DNA from: an uncultured virus (IMG/VR IMGVR_UViG_3300009658_000598)
Lineage: Duplodnaviria > Heunggongvirae > Uroviricota > Caudoviricetes
Direction: 5' to 3' (one strand)
IMG/VR virus record: IMGVR_UViG_3300009658_000598
Length of the DNA: 64,000 nucleotides
Positions 1-64,000 of this stretch are shown here, piece by piece (positions within the stretch are counted from its first letter, which is position 1; each line of letters begins with the position of its first letter). The notes under the pieces are model-generated. The model was not told the DNA's origin. It saw only the letters and a program-made list of their open reading frames with translations, and did not search any database. Both the position numbers and the translations under genes were made by a program.

Positions 1-109
1 TCTGATTGCAGGACATCTGACGGATCACGCACGCAAATTACGACTCGCGCTCGGCCACTGTAACGGCTGGATTTGTACTTTCCTCAGAGTCGCTGAATCG
101 TTTTGAGTT

Positions 110-2239
110 TTGCGGAATCAGGTCATATTTTTGTCCAACCAGATCTTCACCACCCAGTATCAGAGGGAGGTGATCCAGATCTTCGACAGCTTCATCGAGA
201 GCCTTCCTGAGAATATCCAGCCCAGCGCCCGTGAATACTTCTACCCCAAGAGCGAGGCCATAAATTTCAAGTCGCCTAAGTTCAACCTGTTCTCGCAGTT
301 TGCCGGCGTTCAGGTCTTCCGGGATCAGGAGGAGCGTGATGCCTACTACCAGGACGCAAGGAAGTATTACTTCTCGCTGCTCATGGGCTCAGGTGGACAG
401 ACAGGCATAAAAAAGCTGCTGAAGGAAGCTGTTCAGCAGCCGGGATTTGTTTACTCCCACGAAAATATCGACAAGATCCTGATGAGGGCTGCCATAAGCA
501 CCTGTGCCGATGACCTGAATACTGCCGGAAAGATCTGCGATAATTCAGTGAAGTACATTCTTTCTGAGGAGGCTATTGCTGCTGCCTGCCGTTTAGCGGA
601 AAGGGGAGCGGTCACTGATGAGGACGTGGCACGGCTCAATGAGCGCTATCCTCACGCCAAGCCCAAATTCCGCATGATAGAGAACGACATGGCTGCATTT
701 ATCCGGAACGAGCGCCAGATCCTCTATTATTACGGCTTTTTCCACTCAAAATCCACCGGCGCTTCGGATATGGAATTCAGCAGCCTTACTCCCATAGGCG
801 AGCTGGCGCTGAAGGCCGGCTACTATGGGTCTCTGGTAATTTGGGAGCATCAGAAGCTGAAGATGATCTCTCAGCCGGCTACGACTGAGATCAAGCAGAT
901 CCCTGCGGTGGATGATCCGGAGAAGAACTTCTTCGTCAGCTTCACTCCCTACACCGATATCCTGGGAGCTGTTCTCCGTCAGGGCTCTATGACCTTGGAT
1001 GAGTACAAATACATCGTTTCAAGGCGAAAGCGCTGCTTCGATGATGACAGCTGGAACGCTGAGGAGAGCACTCTTTGGCAGCATCTGCCCCAGATCATTG
1101 AGAGAGTGGGTTCCTTCCGCAGAAAGAGCGACATTACCGACGAGGACGGCCGCAAGGAGCTGCTGAAATACCTTTTGGGAGTCCGCAGCGATATCCCAGC
1201 AGATAAGAGCACCGATCCTATGGGTGCTGTGAGCTTTGGGAGCTCATGCGTGAGTATCAGCGACAGGGATAAGCTGAGCTTCATCTACGGCGTTTACACT
1301 AAGCTGGGCAAGTACAAGCTGATGAGATACGAGGATGTTCTCATGGATACTGAGGCCGACCTGAGAAGGCGCTACGCCCAGCCTGTTTCCGGGAACACAG
1401 CTCCCTGCGACAGCAAGGTCAAGATCGGCTGGGATCTGTACATCATCCACCCGGATACGTTCTTAATGGTATCCGCAGCTCTGGTCTGTGCCGGAGCAGG
1501 CTGCGGGATCACCGACCTGGAGGACATCTCTCCGGATTTGGTGACAAGGCTGAGCAGATATATCTGGGAGAAGATGCCGGAGCTTTTCCGGGCTCTGGGA
1601 GCCCGCACGGAGGCCGGCGTGAAAAAGAAGGTCGTTGCGGCGCTGACCGCCCTTGCTGCGGAAAATTACAGCAGCTATCTCCTTACAGATGAACGCCGCT
1701 CCGTCGGGCGCCTTGCCGGATACAAGGCCGAGAACAGCGCTGACCTGAAAAACAAGATCCACCAGATCTCGGGATCTGCACCAAGCGTGACCGACGGACA
1801 AAGAGAGCGCAGCAGTGCTCTTGTAAATCTGATGAAGGCCTACTACATTCAGCTTTTCTCGGAAAACGGCCTGCTGAAATGCGAATGCTGCGGCAGCACT
1901 ACCTTCATTACCGCTTCGGGGGATCCGTATCTTGAGTTCCACCACCTGATCCCGTTCAACATAGCCGACGGTCCGGATCATTATCTGAATTTGTTCGCTA
2001 TGTGTCCAAGCTGCCACAGAAAGATCCATTTTATGGGAGCTAAGGACAAGGCGGAGGAGTATCAGAAGCTCAGCAGCAATAATTATTTGGAGCTGCCATT
2101 TGTGGAGCGGCTGAAAAAGCTCAGGAGCGAAGGCCTGCTCAGATCCTATCAGCTGGACTATCTACAGGCCGACGGTGCGATCTCCGAGAGCGATTACGGA
2201 GAGATCTCATGGGGGAGGTACAATGAAGAGCGTAAATGA
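110..2239 (+). CDS. HNH restriction endonuclease, probably Type IIS-like (start codon uncertain)
   Basis: C-terminal CECC...EFHHL...CPSCHRKIH zinc/HNH motif; overlaps the start of two downstream MTase genes; TTG start without a clear RBS. Confidence 0.75.
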   Translation: MRNQVIFLSNQIFTTQYQREVIQIFDSFIESLPENIQPSAREYFYPKSEAINFKSPKFNLFSQFAGVQVFRDQEERDAYYQDARKYYFSLLMGSGGQTGIKKLLKEAVQQPGFVYSHENIDKILMRAAISTCADDLNTAGKICDNSVKYILSEEAIAAACRLAERGAVTDEDVARLNERYPHAKPKFRMIENDMAAFIRNERQILYYYGFFHSKSTGASDMEFSSLTPIGELALKAGYYGSLVIWEHQKLKMISQPATTEIKQIPAVDDPEKNFFVSFTPYTDILGAVLRQGSMTLDEYKYIVSRRKRCFDDDSWNAEESTLWQHLPQIIERVGSFRRKSDITDEDGRKELLKYLLGVRSDIPADKSTDPMGAVSFGSSCVSISDRDKLSFIYGVYTKLGKYKLMRYEDVLMDTEADLRRRYAQPVSGNTAPCDSKVKIGWDLYIIHPDTFLMVSAALVCAGAGCGITDLEDISPDLVTRLSRYIWEKMPELFRALGARTEAGVKKKVVAALTALAAENYSSYLLTDERRSVGRLAGYKAENSADLKNKIHQISGSAPSVTDGQRERSSALVNLMKAYYIQLFSENGLLKCECCGSTTFITASGDPYLEFHHLIPFNIADGPDHYLNLFAMCPSCHRKIHFMGAKDKAEEYQKLSSNNYLELPFVERLKKLRSEGLLRSYQLDYLQADGAISESDYGEISWGRYNEERK

Positions 2240-3047
2240 TATAAAGGGCAGGATCTTCAACGACAGATCCGACCGGCTGCTGAAGGAATTCCCGGCGGAG
2301 TGTATCGACCTGGTGGTGACTAGTCCGCCCTACGACGACCTGAGAGACTACGAGGGCGTGGCTTCGTGGGATATGGAGGTCTTCCAGACCATCGCCAGGG
2401 AGCTTTACCGTGTGATGAAGCCCGGCGGAGTCGTTGTCTGGGTGGTAGGGGATAAGACCCTGAAGGGCAGCAAGACCCTGACCAGCTTCAAGCAGGCGCT
2501 GTTCTTCCAGGAGATCGGCTTCGATATGTACGATGTGATCATCTATGAGAAGGCCGGCTCCGGACCGCCCCACCCCAACAGGTATTTCAACGCCTTTGAG
2601 TATATGTTCGTTCTCAGCAAGGGTCGTCCCAAGACTGTGAATATCCTCCGAGATAAGCCGAACAAGTGGGCGGGCTGCTCAACATACGGCGAGGTGACAC
2701 GCCGTGAGAAGGACGGAAGCCTGACAAATAAGGGCAGGAAGGTGATCAGTGAGTTCGGCGTTAGGACGAATATCTGGCGCTATGCTAACGGCAGGGGCTT
2801 TGCCACAAAGGACAAGCTGGCCTACAAGCACCCTGTGATCTTTCCGGAGAAGCTGGCTGAGGATCACATCGCCTCATGGAGCGATCCGGGAGACCTGGTC
2901 TTGGATCCCTTCGGCGGAAGCGGCACAACTGCAAAGGCTGCTCAGAAAATGGGAAGAGAGTGGGTGCTAATCGAGGCTGTGAAGGACTACTGCGAGATCG
3001 CAAGAGAAAGATTGGAGAGTATCCAAAATGCAGACAGTGATAACTGA
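2223..3047 (+). CDS. Beta-class N4-mC/N6-mA DNA methyltransferase
   Basis: TSPPY near the N-terminus, HPVIFP and DPFGGSGTT near the C-terminus; GGGAGG RBS before ATG 2223. Confidence 0.9.
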   Translation: MKSVNDIKGRIFNDRSDRLLKEFPAECIDLVVTSPPYDDLRDYEGVASWDMEVFQTIARELYRVMKPGGVVVWVVGDKTLKGSKTLTSFKQALFFQEIGFDMYDVIIYEKAGSGPPHPNRYFNAFEYMFVLSKGRPKTVNILRDKPNKWAGCSTYGEVTRREKDGSLTNKGRKVISEFGVRTNIWRYANGRGFATKDKLAYKHPVIFPEKLAEDHIASWSDPGDLVLDPFGGSGTTAKAAQKMGREWVLIEAVKDYCEIARERLESIQNADSDN

Positions 3048-4365
3048 TGTAAGCTATGACAGGACCCTCTTGCTGATGAGGTCTGAGTACGAAAAGCTGA
3101 GTGAGAACGGCTGCTTTTTTGCCATAGTCAGAACTGAATACGACCAGAAGGGGAACGTGCTCCATGACCTGATGGACGTGGTTTCCTCAGCGGTGGAGAT
3201 CGGGTATGTGTATGTGAACACCATCGTTTACCCCACAGCACTTCCTCAGAGGGCTGCCTTCACGGATAATGTGAAGTACGTCGTCTGGCTTTGCAAAAAC
3301 CGCTCTGCCATGAAGTTCAACAAGGACGCTATCCGTGAAAAGCACATCTGGAAGGACGTAGAATGGGGAAAAAGAGCCAAGAACTATAATCCCAAGGGCA
3401 AGGATCCGGGAAATGTTTGGATCCCCACCAAGGACGACGGCATGGCTCATATCACCGAGCATATCATGCTTGGAGATGAGGGCGTTATACAGCGGCTTTT
3501 GGATATGTCCGGCTGCGGAGATGACTGCACTGTCATTCGGGAGGAGCGTGAGCTGAGACAGCTGGAGAGAAGGCTGCCCAAGGAAAGGCTCTCTGCCGAA
3601 AAACTGGAGCAGAGCAAGGTGATCTTCGGAAGCTCAGAGGATATGTCCGGGGTACCTGACGAGTCGGTGCGGCTGGCTGTTACCTCGCCTCCTTACTGGA
3701 ATTTGAAGGACTATTTCAAAAAAGGACAGATCGGTCAGGAGGACTACCGGGTCTACCTTGAGCGAATGAAGGCGGTCTGGGCGCAGTGTTACAGGAAGCT
3801 GACCTTAGACGGCTCGCTTTGGATCAACATCAACATTCGCATACAGGGCGGAAGAGTGATCACGATCCCCCACGACATCATCAAGATGTGCCGTGAGATC
3901 GGCTACTATTATAAGGGGATACTGATCTGGCACAAGTCCTCCGGCATACCTACAGGGGAGAAAAACATCGTTGACCGCCATGAATATGTGCTGGTGTTCT
4001 CTAAGAGCGAGGAATTTTTCGCAGATCCTCAGGCCATGGAGAGCTGCTGCGACTACAAGTCCGACCGGATGAACGGCGGCGCCCTTTGGAATATCAACCG
4101 CAAGGCTGGAAGTGTGGGCAAGCAGTACATCCACCCGGCGATCTATCCCAACGAGCTGGTGGCACGGATAGTCCGTGCAGCCACAGCTCCCGGCGATACG
4201 GTGCTGGATCCATTCCTGGGCAGCGGCACCTCCCTGATAGCTGCCGAGCAGTGCGGCAGAAGGTGCATCGGCTTTGAGTACAACGAGGGCTTCCGTGAGC
4301 TCATGGAGCTGCGCTTTTCTCAGGAGATCCCTGATGCAAATGTCGAGATCTCCGGCTTGAAATGA
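3028..4365 (+). CDS. Beta-class DNA methyltransferase with a degenerate N-terminal MTase-like half
   Basis: C-terminal half has TSPPY, HPAIYP and DPFLGSGT; N-terminal half has MTase-like segments (GKDPGNVW) but no motif I or IV. Confidence 0.85.
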   Translation: MQTVITDVSYDRTLLLMRSEYEKLSENGCFFAIVRTEYDQKGNVLHDLMDVVSSAVEIGYVYVNTIVYPTALPQRAAFTDNVKYVVWLCKNRSAMKFNKDAIREKHIWKDVEWGKRAKNYNPKGKDPGNVWIPTKDDGMAHITEHIMLGDEGVIQRLLDMSGCGDDCTVIREERELRQLERRLPKERLSAEKLEQSKVIFGSSEDMSGVPDESVRLAVTSPPYWNLKDYFKKGQIGQEDYRVYLERMKAVWAQCYRKLTLDGSLWININIRIQGGRVITIPHDIIKMCREIGYYYKGILIWHKSSGIPTGEKNIVDRHEYVLVFSKSEEFFADPQAMESCCDYKSDRMNGGALWNINRKAGSVGKQYIHPAIYPNELVARIVRAATAPGDTVLDPFLGSGTSLIAAEQCGRRCIGFEYNEGFRELMELRFSQEIPDANVEISGLK

Positions 4366-4374
4366 ATAAAACGA

Positions 4375-4415
4375 TCGCCCCGAAGTGACCTGTGCGGCTG
4401 CTTCGGGGCGAATTT
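4375..4415. terminator. Probable bidirectional intrinsic terminator
   Basis: Perfect 11-bp stem TCGCCCCGAAG/CTTCGGGGCGA between convergent genes. Confidence 0.7.
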
Positions 4416-4418
4416 ATC

Positions 4419-4883
4419 TTATTTTTCCAGCAGGATCTCTCTGACCTTATCGAAGATCCTCTTCTTCAAAGACCCGGGGACTAGGTTTTCCGGCAGCCGG
4501 TCTATGGGGAAAAACCGCTGCTCAGCCACCTCTTCCTCCTGGACCTTCATCTGCCCGGTGAAGTCCCGGCACAGGTAAACGATCCCGGCGATGTAGACCT
4601 GATCCCCGTTGGGGTACCGGTAGAAGGACTCCTGACCGGACACGTCCATGAGGAATTCCAGCTTGCCGCAGGTAAGGCCGGTCTCCTCCAGCACCTCTCT
4701 GCGGGCGCAGTCCTCAAAGCTCTCACCCAGTTCCATTGAGCCGCCGGGGTAGTCCCAGAAGCCGTTGTCCGTTCGCCTGCCCAGCAGGATCTCATTTTTG
4801 CCGTTCACAAGGATCACGCCGGTGCCTGCCATGATGATCGGCCGGCTGCCAAGCTCCCTGCGCAGCTCCATAATGTAGCCCAT
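4419..4883 (-). CDS. Nudix hydrolase
   Basis: Nudix box GGSMELGESFEDCARREVLEETG. Confidence 0.9.
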   Translation of the reverse strand: MGYIMELRRELGSRPIIMAGTGVILVNGKNEILLGRRTDNGFWDYPGGSMELGESFEDCARREVLEETGLTCGKLEFLMDVSGQESFYRYPNGDQVYIAGIVYLCRDFTGQMKVQEEEVAEQRFFPIDRLPENLVPGSLKKRIFDKVREILLEK

Positions 4884-4884
4884 T

Positions 4885-5499
4885 TTATGCCTCCTTGGTG
4901 TTTAGTCCCAGCAGCTCAGTCACCTGCCGGAACATCTCGTCCTCCGAAATATCCCCTCCGTTGACGATGCAGGGGACTCCTGATCTTCGGCAGTCCTCCT
5001 GCACCTGCTTAGCGAAGAGCACGTCCCTTTGCATCCAGTTGCGGAAGGCTGCCTCCTTGTCTGTGCACTCTGCCAGTACGAATGGCACCCACTCACGTTG
5101 GCGGTAGTGGCTGATCTGGAAGTCGGGAGTGGGAACGATAGTGATGTAGCGCTCCTTTCGGGCGGCCATGACCTGGGGAGTATAAGCAGCGCCCTCGGTT
5201 ATGATCAGGTCAGCCTGGATCTGGTCTATCCTGTGGAAAACAAGCGGCGCGATCTCCTGGTAGATCTGAGATTCCTCCCTGCATTGCACAAAGGGGTCAC
5301 GCATCCAGTTCTCCTCTGGGGAGAGCGTGCGCACCAAGGCACAGGCGGAGTGGCCCTGAGCAGCGGCCTCGTCCAAAAGCTCCCCAAGGATCTCATCCAC
5401 CTTGAAGTAGTATGCGCCGAATTCCCGGGAGATCCGCTCAGCGACGGTGCTTTTGCCGCTGCACGGCGAGCCACCGATAAATAGAATGGTCTTACACAT
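4885..5499 (-). CDS. P-loop kinase-like protein
   Basis: N-terminal Walker A GGSPCSGKST; AAGGAG RBS. Confidence 0.75.
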   Translation of the reverse strand: MCKTILFIGGSPCSGKSTVAERISREFGAYYFKVDEILGELLDEAAAQGHSACALVRTLSPEENWMRDPFVQCREESQIYQEIAPLVFHRIDQIQADLIITEGAAYTPQVMAARKERYITIVPTPDFQISHYRQREWVPFVLAECTDKEAAFRNWMQRDVLFAKQVQEDCRRSGVPCIVNGGDISEDEMFRQVTELLGLNTKEA

Positions 5500-5585
5500 G
5501 AAGTTCTCCTTTCCGGCTCAAGCGGTCCGGCTTTTCGGCCAAGGCTTCCGCCGAGAGATGAGCGGCAGCGATAGTTTCTGCTTAA

Positions 5586-5614
5586 ATTATACCAGACCCT
5601 TCGCTGGCTGTCAA
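5586..5614 (-). promoter_or_regulatory. Consensus sigma70/sigmaA promoter of the kinase-Nudix operon
   Basis: TTGACA-N17-TATAAT with extended -10 TG. Confidence 0.85.
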
Positions 5615-5717
5615 CAGCAGTGGCTGCTTTTTTAGAGCAGCACTGAATATATGTTGGATCCATCAAAAAAGGCTGCCTAATGTTTAGAACGAGAATAGTG
5701 CCTTAAAGATACAAAGA

Positions 5718-5746
5718 TCCCCCTGAATCTATACAATCCAGGGGGA
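5718..5746 (-). terminator. Putative terminator after the truncated recombinase
   Basis: TCCCCCTG/CAGGGGGA stem followed by TCTTT on the minus strand. Confidence 0.5.
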
Positions 5747-5787
5747 CTGTTATTAACATCAGTTATCCGCTTATGCAGATCAAAATG

Positions 5788-7431
5788 TTATCTCGCTTTT
5801 GCACTTAACTCTGTTGAGTTTTTATCACTTCTTATCTGCGATAGCAGCCTGTATGGCTGATCATCCGGGCAGGCATTTTTCCTTTTACGCGAAGCGGACT
5901 CCCCGTCAGGGGAGCCCGTTATCTCGTCGATATTTACGACAGCTCTGTTTCGTCTGCCGCTTGCAGTGCACATCATTGCACCTGTATAGTTCTCGCTGTA
6001 TCTGATGTTGAAGATATAGCTGTTGGAGTTGACCACCTGTACGCTGCTGATGAGCTTGTCCATAAATGCTGCGGAAGCTCCGCCCTTGAAGTCAGACATT
6101 GCGTGAAGTGTCTGTTCAATATTGCGTATGCTTTCTTTGAAGCTCTCTGCGTTATCCTTCGGCACTTCCTCAGCAGAAACATTGAGCAGTCTCTTCTTTT
6201 CATCTATCTCCGCTTGAATTTTACTGTGCTTTTGGGTGAACGCCTCCTTTGTAAGCACTCCTTCGGCTCTCATATCTATGAGGTTGTCAATCTTGCTTTC
6301 GAGTGCTTTTATCTCTGCGAGTATCTCACTGTCGCTCTTGTGTGTCTCGGGTGATGTATCGTCAGGGCGATAATATTTCTTCACAAGCTCAAGCGCTTTG
6401 GCAAATACCACTCGCTTGTTTACGAATGTATCCTCGAAGATATGCTCAGCAATGAGGTCAAGTCTCCACTGCGGAAGCATTTTCATTTCACAGAAGCCAG
6501 TGGCATCGAGGCCTGCTTCCTTGCGCGTCTTTGCGCTGCCGTGATTGAGCTTGTTGTAGCATCGGTATCCCCAGCTCGGAACTCCTGCCTTATTCTTGCC
6601 CCACAGGTCACGTCTGAACCCCGAACCGCAGGAGCATATCAGCTTGTTGGTCCACATATTTGTTGAGGGATTGCACCTCGACCTCAGCACCGTTCCGCCG
6701 ACTACCAGCGTCGGCTTTTTCTTTGATCTGCGCATTGCATTTGCCTTGTACCATTTGTCCTCATCGATGATAGCTTCAAACTTTTTCTCACCGATGATGT
6801 ATGTGTCCTCATCCTGATTTATTATACGCCGCTGGTCGAGATAATTATTGTTGTGGGACTTATTGTATACCACTCGCCCCATGTAGGTCGCGTTGCGTAT
6901 GATGCGCAGGATATTTCCGGAGTCCCACTTCACTGCTCCAGAAGCGTTTTTGTAATGGAGCAGTGTCAGTTCATCGCCTATCTTCTTGCCGCCAAGTCCC
7001 TGCAGGTACAGGTCGAATATCATTCGGACCGTCTCTGCCTGTTCGGGATCAACGACATAGGTATCGCCGACTTTGTTGTAGCCGAGAATATTTCCGTTGC
7101 CGTACAGTATTCCTTTTTCACGGCTTACCATCTGACCAGCACGAACTCTCTCCGAGACCTTGCGGCTCTCGTCCTGCGCCAGTGTAGCCATAAGTGAGAG
7201 CCGAAGCTCTCCGTCGCCGTCCATCGTCCAGATGTTGTCCTCGACGAAGAATACTTCAACTCCTATGTTGCGGAGCTCTCTTGTGAAGGAGAGTGTGTCC
7301 ACAGTGTTTCTTGCAAATCGGCATACTTCACGGGTAACAATCAGGTCGAACTTTCCGTTCTTCGCATCCGCTATCATTCTCAGAAACGATGGACGCTTCT
7401 TCGCCTGCGTACCTGTTATTCCTTCGTCCAT
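5788..7431 (-). pseudogene. Large serine recombinase, 5'-truncated by the prophage insertion
   Basis: Begins at the DEGITGT motif; has CRFARNT, LAQDESRKVSER, recombinase and zinc-ribbon regions; lacks the N-terminal YxRVS catalytic serine segment. Confidence 0.8.
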
Positions 7432-7470
7432 AAAAACGCTGATTTTGATACAATGCAACGATTGCAGTTT

Positions 7471-7582
7471 AGGGGGTGCAAAAATCTGCACCCCCTACTT
7501 TTTAACGATTGCGATTTTGCACCCCCTACCTTTTAACGATGCACCCCCCTAAGTCGGATTTGCACCCCCTATTATTTAACGA
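7471..7582. repeat. TGCACCCCCT repeat cluster at the prophage end (att arm)
   Basis: Inverted copy at 7471-7480; direct copies at 7487, 7518, 7540 (one extra C) and 7561; interspersed TTTAACGA x3. Confidence 0.85.
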
Positions 7583-7594
7583 ATGAGTGCATAG

Positions 7595-7629
7595 AAAAAA
7601 GCACCCAAGGCTTCAAAAACCCTGAGTGC
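7595..7629 (-). terminator. Terminator of the recombinase operon
   Basis: GCACTCAGGG/CCTTGGGTGC stem plus T6 on the minus strand. Confidence 0.7.
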
Positions 7630-7646
7630 AAAATCGGCTTATTTGC

Positions 7647-9227
7647 TTATTCCACTGTAATCTCTGTTCCATCACGGAAGGTCACTGTAATCTCATCCTT
7701 GCTTTTCACCGTAAGGAAATCCACCAAGGCACACCACAGTCCTTTATCAAATTCTGTCTGAAACTGTGCGGTTTCCTTGACCGCAATGATGAAGTCCTGC
7801 AGCTGTTGATGCCGAGCCTTCTTATCTGCAATTTCAGATTCCAGCTTATCGTAGGTGTATTTCTCAGCTTCATACTGTGAAATCAAACTGTCGTAGCGTT
7901 TATTATAGGCGGTCTGGTCGAGTGCCACACGGGCATTCTCTGCCACAATGTTCTCCGTCTGTTCCACCAGAGCATTCATCTTTACGGCACTCTCATCAAG
8001 CCGCTTTTCCAGTTCAGCAGTGTCCGAGAGCAAATGCAGAATGGTTTCCGCATTTTCCATCAGAGCCTCACGCTCTGAAAGATATTGATTGACTGCCTTG
8101 ATAAATACCTCTTTGATTTCATCTTCGGTCAGATGCGGTGTTTTACACTTGCAGCCATTCTTAAATTTATGATTGCACTGATAGATCACCCGACGGTACT
8201 TGTCGTTGGAATGCCATACCTTAGAGCCGAACCAGCCACTACAGTCTCCACACTTGATTTTCGATGCAAAAATACCTGTACCACTGTACCGCCCTTCTGA
8301 ATTGGTGCGGCGTTCCATCTCTGCCTGTACCTGTTCAAAAATGCGTGGGTCAATGATGGCTTCATGATTTTTCTCCACATAGTATTGTGGTACTTCGCCG
8401 TTGTTCTTCTTTTTCTCTTTGGTGAGGAAGTTGGTGGTGTAGACCTTCTGCAAAAGGGCATCGCCCTTGTACTTCTCATTCGTCAGAATACTCCGGACGG
8501 TAGAACTGCTCCAGTTCTTTTTGCCGCCGGGCGTAGGAATGCCAAGCTCTGTCAGTTTTTTCGCCACTTTGCCGCAGGAATAGCCATCCAGAAACAGCTT
8601 GTAAATCAGCTGCACTGTCTTTGCCTGTTCCTCATTGACCACAAGATTCCCATCGGGGCCACGGTCATAACCAAGGAACCTGCCAAACGGTACGGTTACC
8701 TTGCCATCTGCAAAACGCTTACGCTGTCCCCATGTGGTATTCTCTGAAATAGAACGGCTTTCTTCCTGTGCAAGAGAACTCATAATCGTGATGAGCAGTT
8801 CGCCCTTTGCATCAAATGTCCATATATTCTCTTTTTCAAAGTAGCATTCGCAGCCGTTTTCTTTCAATTTTCGTATCGTAGAAAGGCTGTCAACCGTATT
8901 TCTTGCAAATCGGCTGACCGATTTTGTGATGATAAGATCTATCTTTCCCGCCAATGCATCCTGCACCATCGAATTGAAACCGTCACGGTGCTTGGTGTTG
9001 GTCGCACTGATACCTTCATCTGAATATAAACCTGCGAACTCCCAATCATCACGCCCTTTGATATAATTTGTGTAATAATCCACCTGTGCCTCATAACTCG
9101 ACTGCTGTTCCTCGTGGTCAGTGCTGACACGAGCATAGGCTGCCACCTTTCGCTTTTCTTTTGCGGTAAGTGGAGTGGCGGTGAATCGACTAATTGTAGC
9201 AGGGATTGTCCTCACATTTTTTGCCAT
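7647..9227 (-). CDS. Large serine recombinase 1
   Basis: AYARVSTD catalytic motif, SRFARNT, recombinase domain, CGDC zinc ribbon, coiled coil. Confidence 0.95.
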   Translation of the reverse strand: MAKNVRTIPATISRFTATPLTAKEKRKVAAYARVSTDHEEQQSSYEAQVDYYTNYIKGRDDWEFAGLYSDEGISATNTKHRDGFNSMVQDALAGKIDLIITKSVSRFARNTVDSLSTIRKLKENGCECYFEKENIWTFDAKGELLITIMSSLAQEESRSISENTTWGQRKRFADGKVTVPFGRFLGYDRGPDGNLVVNEEQAKTVQLIYKLFLDGYSCGKVAKKLTELGIPTPGGKKNWSSSTVRSILTNEKYKGDALLQKVYTTNFLTKEKKKNNGEVPQYYVEKNHEAIIDPRIFEQVQAEMERRTNSEGRYSGTGIFASKIKCGDCSGWFGSKVWHSNDKYRRVIYQCNHKFKNGCKCKTPHLTEDEIKEVFIKAVNQYLSEREALMENAETILHLLSDTAELEKRLDESAVKMNALVEQTENIVAENARVALDQTAYNKRYDSLISQYEAEKYTYDKLESEIADKKARHQQLQDFIIAVKETAQFQTEFDKGLWCALVDFLTVKSKDEITVTFRDGTEITVE

Positions 9228-11113
9228 GTTTTCTCACTTCCATCGTAAAAATAATATTTCAAACTACCGTCCTTCTGGACTATGATCGCTTTGACTTGCT
9301 TCGCAAACTCAGAGGCATCAAATTCTTCTGTACCCATAATGTAAGCGGATACGGTTCGCAGATTGCAGTCTGCCAAGTCCTGTGCGTTGCACTCTGTTCT
9401 GACTTTTGATTTGCCTGGGCAATACCAATAGTGGTACTTTCCGTAGCTGCAATACCTGCGAAGTACATTCCCACAGATGCCGCATCTGATTTTTCCGATA
9501 AACTCGTCTGTCGAGGTGCTTTGATGAACATTCACTCTAAGTTTTAATGTTTCAAAGTGCTTGACCATGCCGTCTTTCAGATAAAAATCGATACTGCCTG
9601 TTTTCTGGACTACCATCTTTTCTACGGTTGCGGTGAAAAACTCATCATCAAAGGACTTTTTCTGCATCACTTTACAGAAGATTTCTCTGATTTCCGTATC
9701 TGCATAGTTCACGCTGTCGCAGGTAATGCCATGCTGGTGCTTTGCTCTGCAGCTCCAATATAAATGTCCGCCGTCTTTCGTGGTACTTATGGCTCTGCCA
9801 TACCGCTTGCCGCACATCCCACAGAAGATTTTCCCATCCAATAAGTTGTGCGGTATTTTTAGTACTTTTTCCTTTTTGACCTTCACAGGCTTTGGTGGCA
9901 TTTTCCATGTTTTTGTTTCGCCGCCCTTGAACTGCATCTGAACATCTCCGCCATCCAGCACAGTGATGCTGTTGACTGCTTCATTGAACTTCTGCTCGTC
10001 AAATCCATCCGTTCCCATTAGCTCTGCACATATTTCTTGGAGCTTTGGCTCCGTAAAACTCTGACTTCCGCAGTTCATACCTTTTTCCTTCTTACTGCGG
10101 CACAGCCATCTTGCACATTGAGTTTCTTTTGCGGCTGCTACCCTTGCGTATGATCTGCCGCAGATACCGCACTTTATCTTTCTGGTAAATGGGTAGGTCG
10201 GATTTTGCATCGACTCTCTACGCCTATGCTCAGCAAGTACTAATTCATAGGTTTCCTTGTCGATAATGGCTTCATGAGCATCCTCGATAATATACTGTGG
10301 CAGAACACCATCATTGATGACCTTTTTCCCTAAAATGGGGTCTGGTATGTAGGATTTCTGTCTGCGGATAATTCCTGCATAAATATCGTTATGCAAAAGT
10401 TGCCTTACCGTAGATTTATTAAAGAGCTTGTCGTTGATTGTGCGGTATCCTGCATCATTCATATTTTTTGCAATATTTCGCAGTGTTGTGCCGTCAAGGT
10501 ACATTCGAAACATCCATCGCACCATTTCGGCTTCTTCAGGAACTACCATGTAGCATTTCTGTTTCTCATCGTATTGGTAGCCACTTAGGTGCTTATTTGC
10601 CATACCAATCTCACCGGACTGAAAACGCTTGCGGATACCCCATTTACAGTTGTCTGAAATGGAACGGCTTTCTTCCTGTGCAAAGGATGCCAGGATGGAA
10701 AGCATCAGTTCTCCGTCACCGCTCATGGAATTGATATGCTCTTTTTCAAATCGCACTTCCACACCGAGACTTTTCAAATGCCGTACCGTTTCCAGAAGGT
10801 CAACCGTATTTCTTGCAAATCGGCTGATGGACTTTGTAAGGATAATGTCGATTTTCCCATCTTCGCAGTCCTGCAGCATTCGGCAGAACTCGTCACGCTT
10901 TGCAACCTTTGTGCCAGATATGCCATAATCTGCATATACCCCTGCGTACTGCCAGTCAGGATTCTTTTGAATCATACTGCTGTAATAGCTGACCTGTGCC
11001 GATGCGGAATGCAGTAAACGTTCGGTGTCTCTTGACACTCTGGCATAAGCTGCAACCTTTTTCTTAGGCTTTATAGCCGCCGCTTTGGGTTCAATTTTGC
11101 TTATCTTTCGCAT
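9212..11113 (-). CDS. Large serine recombinase 2 with triplicated zinc-ribbon modules
   Basis: AYARVSRD, SRFARNT; three KIxCGxCG modules. Confidence 0.92.
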   Translation of the reverse strand: MRKISKIEPKAAAIKPKKKVAAYARVSRDTERLLHSASAQVSYYSSMIQKNPDWQYAGVYADYGISGTKVAKRDEFCRMLQDCEDGKIDIILTKSISRFARNTVDLLETVRHLKSLGVEVRFEKEHINSMSGDGELMLSILASFAQEESRSISDNCKWGIRKRFQSGEIGMANKHLSGYQYDEKQKCYMVVPEEAEMVRWMFRMYLDGTTLRNIAKNMNDAGYRTINDKLFNKSTVRQLLHNDIYAGIIRRQKSYIPDPILGKKVINDGVLPQYIIEDAHEAIIDKETYELVLAEHRRRESMQNPTYPFTRKIKCGICGRSYARVAAAKETQCARWLCRSKKEKGMNCGSQSFTEPKLQEICAELMGTDGFDEQKFNEAVNSITVLDGGDVQMQFKGGETKTWKMPPKPVKVKKEKVLKIPHNLLDGKIFCGMCGKRYGRAISTTKDGGHLYWSCRAKHQHGITCDSVNYADTEIREIFCKVMQKKSFDDEFFTATVEKMVVQKTGSIDFYLKDGMVKHFETLKLRVNVHQSTSTDEFIGKIRCGICGNVLRRYCSYGKYHYWYCPGKSKVRTECNAQDLADCNLRTVSAYIMGTEEFDASEFAKQVKAIIVQKDGSLKYYFYDGSEKTWQKM

Positions 11114-11133
11114 AGAATCACTCCTTGTCAGCA

Positions 11134-11334
11134 TCATATATTCCCGTACTTTTCGGCATTTATCAAGTCAATGTCGGCAAATAATGTACCCGAACTTGGA
11201 GCGTATTTTTCGGTAAAAATTGTATCAATTTGACGGTATTCATCCTCAGTGATAAGGCATTGTCGAAGCATAGAACGAGCCATCGCCATCGTTGCCTGAT
11301 ACAGTTTTTCTCTCTCCATTTCTTCCTTAGACAT
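11134..11334 (-). CDS. Small SHOCT-like protein of the recombinase operon
   Basis: 66 aa, CLITEDEYRQI motif; coupled to neighbours. Confidence 0.6.
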   Translation of the reverse strand: MSKEEMEREKLYQATMAMARSMLRQCLITEDEYRQIDTIFTEKYAPSSGTLFADIDLINAEKYGNI

Positions 11335-11728
11335 TGCCGCCACCCCCGAATCTGTCCTCGATATAGCACTCGTGGCAGCAATACTTCCGATGAGCGTTTC
11401 CATAAGCTGTGAACGGCTTTTTACAGCAGGCACATACGAATTCGTAATTTGCTTTTTTATCCACACGGTCGAGATGCTCATTCCACCATTTCATACGACA
11501 TTTGTCAGAGCAGAACTTCCTCTGTTTTCTGCCAGTAGATACTCTTATCGATTTGCCACAGCATGGGCAAATACTATCCTGCACATCTGTTTGGTTTTCT
11601 TCCGGTTTGTTCCGCTTGTAAAAGCTTTTGATTGTATTCTCCGACAGCCCCATCAACTGACCGATTTTCTTATAACCAAAGCCGTCTCTTTTGTAGGCTA
11701 TGATTTGTTCTTTTTGCTCATTTGTCAC
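11327..11728 (-). CDS. HTH plus zinc-finger DNA-binding protein
   Basis: GYKKIGQLMGLSENTIKS HTH; CPCC, FCSDKC, CACC, YCCHEC motifs; GGAGGT RBS. Confidence 0.75.
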   Translation of the reverse strand: MTNEQKEQIIAYKRDGFGYKKIGQLMGLSENTIKSFYKRNKPEENQTDVQDSICPCCGKSIRVSTGRKQRKFCSDKCRMKWWNEHLDRVDKKANYEFVCACCKKPFTAYGNAHRKYCCHECYIEDRFGGGGNV

Positions 11729-11805
11729 AATCGCAGACCTCCAATCATCAAGGGTTGTTCCTTCGATTCATAGTTTAATCGTTAATTAGTTCTCCCTTTG
11801 ACAGC

Positions 11806-11836
11806 TATGTATTGGAATCTGCAATTATTCCGTTTT
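11806..11836 (-). promoter_or_regulatory. Conserved phage promoter motif, copy upstream of the recombinase operon
   Basis: AAAACGGAA-N14-AATACATA, identical to three copies at 45.4-45.6 kb. Confidence 0.7.
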
Positions 11837-11841
11837 GCGGC

Positions 11842-11886
11842 AAAAAAATAATGCCCACCAAGGAAACGGCTCCTTGATGGGCATTA
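11842..11886 (-). terminator. Late (lysis) operon terminator
   Basis: TAATGCCCATCAAGGA/TCCTTGGTGGGCATTA stem plus T-run. Confidence 0.85.
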
Positions 11887-11905
11887 CAGCAATGTTGTTA
11901 TTCAG

Positions 11906-12760
11906 TTATCTGAGCAGTTCATTGACTCGATTCTGTACCGCATTATAATCATAACCCGCATCGGTCAGTTTCTGTTTACGTTCTGCACCGTTGCCCCATT
12001 TACCCTGAATCACTTCACGGGCGATTTCGTCAATGGATTTCTTCGCCGGATATACCTGTTTACCACTGCTGTCAAAAACAGAATATCCTGCTTTGCAGGC
12101 TTTCTTGGCATTTTCCAGAGAAGAAAAAGCACCAATCTGCGATTTAGCGTCAGACCATGTCTTTCTCACTCTGTAAAGCTGTTTAGAAGTAGCTGTCGCA
12201 GAAGAACCGGAGTACATGTACGACTGCACCTTTGCTTTGAACTTATCCCAGTGAGGAAGAATGTATGCAGGACAGTATTTTCTGCTGTACCAGTAGTTAT
12301 GAGTGTAAAGGCAATCAATTGACAGCTTGTATTTATTAAGCAATGCTGCCGCCAGTCTTGCACAGTTATCCTCGGACTTTTTATCCTTATCGTTGTAGGC
12401 GGAGGACATAATGCACTCAATCGCAATGGTTCTGCGGTTGCCGTTTCCGCTACCATCAGCAGCGTGCCAGCCACTAAGGCTGAGAGGCAGATCCTGCCAC
12501 GCACAGACGTTGTCAACGTAATAATGCACTCTGACATCTTTCATATTGCCGTTCACAGTAGCACGAGTGTACTGTTCCGCAGAAGTAGTTCCTGCCGCAG
12601 TTGTAATCCAATCGGTGTTGTGAACAGTAATACCAATAATTTTGCCCTCCATGGAAACGGAGGGCATATCGATGTTGTTTGGATTGTGTTTTGTGAGTAA
12701 GTACTCATTGACGGTGACACCGCCGAGGGTTGTTGTTTTATCAGGTTTTAAGATAGCCAT
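11906..12760 (-). CDS. Endolysin: amidase_2 plus Cpl-7 cell-wall-binding repeat
   Basis: ITVHNT, VHYYVD, WHAADG, IAIE, CP motifs; C-terminal SIDEIAREVIQGKWGNGAERK. Confidence 0.9.
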   Translation of the reverse strand: MAILKPDKTTTLGGVTVNEYLLTKHNPNNIDMPSVSMEGKIIGITVHNTDWITTAAGTTSAEQYTRATVNGNMKDVRVHYYVDNVCAWQDLPLSLSGWHAADGSGNGNRRTIAIECIMSSAYNDKDKKSEDNCARLAAALLNKYKLSIDCLYTHNYWYSRKYCPAYILPHWDKFKAKVQSYMYSGSSATATSKQLYRVRKTWSDAKSQIGAFSSLENAKKACKAGYSVFDSSGKQVYPAKKSIDEIAREVIQGKWGNGAERKQKLTDAGYDYNAVQNRVNELLR

Positions 12761-12761
12761 A

Positions 12762-13202
12762 TTATTCGTCCTCCTTGTCGTTTTTCTCTTCTATTCTGCC
12801 AACTTTTGTTTGCAGAACATCGATTGCTTTTTTGATTGCGGGTGGAAAAGGGACTCCCATAAGTGATGTATTTTCTACAATAGACAGCAGTTCATTCAGA
12901 CAAAAGCTAATGCAGACGGCATCACGAATGTAAGTCGTACCGAGCAGAATATCCATTCTCACTGCAACAGCAATAAGGAGCAAGGTGCAGACCTTTTTTG
13001 CAAGTCCGAACCAGCCCGCTTTTGAGGACAAACCTCCGCTGTCAGTGTGCTTTGATTTGCCCATGGCTGCAGTGACCACACCTGTAAAGAAGTCCACTCC
13101 CATAAATACAATAAGAGTAACAAGTGCAGAATCCCAGCCGCCAAGCAGTGTGGTGATGAAGCCACCAACAATGCCAGCAATCATACAGATCCATTCTTTC
13201 AT
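12762..13202 (-). CDS. Phage holin
   Basis: Three hydrophobic segments, LLGGWD and NELLSIVEN motifs; directly upstream of the endolysin. Confidence 0.85.
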   Translation of the reverse strand: MKEWICMIAGIVGGFITTLLGGWDSALVTLIVFMGVDFFTGVVTAAMGKSKHTDSGGLSSKAGWFGLAKKVCTLLLIAVAVRMDILLGTTYIRDAVCISFCLNELLSIVENTSLMGVPFPPAIKKAIDVLQTKVGRIEEKNDKEDE

Positions 13203-13207
13203 AAACA

Positions 13208-14656
13208 TCACCCTTTCAGAAATTTGATTGATTTTATCATCGGATGTGAGTTGTCCGATGTGCCATTGAAGGCAAGATAATATTCTCCATCCGGTACATT
13301 CTCCAGTGACTGCATCACGGAAATATATGTATCGGAATAAAGCCATTTGAATGATAACTCCACTGCATTGCCTGCCTGTATTTCTTCATAGATATACTGA
13401 GCAAGTTCAGAGCCTGTTTTATCGATTTTTCTCACAAGATAGAATTCTGCATCCTGCGATGCTCCTACTGTATAACTGAGAATCATATGCATGGAAGAAG
13501 TCAGAACAACAGGTGTCAGACAGAGGACAAATACAGTCCCAGCCCAGCTGAAATCAGTCTGGTTGAAGTAAATCGCATAGTCATTTTCAGCACAGCAGAA
13601 ATGCGGATAGCTTTCCGCAAAACCTGAAAGAGAACGGTAACCGTCATTGTAATAGGTGTAGATGTTCTCGCCATAAGTGGTAAGTGCATCGGTGCCGGAT
13701 TCAAAAAGAACTGTATAGCTAACGGAGGTTGAGTTATTGATGAGATTCTCCAAGTATGCTGCATTTTCCTCAAGCTTTTGCAACTCGTCTTTGGTGGCGT
13801 AATTGGACAGGTCAACTTCGGGTGCGTTTTTTCCGTCAGCACCTTTCAGAGAGGCAAGCCATTCTGTTTCTGTTCCGGTAAATCCATGCTCTACAGCAAT
13901 TATGTATGCGGATTTGCCATCTGTTCCGTTAACTCCCGGTTCACCGTCGATGCCATCTTTGCCGGGCAGTCCGTTAGCACCGTCCTTTCCGTCAACTCCA
14001 TCTCTTCCATCTGAACCTTTCAGGCTTTCCAACCATTCAGATTCTGTTCCGATGAAACCATTTGCAACAGCAATTTCATAGGCAGATTTTCCATCTATTC
14101 CGTTGACTCCGTCATGACCGTCTGAACCATTCTTACCATCAATACCGTCCTTGCCTGGTAGACCGTCAGTACCTTTCAAGCTTTCCAACCATTCCGTTTC
14201 AGTTCCAACAAATCCATTTTCAATTGCTATCTGATATGCTGATTCTCCGTCTTTTCCTTTCTCGCTGATTTTCTGCAAGAGCTGTGTATACAAATCCGGT
14301 GTTGGAGGAATCGGACTGTTGTCATCATCTCCCACAAATCCGGATTGACGGATATTCAGCGTGACCGGAACAGTAGTTGCCCTCAGACCTTCCGTATTCT
14401 CTGCATCATAACCAAACACAGATATTTTCACCGCACCTGCATGAAGCTCTGCAGGTAGTAAACAAGACAAACCATCCATTCCAAGTACTCTATTGTAGGT
14501 TTCATCGCACTGCGTAAACTGTACCACCTTATGAAAATTCTTCCAGTCACCGTCAAAGGTAAATTTCAGCGTGACAAATGCAATCTGGTCGGATGCGATG
14601 ATCTCACGCTCCAGAATTTCAATTTTCTGTTGTCTGACTAAAAATTTCAGCATCAA
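13208..14656 (-). CDS. Tail fibre with collagen-like repeats
   Basis: G-X-D triplets and three GxSAYxIAxxxGFxGTExEWLxSLKG repeats; baseplate-like N-terminus. Confidence 0.75.
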   Translation of the reverse strand: MMLKFLVRQQKIEILEREIIASDQIAFVTLKFTFDGDWKNFHKVVQFTQCDETYNRVLGMDGLSCLLPAELHAGAVKISVFGYDAENTEGLRATTVPVTLNIRQSGFVGDDDNSPIPPTPDLYTQLLQKISEKGKDGESAYQIAIENGFVGTETEWLESLKGTDGLPGKDGIDGKNGSDGHDGVNGIDGKSAYEIAVANGFIGTESEWLESLKGSDGRDGVDGKDGANGLPGKDGIDGEPGVNGTDGKSAYIIAVEHGFTGTETEWLASLKGADGKNAPEVDLSNYATKDELQKLEENAAYLENLINNSTSVSYTVLFESGTDALTTYGENIYTYYNDGYRSLSGFAESYPHFCCAENDYAIYFNQTDFSWAGTVFVLCLTPVVLTSSMHMILSYTVGASQDAEFYLVRKIDKTGSELAQYIYEEIQAGNAVELSFKWLYSDTYISVMQSLENVPDGEYYLAFNGTSDNSHPMIKSIKFLKG

Positions 14657-16026
14657 CTCTTCACCTCAATCCACGTATAATTTTCAGTATCGTATTCCAG
14701 ATATCCATCTGTACACTGAATTTTCTTCAGATAGTCATTGTAATAATGCTGACCGGAGGACATCCAGTTGTTCGGCTTTTGAATGGCATTCCATTGTGCA
14801 ATCGTGCCTTCATAAGTAATGGTTTCAAGGCTGCTGCAATAGGTTATGACATTAGCACCGATAGACTTGCATTTTGCAGAAATTGTCAGACTGGAAAGTG
14901 CAGAACAGGAAGTGAACATAAACGAGCCAATCAGACTGCTGTCGATCCGAGCCGTTTTCAGCTTTGCACAATCACGGAATACATAATCTCCAATTTCTGT
15001 CACGCTCGCCGGAATGATGATCTCTGTCAGCTTTGTTCCGGAAAATGCCCATTTTCCAATTGATTTCACGCTTGCCGGAATCGTAATTTCTTCCAGACCA
15101 CGAACAACACCCACCATATCTTCAAATATTGTAAACACAGATTCTCCGATAGAAGTGACCGTATCCGGTAAAGATACTGTTTTCAGATTGTCGCAGTCGG
15201 CAAAAATTTTATTTCCGATTTTGGTAATGCCGGAAGAAACTGTGATACTCTGCACCACTTGATTTCCATCAAATGGCGAGGAGTTGCTTGAAGAATAATC
15301 ATAAGTTGCGCCGCTGCCATACAGCTTCAAAGAGCCGTCAGAATACAATGCATAAAAAGCATTCTCTCCACACTGTCCCGCAGAAACCAGAATGACACCT
15401 GTTGTACCGCAGATTTCCTCTACTTCTGCTAAACGTTCCTGAAATTCTGCAACACGATTGTTCAGTTCTGTAACAGTTTTATTGTAGCTGTCTAAAGCGG
15501 CAAGAATTTCTGAAACCTTGCATTTTCCAAGAATACACTTCACATAACCGCACTTCTTTTCATCACTGCGGTAATCCTTGATATTGGACTGAGAAATGCT
15601 TGTGATACCGCCATTCAAACGGACTGACGCAAGTGTCAGATAAGTTTTCGTGTCTGTATTTTCAAAGGCAGGGACAGACGGAGAAGTTGCTGCCGTGCCG
15701 GATTTTACTTCCAGCTTGCAGGCACGAACAGAATCACTCACATCACAGCTGATGCCAATGGTTACATAACGGCTCAGGGATTCATCAACATACTGCCGCA
15801 GGTCAAGTGTATACGCCATGTCATTGATGAAATAATGACCTCCAATCCACGCTTTTCCTGTGCCGATAACAACAGATAAATTGCCGCTTGCGGTCACTAA
15901 AAAGTTATCCCCGTATGTATCAAGAATGCCGTTACAGATCAGACTGGACAGGTAGCTTGTGAAATCTTCTGCGGTATACACCCTGTCCAGATTCTTTGCA
16001 TTGAAAAATCCATATGAAAATGCCAT
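14653..16026 (-). CDS. Tail/baseplate protein with C-terminal BspA-type leucine-rich repeats
   Basis: Phage-type N-terminus (GFFNAKNLDRVYTAEDF); LxxIxIPxSVxxIGxxAF repeats. Confidence 0.75.
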   Translation of the reverse strand: MAFSYGFFNAKNLDRVYTAEDFTSYLSSLICNGILDTYGDNFLVTASGNLSVVIGTGKAWIGGHYFINDMAYTLDLRQYVDESLSRYVTIGISCDVSDSVRACKLEVKSGTAATSPSVPAFENTDTKTYLTLASVRLNGGITSISQSNIKDYRSDEKKCGYVKCILGKCKVSEILAALDSYNKTVTELNNRVAEFQERLAEVEEICGTTGVILVSAGQCGENAFYALYSDGSLKLYGSGATYDYSSSNSSPFDGNQVVQSITVSSGITKIGNKIFADCDNLKTVSLPDTVTSIGESVFTIFEDMVGVVRGLEEITIPASVKSIGKWAFSGTKLTEIIIPASVTEIGDYVFRDCAKLKTARIDSSLIGSFMFTSCSALSSLTISAKCKSIGANVITYCSSLETITYEGTIAQWNAIQKPNNWMSSGQHYYNDYLKKIQCTDGYLEYDTENYTWIEVKS

Positions 16027-16030
16027 AAAA

Positions 16031-17101
16031 TCACGCTCCTTTGAATGTTGGTGTTAAGCTCCGACCATTCTGGTCAAAGCTTTCAATCATGCCGATCAGC
16101 TGTATTTTCGGCAGTATCAAGCCAAATCGTGTATGTTCCACCGTCACATAATCGCCGACAAAATAATCTTTGTTGTACTGATACTGGTTGGAAAATGCTG
16201 CGATTGTGGATTCTGACACAATTTTTGGAGGGAACATATTTTCTGCACCGGATTCTTTTAATAGCTCCAGATATTCTGCATCGCTGACATCCTCCTCATG
16301 AGCCGTGTTTCGCTCGTCCACATACACTTCATAGCGATCAAGATAGGTTGGTTCTGAACCGGAATAATATGTTGTCCGCTTTCTTGCACTCCCTTCACCA
16401 CAACCGAAAATATATGCAAAATTCTTCTGAACGGAAGAATCCGCAGCGTAAGAGAAAGACAGCAGATTGTTATATGAATCCGAAAAGACAATATGCGGAT
16501 TTGCAGATTGCAGAATACTTCTGTCCGTTCCCTCAAATAAATCGCATTTCAGCGTATTGCCGTCCATGCGGATATTAGCAGATCCGCCGATGGTTTCACA
16601 AATGGTATACAGCCATTCCATCAGATTATCATAGCTGACCTGTAATCTTGTTTTGCCCTGCCAGCATTCGCCGCTAACTGTCCCCATGGAAAGTCCCGGT
16701 ATATTGCGGATTCCGGCAGAAATGGCATTTCGTGATAGCACACTCCGAACCATATTCTCGTATGTATCATTTGCCGAAAATGAAGGATAAATAATTCTTC
16801 GCTCCAGCAGGCAAGTGAGAAATCTGCCCGAAACAGTAAGGTAATCGCCGTCTTCTGCATTGGTTTCTATTTTTACGGATTCAATGATGCCAAAGTGCTC
16901 CTTATCATCATCTCTGCCAACAATTCTGCCCAATTGAAAAGTCTCCACATTCTGCGGATTGGCGGCAATGTACACTTCAAATGAACCGCACTGATAATAT
17001 TCCACGTCCCACAAAAGAGAGGAAAAGCTGTCGCAGATTGCAACAAGGTCAATGGAAATTTGATTCTCTTCTGCTGTTAAACTGTAAATTTCTATCTGCA
17101 T
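16031..17101 (-). CDS. Siphovirus minor tail protein (ReqiPepy6 gp37-like)
   Basis: Position after Dit; SLLWDVEYYQCGSFE and YQYNKDYFVGDYV motifs. Confidence 0.7.
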   Translation of the reverse strand: MQIEIYSLTAEENQISIDLVAICDSFSSLLWDVEYYQCGSFEVYIAANPQNVETFQLGRIVGRDDDKEHFGIIESVKIETNAEDGDYLTVSGRFLTCLLERRIIYPSFSANDTYENMVRSVLSRNAISAGIRNIPGLSMGTVSGECWQGKTRLQVSYDNLMEWLYTICETIGGSANIRMDGNTLKCDLFEGTDRSILQSANPHIVFSDSYNNLLSFSYAADSSVQKNFAYIFGCGEGSARKRTTYYSGSEPTYLDRYEVYVDERNTAHEEDVSDAEYLELLKESGAENMFPPKIVSESTIAAFSNQYQYNKDYFVGDYVTVEHTRFGLILPKIQLIGMIESFDQNGRSLTPTFKGA

Positions 17102-17102
17102 A

Positions 17103-17978
17103 TCACACCCCCAAGTAAGCATTTCTGTGCATCAGTGTGACTTTCAGATTTTTCACACCTCGCACCGCTTGCACATGAAATGTATTTTTGCCCTCACGAA
17201 GAGAAAGCCATGTTGAACCGGATACCAGTCGGTTGATGATATTGCTGTCCACACCGTTACGGGTAAGGGTAACGGTTTTATTGCCAGTTTTCGTAGTGAT
17301 TGTAATAACATCGCCTTTTAGAATATCGCCTTTGATTTGTAGGTATTCTCCGGTATCGGCATTATAGATAGTCGGGGTATATGCCGCAATTTCCGGCACG
17401 ATTTCACTTGATGAAGCCTCTATCTGAATCGTGAATCCTGTTTCATCACCGTCATTCTGTATGATAATGTTGTCCGTTGTGCTGTAAACGCCCAGTGGAA
17501 AAGGAGCATCACTTTTCGGAAACGGAAAATGGAATGCTCCAGTCACTTGGCTATAGTAGGCATAGACTGCAGATGTGCTGTACCAGTATGGATCAGGACA
17601 GATAATGCTGATTTGTCCACTTGTGAGGGCATCGAAGTTGCTAATCTCACAGGTTTCCACGTAACCTTCTGTGTATACATCTATTCCGGCGGTCTTGTAG
17701 TAAACCTTGATATATCTGGACGGCTTGACCACACGATACAGCAGATGTCTGCGTTTTTCAATATCAATCCCACGCATCTGAAAGGAGATAACCACATTTC
17801 TTTTTTCGATAAAGGCATTGTTGAGATATGAGCCGTCCATACCTGCATAGGTGGAGGTGCTGATTGTTCCAGCCGGAGGGTTGAGTCCTTCTATTTTTGA
17901 GAACATAAACTCGTTTGCTGTTTTGGAGAGGTCAATCTGCTGACCTGCTTCGTTTTCGAGGTATATCGTGTAGAACAA
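17103..17978 (-). CDS. Distal tail protein (Dit)
   Basis: Follows the tape measure gene; CPDPYWY, QNDGD, LREGKN motifs. Confidence 0.75.
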   Translation of the reverse strand: MFYTIYLENEAGQQIDLSKTANEFMFSKIEGLNPPAGTISTSTYAGMDGSYLNNAFIEKRNVVISFQMRGIDIEKRRHLLYRVVKPSRYIKVYYKTAGIDVYTEGYVETCEISNFDALTSGQISIICPDPYWYSTSAVYAYYSQVTGAFHFPFPKSDAPFPLGVYSTTDNIIIQNDGDETGFTIQIEASSSEIVPEIAAYTPTIYNADTGEYLQIKGDILKGDVITITTKTGNKTVTLTRNGVDSNIINRLVSGSTWLSLREGKNTFHVQAVRGVKNLKVTLMHRNAYLGV

Positions 17979-17996
17979 AGTTTCACCTGCCTTTCA

Positions 17997-18025
17997 TTGA
18001 CAAAAAGAAAATAACATGATATAAT
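17997..18025 (+). promoter_or_regulatory. Consensus sigmaA promoter of the MarR moron
   Basis: TTGACA-N17-TATAAT with TG; TGAAC-T-GTTCA palindrome just downstream. Confidence 0.8.
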
Positions 18026-18070
18026 ACTTCAAAAATGAACTGTTCAAAATAGAAACTTTAGGAGGAGCAT

Positions 18071-18505
18071 ATGAATTTTAGTATTGAGATTCCAAGAAAA
18101 ATTTCTATGGCATACAGTAAAGTGTGTAAACCTCTTTGTAAAGAGTTAGGTTTGTCACAGACCGCATTTGATATTATGATGTTTCTCGGAAACAATCCAA
18201 AATACAAAACAGCAAGAGATATTGTGGAAATACGGCACATCAAAGCCAATCTGGTATCGATAAATGTTGAACGTCTGGTTCAGGAAGGATACTTGATAAG
18301 ACAAGCTGTAAAAGATGACAGACGTAAAACAGAACTACTGTGCACAGAAAAAGCCAAACCAATGATACGACGAGGTCAGCAGCTACAAAAAATGTTTTTT
18401 GAAAAGCTGTTTGCTCATATTGATGATAATATGCGTGAAGTCTTTGAGGAAGTCGTGCAGGTTATCAGTGAAAATTCAGATGAAATTTTGGAGGGAAAAG
18501 AATGA
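18071..18505 (+). CDS. MarR-family regulator (moron)
   Basis: LVSINVERLVQEGYLIR...DDRR wing motif. Confidence 0.85.
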   Translation: MNFSIEIPRKISMAYSKVCKPLCKELGLSQTAFDIMMFLGNNPKYKTARDIVEIRHIKANLVSINVERLVQEGYLIRQAVKDDRRKTELLCTEKAKPMIRRGQQLQKMFFEKLFAHIDDNMREVFEEVVQVISENSDEILEGKE

Positions 18506-19281
18506 TGGAAACGATATTGACTGTTCTGGTTACATTTTTTGCAGGTATGGGTGCAGGACTTGGAACAGGATTTGCAGGACTGAGTGCTGCAGCTGTCATC
18601 AGTCCGATGCTGATTACTTTTTTAGGCATTGATCCTTATATGGCAGTAGGCATTGCACTTTCTTCTGATGTATTGGCAAGTGCAGTTTCAGCTTATACTT
18701 ATCATAAAAATAAAAATCTGGACATCAAAAACGGATTGATTATGATGGCAAGTGTACTTGTTTTTACGGTAGTCGGAAGCTATGCAGCAAGTCTTTTGCC
18801 GTCTGCAACAATGGGTGGTTTCTCTGTATTTATGACCTTCTTGTTGGGCATCAAATTCGTTGTACGTCCTGTGATGAATACCAAAGAATCCATGGCAGAA
18901 ACATCAGCTAAAAAACGTGTCATACAGTCCATCATCTGTGGAATAATTATTGGTTTTATCTGTGGATTCATCGGTGCAGGCGGAGGAATGATGATGCTTT
19001 TGATTCTGACCAGCATCATGGGATATGAACTGAAAACAGCTGTAGGCACAAGTGTATTCATTATGACTTTTACTGCATTGACAGGAGCTTTATCTCATTT
19101 TACAATTGGCGGCACACCGGATATTCTGACTTGGGTATTGTGTATTGTGTTTACGTTGATTTGGGCACGTATTGCAGCGGTATTCGCAAATAAGGCGAAA
19201 CCAAAAACATTAAACCGTGCTACCGGTGTTGTTCTTGTAGTGCTTGGCATTGTTATTATGGGATTTCAATTTCTGAATTAA
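18502..19281 (+). CDS. TauE/SafE (TSUP) family membrane transporter (moron)
   Basis: About 8 TM segments; GFIGAGGG and AVGTS motifs. Confidence 0.85.
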   Translation: MMETILTVLVTFFAGMGAGLGTGFAGLSAAAVISPMLITFLGIDPYMAVGIALSSDVLASAVSAYTYHKNKNLDIKNGLIMMASVLVFTVVGSYAASLLPSATMGGFSVFMTFLLGIKFVVRPVMNTKESMAETSAKKRVIQSIICGIIIGFICGFIGAGGGMMMLLILTSIMGYELKTAVGTSVFIMTFTALTGALSHFTIGGTPDILTWVLCIVFTLIWARIAAVFANKAKPKTLNRATGVVLVVLGIVIMGFQFLN

Positions 19282-19285
19282 CTTT

Positions 19286-22200
19286 TCACATCTTCACTGC
19301 ATTCCTCGTCAACCTATAAATCTCCAGCCGTGACAGTGCTTTAGGCGAGTTATTCGTCTGATTCACTGTCCGGCTGTTGTCGTTATTATAGTAGTTGTTA
19401 ACCGTACCGCCGGAACTGCTATTCAGAGCCGCACCAGAAATACCATTCAAACTATAATTCAAATCAGAATCCATGGTTAGTTGCATTGCCTGAGCAACGC
19501 CACAGACCGCTTTTTCCACATACTTCTTGCTCTTGTTAATGCCCTCAGCTAATCCTTTCATAAAGTCCGGCATCCAGCTTTCGTAATCGGTCAGCGGACC
19601 TTTGTCCGGTACGGAAAAGTGCAGGAAATCACGAATGGTATCTGCCACACCAGTGACCGTATCTGCCAGATTGCTAATCATGCTCTTGATGCCGTCAATG
19701 ATACCGCTGATAATGTCTGCACCCCAGTTCCATGCATCAGAAGCAAGCCCCTTGATCCAGTCAACCGCCGCCTGAAATCCGTCCTGAATGGCAGTTTTCA
19801 CGCCGCTGACCTTTGTGGAAACAGCGCTTTTAATGCTGTCCCAGATGTTGGAGATCGTGGATTTGATGGTGTTCATGATGCTTGAAATCTTGCTGGAAAT
19901 AGAATCCCAAACAGAAGAAACCACGCTTTTGATGCTGTTCAGAATGGGACTCAAAAAGCCATAAATCGCATTCCAGACCGAAGTTATCACAGACTGAATC
20001 ACACCAAGTACTGTATCAATGACACTTTTAATGGCGTTCCAGATGGTAGTAAAAGTGTTTTTGATGCCTTCCAGAATTGGCGTCAGAAATGAAACGATTG
20101 CATTCCAGATAGCGGAAATCTTCTCCGAAATCCAGTCCATTACCATACCAATCAGAATCTGAATCGCCTGGAATATTGTCTCAAACAGGTATTTGAAAGC
20201 ATCCAGAAGAGGTGCAATGGTTTCATAAATGCTGTTCCAGACAGTCATAATGGTGTTGTAAATGGTCTGGAATACTGTGGAAACCACTGTGTAAATGGCA
20301 TTAAAAATATTGCTGAAAAAGGTGTAGATTCCAGTCCAGATGTTGACGAAAAAGTCTCGGATACCCGTAACAATTCCGGTAAAAAACGTGGAAATACTCG
20401 TCCAGATATTCACAAAGAAGTCCCTGATAGAAGTCCATACCTCGTCCCAGCTTGTGCCGAACCAACCCAGCACCACATCGGCAATGCCTTTCAGGGTGTT
20501 CATGATATTGGAAAATGTGTTTACAATAAAGTTCCAGATGGAAGTAAATATGCCTTTGACACCGTTCCACAGCTGATCCCAGTTGCCGGTAAACAGACCA
20601 ATGAATACATCCAGCAGTCCGAGAATGATGCCGGATATCTCAGAAAAAATATTTGCAATGTTCTGAAATACTCCCTCAAACACAGGGGCAAGGAGATTAC
20701 ATAACGCATCCCATGCCGCTTTCAGCATATCGGTGAAACTTTCAAAGTTGAATCCAAGCGCATTGATGCGGTCGGTGATACCTTGCGTCAGACCGGAAAA
20801 TGTACTTTTGATTTGTTCCCATATGCCGAGAATATTATTTTTGAAATTCTCATTCGTTTTCCATAGATGCATGAATGCCGCTACAAGAGCCGCAATTGCC
20901 GCAACCACGGCAAGAATTGTTCCGAGAGAAACGCCCAATGCACCAGTCACAGCGGTAATGCCGCCTTTGACCGCACCAATCGCAGCAGGTGCTTTTGACA
21001 CCAGAGAAAGGACGCTGCCAATGCCGGAGATTGTTTTGCCAATAACGATGAGGAGAGGACCCAATGCCGCCGCCACCAGAGCAATTTTTACAATGGTCTC
21101 TTTGGTCTGTGGGTCTAACTGATTCAGCTTATCCACCAACCCTTGAATATGGGAAACAATCGAACGAATAGCAGGCATCAGAATATCCGAAAAAGAAATC
21201 GCCAATTCTTCCAGCTGAGATTTCAGAATGGTCAGCTGTCCGGCAAGGTTGTCCTGCATGGTTTCTGCCATGGAAAGGGACGTGCCGTCACAGTCAGAAA
21301 TTGCACCGGATAGCTTTTCGATATCCGCAGGTGCAGCGTTCATGAGAGCAAGGAAACCGGACATTGCATTTTTGCCCACAAGAGCCTGTGCAGCAGATGC
21401 CTGTTCTGATTCAGAAAGTCCGGCAAAAGCGACTCTGCAATCAGCCAGAATATCGGAAAGTTCACGCATACTGCCATCTGCGTTGGTGGTTTGAATTTCA
21501 ACTTCACCAATGGATTCACCGCAAAACTTTACTTCTCCGGCAAGTGCAGTCATAATAGAGCGCAGTGACGTTCCTGCTTGGGTGGATTTGATTCCGGCGT
21601 TCGCCATCAAACCAATAGCTTCTGCTGTATCCTCTACGGAGAAACCAAGAGAGCCTGCAACCGGAGCAGCGTACTTGAAGGTTTCGCCCATCATAGAAAC
21701 ATTGGTGTTAGCATTACTGGATGCTGCCGCTAACACATCAGCAAAGTGAGCACTGTCGGCAGCAGTTAAGCCGAAAGCAGTCAGTGCGTCAGTTACAATA
21801 TCGGAAGTTGTAGCCAGATCTTCTCCCGAAGCGGCAGCAAGATTCATGACACCTTCGATGCCGGAAAGCATATCTTCTGTTTTCCAGCCTGCCATTGCCA
21901 TATAATTCATGGCTTCGGCAGCTTCACTTGCGGAGAATTTTGTCTGGGAACCCATTTCACGGGCTTTATCTCGTAAGGCTTGCAGATCATCACCAGTCGC
22001 ACCAGATACAGCGGCGACCTTGCTCATGGCAGCATCAAAGTCTGCTCCTGTTTTAACAGCAACAGTTCCCAGTGCAGTGATTCCGGCAGTCACGGGAAGC
22101 AGCTTTTCACCTGCATCGGAAATCTTGTCACCAACATTCTGCATCACTTCACCTGCCGCACCGAGTTTTGCAAAGACTGTATTTGTCTTGTCGGCTTCGT

Positions 22201-22543
22201 TTTGCAGGTTCCGCAGTTCTTGCTCTGTCTCAATGATTTCACGCTGGAGAGCGTCGTATTGTTCCTGTGAGATGTCACCGTTTGCAAGAGCGGTATTTGC
22301 CTGTTCTGCAGCAGTTTTCAGCGTTTCCAGTTTTTCTTTTGTGGAGGAAACCGCATCGGCTAACAGTTTCTGTTTCTGGGAGAGCAGTTCAGTATTGGAC
22401 GGGTCAAGTTTCAGCAGCTTTTCTACGTCCCTCAGCTGTGTCTGGGTGTTTCGGATATTTTTGTTCACACCTTCCAGTGCTTTGGAAAGCTTGGTGGTGT
22501 CACCGTTGATCTCGACTGTGATACCCTTGATTCTGTTTGCCAT
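19286..22543 (-). CDS. Tape measure protein
   Basis: 1085 aa; TP901-type core (FSASEAAEAM) and periodic W/F repeats. Confidence 0.92.
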   Translation of the reverse strand: MANRIKGITVEINGDTTKLSKALEGVNKNIRNTQTQLRDVEKLLKLDPSNTELLSQKQKLLADAVSSTKEKLETLKTAAEQANTALANGDISQEQYDALQREIIETEQELRNLQNEADKTNTVFAKLGAAGEVMQNVGDKISDAGEKLLPVTAGITALGTVAVKTGADFDAAMSKVAAVSGATGDDLQALRDKAREMGSQTKFSASEAAEAMNYMAMAGWKTEDMLSGIEGVMNLAAASGEDLATTSDIVTDALTAFGLTAADSAHFADVLAAASSNANTNVSMMGETFKYAAPVAGSLGFSVEDTAEAIGLMANAGIKSTQAGTSLRSIMTALAGEVKFCGESIGEVEIQTTNADGSMRELSDILADCRVAFAGLSESEQASAAQALVGKNAMSGFLALMNAAPADIEKLSGAISDCDGTSLSMAETMQDNLAGQLTILKSQLEELAISFSDILMPAIRSIVSHIQGLVDKLNQLDPQTKETIVKIALVAAALGPLLIVIGKTISGIGSVLSLVSKAPAAIGAVKGGITAVTGALGVSLGTILAVVAAIAALVAAFMHLWKTNENFKNNILGIWEQIKSTFSGLTQGITDRINALGFNFESFTDMLKAAWDALCNLLAPVFEGVFQNIANIFSEISGIILGLLDVFIGLFTGNWDQLWNGVKGIFTSIWNFIVNTFSNIMNTLKGIADVVLGWFGTSWDEVWTSIRDFFVNIWTSISTFFTGIVTGIRDFFVNIWTGIYTFFSNIFNAIYTVVSTVFQTIYNTIMTVWNSIYETIAPLLDAFKYLFETIFQAIQILIGMVMDWISEKISAIWNAIVSFLTPILEGIKNTFTTIWNAIKSVIDTVLGVIQSVITSVWNAIYGFLSPILNSIKSVVSSVWDSISSKISSIMNTIKSTISNIWDSIKSAVSTKVSGVKTAIQDGFQAAVDWIKGLASDAWNWGADIISGIIDGIKSMISNLADTVTGVADTIRDFLHFSVPDKGPLTDYESWMPDFMKGLAEGINKSKKYVEKAVCGVAQAMQLTMDSDLNYSLNGISGAALNSSSGGTVNNYYNNDNSRTVNQTNNSPKALSRLEIYRLTRNAVKM

Positions 22544-22561
22544 GCGGTCACCTCCATTCTG

Positions 22562-22746
22562 CTAAAAACGGTCAAAATCATCCTGAGATGCAAGCGTATC
22601 ATACTTGAAATCGTCATTTTCCCGTTCAGTAAACATATCATTCACGATTCCGATAGTGAGCATATCCAATTCACTAAGAGATAGTCCCAACTGTACACAC
22701 CGCAGCAGAAAAAGCGGCGTTGTCATTTCTCTGTCAATCGGGCGAT
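22562..22746 (-). CDS. Tail assembly chaperone GT extension (-1 frameshift frame)
   Basis: Open -1 frame HRPIDREMTTPLFLLRCVQLG...DDFDRF after the slippery A AAA AAC at 22747-22753. Confidence 0.75.
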
Positions 22747-23103
22747 GTTTTTTTTAGATTCCACCTGTGTTTCGATGTTCAGTCCCCAAAGTTCTATCAG
22801 CTGTGGCAAAATCTCGTAAATACTGAAAGTGTTAAACTGCTCCAGCCAATCATCCGGAGAGGACGGAACATTGTCAGGATCAGCGTGTTTCGCCATAATA
22901 TAGGCGATATTCTCAAAGACTTCAAGGCTCTCAATGTCCAGTCCGGAGTTATCCGCATCACCTTCGGATACAGATTTTTGCAGTGCCGCAAAATCCTTGT
23001 AAATATCTCTTCCGAATTTCAAACGATAAAGGCGAGGTACAGCAGCACTTGCCTTGAACGGTACTTCTATCCCGTCCACCAGAATATTTTTCTTGATTGC
23101 CAT
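22723..23103 (-). CDS. Tail assembly chaperone G
   Basis: Between the major tail and tape measure genes; ends ESKKN. Confidence 0.8.
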   Translation of the reverse strand: MAIKKNILVDGIEVPFKASAAVPRLYRLKFGRDIYKDFAALQKSVSEGDADNSGLDIESLEVFENIAYIMAKHADPDNVPSSPDDWLEQFNTFSIYEILPQLIELWGLNIETQVESKKNIARLTEK

Positions 23104-23114
23104 AGAATCACCCC

Positions 23115-23729
23115 TTACGATTTAGTTGTTGTCGTGGCCTTCACAGATGTATCTGGATTATACGGCATTTTGTACCAGTTGTTGTAGGTAGTTTCGTCTG
23201 TTTCTTCACAGGTTTTCGCCTTCACCAAGCCTGTCGGAAGTGCCGTTGCTGTGAGAGACAGTGTTTCTGTCTTAACCTCAGTAGAATCTTCCGTTGTCTG
23301 TCCTTCTGTTGCAGGACGGCTTGCACTGCAGCAGTAGAGGACATGACGAATCTTGTGCTTGTCACCGGAGAACTCAAACATCAGTGCAAACTGCGCAGGT
23401 TCTGCATCGTTCTGTTCTACAAGCACACCATGGTTATCCAGAATTTCACCAAGAATTTCTGTGGCAAATTCTGTGGTAACAAGTGCCACTTCGAGATCAC
23501 CCTCATAACCGGAATTGTTATTGATGACGTAATACACCCCATTGTCGGCATAGAAATTTTCGTTGCCGCCGTTGGCATCAATAGACAATGAAACTGCACC
23601 AGGAAGGCTTACGGATTCGCCATATGCCGGTACCGTCTTGTTTCCATCAGAATCTTCGCCCCATTGGATAATCTTTGCCCAATGTACGTTGGACAAGCCA
23701 AATTTCACCTTGTTTCTTTTCTTTGCCAT
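23115..23729 (-). CDS. Major tail protein (phi13 family)
   Basis: KVKFGLSNVH and FYADNGVY motifs. Confidence 0.85.
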   Translation of the reverse strand: MAKKRNKVKFGLSNVHWAKIIQWGEDSDGNKTVPAYGESVSLPGAVSLSIDANGGNENFYADNGVYYVINNNSGYEGDLEVALVTTEFATEILGEILDNHGVLVEQNDAEPAQFALMFEFSGDKHKIRHVLYCCSASRPATEGQTTEDSTEVKTETLSLTATALPTGLVKAKTCEETDETTYNNWYKMPYNPDTSVKATTTTKS

Positions 23730-23732
23730 AAA

Positions 23733-24050
23733 TCAAACCTCCGTTTCGTAAAGTACTTCATAAAGTCGTTCTGACTCAATCCATACCTCGGATTTGTTGT
23801 AAAAAATATGATGCTGTCTTAAAATTTCCTCCACACGCTCTTCCGTTTCCGGGGATTTTTCATCGGTGTACAGTTCGATATCCAGATGTTTGAAACTGTG
23901 ATATGTCAAATTATCTGCGCTGAAAGTATTTTCTCCCGGGGAAAGGAAAAGCAGGAATGGAGGATTCGGACTTTCTCCCTCGGCAAAATGGTGATAGGCA
24001 AAAGGCAGTCCGACTTCCTGCATCATTTCGTTGATTTCTTCATAGGTCAT
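23733..24050 (-). CDS. Tail completion/terminator protein
   Basis: Position; AYHHF and IELYTDEK motifs. Confidence 0.7.
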   Translation of the reverse strand: MTYEEINEMMQEVGLPFAYHHFAEGESPNPPFLLFLSPGENTFSADNLTYHSFKHLDIELYTDEKSPETEERVEEILRQHHIFYNKSEVWIESERLYEVLYETEV

Positions 24051-24415
24051 GATAATGCCTTTCTGATAAAATTCTCCAGTAATTCCTCACCGTTCTGTTC
24101 AGCCGGAGCAATATGCGGTCTGGCAGCAACACGACCGCCGCCACGTTTGGCATGACCATGCTCCAGCAAATGTGCAAGCTGATAGCGGTTTTTGGAATGT
24201 ACCGTCATTTCGAGTGAATGACTATTCTCACTGACTTTTTTCGTTGCCCAGCTTTTTGAATAAGCACCAGTGTCCTTTGGCGCATTGGAAGATATCTCTT
24301 TTCTAACTTCGGTTGCAGTCTTTCGGACAGCTTTTTTCATTTCTGTATCTGCAAGGTCTGCATATTCCTGCAATCCTTTCATGATCTCAGATGCCATATC
24401 GTCAACAGAAGTCAT
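24047..24415 (-). CDS. HK97 gp10-family neck protein
   Basis: APKDTG, HLLEHGH, RPHIAPA motifs. Confidence 0.8.
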   Translation of the reverse strand: MTSVDDMASEIMKGLQEYADLADTEMKKAVRKTATEVRKEISSNAPKDTGAYSKSWATKKVSENSHSLEMTVHSKNRYQLAHLLEHGHAKRGGGRVAARPHIAPAEQNGEELLENFIRKALS

Positions 24416-24755
24416 CGCAATCACCAGCCTTTCTTGTCCCTGCAACAATTTTCATATAGTCCAGTGATTTGTAATTCGGCAGAATGCCGTCTATGTTATA
24501 GGTCAATCCACGGAATAAAATCTTATGCGTTGTGGAATTGATACGCAATGTATCCGGTGTCTGCCGCACAGTAAATTCCAGAGAGCTGACCTCTTTTGTC
24601 ACACCTGCATCTGTGGTTTCCGAAGATGATTTTACATTGACAGCAGCCCAGCAGGAGAATAATTCCTCCCACTGTGCCTTGTGGTTGCCGATGCTGTCAA
24701 TTTTCGTGTTGTGCTCCAGAATGGTGATTCGCTGATTGAGATTTCCGATTTCCAT
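24402..24755 (-). CDS. Head closure protein
   Basis: IGNLNQRITI N-terminus; position. Confidence 0.75.
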   Translation of the reverse strand: MEIGNLNQRITILEHNTKIDSIGNHKAQWEELFSCWAAVNVKSSSETTDAGVTKEVSSLEFTVRQTPDTLRINSTTHKILFRGLTYNIDGILPNYKSLDYMKIVAGTRKAGDCDDFC

Positions 24756-25027
24756 CAGATTACCTCCTCACGCTGTGCAAAGAGAATAGAACGTAGAGAT
24801 AAGGTAAGTTTTTTCATATCGGCTGTATTGCGGTTTTCATAAAGATAGCCAAGTGCGAACAACATAGCCGTCCGCACTGTATCTTCATTTTGTGCAAGCT
24901 CTTCTTCGTCAATTCTTCCTACGTCCATGCACAGCTTTTTCGCCGTCAAAAGTAAGTCCTGAATCAGCTTGTCATCCTCGCTGTGATCCACACGAAGATA
25001 GTTTTTTGCTTCTTGTAATGTTACCAC
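24755..25027 (-). CDS. Head-tail connector (gp6-like)
   Basis: TLQEAKNYLRVD...YLYENR. Confidence 0.85.
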   Translation of the reverse strand: MVTLQEAKNYLRVDHSEDDKLIQDLLLTAKKLCMDVGRIDEEELAQNEDTVRTAMLFALGYLYENRNTADMKKLTLSLRSILFAQREEVI

Positions 25028-25049
25028 CCACTCCAGCCCCTTTCTGCTA

Positions 25050-26261
25050 TTATGCCTTTGTTGTGGAAGTGCCCTTGATAGTCAGTGTCTTTACAGCCTC
25101 CGGGAGGATGAGTCTGCCATCTACACGCTGACTTGCAATAAAACCGACCTGTCCGTTCATGGCAAAGACCTCATTCAGGCGCTTAAAGGTTCTGCCCTGA
25201 CGGTCGCCAATCCAGTAGTACTTGAAATCACCGAATGCAATCGCCTTGCTGCCGGCTTCTAAAGTCGGAACATAGCTGGAAGTATAATACGGGCGATTGA
25301 GAATCATATCTGGTACACCTGCCTGTACAGATGGATTCCAGATATAGTTTCCGGTGTTGTCCTTCAGCTTGCGAAGTGCCTTGACCGTGGTGTCATTCAT
25401 CACCCAGACGGCTTTCTTGCGGTATGGTGATTTTAACGAATAGAAGAGTTCCATGATGTCATCAAATGTAATTGCCGCACCGGAAGTAGTCACTCCGTCT
25501 TCTGCACCGCCAGCATCGGCAAAAATACCGGTCGGCTTACCTTTACCGTCACCTACAAAGAATGCCTCTTCTTCCTTTGCTCCCACACGTCTTGCAAACT
25601 CTTTTGCAATATACGAAGGCAAGTCAAAGGCAGAATCATTCAAGAGCTCTTCCGAAATCTTAATAGCAGTACCAACTTTGTAAGCAGAAAGAGATGCCTG
25701 TCCGAAAACGTCATCAGACAGAGAATAGGCTTCTTCCTCGTCCATCCACACTGCCTCGCCCTTGCTGGTCACGATTGGAATCTTACGGTCACCGGAAGAT
25801 GTCTGAATCACTGTTGCCAGCTGACGGAAAATATTCTCTTCTTCCAGTGATTCGATTAACTTCTTTTCAAATTCATCCGGGCAGAGATAACCACCCTCCG
25901 AATCAGTGCCGATCTGCAAATCATTATGGACATCAATATAGTTGCGATTGCGGATATTGTTCCAGAATGCTTTATTGTAGCTGTCCGATGCAATGCCAGT
26001 CTTTTCTGACTGCTCTGTATGTGTTCCGGGTACAGACACCAGTGGCACAGATGTTGCAGCATTCATCTCACGGGCAAGCTTTTCCTGACGTTCCAGACGG
26101 TCGATTTCCTTTCCGTAAGCCACAATCTGTTGCTCCATGGCATCATAGGTCTTGCTGTCCTCTTCGGAAAGCAAACCGCTGTCGTTACGCTTGGAATCTA
26201 GAAATTCTCTTGCATCATCCCAAGCCTTCGCTCTCTTTTCTCTCAGTTCCTGAATGGTCAT
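25050..26261 (-). CDS. HK97-fold major capsid protein
   Basis: Coiled-coil delta domain, GGYLCP, ISEELLNDS, FGDF, RVDG motifs. Confidence 0.92.
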   Translation of the reverse strand: MTIQELREKRAKAWDDAREFLDSKRNDSGLLSEEDSKTYDAMEQQIVAYGKEIDRLERQEKLAREMNAATSVPLVSVPGTHTEQSEKTGIASDSYNKAFWNNIRNRNYIDVHNDLQIGTDSEGGYLCPDEFEKKLIESLEEENIFRQLATVIQTSSGDRKIPIVTSKGEAVWMDEEEAYSLSDDVFGQASLSAYKVGTAIKISEELLNDSAFDLPSYIAKEFARRVGAKEEEAFFVGDGKGKPTGIFADAGGAEDGVTTSGAAITFDDIMELFYSLKSPYRKKAVWVMNDTTVKALRKLKDNTGNYIWNPSVQAGVPDMILNRPYYTSSYVPTLEAGSKAIAFGDFKYYWIGDRQGRTFKRLNEVFAMNGQVGFIASQRVDGRLILPEAVKTLTIKGTSTTKA

Positions 26262-26275
26262 GTTCATTCCTCCAA

Positions 26276-27001
26276 TCAATCTTTTAAAAGTGCCAGACGT
26301 TTGTCCAGCTGGTTAATGGGAACACCTTTCGGTGTAATAGCGGATATTTTCTGCATCAGTGATGCAGTGGTCTGAATTGGTGAATACAGCATAGACATCT
26401 GCTTTTCATCCGGATTGGATTCTTCTTTTTCGGGAACAGATGACTTTTTCCTGTCTTTATCATCAAATAGGATACCGTCAGCAAAACCTAGCTGCTGTGC
26501 TTTCTCTGCATTCAGCCATGTCTCATCATCCATTAGTTTTGATATCTTGTTTCGGCTCAGTCCTGTTTTTCGGGTATATGCGTTGATGATGCCTTCCTTG
26601 ATTTCATCTAAAAGTGCAATTGCTTTTTCCATCTCTGCTTTATTCCCTGAAGCATAGGTCATAGGGTTATGAATCATCAGATAGCCTGTCGGACTAATCA
26701 GTGTTTCATCTCCTGCCATGGCTACAACAGATGCTGCTGATGCTGCAATACCGTCAATCTTTACTGTCACTTTGCTTTTATGATTTCGAAGCATGGTGTA
26801 GATTTGACTTGCAGAAATGCAATCGCCGCCCGGACTGTTCAGCCAGACAGTCAGATCTCCGCTGACTTTTGATAGCTCATCACGAAACAGAGCCGGAGTT
26901 ATTTCATCACCCAGCCACGTTTCATCAGATATCGGTCCCTCAAAGTAAAGTTCCGTTTCCGAGGTATCTTCGTTCTTCACGAAGTTCCAGAATTTCTTCA
27001 T
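26276..27001 (-). CDS. ClpP-like prohead protease
   Basis: NSPGG, ASAAS, MIHNP motifs. Confidence 0.9.
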   Translation of the reverse strand: MKKFWNFVKNEDTSETELYFEGPISDETWLGDEITPALFRDELSKVSGDLTVWLNSPGGDCISASQIYTMLRNHKSKVTVKIDGIAASAASVVAMAGDETLISPTGYLMIHNPMTYASGNKAEMEKAIALLDEIKEGIINAYTRKTGLSRNKISKLMDDETWLNAEKAQQLGFADGILFDDKDRKKSSVPEKEESNPDEKQMSMLYSPIQTTASLMQKISAITPKGVPINQLDKRLALLKD

Positions 27002-28254
27002 TCGGTTTCTTCCTCCTTTATTGGTTTAGGATTTGCAAATGCACCAGCTTCAGAAAGTTTTGTAAAGCTGCCATTACACAAATAGAGATCTCCACCCTCT
27101 TCGGCAGGAATCATATTCATATCTTCCATTTCACGAATATCATTAGCGGACATCCAGCCGTTCTGACGTGCTGTTGCATATCCCTGCATTCTGCTTGCAT
27201 AATCACCACGCAGAAGTCCGTCAACGTTGAATTTGATGAAATACTTGCCTTTCTCTGAATCTGAAAGGAGTGCTTTCATAAGTCCCTGTTCCCAGCGGAC
27301 AATCCAGGGGTCAAGGCTGTATTTCACGAAATCAAGTGACAGGTGTTCCACGTTTGAAAATGTGGCATGGTCAAGGTCACCAATCATGTGGAGAGGTACA
27401 CGATACAGCCTTGCAATTTCTTCAATCTGAAACTTTCTGGTTTCCAGGAACTGTGCCTCATTATTCGGAATTGCAATGGGAGTAAATTTCATGCCCTCTT
27501 CCAAGACTGCAACTTTATGAGCATTTCTTCCGCCGTAGGCTCTCTGCCATGCATCACGCACACGCTCGGGATTTTTGATAACTCCTGGGTGTTCAAGTAC
27601 ACCGCTTGGAGATGCACCATTTCCGAAGAATGACGCACCGTATTCCTCACAGGCAATAGAAATACCGATTGCATTTTTAGCAAGTGCAATCGGCGAATAT
27701 CCAACCAATCCATCAAATCCAAGTCCGGGAATATGCAGAACTTCATCGGCATAGAGAACTATGTCACCTTGTTCTTTCATATTCGGATTGGCTTCATCGT
27801 AACGGCTGTAAATATATATCAAGCGGTTTTTATCGTCACGGTCAACCTTCATCTTGTCGGGCATCAATGGATACAGTCCGATAACATCACCTCTGCCGTT
27901 TCTGATAATCTGAGCATAGGCATTGCCGTAAATCAGCAGATGTGACATTAAGGTTTCCCTGAAAACAAATGATGTCATTTCAGGATTAGGCTGGTCGTGG
28001 AGCAAAAAGTAAAGCGGGTGCTGTGTCACTCGCTCTTTTCCTTTATCGTTGTATTTGTACACATGAAGCGGTAACTGTGCAATAGCCTCCGACAAAACTC
28101 TCACGCAGGCATAAACCGCAATGTGCTGCAAGGCTGTTCTGTCGGTTACACGTTTACCGCTGTTTGCTCGTCCGAAAAAATATGTGTAGGACGGGCTGTC
28201 ATAACTGTTCTGTGGCTTATCTCTGGACTTGAAAAGTCCTGTGAAAATACCCAT
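26998..28254 (-). CDS. HK97-family portal protein
   Basis: LLIYGNAY, GYSPI, IARLYRVP motifs. Confidence 0.92.
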   Translation of the reverse strand: MGIFTGLFKSRDKPQNSYDSPSYTYFFGRANSGKRVTDRTALQHIAVYACVRVLSEAIAQLPLHVYKYNDKGKERVTQHPLYFLLHDQPNPEMTSFVFRETLMSHLLIYGNAYAQIIRNGRGDVIGLYPLMPDKMKVDRDDKNRLIYIYSRYDEANPNMKEQGDIVLYADEVLHIPGLGFDGLVGYSPIALAKNAIGISIACEEYGASFFGNGASPSGVLEHPGVIKNPERVRDAWQRAYGGRNAHKVAVLEEGMKFTPIAIPNNEAQFLETRKFQIEEIARLYRVPLHMIGDLDHATFSNVEHLSLDFVKYSLDPWIVRWEQGLMKALLSDSEKGKYFIKFNVDGLLRGDYASRMQGYATARQNGWMSANDIREMEDMNMIPAEEGGDLYLCNGSFTKLSEAGAFANPKPIKEEETE

Positions 28255-28271
28255 GAAAATCAACTCCTTTC

Positions 28272-28301
28272 TTGACTTTGTGTATATGGGTGTGGTATAA
28301 T
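28272..28301 (+). promoter_or_regulatory. sigmaA promoter of the TrmH moron
   Basis: TTGACT-N18-TATAAT with TG. Confidence 0.65.
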
Positions 28302-28414
28302 AATGTTAAACTAAATGTGGGGCAGTTGCTCTACAAATCGGAAATGGTTTTACACCCACCCCCAAATTTAAAAATCGAAGGGAGGACTTTTTCCGTCAGG
28401 AAAAAGGATACACT

Positions 28415-29236
28415 ATGCGTGAAACAAAAGTATTCAGCAAAAACAGCACATATCAGAAATTTGAAGTGCTTAAGACTAACAGAAATAAAAGGTACAGATA
28501 TAACGAGTTCTTAGTTGAGGGTGTCAGAAGCCTTAATGAAGCTGTAAAGAACAAATGGAATATAAAATCTTTTATTTATGACGGAAACAATTTATCCGGC
28601 TGGGCAAAGGAAATGATTGCAAATATTAAAACAGATGAGAATTTTTGTCTTACAGCTGAGCTTATGAATGACCTCAGCAATAAAGATGATACGTCTGAGT
28701 TAATGGCTATCATTGAAATGCGTGAGGACAAGCTTGAGAACGTGTCGCTTTCCGAAAATCCTTTTATAGTATTATTTGACAGACCGTCAAACAAAGGCAA
28801 TCTCGGAACAATGATACGCTCTTGTGATGCACTCGGAGCAGATATGCTTATCATTACAGGACATTCCATAGACCTTTATGATCCTGATGTAGTTGTTTCT
28901 GCTATGGGTTCTTTTTTCAATATGCCCGTTATACGAATCGCTGATAATAACGATCTCTTTATGTATCTAAACAAATTGAAAGAACAGTATCCGAATTTCC
29001 TTACTGTCGGAACTACCGCTCACAAGCAAAATCCGATTTATTCAGCTGACCTTACAGTTCCTCTAATGCTAATGATGGGCAATGAAACTATGGGACTGAA
29101 CAAAGCATATAAAGAATATTGCGACCTGCTTTGTACTATTCCAATGTCAGAAAAATCATACGCATCTTCGTTCAATGTAAGCTGTGCTGCTTCAATTCTG
29201 ATGTACGAAATCACAAGGCAAAGGGGCATAAAGTAA
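28415..29236 (+). CDS. TrmH/SpoU-family RNA 2'-O-methyltransferase (moron)
   Basis: NLGTMIRSCDALG, MGNETMGL, IPM...SFNVSCAA SPOUT motifs; AT-rich, opposite strand. Confidence 0.88.
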   Translation: MRETKVFSKNSTYQKFEVLKTNRNKRYRYNEFLVEGVRSLNEAVKNKWNIKSFIYDGNNLSGWAKEMIANIKTDENFCLTAELMNDLSNKDDTSELMAIIEMREDKLENVSLSENPFIVLFDRPSNKGNLGTMIRSCDALGADMLIITGHSIDLYDPDVVVSAMGSFFNMPVIRIADNNDLFMYLNKLKEQYPNFLTVGTTAHKQNPIYSADLTVPLMLMMGNETMGLNKAYKEYCDLLCTIPMSEKSYASSFNVSCAASILMYEITRQRGIK

Positions 29237-29291
29237 ATTCTATCAGTTTATTTTTGCAATGGAATATTCCCATTTGCCGAACTGATATCAA

Positions 29292-30884
29292 CTACAAAAT
29301 CAACATCTCCCTCGAATCATAAACAGACTCCTCAGAAACACATCCACAGCGGATTGCACGGTCAAGAGCCATAATCATGGCAACAGCGCCGTCAATTTTC
29401 TCTGTGGATTTTTCTTTGTCCGGCTTGATGTTTCCGGCTGGGTCACGGCGAATGAAAATATTATCCATCATCCAACGGAGAACTGGGTGTCCGTTATGAG
29501 CAAGTGCTTGTTCAAGGGTCAGTTTCATCAGTTCTTTTGTGGGCGGTGACATATCCTTGTATCCCTGCCCAAACTGAACCATTGTAAAACCAAGACCGTC
29601 AAGGTTCTGCGACATCTGCACAGCACCCCATCTGTCAAATGCTATTTCTTTTATGTTGAATTTCTGCCCCAGTTCATCAATGAAATTCTCAATAAATCCA
29701 TAATGCACAACATTTCCCTCAGTGGTTTTCAGATAGCCTTGCCGTTCCCATACATCATAGGGAACGTGGTCACGTCTGACACGGAGTGGCAATGTTTCTT
29801 CCGGTAACCAGAAATACGGCAGAACGTAGTAATGTTCATCTTCTTCCGTTGGTGGAAACACCAAAACAAATGCTGTAATATCCGTAGTGGAGGAAAGGTC
29901 AAGACCCCCGTAGCAGACACGTCCTGCAAGGTCATCTTCATCAAACGCTATCTTGCATTTATCCCACTTCTCCATAGGCATCCAGCGGACTGCTTGCTTT
30001 ACCCATTGATTGAGTCTAAGCTGTCGGAAAGCGTTTTCTTCTCCCGGAGTTTCTTTTGCAGAATTACACGCAGCCACAACCTTTTCCATTCCGATTGTTT
30101 TATCGAGTGATGGATTTGCTTTCTTCCATACCTTTGGGTCAGTCCAGTCCTCAGACTCATCTGCACCATAGATAACGGGATAAAAAGTCGGGTCATGTTT
30201 TCTGCCCTCAATAATATCCTTTGCCTTTTGGTGTACTTCATAGCAGATGCTGTTGGTGTCTGTTCCTGCCGTGGTGATAAGGAAATAAAGTGGCTGCATT
30301 CTGGCATCACCAGAACCCTTTGTCATTACATCAAACAGCTTTCTGTTAGGCTGGGTATGTAGTTCGTCAAACACAACTCCGTGAATGTTAAATCCGTGCT
30401 TTGAGTAAGCCTCAGCTGAAAGCACCTGATAAAAGCTGTTTGTGGGAATATACACGATTCGCTTTTGTGACGTCAGGATTTTGACTCGTTTATTCAGTGC
30501 GGGACACATTCTCACCATATCAGCGGCAACATCAAACACAATGGCAGCTTGCTGTCGGTCTGCGGCACAGCCGTAAACCTCGGCTCGTTCTTCACCGTCA
30601 CCACAGGTAAGGAGAAGTGCAACGGCGGCGGCAAGTTCTGACTTGCCGTTCTTCTTTGGGATTTCAATGTACGCAGTATTAAACTGCCGGTAACCGTTCG
30701 GTTTCAGAATACCGAAAAGGTCACGGATAATCTGTTCCTGCCAGTCCAGAAGTTCAAATTTTTTTCCTGCCCATGTGCCTTTGGTATGACTAAGGCATTC
30801 GATAAAATTTACAGCGTAATCTGCTGATTTTTTATCGTACCTTGAATCTTCTGCCATGAATTCTGTCGGCTTGTATTTTACCAC
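29292..30884 (-). CDS. terL: Terminase large subunit
   Basis: IPKKNGKSE Walker A, VVFDELH Walker B, GLDLS and KIDG nuclease motifs. Confidence 0.93.
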   Translation of the reverse strand: MVKYKPTEFMAEDSRYDKKSADYAVNFIECLSHTKGTWAGKKFELLDWQEQIIRDLFGILKPNGYRQFNTAYIEIPKKNGKSELAAAVALLLTCGDGEERAEVYGCAADRQQAAIVFDVAADMVRMCPALNKRVKILTSQKRIVYIPTNSFYQVLSAEAYSKHGFNIHGVVFDELHTQPNRKLFDVMTKGSGDARMQPLYFLITTAGTDTNSICYEVHQKAKDIIEGRKHDPTFYPVIYGADESEDWTDPKVWKKANPSLDKTIGMEKVVAACNSAKETPGEENAFRQLRLNQWVKQAVRWMPMEKWDKCKIAFDEDDLAGRVCYGGLDLSSTTDITAFVLVFPPTEEDEHYYVLPYFWLPEETLPLRVRRDHVPYDVWERQGYLKTTEGNVVHYGFIENFIDELGQKFNIKEIAFDRWGAVQMSQNLDGLGFTMVQFGQGYKDMSPPTKELMKLTLEQALAHNGHPVLRWMMDNIFIRRDPAGNIKPDKEKSTEKIDGAVAMIMALDRAIRCGCVSEESVYDSREMLIL

Positions 30885-30900
30885 TCTATCACCACCTAAC

Positions 30901-30926
30901 AAAAAAGACCTGCAAAAAGCAAGTCT
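30901..30926 (-). terminator. Intrinsic terminator immediately upstream of terL
   Basis: AGACTTGC/GCAGGTCT stem plus T-run. Confidence 0.7.
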
Positions 30927-31132
30927 GAATAATTTTAAGCCCCGTGGGGCAATTTTGTAATCGAGAACCTATTCCCATTGTAACCATGTTACCATACTAA
31001 TTCAAGTATATCAAGCATAAACGGAGAAATATACTGCACAAACATTACAGCTGTATTTTGTGTACTATATTTCTTCGGTACGAGCCACACAGCCCCATTT
31101 CTGAGGCTGTGTTTTGAAAATGATGGTGGGCA

Positions 31133-31474
31133 TTATCTGCCGATTTCGCATTCCCATTCAAATTCGCAGGCTGCTGCATATTCATCTTCGAAAAGGGCAT
31201 CATCGTCGATGTAGTCCTCTTCGTATTCAATGCTGTCGATTTCTTCAAATGTCGTTCCGTTTTCCTCTGCATCTTCCTTTGCAAATTCTTCGGCGTTCTT
31301 TTCAATCCAGGCTTTGAACTCCTCATCGTCCATGTGGTCATCGTTTTCAATCTCAAGTTCGTATTCGTACTCGCTGTCCACCCAGGTGATGATTGCCTTT
31401 GTGATTTCGGTTCTTTCGTTCCAGTCTGTTCTCCAAGCCTTTGCTCTTGCCTTTGCGATTCCGTATGATACCAT
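31133..31474 (-). CDS. Small highly acidic hypothetical protein
   Basis: 113 aa, 39 D/E by hand count; own promoter and ACGGAGG RBS. Confidence 0.8.
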   Translation of the reverse strand: MVSYGIAKARAKAWRTDWNERTEITKAIITWVDSEYEYELEIENDDHMDDEEFKAWIEKNAEEFAKEDAEENGTTFEEIDSIEYEEDYIDDDALFEDEYAAACEFEWECEIGR

Positions 31475-31714
31475 TTTAATTTCCTCCGTTTTTTTTCGCT
31501 TGGTTTCCCTTGCGTTGTGTACATATTACCGCATAGTGTGAATAATAGCAACCCGCTAAACTGCCAGAATATACAGCCATGAAACCGGCTCAGAATTGTG
31601 TATATTATGACATCAGAAACAAGCCGCCACGCTGCCGTTTGTGGGGCTTGTTTCTGCATTGGGTAAGTATTCGGAATCGTTAATTCTTGCCGCTGTGGGG
31701 CAACGTGGCGGCTG

Positions 31715-32071
31715 TCACTCCCTTATTACAATCGGCATCAAACCGTTAGGCGTAGGAACGAAAAGTTCAATGTTCCAGAAACGCTGTTTGTACTTTTCTA
31801 TAAGTCCGGGAGAAAGATCTGTGAAATCCTCATCTCCAAGTCCTGCGATAATGAAGGTGCCTTTGATGACATCTCCTGTTTCCGGAAGAAGTCTGTTCCA
31901 TTCTGTATCTGATTTCAGCTTTGATTCCTCATCGCAGATTATTGCGATTTCATCTTCAAAAGGGTAAATTGCCTCAATGTAACCGCCCACTGTTTTCTGC
32001 AGGGATTCAAGGCTATCATCAATGTCAGCAAGTCGTGGGTGCTTTCCCGGTTCAACAATAAGTATGTGCAT
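31715..32071 (-). CDS. DUF3846-like protein
   Basis: ILIVEPG...LESLQKTVGGYIE motif. Confidence 0.7.
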   Translation of the reverse strand: MHILIVEPGKHPRLADIDDSLESLQKTVGGYIEAIYPFEDEIAIICDEESKLKSDTEWNRLLPETGDVIKGTFIIAGLGDEDFTDLSPGLIEKYKQRFWNIELFVPTPNGLMPIVIRE

Positions 32072-32130
32072 GGCTTTTCCTTTCTGAGCCTGCGTGGGGC
32101 AGTTTCTTCTGCCCCCTTGGCTCCTCGGCT

Positions 32131-32493
32131 TTAGTTAATTCTGATTCGGATTGCGGGGTATTCTTTGCCCTTGCCCCAAATGTCCGGTCTGCTTACTTTG
32201 CAAAGTTCCTCGATGGTGCAGCCCTGGTTTGCGAGTTTGTGAAGGTTTTCAAGGAGTGCCGTGCTTGTTTCCGTAACCGCTATGGTTTCAACTCCTGCCT
32301 CTCTCATGGTCTTCACAAAATCACTCATGTCCGTTGTCCAGGGAAGTTCATTGCATTCAAATTCGCTGCTGTTGTGGTTAAGGTTGAATTCGTAAGTCCA
32401 GTAGGCTTCAAGTGTTCCTCGTCTCAGCTTGTTTGCATTGTTCTCGGCATTCTTTCTGAGATTTTCAAAGTATGTTTTAATCTGTTCGTTCAT
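32131..32493 (-). CDS. Conserved phage hypothetical protein
   Basis: 120 aa with own promoter and RBS. Confidence 0.7.
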   Translation of the reverse strand: MNEQIKTYFENLRKNAENNANKLRRGTLEAYWTYEFNLNHNSSEFECNELPWTTDMSDFVKTMREAGVETIAVTETSTALLENLHKLANQGCTIEELCKVSRPDIWGKGKEYPAIRIRIN

Positions 32494-32760
32494 GGTGTTT
32501 TCCTCCGTTTTTTCGTTATTTTCGGTCGGTTTCCCGTTCCGTTGTGTAGTATATTACCGCATATCAAGGGGATAGTCAACGATATCTGCGATAATAAATG
32601 TAACAAACATAAAGCCGATTTCGGAGGTAATTATTGTGTATAATATGACGGCACAACAAAGCCGCCTATGTGGCTCGTGTGGGGCGATTTTTCAAAAGGA
32701 ATAACTTTGCGGTGGTCTCCCTTAATGCCCACACAGCCAAACGTGGCGGCTTGTGTGCGA

Positions 32761-32961
32761 TTATTCAGTTGTATTGCGATGAATGATGCTTACGATTTTG
32801 TCCTGTTCTTCTTTGGAAATCCCGATGCTTTCCAAAGCCTCTCTTGTTCCACAGTCAGGGCATATTAGCGTCTGGTTGTCGATTCTGGAAAGTGCAGGAA
32901 CGCCATGATATTCTATGCCGCAATGCGGACAAACTCTTGTCACTTTTTCAGCCGTTTTCAT
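32761..32961 (-). CDS. Small zinc-finger protein
   Basis: CPHC...CPDC; overlaps the GGCT stop. Confidence 0.65.
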   Translation of the reverse strand: MKTAEKVTRVCPHCGIEYHGVPALSRIDNQTLICPDCGTREALESIGISKEEQDKIVSIIHRNTTE

Positions 32962-33421
32962 TTCTTACACCCCTTTCGCTAATATCAAACGCAAGCCGCA
33001 GATGTTTCAAATCAAAACCAAAATCACGGTACCCCTGAACGCAAGTTCTCACATAGGCATGACTTGGAATTTCCAGCTTTCGCTCCTCATGCATGATGTA
33101 CACAAAGGCAGTCAGCGTTTTTGTTTTGTCGGTTTTCCAGCATTTTACCGGCAGTTCCATTTCCGTTTTGTAATAGAAATTGGGGAAGCCCTCGTAGCGG
33201 TCAAGAGCCAGTTCATCTCGCTTTGAAACCGCCCAAACAGCAACCGGAACCATGCCACCCTTTTTCTTTTCAATGGTCAGGTAAGAACCAGTCTTACTGC
33301 CCTTGAATAATAATTGGTAATCGGGAATTTCTGCCGTTCCCACCACTTTGGCATCGGGGCAGCGAAACCGCATCTGCTGCACGTTTAGGTTGCTGCCGTA
33401 GGCAAGGTAAAATTTTGTCAT
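32948..33421 (-). CDS. Gamma-glutamylcyclotransferase-family protein
   Basis: YLAYGSNL and LDRYEG motifs. Confidence 0.85.
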   Translation of the reverse strand: MTKFYLAYGSNLNVQQMRFRCPDAKVVGTAEIPDYQLLFKGSKTGSYLTIEKKKGGMVPVAVWAVSKRDELALDRYEGFPNFYYKTEMELPVKCWKTDKTKTLTAFVYIMHEERKLEIPSHAYVRTCVQGYRDFGFDLKHLRLAFDISERGVRNENG

Positions 33422-33510
33422 CGTAATCAAATCCTTTCCGAAGGAAACATCCTTCTACCACCTTAAGCCACCCGCAGGTGGCAAGGGGGCAGGAGGATAT
33501 CTCCTGCGGT

Positions 33511-34455
33511 TTAGTTTCTGCCGAATCGGAATGTGGCATCGCCGCTTAGGTTTCTGGTCAGAAAATCTCTTGCTGTGGCGAATTCTTCACCAACCAGTCC
33601 CAGGCGAATCAGCCAAGTCCGCATGGCGAACTTTGGGTTTTCGGTCTGCTGTGGTTTTGGACTTGCTGTTCTTAGTTCCTTTGCCATTTCGGAAAGGGCA
33701 AGACAAAGCTGAATGTAGCTTTTCAGCTGTCCGGCATGAAGTCCGTTTTTCCGCTCCGCCGTTGGCTTGTCAAACTGGAAAAGCCGGAATTCAATCGTGC
33801 CTTTTGTAAAGGTTGCGTGGAGGTTCAGCATATGGTATCGGCTGTCATTGTAATGGTGGTCTCTGCCGTAGTTTGCACCGTTTGCTGTGTACCAAAGGTC
33901 TGCAAGCTGTGCCATGGTTGCAGGCTTTTTCTTGTTTACCTTTTCGATGAATTCCGGACTTACCGTTCTGCAGTAGCGGTTCATTCTGCCCTGATCGATT
34001 TTCAGGGCATCAGCAATCAGTTTTTCGTGGCTTGCCATGATGTTTGCAAGGTTGCGGAGTGTCTGCGGTGTGTGGCCGTTTGCACCGATGTGAATGTGAA
34101 CCCCAGCCCCAATTCCTGCGTGGCTGACTGCTCCGGCTTTTCTCAGTCGGCGAACAAGTTCCTGCAAGGTTTCAATATCCTCGTAGTGAAGAATCGGTGT
34201 AACCAGTTCGCACTTTTCGCTGTCGGGACCTGCAATGGAAACGTCTCTTTGAAATTTCCATTCTCTGCCCTGTGCATCCCATGCTGACCAGGTGCAGTAG
34301 CCGTTTCTGTTTGCTGTGTTTTCGTAGCGGCGTGTTCCGAAGAAGTCAGCGGCAATTTTTGCGGCCCGGTCTCTTGTAATGTGGTTCATCTCAATTTCCA
34401 CGCCTATGGTCTGGTTTTTCAGGTTTTCGATCTGCTTTCTTGTCTTTTCGTTCAT
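33511..34455 (-). CDS. Amidoligase (COOH-NH2 ligase) family protein
   Basis: GVEIEM, CELVTP, GVHIHIG, TIEFRLF motifs. Confidence 0.85.
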   Translation of the reverse strand: MNEKTRKQIENLKNQTIGVEIEMNHITRDRAAKIAADFFGTRRYENTANRNGYCTWSAWDAQGREWKFQRDVSIAGPDSEKCELVTPILHYEDIETLQELVRRLRKAGAVSHAGIGAGVHIHIGANGHTPQTLRNLANIMASHEKLIADALKIDQGRMNRYCRTVSPEFIEKVNKKKPATMAQLADLWYTANGANYGRDHHYNDSRYHMLNLHATFTKGTIEFRLFQFDKPTAERKNGLHAGQLKSYIQLCLALSEMAKELRTASPKPQQTENPKFAMRTWLIRLGLVGEEFATARDFLTRNLSGDATFRFGRN

Positions 34456-34646
34456 GGTATTTTCCTCCGTATTTCTGGGCTTTTTGCCCTTTCGTTGTGT
34501 TACATATTAACTCTAAACGGAGGATATAGCAATACGATTACTACACAATCTTTTTGGCTGTATTTCGGCGAAAGATTGTGTAAGATACACCCTTGATAAG
34601 GTTGCTATTCTATGGTAAAATACAGTACGATGGAATAGGTGCTCGC

Positions 34647-34883
34647 TTATTTTGAAGCCCCCAAAACCACCCTGAAACTATCCACTTCGGGAATCAAAGC
34701 GAGGGAAGAACCGTTTTCCCATTTCATGTGAACACTGCCAGCGTCATCAATATGAGTCACTTCACCGACTGTTCCGGGCAAAATCGGATAGGTTTCATCA
34801 CGCATAGAAATCAACTGTATTTTTGTTCCTGCAGGGTAGGCTTTTCGCAGCTGTTCCAGATACGCTTTATTCGGAAATTTCAT
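34647..34883 (-). CDS. DUF4314 protein
   Basis: YPAGTKIQL...IDDAGSVHMKWENGSSL. Confidence 0.75.
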   Translation of the reverse strand: MKFPNKAYLEQLRKAYPAGTKIQLISMRDETYPILPGTVGEVTHIDDAGSVHMKWENGSSLALIPEVDSFRVVLGASK

Positions 34884-35529
34884 CTGAATCACCCACCTTT
34901 CTAAATGCTGAACTGCCTGAAAGATTTCTGAGAAGTACCTTTCTTGCTGCTTTGTATTCTGCTCCAATCATGCCAAGGCGAAGAAGATAGCATCGCATGG
35001 CATATTTAGGATTGTCGCTGGTGTCAGGCTTGTTGTTGATACGGCTTTGATTCTTCGCAAATTCACAAAGCATGGAAATGAAAATGCAGTAGGCGCTTGT
35101 ATCATCGCACTCCTCCACAGTAAACCATGGAAAGCAAACCTTGTCTTCTTCTACAAGGATTTCAAGATTGTCTGTTTTGAATGCCGCCTTGAAAAGTTCA
35201 CCCTTGTTTTCTACAATTCTTCTGAGTCTGTCAATGGTTGCATCATCAACCAGTTCCAACGGCATCTCTACCGTCAGACCGTTTTCTTCTTCATCAAGTG
35301 GAACATCGTAGCCTTTGCTGACTAGTTCATCTACCAGATGCCGGATTTCCTTGCTGTCGGCTGAATAGCTGATTTCAAGATTACCCTCCTTAGTGACTGT
35401 GTAATCTCTGCCGATTTTGTATGCACAGGTCGGCATATACTGATATTCGGCAGGGACACCGATAATTTCGCTGACTGCTTTGACCAGTTCTTTGCGTTCA
35501 TTTCCTGTAAGATGTAATTCAATCATCAT
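34867..35529 (-). CDS. Conserved phage protein (often labelled virulence-related)
   Basis: ERKELVKA..., NPKYAMRCYLLRLG...RKVLLRNLSGSSAF; C-terminus resembles that of the amidoligase. Confidence 0.7.
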   Translation of the reverse strand: MMIELHLTGNERKELVKAVSEIIGVPAEYQYMPTCAYKIGRDYTVTKEGNLEISYSADSKEIRHLVDELVSKGYDVPLDEEENGLTVEMPLELVDDATIDRLRRIVENKGELFKAAFKTDNLEILVEEDKVCFPWFTVEECDDTSAYCIFISMLCEFAKNQSRINNKPDTSDNPKYAMRCYLLRLGMIGAEYKAARKVLLRNLSGSSAFRKVGDSDEISE

Positions 35530-35603
35530 GTGTTTGACCTCCTTTTCGGTAGTACACATGATAACTCTAAATGGCACAGATATCAAGTGTGGGATATGTA
35601 GAA

Positions 35604-37424
35604 TTATTTTCCTTCATTTTGTGCATAATAGGCGATTCCGGCAAGGACAAACCATGCGTTGCAGGCTGCGATGCCGTTGCCCCACATTTTGTAGGCAGCA
35701 CTATCGGAATACGGGTCTTTCAGCCACTTTTCAGTCTGCTTACGAGATTTCGGCTTACATTCTTTTCTGATAGCTTTATTGTAGGTTTCAAAAACATTCT
35801 GCCACCAGTCAATTTCAGCCTCAGTGGGATTTTCCGTTCCCAGGTCATCACACCACCATGTCGGCATACCCTGGAGCAATGCACATTCCTGCGGTGTCAG
35901 TCTTCTTACGATATATTCGATCTCAGGAGTGCTGTCATTTACAAGCGGCGGATCTTTGTAATCCGATGCCACAAGAGTGTTTGCTTTTTCCTTTTCAGCA
36001 GCAGTAAAGAATGATGCCTTTGAAGAACTGTAGACAGGGTGAGCAATTCCGCCTGCACCCGATGCTACAAGTGTTGGTGAAGTTTCTTCTTCAATCTGAA
36101 AACTGAATCGTGCATTATAACCCTGATTCATTGCAGGTCTGCCAATGCCGTAGGAAACTGCATGGTTTTCAGTGCAATTGAGAGTGTACATTGTTTGGGA
36201 TTCCTTATATCCGTCACCATGATGTGAAGGACGTGAGCCGTTGCCCTCAATTACAACCATACCGCCTTGGTTTTTGCAGGGTGACTGGTTGCTTGTATCT
36301 ATGGTTCTTGCTGTATCTGCTTCATAAAATCCGCTGTTTGGATTATCGGACATCATGGAATTGCTGTGCTTGGAGCAAATTCCATAAGCCTTGGGAACGA
36401 AAAGCGTCTGGTCATTATTGCAGGATAGCGTTGCAGATTTATTTTCCTGAATCAATGCACCTTTACCGCCAGAACCGCCACCACAGCGAATTTTCAAAGT
36501 AGCCGGAACAACACCTGCCCGAAGTGTAGGTGCTTTTTCATTTTCATAACCGATGCCATGTGCATTTGCTGAATGCTCGGTGCAGAATCCTGCGGATTCC
36601 ACCACGAAAGGCTGATTGTTTCCGCCTGTACCGTAGGTTGCAGATACAGTCTGTGCGACTTCAAGAGGTCCTGTATATCTTGTAGCCTGCGAATGGTTTT
36701 CAAACATTAACCCTGAGCCTGTTTCCTCAGAGCAATCTCCAAAACTTCGGGCAGTTTCTTGCCACGTTCGGAAGCTCTCCGCAGAATACCCAGACACGCC
36801 CTCTGACTCAAATAGTATTTTCGAGGCACTTGTGCCTGTAAAATCTGCGACAAGGTAGATACGCATTCTTCGTTGGGGTACACCCCAGTATTGAGCATCG
36901 AATGTTCTCCAGGCAACAGAGAAACCATTTCCCACAATTTCTCCCGCCTTTGTCCACTTTGCAGGTTTAGGGACAGAAATGTCCGGGTCTTTGACCTTAC
37001 AGAGTTCTTCGAGGACGCATCGGAAGTCCTCACCGGCGTTGGAGGAGAAAGCTCCTGCGACATTTTCCCAGACTGCAAATCTTGGATATTTGCCATTTGT
37101 AGCACACCTCATTTCCTTTATGATTCTGACTGCCTGAAAGAAAAGTCCTGAACGCTCTGCATTCAGCCCGGCTCTTTTGCCTGCAACCGAGAGGTCAGTA
37201 CATGGTGAGCCGAATGTTATGATATCAACGGGTTCAATTTCAGTACCGTTGATTTTGTTGATGTCACCGAGATGCTTTACAAATGGCAGTCGCTTTGTAG
37301 TAACAGCAATCGGAAAAGGTTCTATTTCGCTGCTCCACTTTGGCACAATGCCTGAGAGCATTCCCATCATCGGGAACGTTCCTGAACCGTCAAAAAGGCT
37401 GCCGAGTGTAAGTGGTTTATTCAT
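35604..37424 (-). CDS. DNA cytosine-5 methyltransferase with a long multi-repeat variable region
   Basis: FDGSG (I), GSPC (IV), ENV (VI), QRRMR (VIII), RRLTPQE (IX), WGNG (X). Confidence 0.92.
   Translation of the reverse strand: MNKPLTLGSLFDGSGTFPMMGMLSGIVPKWSSEIEPFPIAVTTKRLPFVKHLGDINKINGTEIEPVDIITFGSPCTDLSVAGKRAGLNAERSGLFFQAVRIIKEMRCATNGKYPRFAVWENVAGAFSSNAGEDFRCVLEELCKVKDPDISVPKPAKWTKAGEIVGNGFSVAWRTFDAQYWGVPQRRMRIYLVADFTGTSASKILFESEGVSGYSAESFRTWQETARSFGDCSEETGSGLMFENHSQATRYTGPLEVAQTVSATYGTGGNNQPFVVESAGFCTEHSANAHGIGYENEKAPTLRAGVVPATLKIRCGGGSGGKGALIQENKSATLSCNNDQTLFVPKAYGICSKHSNSMMSDNPNSGFYEADTARTIDTSNQSPCKNQGGMVVIEGNGSRPSHHGDGYKESQTMYTLNCTENHAVSYGIGRPAMNQGYNARFSFQIEEETSPTLVASGAGGIAHPVYSSSKASFFTAAEKEKANTLVASDYKDPPLVNDSTPEIEYIVRRLTPQECALLQGMPTWWCDDLGTENPTEAEIDWWQNVFETYNKAIRKECKPKSRKQTEKWLKDPYSDSAAYKMWGNGIAACNAWFVLAGIAYYAQNEGK
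36707..37096 (-). CDS. Overprinted +1-frame ORF inside the C5 methyltransferase
   Basis: 129 aa; GAGGTG RBS 8 nt before the ATG; STLSQILQ...KYYLS...GILRRA..RGK.LP motif. Confidence 0.65.
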   Translation of the reverse strand: MANIQDLQSGKMSQELSPPTPVRTSDASSKNSVRSKTRTFLSLNLQSGQRREKLWEMVSLLPGEHSMLNTGVYPNEECVSTLSQILQAQVPRKYYLSQRACLGILRRASERGKKLPEVLEIALRKQAQG

Positions 37425-38673
37425 CTGATACAGTCACATCCTTGTATTCGATTCTTTCTCCATTGCGTATCAAATACACATCATCAGCATTGCCCTCATG
37501 AAGTTTTATGTATCTTTCAACGGCAACATCAACGAACTTAGGTTCAAGTTCAACTCCAAAGCATACACGATTCAACTGGTCACAGGCAATAAGAGTAGAA
37601 GCACTTCCCAGGAACCCGTCCAGCACCATTCCGTTTGTCTGTGTACACTGGGAAATCAGATAGGCGATCAGCGGCACCGGCTTACTGGACGGATGTCCGC
37701 AGCCGTCCTCTTTGCTGTTTTTGATGCGGTCAAATTCAAACACAGTTTTCTGTTTCTGGTCGCCGTACCAGATATGCTTTCCGTCTTTTCTCCAGCCCCA
37801 GATAATTGGTTCATGGATATACTTCCAGTCGGTTCTGGTAAGAACAAGACGGTCTTTCTTCCATACAAGACCTGCACCCACCTTGAAACCTGCATCCTCA
37901 TAAGCATCATGGAATACACGAGCCTTGGAAGTTGCATAAAACACATAGATACTTGCATCTTTTGCCATTGCATCTTTGAATCTTTCAAATGCAGATTTCA
38001 GGAACTCATAGCCTTTTTCATCATCAAGGTCATCGTTTTTGATTTTACCCGATGTGCTTTCCAGGTTTACAAGATACGGTGGGTCCGTGCAGACAAGATT
38101 TACCTTTGTATCACCAAGAAGTGCCGCATAGGTTTCAGGCAGCGTGGAATCACCGCAGATAACTGTGTGCTTTCCAAGATGCCAGATGTCACCGGGTTTT
38201 GATTTGCAAGGCTTTTCAAGTTCTGCATCCACATCGAAATCATCTTCTTTGGCTTCATCGCTGTCAATTGCAAAGAGATCAGCAATTTCAGATTCATCAA
38301 ATCCGGTAAGACCGAGGTCAAAGCCGAGATTCTGGAGTTCTTCCATTTCAACAGCAAGTAACTCATCGTCCCAACCTGCGTCCATTGCCATTCTGTTGTC
38401 AGCCAGAATATACGCTTTCTTTTGTGCCTCTGTGAGATGGTCGGCATATACACAAGGAACTTCTGTGATGCCTTCTTCTTTTGCCGCCATGACACGTCCA
38501 TGACCGCAGAGAATATTATTTTCTCGGTCGATAATAACAGGATTTACAAATCCGAACTCACGCAGAGATGAGCGAAGTTTCAGAATCTGTTCCTTGTTAT
38601 GAGTTCTTGCATTGTTGGCATATGGAATCAGCTTGTCTGTTGCAATCAGCTGTAATTCTGTAGTCGTATTCAT
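37417..38673 (-). CDS. ParB-N fused adenine/N4-cytosine DNA methyltransferase
   Basis: YANNARTH...GHGR ParB domain; TDPPY, HPSSKP, DGFLGSAST. Confidence 0.88.
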   Translation of the reverse strand: MNTTTELQLIATDKLIPYANNARTHNKEQILKLRSSLREFGFVNPVIIDRENNILCGHGRVMAAKEEGITEVPCVYADHLTEAQKKAYILADNRMAMDAGWDDELLAVEMEELQNLGFDLGLTGFDESEIADLFAIDSDEAKEDDFDVDAELEKPCKSKPGDIWHLGKHTVICGDSTLPETYAALLGDTKVNLVCTDPPYLVNLESTSGKIKNDDLDDEKGYEFLKSAFERFKDAMAKDASIYVFYATSKARVFHDAYEDAGFKVGAGLVWKKDRLVLTRTDWKYIHEPIIWGWRKDGKHIWYGDQKQKTVFEFDRIKNSKEDGCGHPSSKPVPLIAYLISQCTQTNGMVLDGFLGSASTLIACDQLNRVCFGVELEPKFVDVAVERYIKLHEGNADDVYLIRNGERIEYKDVTVSDE

Positions 38674-38828
38674 GCTCCGTTTCTCCTTTTCAAAACTTTC
38701 TGTAAGCCTTTTCTGGCATCCATGACCTTTCCGCTTGCTGCCTGACCTTTCAGGGTACGGTACTGTTGTTTCGTCATTTTCTGGCGGTTAGCTTTCAGGT
38801 CTCGCCAGAACTGAGTGTCTGCTTTCAT
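38670..38828 (-). CDS. Small basic hypothetical protein (52 aa)
   Basis: MKADTQFWRDLK...RRNGA, coupled ATGA overlap with the next gene; below the ORF-track size cut-off. Confidence 0.6.
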   Translation of the reverse strand: MKADTQFWRDLKANRQKMTKQQYRTLKGQAASGKVMDARKGLQKVLKRRNGA

Positions 38829-38835
38829 GTAAATC

Positions 38836-39360
38836 TCACTTTCTGCTGCGGAGCAGCTTTTCCATCATATCTTCATTCGGGTTGCCCTGGAACTCCACGG
38901 AGCAGTTTTCTCTCACAATCTGAAAAATCTGATTCCAGATTTGGTTTGCCTGTTTCATATAGTTCTGCGACATAGCCACATAGGGCGATGCAATTGCAGC
39001 ACCTGTCGTAGGGTGCTTGGAAATATATCCGTACTTGGTGACGATTTGCTCGCAGTGTATCCAACGTGAAATGCTCATTGCATACTGTTCCACCAGCTGA
39101 CGGCTGACAATTTTCTCACAGGAGCGTTCTTTCAGCCACTGATAAGTTTCGGTATACACCTCATCAGCAAGAAGTTTTGTACCATCACGCTGTAATTCCT
39201 GCATGAATTCTCTCACAGGAGGAACGTCAACTGAATCGATTTCAGCCGGCTGCATCATGACTTCCGCAGTTTTTCCTTCAGCAATCTTCTCGGTCAGAGC
39301 CTTTCTTGGTCTACCAGCACCAGGTCTTGCACCGCCACGGTTTGTACCGTCTTTTGCCAT
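38836..39360 (-). CDS. terS: Terminase small subunit (P27 family)
   Basis: RGGARPGAGRP N-terminus, AIASPYV; follows HNH. Confidence 0.8.
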   Translation of the reverse strand: MAKDGTNRGGARPGAGRPRKALTEKIAEGKTAEVMMQPAEIDSVDVPPVREFMQELQRDGTKLLADEVYTETYQWLKERSCEKIVSRQLVEQYAMSISRWIHCEQIVTKYGYISKHPTTGAAIASPYVAMSQNYMKQANQIWNQIFQIVRENCSVEFQGNPNEDMMEKLLRSRK

Positions 39361-39580
39361 GATGTCACCGCCTTTCTGAAATCAAAGAAATTCAAACAAA
39401 ATCGTAAAAATAAGCATAAAAAATGCCGACTGCAAAAGTCGGCAAATGTAGTTGATATCGGTATTTTTCGTTACTTTTAAGACCCAGGGGGCAATACGCC
39501 CTTTGAATACCCGTTTTTGTGCGTGAGAGGGGGCGCCGGTCTTTAGAATGTTCACATTTAGAGGTTTTTATCCCCCGGGG

Positions 39581-39931
39581 TCAGTATGTGTACTCCGGAT
39601 TGTTATCTTCCGTCCAGGTTTTCCTGTCATGGCATGATTTGCAGAGTGCCTGCCAGTTGGATTCATTCCAGAATAAATTCTTATCACCACGGTGTGGAAT
39701 GATATGGTCAACAACTGTTGCAGGAACGTATCTGCCCTGTGCCTGACACTTTACGCACAGCTGATGCTTCCGCAGGTATGCTTTGCTGACTCTCTGCCAC
39801 TTGCTGCCATAACCACGCTTGGCGGCTGATGGCCTGTCAGGGTGCAATGACTTGTGTTCAGAACAGTATCTTTCTTCAGTTAATTTCGGACATCCAGGGT
39901 GACCGCAGGGGTGCTTTGCTTTTCTTGGCAT
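39581..39931 (-). CDS. Packaging-associated HNH endonuclease
   Basis: CVKC...VVDHIIPH...NWQALCKSCHDRKT. Confidence 0.9.
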   Translation of the reverse strand: MPRKAKHPCGHPGCPKLTEERYCSEHKSLHPDRPSAAKRGYGSKWQRVSKAYLRKHQLCVKCQAQGRYVPATVVDHIIPHRGDKNLFWNESNWQALCKSCHDRKTWTEDNNPEYTY

Positions 39932-40008
39932 AGGTTCACCTCTTCGATTGCATAAGAAAAGCCCTCACAGGATTGCTCCCATGAAAGCTGTCCTCATTCT
40001 TTTTCGCT

Positions 40009-40059
40009 ATTATAATAATACCACAGATCAGGTGTGACATTCTGTGACAAAGTGTGCTA
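40009..40059 (-). promoter_or_regulatory. Putative activator-dependent late promoter
   Basis: TATAAT at 40009-40014, no consensus -35; TGTGACA/TGTGACA/TGTGCTA repeats at 10-bp period. Confidence 0.6.
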
Positions 40060-40063
40060 ACTT

Positions 40064-40474
40064 TCAATCCGGGACTAAAAAATTTTGAAGTGCCGACCCA
40101 TGTATGCGATGCACTGTTCTAACCGACACATAAAGCATCTGGGCGATTTCTTCCCAACTAAAGCCTTCAAGATACCGGTAGCGGAGAACTAACTGTTCAT
40201 CACGATTGTTCATATTATCGATTGCCATATTGATTTCACCTTTGATTTTTACCAGATAGGAAACCTTATCTGCCACATCATGCTGTATCTCGTCAATCTT
40301 TTCGATACATTTGGCAAAAGGTGCTTCGGTAGAGCGATTTGAGTTGTAGTGTTCTTCAAAGCTACTACTTGAAACGTTGCTGGATAAATCTCTCCAATAG
40401 TCAATTTCACGTAGTCGGCAATGAATAAGTGCATCCAGGTGTCTTGCCTGGTTTAAGTATTCCTTAGCCGTCAT
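40064..40474 (-). CDS. ArpU/RinA-like late transcriptional activator (DUF1492-like)
   Basis: MTAKEYL N-terminus; LRYRY...SWEEIA..L.VS.R.VHRIH HTH; last early gene. Confidence 0.8.
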   Translation of the reverse strand: MTAKEYLNQARHLDALIHCRLREIDYWRDLSSNVSSSSFEEHYNSNRSTEAPFAKCIEKIDEIQHDVADKVSYLVKIKGEINMAIDNMNNRDEQLVLRYRYLEGFSWEEIAQMLYVSVRTVHRIHGSALQNFLVPD

Positions 40475-40707
40475 GTGTTCACCTCCTCACGGAGAGAGCG
40501 AATCAGCATCTCTCCATCCACGCTTGTCAGTGCCGAATACCACTGCGAACGAAAGAAACGCTCGACTTCTGCCTTATCATATCGTGCGCTTCTGTTGTTT
40601 GGATTCATTGCCAGACAATTCAATGTTGTCCGATAATCCTTCACTGCCTGCAGGATAATTGCATTTGCCAGGTTCTCATAATTTGTTATGCTGTGATTCT
40701 TACACAT
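40471..40707 (-). CDS. Conserved phage hypothetical protein
   Basis: YENLANAIILQAVKDYR...ERFFRSQW; GGAGGT RBS. Confidence 0.7.
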   Translation of the reverse strand: MCKNHSITNYENLANAIILQAVKDYRTTLNCLAMNPNNRSARYDKAEVERFFRSQWYSALTSVDGEMLIRSLREEVNT

Positions 40708-40762
40708 ATATTCCACCTCCGAAAAAATAGATTTCCTCGGATTGACTCTCATTGACTCTGAT

Positions 40763-42124
40763 TTACAATTCTGCCTTCACTGCTTCGATAAGTGCTGACT
40801 GTGTGCTGTCCTTATCGGTTAAGGCTTTCATAATTCGCTCATCAATCGTACCCTTGGTTACGATGTGAATGACCGATACCGTTTCTGCTTTCTGCCCCTG
40901 GCGGAACAGCCTGTCCACAGTCTGGATATACAGTTCCAGGCTCCATGTCAGTCCAAACCAGACAATGATATTTCCACCCTGCTGCAGATTCAGACCATGT
41001 CCGGCAGATGCTGGGTGAATCAGACCTACAGCAATCTTTCCGTCATTCCAATTCCGGATGCTGGCATCCGTAGAAATACAAGCATAGCTGGTTTTCAACT
41101 TTTGCAGCCGCTTATCAATACGCTCCAGATCATGCTTGTACCAGTAAGCCACCAACACTGGTCTGCCATTTGCCGATTCGATGATATCTTCCAACGCATC
41201 TAGTTTCTTGTCATGAATGCTGATTACTTCTCCGTCATCGGAATACACCGCACCGTTCGCCATCTGCACCAGTTTCCCGGAAAGTGCTGCTGCATTGGCG
41301 GCAGTGATTTCGCCGCCTTCGGTCAGTGGAAGAATCAAGTCCTTTTTCAGCGACTCGTACTTTTCTTTTTCTGCCTCATCCAGTGTGACTGTGTATTCTG
41401 AGTTCACCAATTCCGGCATCTGCAATAAGTCGGTGGATTTCATGGAAATCGTAATATCCGATATTTTGCGGTATATTTCTTCCTCTGCACCCGGCAGTAG
41501 CTTATATGAATACACGATGTTCCCATTGCACCTGTCCGGCTTGAAATAAGAACTTCGATACTGACCGATAAATCTGCCCAACCGTTCACCCATATCAAGG
41601 CATCGGAATTCTGCGAACAGATCCATCAATCCGTTACTGGAAGGTGTACCAGTAAGGCCGATTACCCGCTTCAGTCTTGGCCTGACTTTCATAAATGATT
41701 TAAACCTCTTTGACTGCCAGTTCTTAAAAGAAGAAAGCTCATCCAGCACGCACATATCAAAATCGAAGGGCAGACCACTCTCATCAATCAGCCATGACAG
41801 GTTTTCACGATTGATGATGTATATATCAGCATCTGCTTGTAGTGCTGCGATGCGTTCTTCCTGTGTGCCGACCGCCACTGCATATTTCAGGTCAGAAAGA
41901 TGATCCCATTTCTGTATCTCGTCCGGCCATGAGACCTTTGCAACACGGATCGGTGCTACAATCAGTACCTTCCGTACATCAAAGCTATCATGCAGCATAT
42001 CGTCAATGGCCGTGAGTGCAATACTGGTTTTACCAAGTCCACAGCCGAGTAATATTGCGGCTACAGGGTGAGTTTTGATATATTCTATAGCATATTTCTG
42101 ATACTCATGTGGATTGAATTTCAT
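40763..42124 (-). CDS. SNF2-family helicase
   Basis: GLGKT, LDELS, LTGTP, HGLNLQ, RLFRQGQ. Confidence 0.9.
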   Translation of the reverse strand: MKFNPHEYQKYAIEYIKTHPVAAILLGCGLGKTSIALTAIDDMLHDSFDVRKVLIVAPIRVAKVSWPDEIQKWDHLSDLKYAVAVGTQEERIAALQADADIYIINRENLSWLIDESGLPFDFDMCVLDELSSFKNWQSKRFKSFMKVRPRLKRVIGLTGTPSSNGLMDLFAEFRCLDMGERLGRFIGQYRSSYFKPDRCNGNIVYSYKLLPGAEEEIYRKISDITISMKSTDLLQMPELVNSEYTVTLDEAEKEKYESLKKDLILPLTEGGEITAANAAALSGKLVQMANGAVYSDDGEVISIHDKKLDALEDIIESANGRPVLVAYWYKHDLERIDKRLQKLKTSYACISTDASIRNWNDGKIAVGLIHPASAGHGLNLQQGGNIIVWFGLTWSLELYIQTVDRLFRQGQKAETVSVIHIVTKGTIDERIMKALTDKDSTQSALIEAVKAEL

Positions 42125-42386
42125 CAAGAATCCCTCCAATCTGCTCCGGGGTATCAAGGACATAAACCCTAAAGCCTAAATTTTCTATTAACCTGTGTCT
42201 GGAAAGCTGCAGCGGTCTCGGTTTTTCTCCTGGAGCTTTTACCTCCACCATGCCAAACTTCCTGTTCGGTAGAAATACCAATCGGTCGGGCATTCCATCA
42301 AAGCCCTGGCACACCCACTTAGGGCAAATGCCTCCGCGCTTTTTTACTTCCATCACTAACTGCTTTTCTATATATTTTTCTTGCAA
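42105..42386 (-). CDS. VRR-NUC nuclease
   Basis: GMPDR...VEVKAPG..PRPLQ. Confidence 0.88.
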   Translation of the reverse strand: MQEKYIEKQLVMEVKKRGGICPKWVCQGFDGMPDRLVFLPNRKFGMVEVKAPGEKPRPLQLSRHRLIENLGFRVYVLDTPEQIGGILDEIQST

Positions 42387-42422
42387 GGCTGACTCCTTTC
42401 ATCAGTGGGATAATTTATAGGC

Positions 42423-42518
42423 GGTGTCGCTCGTGTATCTCTATCCTTAAACCCTCTATATAGAATATTTTTTATTTTCATATAGAACTTTTATATAGAG
42501 AGATACACGAGTGACACC
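42423..42518. repeat. 20-bp inverted repeat around an AT-rich core (candidate origin)
   Basis: GGTGTCGCTCGTGTATCTCT / AGAGATACACGAGTGACACC, one mismatch. Confidence 0.8.
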
Positions 42519-42638
42519 TTTTAAGTTGCTCCACTTTTCAGAAATGACTGTCCCGACTGTCACCACAATATGTTAACCGCCGCAATATACAGCGAAAAAT
42601 ATAAAATTCTATATTTTGAGTGTCGTGACTGTCACCGT

Positions 42639-44924
42639 TTACTCCAAGAAGTCCTGTCCGTCCTTCAGCTTTAAGCCAACAATGACACGACCGCTTTTCT
42701 TTCTGTAACGGAAAAATCCGGCTTTCTCCAGACTTCCATAAAAATCAGAAGTGCTTCTGACAAACTCACCGCACTGAATGCACGACACCCTGTACTGCTG
42801 ATACAGCTCCCCGGACTTCTCCGAATAAGAAGGATCGACGTCACAGTGTTCCTCAATAAACTGTCCCAGCCAGTCGTTGTTCTCCCGATACTCGTTAATT
42901 GCATCAACCACCACCTGCGGCTCAGTGAACTTAAATCCCTTATTGATGGCAAGCTCCGCACCCTCGATAATCCATTTCATAATGGCAGAACCTGCGTGTT
43001 CAAAAAGGTAATCGGAGAAATTCTTGATATCCGACTTACCTGTGATTTTTGCATTAAAGGGAATGACAATCAGTCTGCGCCAAGTTCCGTCATCATTGGC
43101 AGATACCTTCGGCAGATGGTTGGTGTACAGCACCAGCGTATGAGACGGGTCGAAATGGAACGGGTCCTTATACTTCTTCTCCGCTTCTATAGGGTCAACG
43201 CTGCAGAGCTGCTTTACCATACCAGTGTTCAGGCGTGTGCCTTCTTCCAGCTCCGATGCAATGATGAGCCGCTTGCCTTTCAGCTCTGCCATCTCAGGCT
43301 TTACATTGCGCTTGCAGTTCATGGTCAGTGCCTCAGCAGAGATTTTGCCGGAGTAGTTTCCAAGCACACGAGCAATAGTGTTCCAGAAGGTGGACTTGCC
43401 GTTGGCACCGCCACCGTAAGCAATGATCATATGCTCCGCATACACCTTGCCGACTGCTGCCATACCTACGATTTCCTGCACATAGGAAATCAACGCCTTG
43501 TCCTTGCAGAAAAAAGTATCCAGAGTGTCCAGCCAAAGCTGCATCCCCTCATCTCCCGGTGAGCAATTCGTCACCTTGGTAATGAGATCATCCGGGTCAT
43601 GCGGGTGTCCGCCTGCCATACCTTTGGTGAGATCATAGGTCTGCTCCGGTGTATTCAGCAACTCTGCATCATAGTCCAACTCCGAAACATCAATTGCCAG
43701 CATCGGCTTTGCAGCATTCTGCGTATTCACGATGTTTTTGTAGTTGCGGTATTTCATGACGAACTTATGGTAGGTCTGCGCACCGATCAGAGCATACAGC
43801 AGTCCCATCTTTGCAGCAGGCACAGCCTTTTCCAGCGTCTTGCCACCTGTGCGGACAGATTCTTCCGGCACTCCGGCTACAATCAGTGCCTCCTCTGCGC
43901 TTTTGATGGCTTCATTCGCATCGGCAAGCTGAATATCCAGAAAATTCTCCGTAATACCGAGTGCCTTCTGCGTATCCTCATGCCAGCGGTCACCGCAGTA
44001 AGTAAGAAACCCCGTAGCATTGGTGAAACGCAGGCAGTCCATGTTCTCTCTCGACAGTACCTTTGCCTCGCCAATATCGGAATAGTCCTCCGGCTTCAGA
44101 CTACCGGCACCGAATTCATCGTTGAACTTATCCGGCGGGATATATCCGTCCTGTGCCTGAACCTTAGTGGCAAACTTCACAGCACTCTTCCAGATGGTAT
44201 CAAGCTCCGTCTTGGACAGCGGCGGCTCACATTTCTCAGCACGTTCCATATACAGCTGATGCGCCTTGTCCGTAATGCCGAACTTCTTTAATACACGCCC
44301 GGCAAAATGCGACATCGTATTGTTGCGGCTGCCCTCGGTGATAGAACCTCCCATATAGATTGGCATAGCGGCATCTTCCTGCTCCAGCATATCGGTTTCG
44401 TCCAGGTCTTCATCAATCTGAAGAAAACCGTCATGCCACACCACATCGTCCTCTGTACATTTACTCCCGAAAAAGAACCGGGCGGCATCGACTGCATTGT
44501 CATCAAAGAACGCATACTTTTTCTGAATCGCACTCTTGACCGCCGCATACAGTGTCGGATCGGTGTAGTCTGCTACCGGGAACAGCACATGATATTTCGG
44601 ACGAGCTGCCTTGCCGTTCTTTTCTTTCATATGATTGCGGCTCGGAATCAGCACAAACTGCATATCCTCGAAGATTTCCGTGAGCTTGTCCGCTGTCAGC
44701 CATTCCTCCGGCTTTTCAGAGTGATCGTTATCACAATCAAGCGGGATAACTGATGCCGAAATAAAGTTTTCGGTACTGCGGTAGTTGTCCTTGTACCTTG
44801 CAAACACCTGATCCTGAGCGATAGCCTCGACCATTTCTTTCTGATTGGTGATCTTCTTTTCGTGCGGATACAGGCAGTTCGCCGCTTTGCCGGTGCAATC
44901 CGCAGTGTATAAAATCAGTTCCAT
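42639..44924 (-). CDS. Primase-helicase (PriCT plus P4/D5 SF3 helicase)
   Basis: LDCDNDH, EGSRN, GGGANGKST, WRRL. Confidence 0.9.
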   Translation of the reverse strand: MELILYTADCTGKAANCLYPHEKKITNQKEMVEAIAQDQVFARYKDNYRSTENFISASVIPLDCDNDHSEKPEEWLTADKLTEIFEDMQFVLIPSRNHMKEKNGKAARPKYHVLFPVADYTDPTLYAAVKSAIQKKYAFFDDNAVDAARFFFGSKCTEDDVVWHDGFLQIDEDLDETDMLEQEDAAMPIYMGGSITEGSRNNTMSHFAGRVLKKFGITDKAHQLYMERAEKCEPPLSKTELDTIWKSAVKFATKVQAQDGYIPPDKFNDEFGAGSLKPEDYSDIGEAKVLSRENMDCLRFTNATGFLTYCGDRWHEDTQKALGITENFLDIQLADANEAIKSAEEALIVAGVPEESVRTGGKTLEKAVPAAKMGLLYALIGAQTYHKFVMKYRNYKNIVNTQNAAKPMLAIDVSELDYDAELLNTPEQTYDLTKGMAGGHPHDPDDLITKVTNCSPGDEGMQLWLDTLDTFFCKDKALISYVQEIVGMAAVGKVYAEHMIIAYGGGANGKSTFWNTIARVLGNYSGKISAEALTMNCKRNVKPEMAELKGKRLIIASELEEGTRLNTGMVKQLCSVDPIEAEKKYKDPFHFDPSHTLVLYTNHLPKVSANDDGTWRRLIVIPFNAKITGKSDIKNFSDYLFEHAGSAIMKWIIEGAELAINKGFKFTEPQVVVDAINEYRENNDWLGQFIEEHCDVDPSYSEKSGELYQQYRVSCIQCGEFVRSTSDFYGSLEKAGFFRYRKKSGRVIVGLKLKDGQDFLE

Positions 44925-45338
44925 TTAATCTGCCTCCTCGCAGTTTTCCGTAAAATAACGGATTTTCATGTTTTTTCGTTTTGCCTTGGCAATCTCGGCA
45001 CTCATGCCTTCCGTGACCAGTTCACCGAACACCCATAGCTCCTCGCATTTGCCAAGCAGCACCATGTCCATAAAAAGAGCAAGCTCCCGTTCCGCATCGT
45101 CACTCATAAACTGTGGAAACAACAAATGCGGAGCAATCGGTATCGCTTTGCTGTCTACGGCATATCTGCTATATTTTTTTGCTCTTTCTATATTCCCGGA
45201 TATATCCCCGGAAAATGGGCTGCATATATACACAAGCGGTCGATACCTCGCAGCTTTTTCCTCTCGCTCGACTTTTGAGAGTGCCTCATAGGTCGTTGGG
45301 TCATAATAGCCCTCGCTGTTAAACTTACTTATAGTCAT
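44925..45338 (-). CDS. DUF4406-like protein
   Basis: VYICSPF...APHL.FPQF...CEELWVFG. Confidence 0.75.
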   Translation of the reverse strand: MTISKFNSEGYYDPTTYEALSKVEREEKAARYRPLVYICSPFSGDISGNIERAKKYSRYAVDSKAIPIAPHLLFPQFMSDDAERELALFMDMVLLGKCEELWVFGELVTEGMSAEIAKAKRKNMKIRYFTENCEEAD

Positions 45339-45387
45339 CGAATCCCTCCTTTCCGATTAGTAGGGATAGACTTCTCCCTCTGGCAGT

Positions 45388-45626
45388 TATGTATTGCGAT
45401 TCTGCCTTTTTCCGTTTTGTGAGCCACGTCTATATAAAAATTTCCGCTATATTTTTTCCTATATAAAAGGAAGTCCCGTCCGCAGGTCGTGTGCCTGTGA
45501 ACGGGACTTTTTCTGTAAAACGGAAAACTGGCGAACTTTAATACATATCTGCTGTCGAGGGAAGAACGAAAAATATTTTTCAGGAATCTACTCACAAAAC
45601 GGAAAAACAGCTTTCCCAAATACATA
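45388..45626. promoter_or_regulatory. Three copies of the phage promoter motif driving divergent replication operons
   Basis: AAAACGGAA-N14-AATACATA at 45388-45418 (-), 45517-45547 (+) and 45596-45626 (+). Confidence 0.75.
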
Positions 45627-45671
45627 GCTGTCAGAAAGGGATAAGCCTTTCGGAAACGGAGGTGCTGCAAA

Positions 45672-45818
45672 ATGCAGGATGCGATACGAGAACGCACACA
45701 GCCGCTTGAGCCTGACGCAGTTGATGATGAACTCATTGATGTTCTTATCACCATCAGCGTGGTAGCCAAGAGACTGGCAGAAAAACTGAAAACCAAAGCA
45801 GAAAACGACAAGGAGTAA
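45672..45818 (+). CDS. Small hypothetical protein (48 aa)
   Basis: GGAGGT RBS; DELIDVLITISVVAKRLA; TAATG coupling to the next gene. Confidence 0.6.
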   Translation: MQDAIRERTQPLEPDAVDDELIDVLITISVVAKRLAEKLKTKAENDKE

Positions 45819-46186
45819 TGGCCATGAGTAAAATGAGCGAACTGTCGTTGGTACTTGATGAACTGATTACCTGCGGCGAAAACATGATCAAGGCAGCAAA
45901 TACCCTGAAAGAAATCTTTTCTTCTACTACAGAAGAAACCACAGCTGCTCCGGCGGTAAAGACGGACAAGCCTGCTGAACCAGTAGCCGAACCGCCAGTG
46001 AAAACCTATGAATTCACAGATGTCCGAAAGGCATTCTCGGCAAAATCCCATGACGGATACACCGAACAGGTCAAGGCTCTTATCACCAAATATGGGGCAA
46101 GCAAACTCAGCGACATCAAAAAGGAAGATTATCCCGCACTGATGTCTGACCTGGAGGTGATCGGATGCCACAGCACGCACGATTAA
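45818..46186 (+). CDS. Conserved phage replication-module protein
   Basis: MSKMSELS...VKALITKYGASKLSDI. Confidence 0.7.
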   Translation: MAMSKMSELSLVLDELITCGENMIKAANTLKEIFSSTTEETTAAPAVKTDKPAEPVAEPPVKTYEFTDVRKAFSAKSHDGYTEQVKALITKYGASKLSDIKKEDYPALMSDLEVIGCHSTHD

Positions 46187-47301
46187 ACTCCTCGGCAAGT
46201 CATCGGTGGTTAAACTGTCCGCCCAGCGTTCTGCTGAGCGAAAAGTACCCCGATCAGACAAGTCCATATGCAAGGCAGGGTACGGATGCACATACCCTGT
46301 GTGCCTACCTTGTAGAAAAGGCACTGGGCAGGGATTCTCCCGACCCGACAGAGGACCTCGATTACTACGATCAGGAAATGCAGGATTGTGCCGAAGGATA
46401 TGCCGCTTTTGTTATGGAAGAGTACGGCAAAATTAAGCAGACCTGCTCCGATGCAGATGTTCTCATCGAGCAGAGAGTCAGCTTCGCCCAATGGGTGCCG
46501 GAGGGCTTTGGTACAGCCGACTGCATTATCCTTGCAGATGGCGTAGCAGAGGTTATTGATTACAAACATGGTCTGGGCATTCTGGTGAGTGCCGAAACCG
46601 AGAAATTCGGCGGCAACCCACAGCTGATGTGTTACTGCCTTGGTGTTATCCAGATGTTTGACGGCATCTATGACATTGACACCGTAAAGATGGCAATTTA
46701 TCAGCCGCGCCGGGATAACATCAGCATCCACACCATGACCAAGGCGGAGCTTCTCCGCTGGGCAGATGAGGTGCTTGCACCCACTGCACAACTTGCCTTA
46801 AAGGGCGAGGGTGAATTCAAAGCCGGAAGTCACTGTCAGTTCTGCAAGGCAAAAGCCACCTGCCGCAAGCGTGCCGAATACAATATGGAACTTGCGAAAT
46901 ATGACTTTGCGATGCCTGCAGAACTGGAGAACTACGAAATCGATGCCATCCTTATGAGAATCGACCAGTTTACTTCCTGGGCGGCCGATGTAAAGGAATA
47001 CGCATTAAACCAGGCTCTGCTTGGTACGGACTACGGTCACTTTAAGGTGGTCGAAGGCCGCAGCAATCGAAAATACACCAATGACGATGATGTAGCATCG
47101 GCAGTCCAAAAAGCCGGATATGACCCATATGAGAAAAAGCTCCTGGGCATTACGGCAATGACCTCACTTCTCGGCAAGAAGAAGTTTGAGGAGCTGCTTG
47201 GCAGTCTTACTTATAAGCCACCGGGCAAACCAACCTTAGTTTCTAAGACGGACAAGCGTCCGCCAATGAAGAATACAGCAGAAAATGATTTCAAAGAGTA
47301 A
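46165..47301 (+). CDS. DUF2800 Cas4-like PD-(D/E)xK nuclease
   Basis: RWLNCPPS, FGTADC, IDYKHG, HCQFC...C. Confidence 0.85.
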   Translation: MPQHARLNSSASHRWLNCPPSVLLSEKYPDQTSPYARQGTDAHTLCAYLVEKALGRDSPDPTEDLDYYDQEMQDCAEGYAAFVMEEYGKIKQTCSDADVLIEQRVSFAQWVPEGFGTADCIILADGVAEVIDYKHGLGILVSAETEKFGGNPQLMCYCLGVIQMFDGIYDIDTVKMAIYQPRRDNISIHTMTKAELLRWADEVLAPTAQLALKGEGEFKAGSHCQFCKAKATCRKRAEYNMELAKYDFAMPAELENYEIDAILMRIDQFTSWAADVKEYALNQALLGTDYGHFKVVEGRSNRKYTNDDDVASAVQKAGYDPYEKKLLGITAMTSLLGKKKFEELLGSLTYKPPGKPTLVSKTDKRPPMKNTAENDFKE

Positions 47302-47315
47302 AGGAGACCACTATT

Positions 47316-47876
47316 ATGAAAACTTTCACTAACCCTACTAAAGTCGTAACCGGCATCTGCACCTTCAGCTATCTTAACTGCTGGGACCCGAAGTCGATTA
47401 ACGGCGGCACCCCCAAGTTCAGCGTTTCGCTGATTATCCCTAAGAGCGATACCAAGACCATCGAAAAGATCAAGGCGGCAATCCAGGCAGCCTACGAGGA
47501 AGGTCAGGCAAAGCTGAAGGGCAACGGCAAGAGCGTGCCTGCTCTCTCCGTCCTCAAGACTCCACTTCGTGACGGCGATGCAGAGCGCCCCGATGATGAG
47601 GTCTACAGAAACAGCTACTTCATCAATGCCAACTCCGCTACTGCTCCCGGCATCGTAGATGCTGACCGCAACCAGATTATTGACCGTTCGGAGATGTATT
47701 CCGGTGTCAAGGGTCGTGCTTCCATCAACCTCTACGCATTCAACTCCAACGGCAACAAGGGCATCGCCTGCGGTCTGAACAATCTCCAGAAGATTGCGGA
47801 CGGCACTCCTCTTGGCGGCAAGTCCCGCGCAGAAGATGACTTTGCAACTGCGGACGATGAGGATTTCCTCAACTAA
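47316..47876 (+). CDS. DUF2815 ssDNA-binding protein
   Basis: PLRDGD, GIACGLNNLQK, acidic tail. Confidence 0.85.
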   Translation: MKTFTNPTKVVTGICTFSYLNCWDPKSINGGTPKFSVSLIIPKSDTKTIEKIKAAIQAAYEEGQAKLKGNGKSVPALSVLKTPLRDGDAERPDDEVYRNSYFINANSATAPGIVDADRNQIIDRSEMYSGVKGRASINLYAFNSNGNKGIACGLNNLQKIADGTPLGGKSRAEDDFATADDEDFLN

Positions 47877-47935
47877 CATGACAACCACCGTGGGCGGCGG
47901 TGATGCCGCCCACATCTTTTTAAGGAGACAATCAT

Positions 47936-48130
47936 ATGGAACAGATTTTCAGCTACGAATTTGCCAAGTACACACTTGTGATGGCAGCATATATCTTCCT
48001 GTTAGTTGCAGGCTGCAGCTGGTATGTATACTGCATCACTGAAATCGTGGTATTTGCAGTTAAGGGCGTAAAGAAGCTCTTCGGCAAATTTAAGTCCTGG
48101 CGAAACAGGAATAAAGCAGACAACAACTAA
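47936..48130 (+). CDS. Small membrane protein
   Basis: AAGGAG RBS; one long hydrophobic segment and a basic tail. Confidence 0.6.
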   Translation: MEQIFSYEFAKYTLVMAAYIFLLVAGCSWYVYCITEIVVFAVKGVKKLFGKFKSWRNRNKADNN

Positions 48131-48189
48131 ACAAACAGGGCGGCAGCCAAAAACGCTGCTGCCCTTATTCTATTAGACTGGAGGCAACC

Positions 48190-50181
48190 ATGAGAGAAAA
48201 AATACAATCCCTGAGCATTGACCTTGAGACCTACAGCAGTGTGGATTTGAAGAAGTCCGGAGTATACCCCTATGCGGAAAGTTCAGATTTTGAAATTCTG
48301 CTGTTCGCTTATGCGGTAAATGAAGGTGCGGTGCAGGTCGTAGATATTGCTTGTGGGGAAGAAGTCCCCGATGAGATCTTGCAGGCACTGACCGATGATA
48401 CTGTTACCAAATGGGCATATAACAGCCAATTCGAGCGCGTGTGCCTGTCTTACTGGCTGAGGAAAAACTATCCTCAGTATTTCAGTAGCTACAGCATTGC
48501 AGAGGACTCAGTTGGGAACTATCTTGACCCGACTTCGTGGAAATGCTCCCGTATCTGGGGAGCCTATATGGGACTCCCATTATCCCTGAAGGGTATCGGT
48601 GCTGTCTTGAAATTGGATGAGCAGAAAATGGAGGAAGGCTCTGGCCTTATCAAATACTTCTGCAAACCATGCCGTCCCACTAAGAAGAACGGTGGCCGCA
48701 CACGAAATCTGCCAATGCACGATCCTGAAAAATGGGTACTGTTCAAAAAATATAACAAGCGTGATGTCGAGGTAGAACTTGCCATCAAAGAGAAACTGGC
48801 AAAATTCCCTGTGCCGGATTTCGTATGGGACGAATATCATCTCGATCAGGAAATCAACGACCGTGGCATTTTGCTGGATATGCACTTTGTAGAACAGGCA
48901 ATTACGGTGGATGCACAGACCAAAGTATATCTCCACAGTAAAATACAAGAGCAGACAGGTCTTGAAAATCCCAACAGCGTGGTTCAGATGAAGGGCTGGC
49001 TTTCAGATAACGGCGTGCAAGCTGAGTCTTTGAATAAGAAAGCTGTAAAGGCACTGATCTCCGACAGCGAAGATCATATTGCTGATGTACTGTATTACCG
49101 TCAGCAGCTTGCCAAGTCCTCCGTCAGCAAATACACAGCCATGCAGAATGCCGTCTGTGCTGATGGCAGGGCAAGGGGAATGTTCCAGTTCTACGGTGCC
49201 AATCGTTCCGGGCGGTGGGCAGGCAGACTGATTCAGTTGCAGAATCTTCCGCAAAATCATATGGATGATCTGGAAGAAGCACGAAACCTTGTCTGCGATG
49301 GCAACTTTGATGCATTGGAAATGCTCTACGATAACATTCCAAATGTACTGTCGGAGCTGATCCGCACCGCCTTTATTCCAAAACCGGGATACAAGTATAT
49401 CGTTTCCGATTTCAGTGCAATTGAGGCTCGTGTACTTTCTTTCCTTGCCGGAGAGCAATGGCGTGTTGATGTATTCAAGGCAGGAAAAGACATTTACTGT
49501 GAATCGGCATCACAGATGTTCGGTGTGGCTGTAGTGAAAAACGGCATCAACGGCCATCTACGACAAAAAGGGAAAATCGCAGAGCTGGCTCTTGGCTACG
49601 GCGGCTCTGTCGGTGCATTAAAAGCAATGGGTGCTTTGGACATGGGCCTTTCTGAGGACGAGCTGCAGCCGCTGGTGAATGCTTGGCGTTCTTCCAATCC
49701 GCACATCACGCAGCTATGGTGGGATATTGATGCGGCTGTCAAAAAGGCTGTGATGTATAAAACATCTGTGCAGTCCCACGGTTTCAGAATTTATTATAAA
49801 AGCGGTATGCTGTTCATTGACCTTCCATCCGGCAGACGACTTGTGTATGTAAAACCCCGTATGGGAACAAACCAGTTCGGCTCTGACTCTGTCACCTACG
49901 AGGGCATCAATACCGGCAAATGGACGAGGATCGAAAGCTACGGGCCAAAATTTGTGGAGAACATCGTTCAGGCGGTCAGTCGTGATATTCTTGCATATGC
50001 GATGAAAACCCTCTCGCACTGCTTCATCTGTGGTCATGTCCACGATGAACTCATCATCGAGTGCAGTCCCGATGTATCACTCTCTGCAGTGTGTGAACAG
50101 ATGGGCAGAACCCCTCCGTGGATCAGTGGCTTGCTACTCCGGGCAGACGGATACGAATGCAGCTTTTATCAGAAACAATAA
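48190..50181 (+). CDS. Phage family A DNA polymerase
   Basis: IDLET exonuclease motif; DFSAIEAR, RQKGKIAELALGYGG, HVHDE. Confidence 0.92.
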   Translation: MREKIQSLSIDLETYSSVDLKKSGVYPYAESSDFEILLFAYAVNEGAVQVVDIACGEEVPDEILQALTDDTVTKWAYNSQFERVCLSYWLRKNYPQYFSSYSIAEDSVGNYLDPTSWKCSRIWGAYMGLPLSLKGIGAVLKLDEQKMEEGSGLIKYFCKPCRPTKKNGGRTRNLPMHDPEKWVLFKKYNKRDVEVELAIKEKLAKFPVPDFVWDEYHLDQEINDRGILLDMHFVEQAITVDAQTKVYLHSKIQEQTGLENPNSVVQMKGWLSDNGVQAESLNKKAVKALISDSEDHIADVLYYRQQLAKSSVSKYTAMQNAVCADGRARGMFQFYGANRSGRWAGRLIQLQNLPQNHMDDLEEARNLVCDGNFDALEMLYDNIPNVLSELIRTAFIPKPGYKYIVSDFSAIEARVLSFLAGEQWRVDVFKAGKDIYCESASQMFGVAVVKNGINGHLRQKGKIAELALGYGGSVGALKAMGALDMGLSEDELQPLVNAWRSSNPHITQLWWDIDAAVKKAVMYKTSVQSHGFRIYYKSGMLFIDLPSGRRLVYVKPRMGTNQFGSDSVTYEGINTGKWTRIESYGPKFVENIVQAVSRDILAYAMKTLSHCFICGHVHDELIIECSPDVSLSAVCEQMGRTPPWISGLLLRADGYECSFYQKQ

Positions 50182-50185
50182 AAAA

Positions 50186-50229
50186 TTGGCAGCAGTGCTG
50201 ACCTTTGTTTGGTCGGTACTGCTGCCGAT
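50186..50229. terminator. Terminator between convergent pol and mcrC
   Basis: GGCAGCAGTGCTGACC/GGTCGGTACTGCTGCC stem. Confidence 0.75.
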
Positions 50230-50250
50230 GTATTTATGGATGCATTTTTC

Positions 50251-51306
50251 CTATTTCACAAAATGCTCATCTACTATTCTATTCAGCTGCAATGCAATCT
50301 CGGCAAAATCCTGATTTAAATCAAGAGTCTTTACGCTGATTTTGTTTCCACTCATAAGATAGCTATTATCTGGTTGAATTGCCTCATCTGTGGCTGCATA
50401 TAAAAGCATACCCGAAACCGTGTGAGGGGCATCGCCAAATTCAGTGTCTTTGTTTTTTACATATGTAAAAATCTGATAGAGATTCCCGGAATGCAGTGAA
50501 TGAACATCGTATTGTGTTTGTGTGGTGTGCGTGTAATACTTTGCATCAATAATTAGAACTGTACTCCCTTGTGTCAGCATAATATCACTCTGCATCACCG
50601 GAAGCATCGTCCCAATCCCATCATCCAGTGCCCACGGAATTTGCGAGGCTGTTGCCTTTACCTGCGGACACTCCTTGGAATAGTATTCCAGAATAAACTT
50701 CTCATACAACCGATTCATCCGTTGTTCGTCAACGAATGATGCCAATCGATATTCACCTGAATCAGTAGTTAAGAGCATTCCATCTAAAATGAGCTGACAA
50801 ATGCTTATGAGCATCCGATAGGTATTGTTATTCCTCTGAAAACGAATAGCCGACCAGCGTATAGAATTCGGATCTATCATATCCACATTCGAGAAAAACA
50901 ACATCTCTTTTTTCAGGTCGTTCTTATATTCCTGGCTCACTCTTGAATGTTGGAGCAAAAGCATAACAGTAGTTTTCAGAATCTGATTTAGAAGATTGTT
51001 TTCTGAAAGTTCATCATATTCACAAGTCAAAATTCGCTTTCTGGCTAAGCGATTTTGAATCGTTCCCGGCATATCAATTTTCCCTCGAACAACAGGCACA
51101 TCTTCCTTGCGGTTCAGATATTCCCGATACAGACCTTGCTTTAGCTGCCTGCCAATGCCTTTGGAAAGGATTGCCGCAAATAAATTGTGTATGTTTTCAA
51201 ATTCTTCCGTAGCAACATCCTCATAACCGCCCTGATTCAGTGTAGTAAAAGCATATGAAAGCATATAGTATATATTTTTTATGAAGATGCTCTTGTCTTT
51301 AATCAT
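50251..51306 (-). CDS. mcrC: McrC-family nuclease subunit
   Basis: IKNIYYMLSYA, MNRLYEKF, SD...IIDAKYY, LYQIFTY. Confidence 0.9.
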   Translation of the reverse strand: MIKDKSIFIKNIYYMLSYAFTTLNQGGYEDVATEEFENIHNLFAAILSKGIGRQLKQGLYREYLNRKEDVPVVRGKIDMPGTIQNRLARKRILTCEYDELSENNLLNQILKTTVMLLLQHSRVSQEYKNDLKKEMLFFSNVDMIDPNSIRWSAIRFQRNNNTYRMLISICQLILDGMLLTTDSGEYRLASFVDEQRMNRLYEKFILEYYSKECPQVKATASQIPWALDDGIGTMLPVMQSDIMLTQGSTVLIIDAKYYTHTTQTQYDVHSLHSGNLYQIFTYVKNKDTEFGDAPHTVSGMLLYAATDEAIQPDNSYLMSGNKISVKTLDLNQDFAEIALQLNRIVDEHFVK

Positions 51307-53801
51307 TGAAACACACCCTGCAAAACATTTTCCCATCTTTGGAGTTTGTTCGAATCATCAAACCAGTATTCGCTGAGCATTGGCAAAATATCATAATCCA
51401 CGATAGAGTGTAGCCACTCATCTGTGCAGATATCTTTACCGCAGAAATAGCTGTGCCCAATGCAGAATCCCTTTCCCAGAGATTTATCCAGAGTAATCTC
51501 ACGATTTAATTCCTTCACCTTTGATATCAGCTCATTCAGAGTTTCATTATTTAGTGCATTTTGATATTTTATAAATCCGTCAGAATCAAATCCTGGCTCC
51601 ACCTCGAAGAAGCTGAATCGGCGGCGCAGGGCATAATCAATCATAGCAAGGCTGCGGTCTGCTGTATTCATCATACCGATGATATAAAGATTTTTGGGGA
51701 CAGAGAAAGAAAGTCCATTGTACGCCAGCGTTGCCTTCGTGCCTCTGTAGTCCCGTTCAATCAACATCAGCAGTTCTCCGAAAATCTTACTCATGTTTCC
51801 GCGGTTAATCTCATCAATGATGAAAAAGAAATCTTTATCCGGCTGGTTGGCTGCTTTCTGACAAAATCGATAGAAAATACCATATTTCAGCTCGAAACCG
51901 TCCTCTACCGGCTTATATCCCATCATGAAATCCTCATAGGAATAGTTCTGATGGAACTGCACAAACTCTATGCAGTTGTCATCTTTTTCGCCCATCATCG
52001 ACCATGCCAGTCTTCTGGCTGCAAAGGTCTTACCAACGCCTGGAGCCCCCTGCAGGATGATGTTCTTCTTATTCTGAAGTACCGCCACGAGGCTTTCGTA
52101 GCGTTTCTCGGTCATATACACCTCATTAAGGAAATCGTCTTTTGTGTATTCCTCTATGGTTTCTTCAGCTGATATAGGATTCGCTTCTCTCACAATATCA
52201 AGAATAAAATCATATTCCTCTTTTGTCAGCCGGAACAGACTACCCTGTGCATTCTGGAAATACTCCATCTGCTCCAGTTCAGGGCACGCCTTCAATACCG
52301 CATAATCAATTGGTGAAGCAAAACTCTCCACCTTTTCAAACAAAATCTTCTCACCATCATTGGCAGCGGTAATCTGTCCGAGAGCTACGACCTGTTTTAC
52401 AGGATTCGACTCATAGCCGATAATCATGTCACCGGCCTTTGCATCCAAAAAGTTCTGAAAAATGCGGCGCTTGTTTCCGTTCTCATTATAAAGCGTATAA
52501 GACTGCGTCTCACCGACAGCGATGCCACTAAAGCTCCAAATTTTAGGATTGGCATTCAACCACCAATATCCAGGGGCATCTTTATCCTCTGAAACTGGTT
52601 CATCAGGTAATTCATCTATTAAATTAAGCAGTCTCCTTACCACATCGGGATAAGGTGTTAAGTCCGTCAAGGTTTTCATAGGTGCATTTCCCGGATACTG
52701 CCATTCACCCTTATGTGTCCATCTAACCTTGCGCACATTTTTAAAGTGTTCTTCATGCTCATCAAAAATGTAATCAGATTCAACAACTCCGCAGCCCACC
52801 AGCAAACGCAGACCTTTTTTTGCAAACACTATATCCCCAGGGTTGATTTCATTTGCGAACTGCCATGTTGCGTGAGCATCATTTTTATGGGAACTGTCAT
52901 CCGAAAATATCTCCTGCATTTTTTTCGCCATTTCATCTTTGCTATGAAATGCATGAAGATTTCCTAACGCTTCCCAACCAATCGCCATAATCCCAGCATT
53001 ATAGAATTCATCCCAATTTTCCGCACCGTCACCAGGAGAGTAAATCCAATAACGCTTTTTTGCTGCCGAATCACTATCAGCCGCTGTATCTTTTTCACCA
53101 GTGCTTTCTTCTGATTTTTCATCCACTATATAACGGCTGATATAAAATCCAACATCAATGGTCAGCGTCTTCAATTCCGGGTCGGGATAGCAGGTATCCG
53201 TCAGCTGCGACCGGAGCAAATTCACCAATTCAGTGTCTTCTTTCAGTGCAGTACTGATTTCGTCATAAAGGCGCAAAAAATTACGGATGTTATCTGCATA
53301 GGCACCCTTTTTGAATTGATAGTCCGATTCCAGTTCACCGGCAACTTTCTTTATCTCACCGAATTTATAGATATAATACTTGTTCGGATAGCGAAGCCAA
53401 AGATAAGTACTAATGGCATTCTCATACTGATAGTGCTGCGCCGCACCGTTTCCATACTTCTCTAAAAGAATAGAGGACTGCAGTTTGAACGCATTCATGC
53501 GTTCAAAAACATCTTTATTTTCATCAAAGAGGTCGAGAAACATAGCTCGTACTTCTTCCGGTGCGGCTTTTGCAAAGCCAATAATCATGCCCTTTGGAAA
53601 ATTGTTATTGGAAGCCAGCAAATTATATGTTTTCGCCAGAGAGCGTTCCAACATCTCTGGGAAGTCCTTAGCATTGACATCCCAATTATCCTGAAACCAT
53701 TTTACAGCTTCCCACTTATATTTTTCGTTGCCCCACTGCGTGGAAACAAAGTTCTGTTTATACCGTGCCAGTGCATCTTTTAACCGAAATTTATCAAACA
53801 T
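51303..53801 (-). CDS. mcrB: McrB-family GTPase with EVE-like recognition domains
   Basis: GAPGVGKT, IIDEINR, MNTADRS; YWIYSPG and YWWLNANP modules. Confidence 0.9.
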   Translation of the reverse strand: MFDKFRLKDALARYKQNFVSTQWGNEKYKWEAVKWFQDNWDVNAKDFPEMLERSLAKTYNLLASNNNFPKGMIIGFAKAAPEEVRAMFLDLFDENKDVFERMNAFKLQSSILLEKYGNGAAQHYQYENAISTYLWLRYPNKYYIYKFGEIKKVAGELESDYQFKKGAYADNIRNFLRLYDEISTALKEDTELVNLLRSQLTDTCYPDPELKTLTIDVGFYISRYIVDEKSEESTGEKDTAADSDSAAKKRYWIYSPGDGAENWDEFYNAGIMAIGWEALGNLHAFHSKDEMAKKMQEIFSDDSSHKNDAHATWQFANEINPGDIVFAKKGLRLLVGCGVVESDYIFDEHEEHFKNVRKVRWTHKGEWQYPGNAPMKTLTDLTPYPDVVRRLLNLIDELPDEPVSEDKDAPGYWWLNANPKIWSFSGIAVGETQSYTLYNENGNKRRIFQNFLDAKAGDMIIGYESNPVKQVVALGQITAANDGEKILFEKVESFASPIDYAVLKACPELEQMEYFQNAQGSLFRLTKEEYDFILDIVREANPISAEETIEEYTKDDFLNEVYMTEKRYESLVAVLQNKKNIILQGAPGVGKTFAARRLAWSMMGEKDDNCIEFVQFHQNYSYEDFMMGYKPVEDGFELKYGIFYRFCQKAANQPDKDFFFIIDEINRGNMSKIFGELLMLIERDYRGTKATLAYNGLSFSVPKNLYIIGMMNTADRSLAMIDYALRRRFSFFEVEPGFDSDGFIKYQNALNNETLNELISKVKELNREITLDKSLGKGFCIGHSYFCGKDICTDEWLHSIVDYDILPMLSEYWFDDSNKLQRWENVLQGVFQ

Positions 53802-53813
53802 AAAATCGCCCCC

Positions 53814-56780
53814 TTATGCCTTTCGCAAGCTCTTGTATATCTCTTCTGTAAAGATACCAAGTACCTGCTTTTTGATTTCATCATTACTGAGCAGCAACGA
53901 AAAGAAATCTTGATTTTGCTCCAATCCTTCAATCAGTGCGTCATCTATATCATCAAAATACGAGAATTCAAAGTCTTTGACGGTATTATTCTTTGCACTG
54001 GTTTTCAGTTTGTCGGATTTCAGCAGAATATCCCTAATCTGAAGCATTGCCTTTACCGCGACATCATTATCATAGGATTTTCCTGTGCGGCTGTTTATTT
54101 CTGCGATAATCTGTGAAAGTCGTTCTTCCTTTGCCTCTGTCAGACCAAAGTTCTCTGCCGTAGGTAATTTCACTATCGGCTGCGCCGTCAGATTTGGCTT
54201 GGTATGCTCTTCTGCTTTTTTCTGAACGAAATTTGTAGCCTTGATTTTGCCGTCCAAATTATAGCCACCGCCCGGATGCTTAATGTTGATGTATGCCAGC
54301 AGGTAAGTGATGAAGTTGTACTTCTTATGAAGATCGGTATCCTCAAAACACGATACCTGTAGCAGAAACTCGTAAAACCGTACAAAGTGCCGCATCTTTG
54401 ATACAATATCCTGCTGTATGGCAATCTCATACTGCTCAATCATATTTTTTGCACGCTTAAAGTAAAATGTCAGCTTCTGCTTATCCTTCGATGAAATATT
54501 TTTCTTATAGAGCAGGTCGTTTGCCTTTTCAATGTCATCCGGGTCAAGAACGGTATACGCATCTATCTGTGCTTCCATATCATAAATGGCAGTAGGCGTT
54601 ACAGATGTAGAAAGTAATGTGGTTGTGTAAAACGGTGCGAATGCTGCTTTGATATCCTCGTATGTATTTGCAAAGTCCAGCACAAAAGTTTTCTTCTCGA
54701 ACGGTGGGCAGATACGGTTCAAGCGGGAAAGCGTCTGAACGGCAGATACGCCCTTCAGCTTTTTCAGCACATACATAGCGCAGAGCTTCGGCTGGTCAAA
54801 CCCAGTCTGATATTTATTAGCGACCAGAAGCACCTGATATTCGTCCTTGTCAAATTCCTTAGTCAGACGATCCTCTGGGAAGCCGTTCATGGATGCCTCG
54901 GAATATTCGGTATCATCGTCTGGGAGTTTCACCTTGCCGGAAAAAGCCACCAGCGCTTTAATGTCCGAGTAGCCCTTCTTCTTGGTATAGTCTTCAAAAG
55001 CCTGGCGGTACTTCACAGCCCCCTGTCTGGATGCTGTGATGACCATTGCCTTTGCCATGCCACCTAGTTCCGGCATAACGGTCGTGCGGAAATGCTCCAC
55101 GATAACCTCCACCCGCTGGGCAATATTCGTTTCATGCAGCTCCACAAAACGGGCAATCTGCCGCTTGGCATCAACTGTTTTGCACCGAGGGTCTTCTTCG
55201 ATTTCCTTATTGATCTGATAGAAGGTGTCGTAAGTCGTATAATTCTGAAGGACATCGAGAATAAAGCCTTCCTCAATGGCTTGCTTCATGGAGTAGATAT
55301 GGAATGCTTCACGCTGACCTTTCGTGTTTAAACGACCGAACAGCTGAATGGTTGTCGGCTTTGGTGTCGCTGTAAAAGCAAACATGGATACATTCGCCTG
55401 TTTGCCGTTTCTGCGGATTTCATCCGTAATCATATCTTCAACATCGGCACCCTCTTGTTCTCCTGCACCAAGAGACTTTGTGACAGCCGCCATGTCCTTA
55501 CCCGCTGTGGAGGAATGTGCTTCATCAATAATAACAGCGAAACGCTTATTTTTTAGTCCGGCTACGCTGTCCACAATATACGGGAATTTCTGAATTGTAG
55601 TTGCAATGATTTTCGTATTGCCGTTCAGAGCAATAGCAAGGTCAGCGGAGTTACACTTATCGTCCATGACTCGGATAAGACCCGCTTTATGCTCCATACC
55701 CATGATGGCTTTCTGCAGCTGACGGTCAACCACGACTCTGTCGGTGATGATCACGACATTGTCAAAAATGATTTTGTTGTCTGCATCATGCAGAGAAGTC
55801 AGACGGTGTGCCAGCCATGCAATAGAGTTCGTTTTGCCAGAGCCTGCGCTGTGCTGAATCAGATAGTTCTGCGTAGTGCCGTTGTCACGGACATCACCCA
55901 GCAGCTTGCGAATCACATCGAGCTGATGATATCGAGGGAATATCACATTCTCGGACTTTTTCGTTTTCCCTGTCAGCTCGTCCTTGCTTTCTTTGTTTTC
56001 TATAAAGATAAACTTGCTGATGAGGTCGAGAACGGCATCCTTTGTCAGAATGTCCTCCCACATATAGGACACGCTGTATTTGTCTTTGAAAGTAGGGTTT
56101 CCCGCACCAGCATTAACCCCTTCGCCGTTGCCCATGTTAAATGGCAGGAAGAAAGTGGCGTTGCCTGCGAGCTTGGTGGTCATATAGACCTGCTCCAGAT
56201 CCATTGCAAAGTTCACAAGGCATCCGGCCTTAAACCAGAACAGACGGGTTTTCGGGTCACGGTCTACACGGAACTGATAGATGGCATCCTGATAGGACTG
56301 ACCTGCGGCATTGCATTTCAGTTCAAAGGACATAATAGCAAGACCATTCAGGAAAATCACCAAGTCAATACGTTCATCATCGCTTGCCCAGACTTCCTCC
56401 ATGACGGAGAAAATATTCTTTTCGTATTTCGCCAGAAGCTCACGGTTGAAGGTGGTTGCAGGCTTGGTGTACATGAGTTCCAGCTTCATGTTGGAAATCT
56501 CAATGCCGTGCTTCAGCACATCCAGCAGACTGCCGCGGGTCTTAGTTACCTCGGCATTGATAAAGCTGACAAGGGTATCCTCCAAATCAGATTTATAGAT
56601 TTTGCGGAGTGCCTCCATCTCATCTGGCTGGGTATCGTTCAGAAACTGAAACAGCAGCTCACGATCCATAGCAAACAGACGGTCATAGCTGGTTGCCTTG
56701 CGGATGATATAACCGTTATCCTGCGAGAGCCTGTCCATGATGAAATGCTGATATTCTTTTTCCGAGAGAATATTATTCAT
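53814..56780 (-). CDS. hsdR: Type I restriction subunit
   Basis: FELK, HSAGSGKT, DEAH, FTATP, TGFDQP, QTLSRLNR. Confidence 0.93.
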   Translation of the reverse strand: MNNILSEKEYQHFIMDRLSQDNGYIIRKATSYDRLFAMDRELLFQFLNDTQPDEMEALRKIYKSDLEDTLVSFINAEVTKTRGSLLDVLKHGIEISNMKLELMYTKPATTFNRELLAKYEKNIFSVMEEVWASDDERIDLVIFLNGLAIMSFELKCNAAGQSYQDAIYQFRVDRDPKTRLFWFKAGCLVNFAMDLEQVYMTTKLAGNATFFLPFNMGNGEGVNAGAGNPTFKDKYSVSYMWEDILTKDAVLDLISKFIFIENKESKDELTGKTKKSENVIFPRYHQLDVIRKLLGDVRDNGTTQNYLIQHSAGSGKTNSIAWLAHRLTSLHDADNKIIFDNVVIITDRVVVDRQLQKAIMGMEHKAGLIRVMDDKCNSADLAIALNGNTKIIATTIQKFPYIVDSVAGLKNKRFAVIIDEAHSSTAGKDMAAVTKSLGAGEQEGADVEDMITDEIRRNGKQANVSMFAFTATPKPTTIQLFGRLNTKGQREAFHIYSMKQAIEEGFILDVLQNYTTYDTFYQINKEIEEDPRCKTVDAKRQIARFVELHETNIAQRVEVIVEHFRTTVMPELGGMAKAMVITASRQGAVKYRQAFEDYTKKKGYSDIKALVAFSGKVKLPDDDTEYSEASMNGFPEDRLTKEFDKDEYQVLLVANKYQTGFDQPKLCAMYVLKKLKGVSAVQTLSRLNRICPPFEKKTFVLDFANTYEDIKAAFAPFYTTTLLSTSVTPTAIYDMEAQIDAYTVLDPDDIEKANDLLYKKNISSKDKQKLTFYFKRAKNMIEQYEIAIQQDIVSKMRHFVRFYEFLLQVSCFEDTDLHKKYNFITYLLAYINIKHPGGGYNLDGKIKATNFVQKKAEEHTKPNLTAQPIVKLPTAENFGLTEAKEERLSQIIAEINSRTGKSYDNDVAVKAMLQIRDILLKSDKLKTSAKNNTVKDFEFSYFDDIDDALIEGLEQNQDFFSLLLSNDEIKKQVLGIFTEEIYKSLRKA

Positions 56781-57135
56781 GATCTGGCTCCTTTCCTCGT
56801 AATATATAGTGTCTACCATAATCATCACTAAACACGACATCAATCAACCGAACGCCGTTTTGCACATAAACTTCGCACCATGTATCTGCGCAGTGGTTTC
56901 CAAGCCATCTTTCCTGAATGCTGTAAATCACTGAACTGGTTTTATCTACCCAATATGCAATGGCATCGTTGACTTCATCAGTAAAGTGAGCAGGAATACC
57001 TACTCTGGAACTAAAGCCCTCAACGGCAACTTGCAATAAAAACAGTTCATCCCTATCTTTTAGCACCTTTAGAAATTCAGCACCTTTTACCACCATACAC
57101 GGAGTATCTTTATGATAGGAGTATTCAACTTTCAT
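56773..57135 (-). CDS. Hypothetical protein between hsdS and hsdR
   Basis: 120 aa, overlapping both neighbours (ATGA coupling, GGAGG RBS). Confidence 0.7.
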   Translation of the reverse strand: MKVEYSYHKDTPCMVVKGAEFLKVLKDRDELFLLQVAVEGFSSRVGIPAHFTDEVNDAIAYWVDKTSSVIYSIQERWLGNHCADTWCEVYVQNGVRLIDVVFSDDYGRHYILRGKEPDHE

Positions 57136-58388
57136 GAGATGGGTACCTCCTTCTTTCCGGTTACATACTCAAAAATGAGCGATTTCTTGTATTCGTCAAG
57201 TGTTGCAAGCTGTTCTTTTTTATCGGAGATAACATCATTCGCTTTTGCAAGCACCGTATCAATATGCTCAACAATCGCTTCCTGCTCGTCCAGCGGTGGA
57301 ACTGGATACGAAAGATCCGCTAACTTGTTCCACCGCAAATCACAGGAGCGAACTCGAATTCCCGTTGCCAGTGCAAGAAATACATCACTGTACGCCATAC
57401 TGCGAAGATAGTACATAATGTACCGCTTGTTTTGATAGGTATCCAAAACATTAAGGACAGGTGACGCTTTGCCTCTTGAATCAGAAATGCCGATAGAGCC
57501 TGCAAAGCCATCCATACCATGTACAACCAGATCGCCGATGTCAATACCTTGATAGCCAATTTCCTTATCGGACATCGTAAAGCCATCTTCACGGCGATTG
57601 CTTCTCAAGGTTACCTCACCATCACGGAAACAGGTAATTACGCCGTCATCCTCACGCACCGGCTTCTGCATATAGCGCAGAATATACTTACCACGGATAA
57701 CCTCCCAATGTGAAGGCATATTGCCAATCCACTGGATTCCGCTGTCCTTCATCTCAGCATCGGGATTCAGCCCTTTGGTAACAGTTTCGGTGATGACCGA
57801 CCGCTTGTACTGCTCCAAGGTATCGATCTGTGCCTGAATGTCAGCGGTGAGAGCATCGATCTCGGCGCATTTGGCATCAAGATAGGCGGCAATGCGTTCC
57901 TGTTCCTCAACAGTTGGAAGTACTGTCCATGAATTCAAAAGCCAAGGAGCGAAGATGTTTCTTTGAATCGTACCTACACCTCTTGAAGCTGTTTCATATT
58001 GCTGAACCATACTGCTATCACGAAACAAGAAGTTCATATATAGTGGATTGCATTTATCATTCATGCTGTATACAAAATATGCCGGACTAATGATTCCATT
58101 ATATTTTGATACACCAACAGAACCTCTCCATGCCTGTTGATTATTTAAGACAAAATCGCCAATGTTGACGTTTTGATAATTTGACATATCTTGGCTCGGT
58201 TTATGAACTTGCATCCCATTGGAATCAGCATATGAGATAACTCCTCGGTCCAAATAAACTGAGAGTAGCTCTCTATCTCCACTATTCTTCTCACTTCGCA
58301 GTGTCAATATGGTTTTTAATTTCTTGATTTCCCAGTTTCTCGGGATAAGTCCGAAACTTGAAATTCCGCTTTCCTTCATCTCTCTCAT
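57132..58388 (-). CDS. hsdS: Type I specificity subunit
   Basis: Two TRDs; P..EEQ..I repeats; MKDSG..W.G..P.HW. Confidence 0.92.
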   Translation of the reverse strand: MREMKESGISSFGLIPRNWEIKKLKTILTLRSEKNSGDRELLSVYLDRGVISYADSNGMQVHKPSQDMSNYQNVNIGDFVLNNQQAWRGSVGVSKYNGIISPAYFVYSMNDKCNPLYMNFLFRDSSMVQQYETASRGVGTIQRNIFAPWLLNSWTVLPTVEEQERIAAYLDAKCAEIDALTADIQAQIDTLEQYKRSVITETVTKGLNPDAEMKDSGIQWIGNMPSHWEVIRGKYILRYMQKPVREDDGVITCFRDGEVTLRSNRREDGFTMSDKEIGYQGIDIGDLVVHGMDGFAGSIGISDSRGKASPVLNVLDTYQNKRYIMYYLRSMAYSDVFLALATGIRVRSCDLRWNKLADLSYPVPPLDEQEAIVEHIDTVLAKANDVISDKKEQLATLDEYKKSLIFEYVTGKKEVPIS

Positions 58389-58400
58389 ACCGTCACCGCC

Positions 58401-60503
58401 TTACTTAAAGAGCTTTGCCACACGTTCCGACACCGAGTGCTCCAGCTCCATAAACTTCGCCTCAAGCTCCTCGCTGGGTACTGGCTGCTGATATTTGTAG
58501 AAATAACGGGTGAAGGGGATTTCTGCACCAGTCTTAATGACAGGTTTTTTCTTTCCGAGGTCTTCTTCAAAGAAAGCTGCGGCATCTGGAATATGCGGCA
58601 GTACCTCACGAGCCATATAGTCCTCGATGCTCTCCTCCCACTTCACCAGTTCGGTGTCTTTGGTTTCTTTGTCGTAGATAATGTTACCCTTGCGGTCACG
58701 CTGAATTTCAGCATTTTTATCCATCACAGAAAGTCTGTCCGCAATCTTGTCGAGCAGTTTTTTATCAGCTGTTGCCGGAGCAAGTGTCTTAGTCAGTACG
58801 GGCATAAACTCTGCCGGTGAATTGTAGACCTGCTCTGAAATTGCAGCCTTCAGTGTAGCAATGATTGCGTCATAGACAGGCTTGTTGTTCTGATATGTTT
58901 CCAGCTTTTTCTGCTCCTTGCCGGTCAGTTTCTCGGCATTTTCCAGTTCATCCACCTTAGCCTGGTCATAAAGAGAAGAAAGCGCACCCTTGGACAGCAT
59001 GGCTTCGATACGCTCCTCCGTAATGGCATAGCTGCGCTGGAGAGGCTGCATGACCGTGTATTCACGATAAATGAACTCCTCGTTGTCGTAAATCTTGCAA
59101 TATTCGTTTTCTGTAAAGTCTGCATAGAGCCGTGTCACAGCACTGCGGTCTTCGGGAGAAATCTCGTTTTTCTTATCGCCCAGAGCTTTGCGCAGCTTGT
59201 GGAAGAAAGACGAAGCATCAATTAACTGAATCTTGCCCTTACGCTCATCACGCTTATTCTTGGAAAGCACCCAAATGTATGTAGCGATGCCGGTGTTATA
59301 AAACAGGTCGGTGGGCAGCGCAATGATTGCTTCAATCAAATCACTTTCTAACATCCAGCGGCGAATCTGGCTCTCTCCAGAAGCTGTGCCACCTGAGAAC
59401 AGCGGACTGCCGTTTTCAATGATAGCGGCACGACCAAAGTTGTCGTCCATTTTGTCGATGGCAGACTGTAAAAACAGCATCTGCATATCGCCGGAGCCGG
59501 GCAGACCTGCGCCCCAGCGACCATCAAAGCCTTTCTGGTATTCGGTGTTGACGGCATCCTCGACACCTTCAGCGGCATCTTTACCGCCCCACGCAGTGCC
59601 AAACGGTGGATTTTCAAGCACAAAGCGCATCTTGGTACCCTTAAAGCGGTCTGCTTTCATGGTGTCCTGATAGCAGATGTTTTCGGCATTCTGACCCTTG
59701 ATAAGCATTTCGGCAAGGCACATAGCGTAAGATTCCGGATTGATCTCCTGCCCGAACAGGCGCACATCCGCAGAAGGGTTATAACGCTTGATGAAATTGT
59801 ACCCGGTGGAGAGCATACCGCCAGTTCCGCAGGCCTGATCCAATATGGTGATGACCTTGCCATCATCGAAAATATCATCACAACCCTCGGCAAGCAGAAT
59901 GTTGACCATCAGCTTGATGATGTCGCGCCCGGTGTAGTGATCACCAGCCTCGGCATTTTCAGAAAACTTACGAATCAGTTCCTCGAAAATATATCCCATC
60001 TTCACATTGTCGATAGTGCGTGGATCAAGGTCAAGCTCAGAGAATGCCTTAATTACGGAAAGCAAACGGTTGTTCTTGTCCATCTTGTCGATTTCTTCAC
60101 CGAAGTTCAGACCACGCTCCTTGGACATCAGAATTTCCAGCACATTAGCAGAGAATCCCTGCAGATAACTCTTGAAATTGGCGGCAATATGGTCTGCGTC
60201 ATTTACAAGCTCCGCAAGGTCAAATTCACTGGTGTTGTAGAACTGGAAGCCGGAAATGCGGTACATTGCCTTTGCCGGGAAATTCGGATTTGCTTTGAAC
60301 TGCTCTACAACCTTCTGCTTTGTAGGTGCAAGCGCACACTCAAATCTGCGGATAATCGTCATCGGAATGATAACATCCTTATATTTATCGCTTCTATACG
60401 GTCCACGCAGTTTGTTTGCGATAGACCATATAAAGTTTACTTCTGTAGAAACATCAATAGGGGAATCATCCCACATTGCATCTATCATCTGTTTATCAGC
60501 CAT
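58401..60503 (-). CDS. hsdM: Type I methyltransferase subunit
   Basis: DQACGTGGML, ENPPF, FYNTGI. Confidence 0.93.
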   Translation of the reverse strand: MADKQMIDAMWDDSPIDVSTEVNFIWSIANKLRGPYRSDKYKDVIIPMTIIRRFECALAPTKQKVVEQFKANPNFPAKAMYRISGFQFYNTSEFDLAELVNDADHIAANFKSYLQGFSANVLEILMSKERGLNFGEEIDKMDKNNRLLSVIKAFSELDLDPRTIDNVKMGYIFEELIRKFSENAEAGDHYTGRDIIKLMVNILLAEGCDDIFDDGKVITILDQACGTGGMLSTGYNFIKRYNPSADVRLFGQEINPESYAMCLAEMLIKGQNAENICYQDTMKADRFKGTKMRFVLENPPFGTAWGGKDAAEGVEDAVNTEYQKGFDGRWGAGLPGSGDMQMLFLQSAIDKMDDNFGRAAIIENGSPLFSGGTASGESQIRRWMLESDLIEAIIALPTDLFYNTGIATYIWVLSKNKRDERKGKIQLIDASSFFHKLRKALGDKKNEISPEDRSAVTRLYADFTENEYCKIYDNEEFIYREYTVMQPLQRSYAITEERIEAMLSKGALSSLYDQAKVDELENAEKLTGKEQKKLETYQNNKPVYDAIIATLKAAISEQVYNSPAEFMPVLTKTLAPATADKKLLDKIADRLSVMDKNAEIQRDRKGNIIYDKETKDTELVKWEESIEDYMAREVLPHIPDAAAFFEEDLGKKKPVIKTGAEIPFTRYFYKYQQPVPSEELEAKFMELEHSVSERVAKLFK

Positions 60504-60573
60504 TGCTGTTTACCTCTCTTTTCGATTTTGTAATATCGGTTATTTTCATTATACCGTTTTATCTGTCCCATAA

Positions 60574-62868
60574 TTAGGCCTTGGTGCGTTGTCCGGTCAT
60601 CATTTTATAATGTTGACTCTGCCCAAGTGCATCGAAAATCATTTCGAATACACGCTTATAAGCCTCAACATCCTCGCAGTCCTCTACATAGTTCAGTCCA
60701 TCGCTGATGCCGTTCGGATTATTGATGTAGGCAAGCAGAGAAGAGGCAAGGTGATAGTCGGTCATATCCGGTTTTCCACCTTCAACTTGTTTAATGAATT
60801 TTTTCCGATTTTCTTCGTCCTCCAGTACGATAGAACGCAGGTCGCTGCCCTCATAACCGCAAAGCTGAAGGAAATAATATTCGAGAATTCGACGCATTAC
60901 ATTCAGTGCCGGAATTGTAGAACGAAGATCACGGAGTTCATCCCACAAAGCGGCATAGGAATTCTGCACAGGATTGTAGTTTTCTTCTTCGCTCGGAATG
61001 TTCTTGTTCTGGCGCTTGCAGATTTTCACAGTGGACACATTATCATTCTTACGAATCATATAGAACGAGGTGCAGTTATAGTAGCCAACCTGCTGATATG
61101 TAACCTCCCGATGGAAATAAACATTATGCGTCAGAATGAAGAGCTGTTTGATATAATCTCCCGTCACCTTCGGGTTTAGGTATTCTGTGTTATTTCGGCA
61201 AACATTGACCATTTCACGGGCGATAGCACTAACGATAAAAAGTGCCGTGCTGTCCATGCTGGAAACAGGGTCATCAATAACAACAATCTTTTCTTTCAGT
61301 TCTTCGCTGTTCATACTGCCGCGAACCCTGTGGTAAAAATACAGGAATGCTATAAAATTGCGTTCGCCTTCGCTAAGGTTTTCTGCTACATCGCCATTTT
61401 CACGGACAATCTCATAGACATTTTCTACACCTGCTTTAGCACGTATGCTGAATCCCTGGAAACCGGAATCTCGCAGGATCTTGTTAATGCTGTCGATGGC
61501 GGCTTCGGTATTGGCGTTGTGTTTATTGAGATCAGAGATTTCTGTTGTAATCTTTCCGATTTCTTTTTTGAGTGCAAAATCACGTTTGGTAATCTCTTCG
61601 ATTTCCTTGTTCAAACGTGCGACTTCGTCAGTGTAACTTTTTACCTCAGAAGCAAGCATAAAAGCGAGATGCTGCATAATCTCTGTTTTGCATTTTGTTT
61701 TGCTGCTTTTCTTGGCAGCAACAACATCGTTGTTTGCTTTGATCAGCTTGTTGATATCGTCAATCAGAGCACCAAGATCAAGGAGCAGTGTGTCCGTGTC
61801 TTCCAAAGAAACTGTTTTTGATGGTTCTTTCACTTTTTCGGCGATACGCTGACGGTTTACTTCGAACTTGCTTTCTAACAGAGTGAGCTTCTCCTGGTAC
61901 GCCTGCAAATCTATAGAAGTCATTACATCTGTGGTATTTTCCCGTAATGTATGCAGGATATTGGCAGTTTCTCTTTCATAGGTTGTCTGAAACTGCCCCA
62001 AATCACAGATGTCCTGCTGATACTGTGCATCGAACGTAGCCGCTATATCATTTTCAAAATCTTCTGGGAGCTTCTGCTGGCAGTATGGGCATTTCCCACC
62101 GGCAACACCTGAAAAGTGTGTATGGCCATCACGAACCCAGTCGGAAGCTTTGCTGCCGAGAGCTTTCAGGAAATTTGCAAATGGTGTGTCGCTGCTGCTG
62201 ACGATAATCTTGTCCAGTAATTCCTTGCCGGCAAGACTGCCATAGGTAGTAGCACCGGCTTTCTTGAATTCCGAATAGGCTCTTGCCGTATCATCAAAAG
62301 CGACATCATACAGTCGTTCTAATTCGGACAAATCAAACTCTTTCGGAGATTTCTCACCAAGAACAGCGTCTGCAAAACCTTTCTTCTGCTTTTTGCCATC
62401 CATACACTTTTCAAAACGCTTACGGATTTCTGCCGTCATAGAAAAGCAGTTGTCCTGGAACTGCGTCAGAGCTGCATTAACACCGGCGGTTTTCTGCTTG
62501 TAATCTTCACCGGCGGCATTCTTTGCATCTTCCTTTTTCTTCTTTTCGTCTGCCAATTCGTCAATTCTCTTCTTGGCTTCTACGTCTTCTTCACCAAATA
62601 TGAACACTCCTTTTAAGTCACCATAATTTACAAAGTTATCATTGATGTAATCCTGGTTATAAACAAGGACATCATAGTCCGCAGCCGACTTTCCGTCCGC
62701 CCAGACAATACCGTCATTTTCATCAATTGCGTGGGCAATGGATGATTTTCCCGCACCATTGTTTCCGTAAAAGAAGTTAACAAATGTAAGACCATCAACC
62801 TGAACATCCGTAAATGTTGCTCTATTGAGATTAATTTGCGTTATTGCGGAAGGAACTTTGCGTTTCAT
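60574..62868 (-). CDS. RloC-like ABC ATPase (AAA_13) with zinc hook and HEPN-like C-terminus
   Basis: GNNGAGKS, CPYC hook, LSEGE, IDDPVSS, LTHN, NVMRRILE. Confidence 0.85.
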   Translation of the reverse strand: MKRKVPSAITQINLNRATFTDVQVDGLTFVNFFYGNNGAGKSSIAHAIDENDGIVWADGKSAADYDVLVYNQDYINDNFVNYGDLKGVFIFGEEDVEAKKRIDELADEKKKKEDAKNAAGEDYKQKTAGVNAALTQFQDNCFSMTAEIRKRFEKCMDGKKQKKGFADAVLGEKSPKEFDLSELERLYDVAFDDTARAYSEFKKAGATTYGSLAGKELLDKIIVSSSDTPFANFLKALGSKASDWVRDGHTHFSGVAGGKCPYCQQKLPEDFENDIAATFDAQYQQDICDLGQFQTTYERETANILHTLRENTTDVMTSIDLQAYQEKLTLLESKFEVNRQRIAEKVKEPSKTVSLEDTDTLLLDLGALIDDINKLIKANNDVVAAKKSSKTKCKTEIMQHLAFMLASEVKSYTDEVARLNKEIEEITKRDFALKKEIGKITTEISDLNKHNANTEAAIDSINKILRDSGFQGFSIRAKAGVENVYEIVRENGDVAENLSEGERNFIAFLYFYHRVRGSMNSEELKEKIVVIDDPVSSMDSTALFIVSAIAREMVNVCRNNTEYLNPKVTGDYIKQLFILTHNVYFHREVTYQQVGYYNCTSFYMIRKNDNVSTVKICKRQNKNIPSEEENYNPVQNSYAALWDELRDLRSTIPALNVMRRILEYYFLQLCGYEGSDLRSIVLEDEENRKKFIKQVEGGKPDMTDYHLASSLLAYINNPNGISDGLNYVEDCEDVEAYKRVFEMIFDALGQSQHYKMMTGQRTKA

Positions 62869-62890
62869 TTATTTCACCATCCCATCTTTC

Positions 62891-63091
62891 TTATTCACTG
62901 ATTTTTCCGTTGCGAACCCATTCATCTACTTCGGAAATTTTAAATTTATATCGTTTTCCGGCCCGATAAACAGGGAGTTTACCTTCTTTAATCCAAGTAC
63001 GAACAGTATCTTGGCTGATGCTTAAATGTTCTGCTACATCATCCAGATTAACCCATTTTTCTGCTTGCATTTCTTCATATTCACGACTCAT
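62891..63091 (-). CDS. Excisionase-like HTH DNA-binding protein
   Basis: LDDVAEHLSISQDTVRTWIKEGKLP. Confidence 0.85.
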   Translation of the reverse strand: MSREYEEMQAEKWVNLDDVAEHLSISQDTVRTWIKEGKLPVYRAGKRYKFKISEVDEWVRNGKISE

Positions 63092-63121
63092 CGTGTTACC
63101 TCATCTTTCTAAGAGTTACGA

Positions 63122-63748
63122 TTAAAAAATCTGAATTCCAGCTTTCTGTAATGCTTCTTTAAGATTTATTTGTTTAAGTGCCCAATGTGTACGGTTAAGC
63201 TCATTAAATGATTTTGCACCACAAATGCCGAACTCAAATCCTTGTTCGTTCAGCATTTGCTGAGAAATCGCTGTAAAAATCCTGTAATAAATTTTAATCC
63301 CGTTATCTTGAATCTTTATATCTGTTATAAACCCTAAATAAGCATTTTGCTCGTCATCAGTTTTACCATATGAGTGATTTTCACCTGCAAAGATTGCCGG
63401 ATACCTTTTTAGCTCCTCAATAGCCTCTGAACTAAGAGTTGCATATTTACGCTTCAATTCATCATTAGTACTCTCTGTCAATGCTCTGTCTTTCGGAACC
63501 AAAAAATATGTATCTACGAACTCTTCATCTGCAATAACAAATAGGTGATAAAAATCCGTATTGAGAGTTACTCTGGTGCTATTCTCACCTCGTCTTGATC
63601 TTGGATCACTTAACATGATTGAGATGTTATTTTCAACTTTCTCAGCGTGTGCGACAAAGTTATTGTTATCCCCGGATATCGTAATTTCTGCTGTTTTTGC
63701 ATCCACCGGAACATTCCCTCTATTATTTATCAGAGAATTATCACTCAT
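63122..63748 (-). CDS. Hypothetical protein of the defence operon
   Basis: 208 aa, AT-rich, GGAGG RBS. Confidence 0.7.
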   Translation of the reverse strand: MSDNSLINNRGNVPVDAKTAEITISGDNNNFVAHAEKVENNISIMLSDPRSRRGENSTRVTLNTDFYHLFVIADEEFVDTYFLVPKDRALTESTNDELKRKYATLSSEAIEELKRYPAIFAGENHSYGKTDDEQNAYLGFITDIKIQDNGIKIYYRIFTAISQQMLNEQGFEFGICGAKSFNELNRTHWALKQINLKEALQKAGIQIF

Positions 63749-64000
63749 CCTGCTTGCCTCCGTTTCCTATTATCAATTTCTCTACATAATTGAATACATT
63801 ATTGTTGCTTCCTGAAATATTGAAATTATAGAAAACAGGATTATTATTTACTATCTGCTGTGATGATACAAATTGAGTATCTTTAATATCAGCACCACAG
63901 AAATATTCGTCCTCTATACATTCTTCTGTGGTTTCGTCATCCATCGCTTTCCTCACCTCAACTTGGTAGACCTGCAAGCCATCGAGCATTCCTTCGCCCA
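63741..64000 (-). CDS. Partial hypothetical protein (probably starts beyond the window)
   Basis: Frame open to the window edge and overlapping the next start. Confidence 0.55.
   Translation of the reverse strand, partial: GEGMLDGLQVYQVEVRKAMDDETTEECIEDEYFCGADIKDTQFVSSQQIVNNNPVFYNFNISGSNNNVFNYVEKLIIGNGGKQDE

What the first reader, a model, noticed from the sequence alone, without database searches (positions are those of the whole stretch)
31596..32752. Two homologous ~94-nt structured elements behind plus-strand -10 boxes: repeated ncRNA candidate
Seen: 31621-31713 and 32659-32752 both begin AAGCCGCC, contain GTGGGGC at the same offset and end AACGTGGCGGCT, so the ends pair into a closing stem while the interiors diverge. 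Both start 25 nt after the start of TTGTGTATA(T/A)TATGAC. A related hairpin at 31081-31112 (CGAGCCACACAGCC) is complementary to TGTGGCTCG in the second element. GTGGGGC hairpin arms recur near 30944, 31695 and 32095. They lack U-tails, so they are not simple terminators. Inference: a family of small RNAs transcribed divergently from each cassette promoter, or ssDNA/processing structures or cassette-shuffling sites.
Basis: partly seen in the sequence, partly recalled or inferred. Interest (0 to 1): 0.7.

Follow-up and report, generated by a model that had tools for sequence, protein, structure and literature searches.

The report
Palindromic seams between prophage gene cassettes
A gut-bacterial prophage carries the same roughly 100-base imperfect palindrome right after the last gene of two small accessory-gene cassettes and just before the next cassette's predicted promoter; it likely acts as a stop signal between cassettes rather than as a free small RNA, but its nearly fixed length and conserved centre remain unexplained.

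Summary
The two elements are real and homologous (72/127 identical without gaps). They lie in a Ruminococcus-type temperate phage; a 92%-identical relative is filed as Ca. Heliusvirales. Each abuts the stop codon of a minus-strand cassette gene and sits at a fixed distance from the next cassette's promoter. The family (35 lineages, 52% mean identity) is a near indel-free dyad with a conserved core; in every context inspected it lay at such junctions. A structured ncRNA family is not supported: no consensus fold, compensatory changes at background (7/333), no strand bias. The "-10 box" is one arm of a helically phased inverted repeat (TACACAA-N16/N26-TTGTGTA). Only element 1's subfamily also has an opposite-strand -35. 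Element 1 does have U-tails: it is a bidirectional terminator-like hairpin. Best reading: a terminator/insulator-plus-promoter seam that works like T4-type PeSLs. Against it, only 14/35 lineages look like terminators, and the fixed geometry hints at a DNA-protein site. The scan reported what is probably this element on other DNA (e1-5797607). RNA data were uninformative.

The parts
31614..31717 (-). Element 1: imperfect dyad that starts at the DUF3846 stop codon (31715-31717)
   Evidence: (CM 109 bits)
31614..31656 (.). Bidirectional terminator-like hairpin of element 1, with TTGTTTCTG after the stem on both strands
   Evidence: subfamily fold with double changes
31661..31674 (-). Core of element 1 (variant of the family consensus CCGYAAAGTTAYCC)
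31562..31602 (.).
31523..31551 (-). Predicted sigma-A-type cassette promoter TTGCTA-17-TAATAT
31133..31474 (-). 113-aa very acidic protein, no family hit
31715..32071 (-). DUF3846 gene
32131..32493 (-). DUF7698 gene, followed by a short hairpin near 32085-32125
32551..32579 (-). Predicted cassette promoter TTGACT-17-TAATAT
32599..32640 (.). Inverted-repeat pair upstream of the DUF7698 promoter (arms 32599-32606 and 32634-32640)
32648..32763 (-). Element 2: long imperfect dyad that starts at the zinc-ribbon gene's stop codon (32761-32763), followed by TTTGTTGTG
   Evidence: (CM 119 bits)
32698..32712 (-). Core of element 2, at the dyad centre
32761..34455 (-). Amidoligase, gamma-glutamyl cyclotransferase and zinc-ribbon cassette
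34504..34631 (.). Amidoligase promoter (-), shared inverted repeat, and a consensus divergent plus-strand tandem promoter (34593-34621) pointing into the DUF4314 3' end
31081..31112 (.). Short hairpin after the acidic-protein gene: same position as the long element, but not a family member (CM E 0.15)
30898..31064 (-). Pre-terL unit: inverted repeat, tandem promoter (31014-30986, 31005-30977), GCCCC/GGGGC hairpin near 30944, U-tailed terminator 30906-30926

Best explanation
Each element is a roughly 100-base imperfect palindrome placed right after the last stop codon of an accessory-gene cassette, and it likely works as a transcription stop and insulator in the cassette mRNA's 3' end, while the conserved terminator-plus-promoter seam likely also supplies shared sequence for gaining and losing cassettes. 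Shown: position, homology, dyad geometry, fixed spacing, the inverted repeat and promoter consensus downstream, U-rich tails in both window copies, and variable cassette content among relatives. Inferred: that RNA polymerase stops there. In element 1 this would use the local hairpin in either direction; in element 2 the base of the long stem plus TTTGTTGTG. Also inferred: that the inverted repeat binds a regulator, and that exchange is by homologous or microhomology recombination.
For: Element 1 abuts the DUF3846 stop and element 2 the zinc-ribbon stop. Relatives without the long element often carry a short hairpin in the same slot. Element 1's subfamily (9 sequences) keeps the right-hand hairpin: 24 consensus pairs, 97% paired, 4 with double changes. 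Terminator-like ends occur on the gene-sense strand in 14 of 35 lineages against 7 of 35 antisense. Two unrelated opposite-strand cargo genes stop at the element's promoter-side edge: L092 ORF ending at 9347 and the HepT-like gene in L219 ending at 6604, element 6598-6710. All 10 matches in complete genome G001 fall in four prophage cassette arrays. Cassette content varies among relatives. PeSLs are an experimentally supported precedent (PMC2839356).
Against: 21 of 35 lineages show no terminator-like end on the sense strand. Several junctions already have a short hairpin just upstream of the long element, so it looks additional. A terminator does not need a conserved central core, near-zero indels, or core-to-repeat gaps in 46/58-59/70-bp classes. 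Compensatory change along the long stem is at background. Deletion end-points differ between lineages, so the seam is not a precise exchange site. No transcript ends were observed.
Confidence: 0.5

Rival explanations
1. The dyad is a double-stranded DNA binding platform: a protein binds phased half-sites in both arms and the core, in helical register with the TACACAA/TTGTGTA repeat, and co-regulates the cassette promoters.
For: CCAC-to-core spacing is 38-39 in 33/35 lineages and core-to-TACACAA 67-68 in 29/35 at 52% mean identity, while leaders vary from 41 to 58 nt. All 52 core-plus-repeat matches with a downstream promoter fall in gap classes 46, 58-59 or 70 (not independent events). Arms show about 10-bp GC periodicity (10/2000 and 0/2000 permutations). 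Arms keep sequence rather than pairing. No strand bias.
Against: The element stays intact where the repeat is deleted or moved away (L029, L095 type, L092, L219). Many promoters of the same class lack it, including all 22 loci L150-L171 at E<0.001. No binding protein was identified. The periodicity rests on three periods per arm.
Confidence: 0.2
2. The long stem is an mRNA processing or stability signal (RNase III-type cleavage or 3' protection) that cuts or stabilises cassette and read-through transcripts.
For: 28/35 lineages have at least 10 expected long-range pairs. Native arms pair better than non-native ones, -32.0 against -26.7 kcal/mol. Position directly after stop codons resembles T7/SP82 processing sites (recalled, no call).
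Against: Only 10/35 have a helix of 18 or more pairs. Compensation is at background. Subfamily folds differ.
Confidence: 0.12
3. A small RNA is transcribed from the opposite strand, starting just after the TAnnnT hexamer.
For: TAnnnT is present in 44 of 61 junctions. Element 1's subfamily has YTGAAA at 16-17 bp in 7 of 8. The antisense strand folds more stably in 26/35.
Against: The -35 is at background in the other junctions (2 of 53) and an extended -10 is found in 0 of 61. The same TAnnnT follows the opposite arm of the repeat. A/C excess appears in all registers, and short hairpins show a similar antisense excess, 21/36. No consensus structure and no Rfam hit.
Confidence: 0.08
4. A zipper-type attenuator: a weak left hairpin and a right terminator alternate with a long zipped stem and set read-through from one cassette into the next.
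For: The topology resembles cATT of pLS20 (PMC13401043). Element 1's local and long-range folds lie within about 3 kcal/mol.
Against: The zipped form also pairs the bases next to the U-tail, so both forms would terminate. A crude split fold is within 5 kcal/mol of the full fold in only 3/35 lineages. The element sits in a 3' UTR, not a 5' leader.
Confidence: 0.06
5. An attC-like or MITE/REP-like mobile or recombination element.
For: Imperfect palindrome right after stop codons. One deletion lineage (L029) joins two hairpin feet at GGCT.
Against: No copies outside prophage arrays in G001. Other deletions end elsewhere. Cassettes carry their own promoters. No attC R-box arrangement is visible in the consensus (attC features recalled).
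Confidence: 0.04

Closest known systems
PeSLs (promoter-early stem-loops) of T4-type phages RB49/phi1 (Arbiol et al. 2010, PMC2839356; abstract and section 13 read)
   Same: Repeated unit of stop codon, GC-rich stem-loop, strong sigma-70/A promoter, SD and small accessory gene; located in variable regions; proposed to stop spill-over into virion genes and to drive shuffling.
   Different: Temperate siphophage of Ruminococcus. The stem-loop is a fixed-length dyad of about 100 bp with a conserved core, lying wholly upstream of a helically phased inverted repeat. In PeSLs the stem-loop position varies and most often lies within the promoter. No function was tested here.
Zipper-type attenuator cATT of pLS20 (PMC13401043; abstract, sections 25 and 27, first part of the Discussion read)
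   Same: Weak upstream hairpin, long imperfect stem and downstream terminator, with complementary outer parts.
   Different: cATT is in a 5' leader and leaves the terminator's 3' strand free when zipped. Here the element is in a 3' UTR, the outer pairing reaches the U-tail, and two near-equal folds are rare.
EGeRS2/Reg576 establishment regulon of Bacillus plasmid p576 (PMC6294495, abstract and outline; PMC8708921, passages)
   Same: One conserved promoter-operator unit repeated in front of several small accessory genes of a mobile element.
   Different: Plasmid, not phage. A different operator (dual TTATCCC, ribbon-helix-helix repressor). No regulator is identified here.
Long-stem terminator TerR of pLS20 (PMC10325885, passages)
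   Same: Long stem followed by a U-rich tail in a Gram-positive mobile element.
   Different: TerR has a perfect stem and 10 uninterrupted U. These stems are imperfect and the tails interrupted or missing.

Membership tests
PeSL-like cassette junction | Repeated consensus sigma-70/A promoter before small accessory genes | tested here: met
PeSL-like cassette junction | GC-rich stem-loop between the upstream stop codon and the next gene | tested here: met
PeSL-like cassette junction | Stem-loop terminates transcription | tested here: inconclusive
   Sequence only: terminator-like in both window copies and 14/35 lineages
PeSL-like cassette junction | Gene gain and loss by recombination between copies, mini-circles | tested here: inconclusive
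   Variable cassette content with varied end-points; circles not testable
PeSL-like cassette junction | T4-type myovirus hyperplastic region | tested here: not met
   Temperate Ruminococcus phage; works like a PeSL but is not one
Structured non-coding RNA family | One consensus structure with compensatory changes | tested here: not met
   0 consensus pairs; 7/333 compensatory, equal to background; weak excess
Structured non-coding RNA family | Own promoter on the RNA strand | tested here: inconclusive
   -35 in 7/8 of element 1's subfamily and 2/53 others
Structured non-coding RNA family | Discrete transcript observed | not testable with these tools
   Only assembled contigs with flat, low cover
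Any Rfam 15 family | Score at gathering threshold | tested here: not met
Zipper-type attenuator | Located in a 5' leader before the first gene | tested here: not met
   3' UTR position
Zipper-type attenuator | Two mutually exclusive, near-equal folds, one without a terminator | tested here: not met
   Near-equal in element 1 and 3/35 lineages, but both folds pair next to the U-tail
MITE/REP-like repeat | Copies dispersed in the host chromosome | tested here: not met
   10 of 10 matches in G001 are in prophage arrays
Ca. Heliusvirales (host phage) | Marker genes and TerL clade | tested here: inconclusive
   DUF2800, Enc34 SSB, PolA and TerL hit by Pfam; a 92%-identical region lies in a record filed as Ca. 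Heliusvirales; the TerL HMM cut-off of PMC11283538 was not run

The most novel reading that the evidence does not exclude
The dyad is a phased DNA nucleoprotein switch. A phage protein wraps or bridges its two arms and core in register with the TACACAA/TTGTGTA repeat, so that terminator, operator and promoter form one portable 270-bp control unit. That unit co-regulates a shuffled accessory regulon and, through the same repeat before terL, ties it to the switch into virion-gene expression in a widespread gut-phage order.
Probability: 0.18. Interest if true: 0.65.

Novelty: new variant of a known kind. Interest (0 to 1): 0.33.

Why it matters
It annotates the control seams of the accessory-gene hotspot of a common gut prophage group. 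The profile model and the promoter/repeat consensus mark where small unknown genes are swapped, including a very acidic protein of no known family. It also removes a false small-RNA candidate. If the fixed geometry reflects a protein-bound DNA structure, it would be an undescribed regulatory architecture and a handle on the unknown regulator of these cassettes.

Tried and rejected
Rfam: no hit at gathering over the window; 5 chance hits at E<=10 locally. RNAalifold on 32 copies: 0 pairs. A mis-indexed right-hairpin count was discarded. Small-peptide coding: open frames in 13-25 of 35 lineages across the six frames, none standing out. Core as an antisense to cassette leaders: -13.07 kcal/mol against cassette leaders versus -12.74 against other 5' regions, and own leader no better than others; rejected. 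Frpo-type single-strand promoter: promoter spacers are not complementary to the upstream arm (read); rejected. Strand of folding from G-U versus A-C counts: explained by composition. RNA runs X1, X3, X4 and X5 (4 of 20 listed) are contigs with low, flat cover that is highest at 39.6-42 kb in X1, X3 and X4; DNA carry-over cannot be excluded and strand and ends cannot be read. A recalled link between the zipper attenuator and pLS20 establishment genes was wrong; the attenuator precedes the conjugation operon. The U-counts printed are shifted by about 3 columns and were not used; and 60 counts were used. The right-arm profile is also mis-registered and was not used.

Full report
Setting. The window is a temperate phage contig of 68,286 bases with the late genes on the minus strand: HNH, terS, two DNA methylases, an amidoligase-like ORF, DUF4314, then three small cassettes (amidoligase-GGACT-zinc ribbon; DUF7698-DUF3846; a 113-aa acidic protein), then terL. 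The element-1 region is 92% identical to two Ruminococcus phage records, one inspected and filed as Ca. Heliusvirales. Amidoligase relatives gave 80 viral and 80 genomic loci, in which the cassettes between amidoligase and terL vary in number and kind.

Observation. The motifs and offsets are as described. The two stretches 31596-31722 and 32634-32760 are 72/127 identical without gaps, so the interiors are homologous too. Both fold better than shuffles on both strands. Element 2's minimum-energy fold is the long stem (-41.8 against -29.6 kcal/mol for local hairpins only). Element 1's contains the terminator-like hairpin (-39.8), with the forced long-range form at -36.9.

The '-10 boxes'. A pattern search gave 134 de-duplicated cassette-type promoters, TTG(C/A)nn-17-(T/G)AAnAT, a few of them false hits. 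Of these, 84 have an upstream inverted pair TACACAA...TT(G/C)TGTA, against a mean of 1.1 (maximum 5) in 100 shuffles. The spacer is 14-17 in 37 and 25-28 in 45 of the 84. The proximal arm lies 9-11 or 19-20 bp before the -35 in 101 of 106. Both arms share the profile TTGTGTAnnnTA. Steps of one helical turn suggest a protein-bound operator (inference). On the opposite strand, an extended -10 is found in 0 of 61 element-bearing junctions. A -35 with at least 4/6 matches is found in 7 of 8 of element 1's subfamily but 2 of 53 others. A consensus divergent promoter does exist in this system, at the DUF4314 junction (34593-34621), and it looks different.

The family. Thirty-two hand-picked copies align almost without gaps. 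A covariance model built from them found both window copies and about 60 further matches at E<0.001 in 80 genomic loci, none in L150-L171. It matched 9 of 121 genomes related to G001 (those contexts were not all inspected). All 10 matches in complete genome G001 fall in four prophage arrays. From the top 64 of 149 hits, 35 lineages below 80% identity were kept after dropping those under 110 nt; mean identity is 52%. The consensus is an arm AGCC-N5-GTTGCC-N2-TGTG, a central core CCGYAAAGTTAYCC and an inverted arm. CCAC-to-core spacing is 38-39 in 33/35 and core-to-TACACAA 67-68 in 29/35. Leaders, by contrast, run 41-58 nt, with one of 84, in the 26 of 35 that could be read. A model-free pattern search allowing 43-73 bases gave 52 matches with a downstream promoter, all at gaps 46 (4), 58-59 (35) or 70 (13). 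The 96 without a promoter were spread over the range. These are related sequences, not 52 events.

Is it a structured RNA? RNAalifold finds no consensus pair. For the dyad helix, 61.5% of cells pair against 59.6% in column shuffles (9/500) and 32-43% in slid registers. Double changes are 35 against 27.6 (23/500) and the covariation score is reached by 2/500 shuffles, a weak excess that relatedness can give. On a tree of 74 sequences (from 162, below 92% identity, structure-blind alignment), 7 of 333 changes at Watson-Crick pairs on the dyad diagonal are compensatory. That is 2.1%, the mean of 35 diagonals. Recombination between copies may blunt this test, and no positive control was run. In favour of some pairing: 28/35 lineages have at least 10 expected long-range pairs, and native arms pair about 5 kcal/mol better than non-native arms on either strand. 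Deviations from consensus are matched by the partner 1.19 times as often as expected, the top of a 0.90-1.19 range. Subfamilies fold differently: terminator hairpin in element 1's, long stem in element 2's. There is no strand signal beyond composition, no coding signal and no Rfam hit. Public RNA runs were uninformative.

How it most likely works. The element fills the slot that short hairpins fill in other junctions. Both window copies end in a U-rich tail on the gene-sense strand. Two unrelated opposite-strand cargo genes in relatives stop at its promoter-side edge. I therefore read it as a terminator or insulator at the cassette 3' end, part of a terminator-operator-promoter seam (0.5). The weak point is that 21 of 35 lineages, including all six that follow the amidoligase gene, have no terminator-like sense end, and that termination does not explain the core or the fixed length. 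A DNA-protein platform explains those (0.2) but not the intact copies separated from the repeat. Processing or stability (0.12), antisense small RNA (0.08), zipper attenuator (0.06) and a mobile or attC-like element (0.04) follow.

Comparison with what is known. It works like the PeSLs of T4-type phages (PMC2839356, abstract and section 13; this lead came from earlier scan notes and I read the paper), but it is not a member. The topology recalls the pLS20 zipper attenuator (PMC13401043, abstract and three sections), but two defining features fail. The repeated promoter-operator recalls the Reg576 regulon (PMC6294495, abstract and outline). PMC11283538 (passages) defines the phage order; 'promoter' and 'amidoligase' do not occur in its main text. 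PMC11318856 (passages) lists amidoligase and GGACT only as accessory genes. I found no description of this element in Rfam or in paper searches. Supplements of large RNA-motif screens were not inspected and could hold it. Earlier scan notes describe the promoter-plus-dyad cassettes in other genomes, and one (e1-5797607) describes a roughly 90-base hairpin about 70 bases before the promoter in a Ruminococcus-type prophage, probably this family; I could not compare its sequence.

Verdict. A real, selected, repeated junction element and a new variant of a known kind of cassette punctuation, not a supported small-RNA family. Interest 0.33, kept above routine by the unexplained fixed geometry.

Noticed in passing
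window 30898-30926 (-): A U-tailed terminator-like hairpin sits directly before the terL ribosome-binding site; such a hairpin is found in 37 of 50 distinct terL upstream regions. Virion-gene expression would need antitermination; no system was identified. The sigma-region-4/DUF1492 protein at 40064-40474 is a candidate.
   Followed up: partly
window 30935-31064 (-) and 34548-34665 (+): The unit before terL and the divergent unit at the DUF4314 3' end are inverted homologues that bracket the whole cassette array. Each is a tandem promoter (two -35/-10 pairs about 9 bp apart) followed by conserved sequence with small hairpins. The pre-terL unit would give a terminated RNA of about 80 nt, a better small-RNA or leader candidate than the finding itself.
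   Followed up: partly
window 28415-29236 (+): A SpoU/TrmH-family RNA 2'-O-methyltransferase moron between terL and portal, below the cut-offs of RlmB and NshR/TsnR. Relatives carry other cargo in this slot.
   Followed up: partly
window 31133-31474 (-): A 113-aa very acidic protein with no Pfam, PHROG or NCBIfam hit, conserved in many relatives; a possible DNA mimic or anti-defence protein (inference).
   Followed up: partly
cassette leaders, e.g. window 31505-31520 (-): Leaders just after the -10 keep a C-GNRA-G motif followed by GGGAAAAC-like bases; 75 of 134 promoters match. Function unexplained.
   Followed up: partly
L002 3470-3659, L218 near 10500-10565, L092 near 10820-10890: A recurring insert of about 62 nt appears inside element 2, inside a leader and inside a short hairpin of different relatives; it looks like a tiny mobile sequence.
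   Followed up: no
short hairpins such as window 31081-31112: Short junction hairpins are often followed on the gene strand by YTCGTAC or YTCGTT instead of a U-tail.
   Followed up: no
G001:C1 near 1.65, 1.81, 1.91 and 1.96 Mb: One genome holds four related prophages with these arrays, which would allow cassette exchange among them. One has a frameshifted amidoligase and a long insertion, possibly a group II intron, after the portal gene.
   Followed up: no
window 50251-62868: Gene sizes and N-terminal sequences suggest McrBC-like and type I restriction-modification cargo in the prophage; not scanned against family libraries.
   Followed up: no
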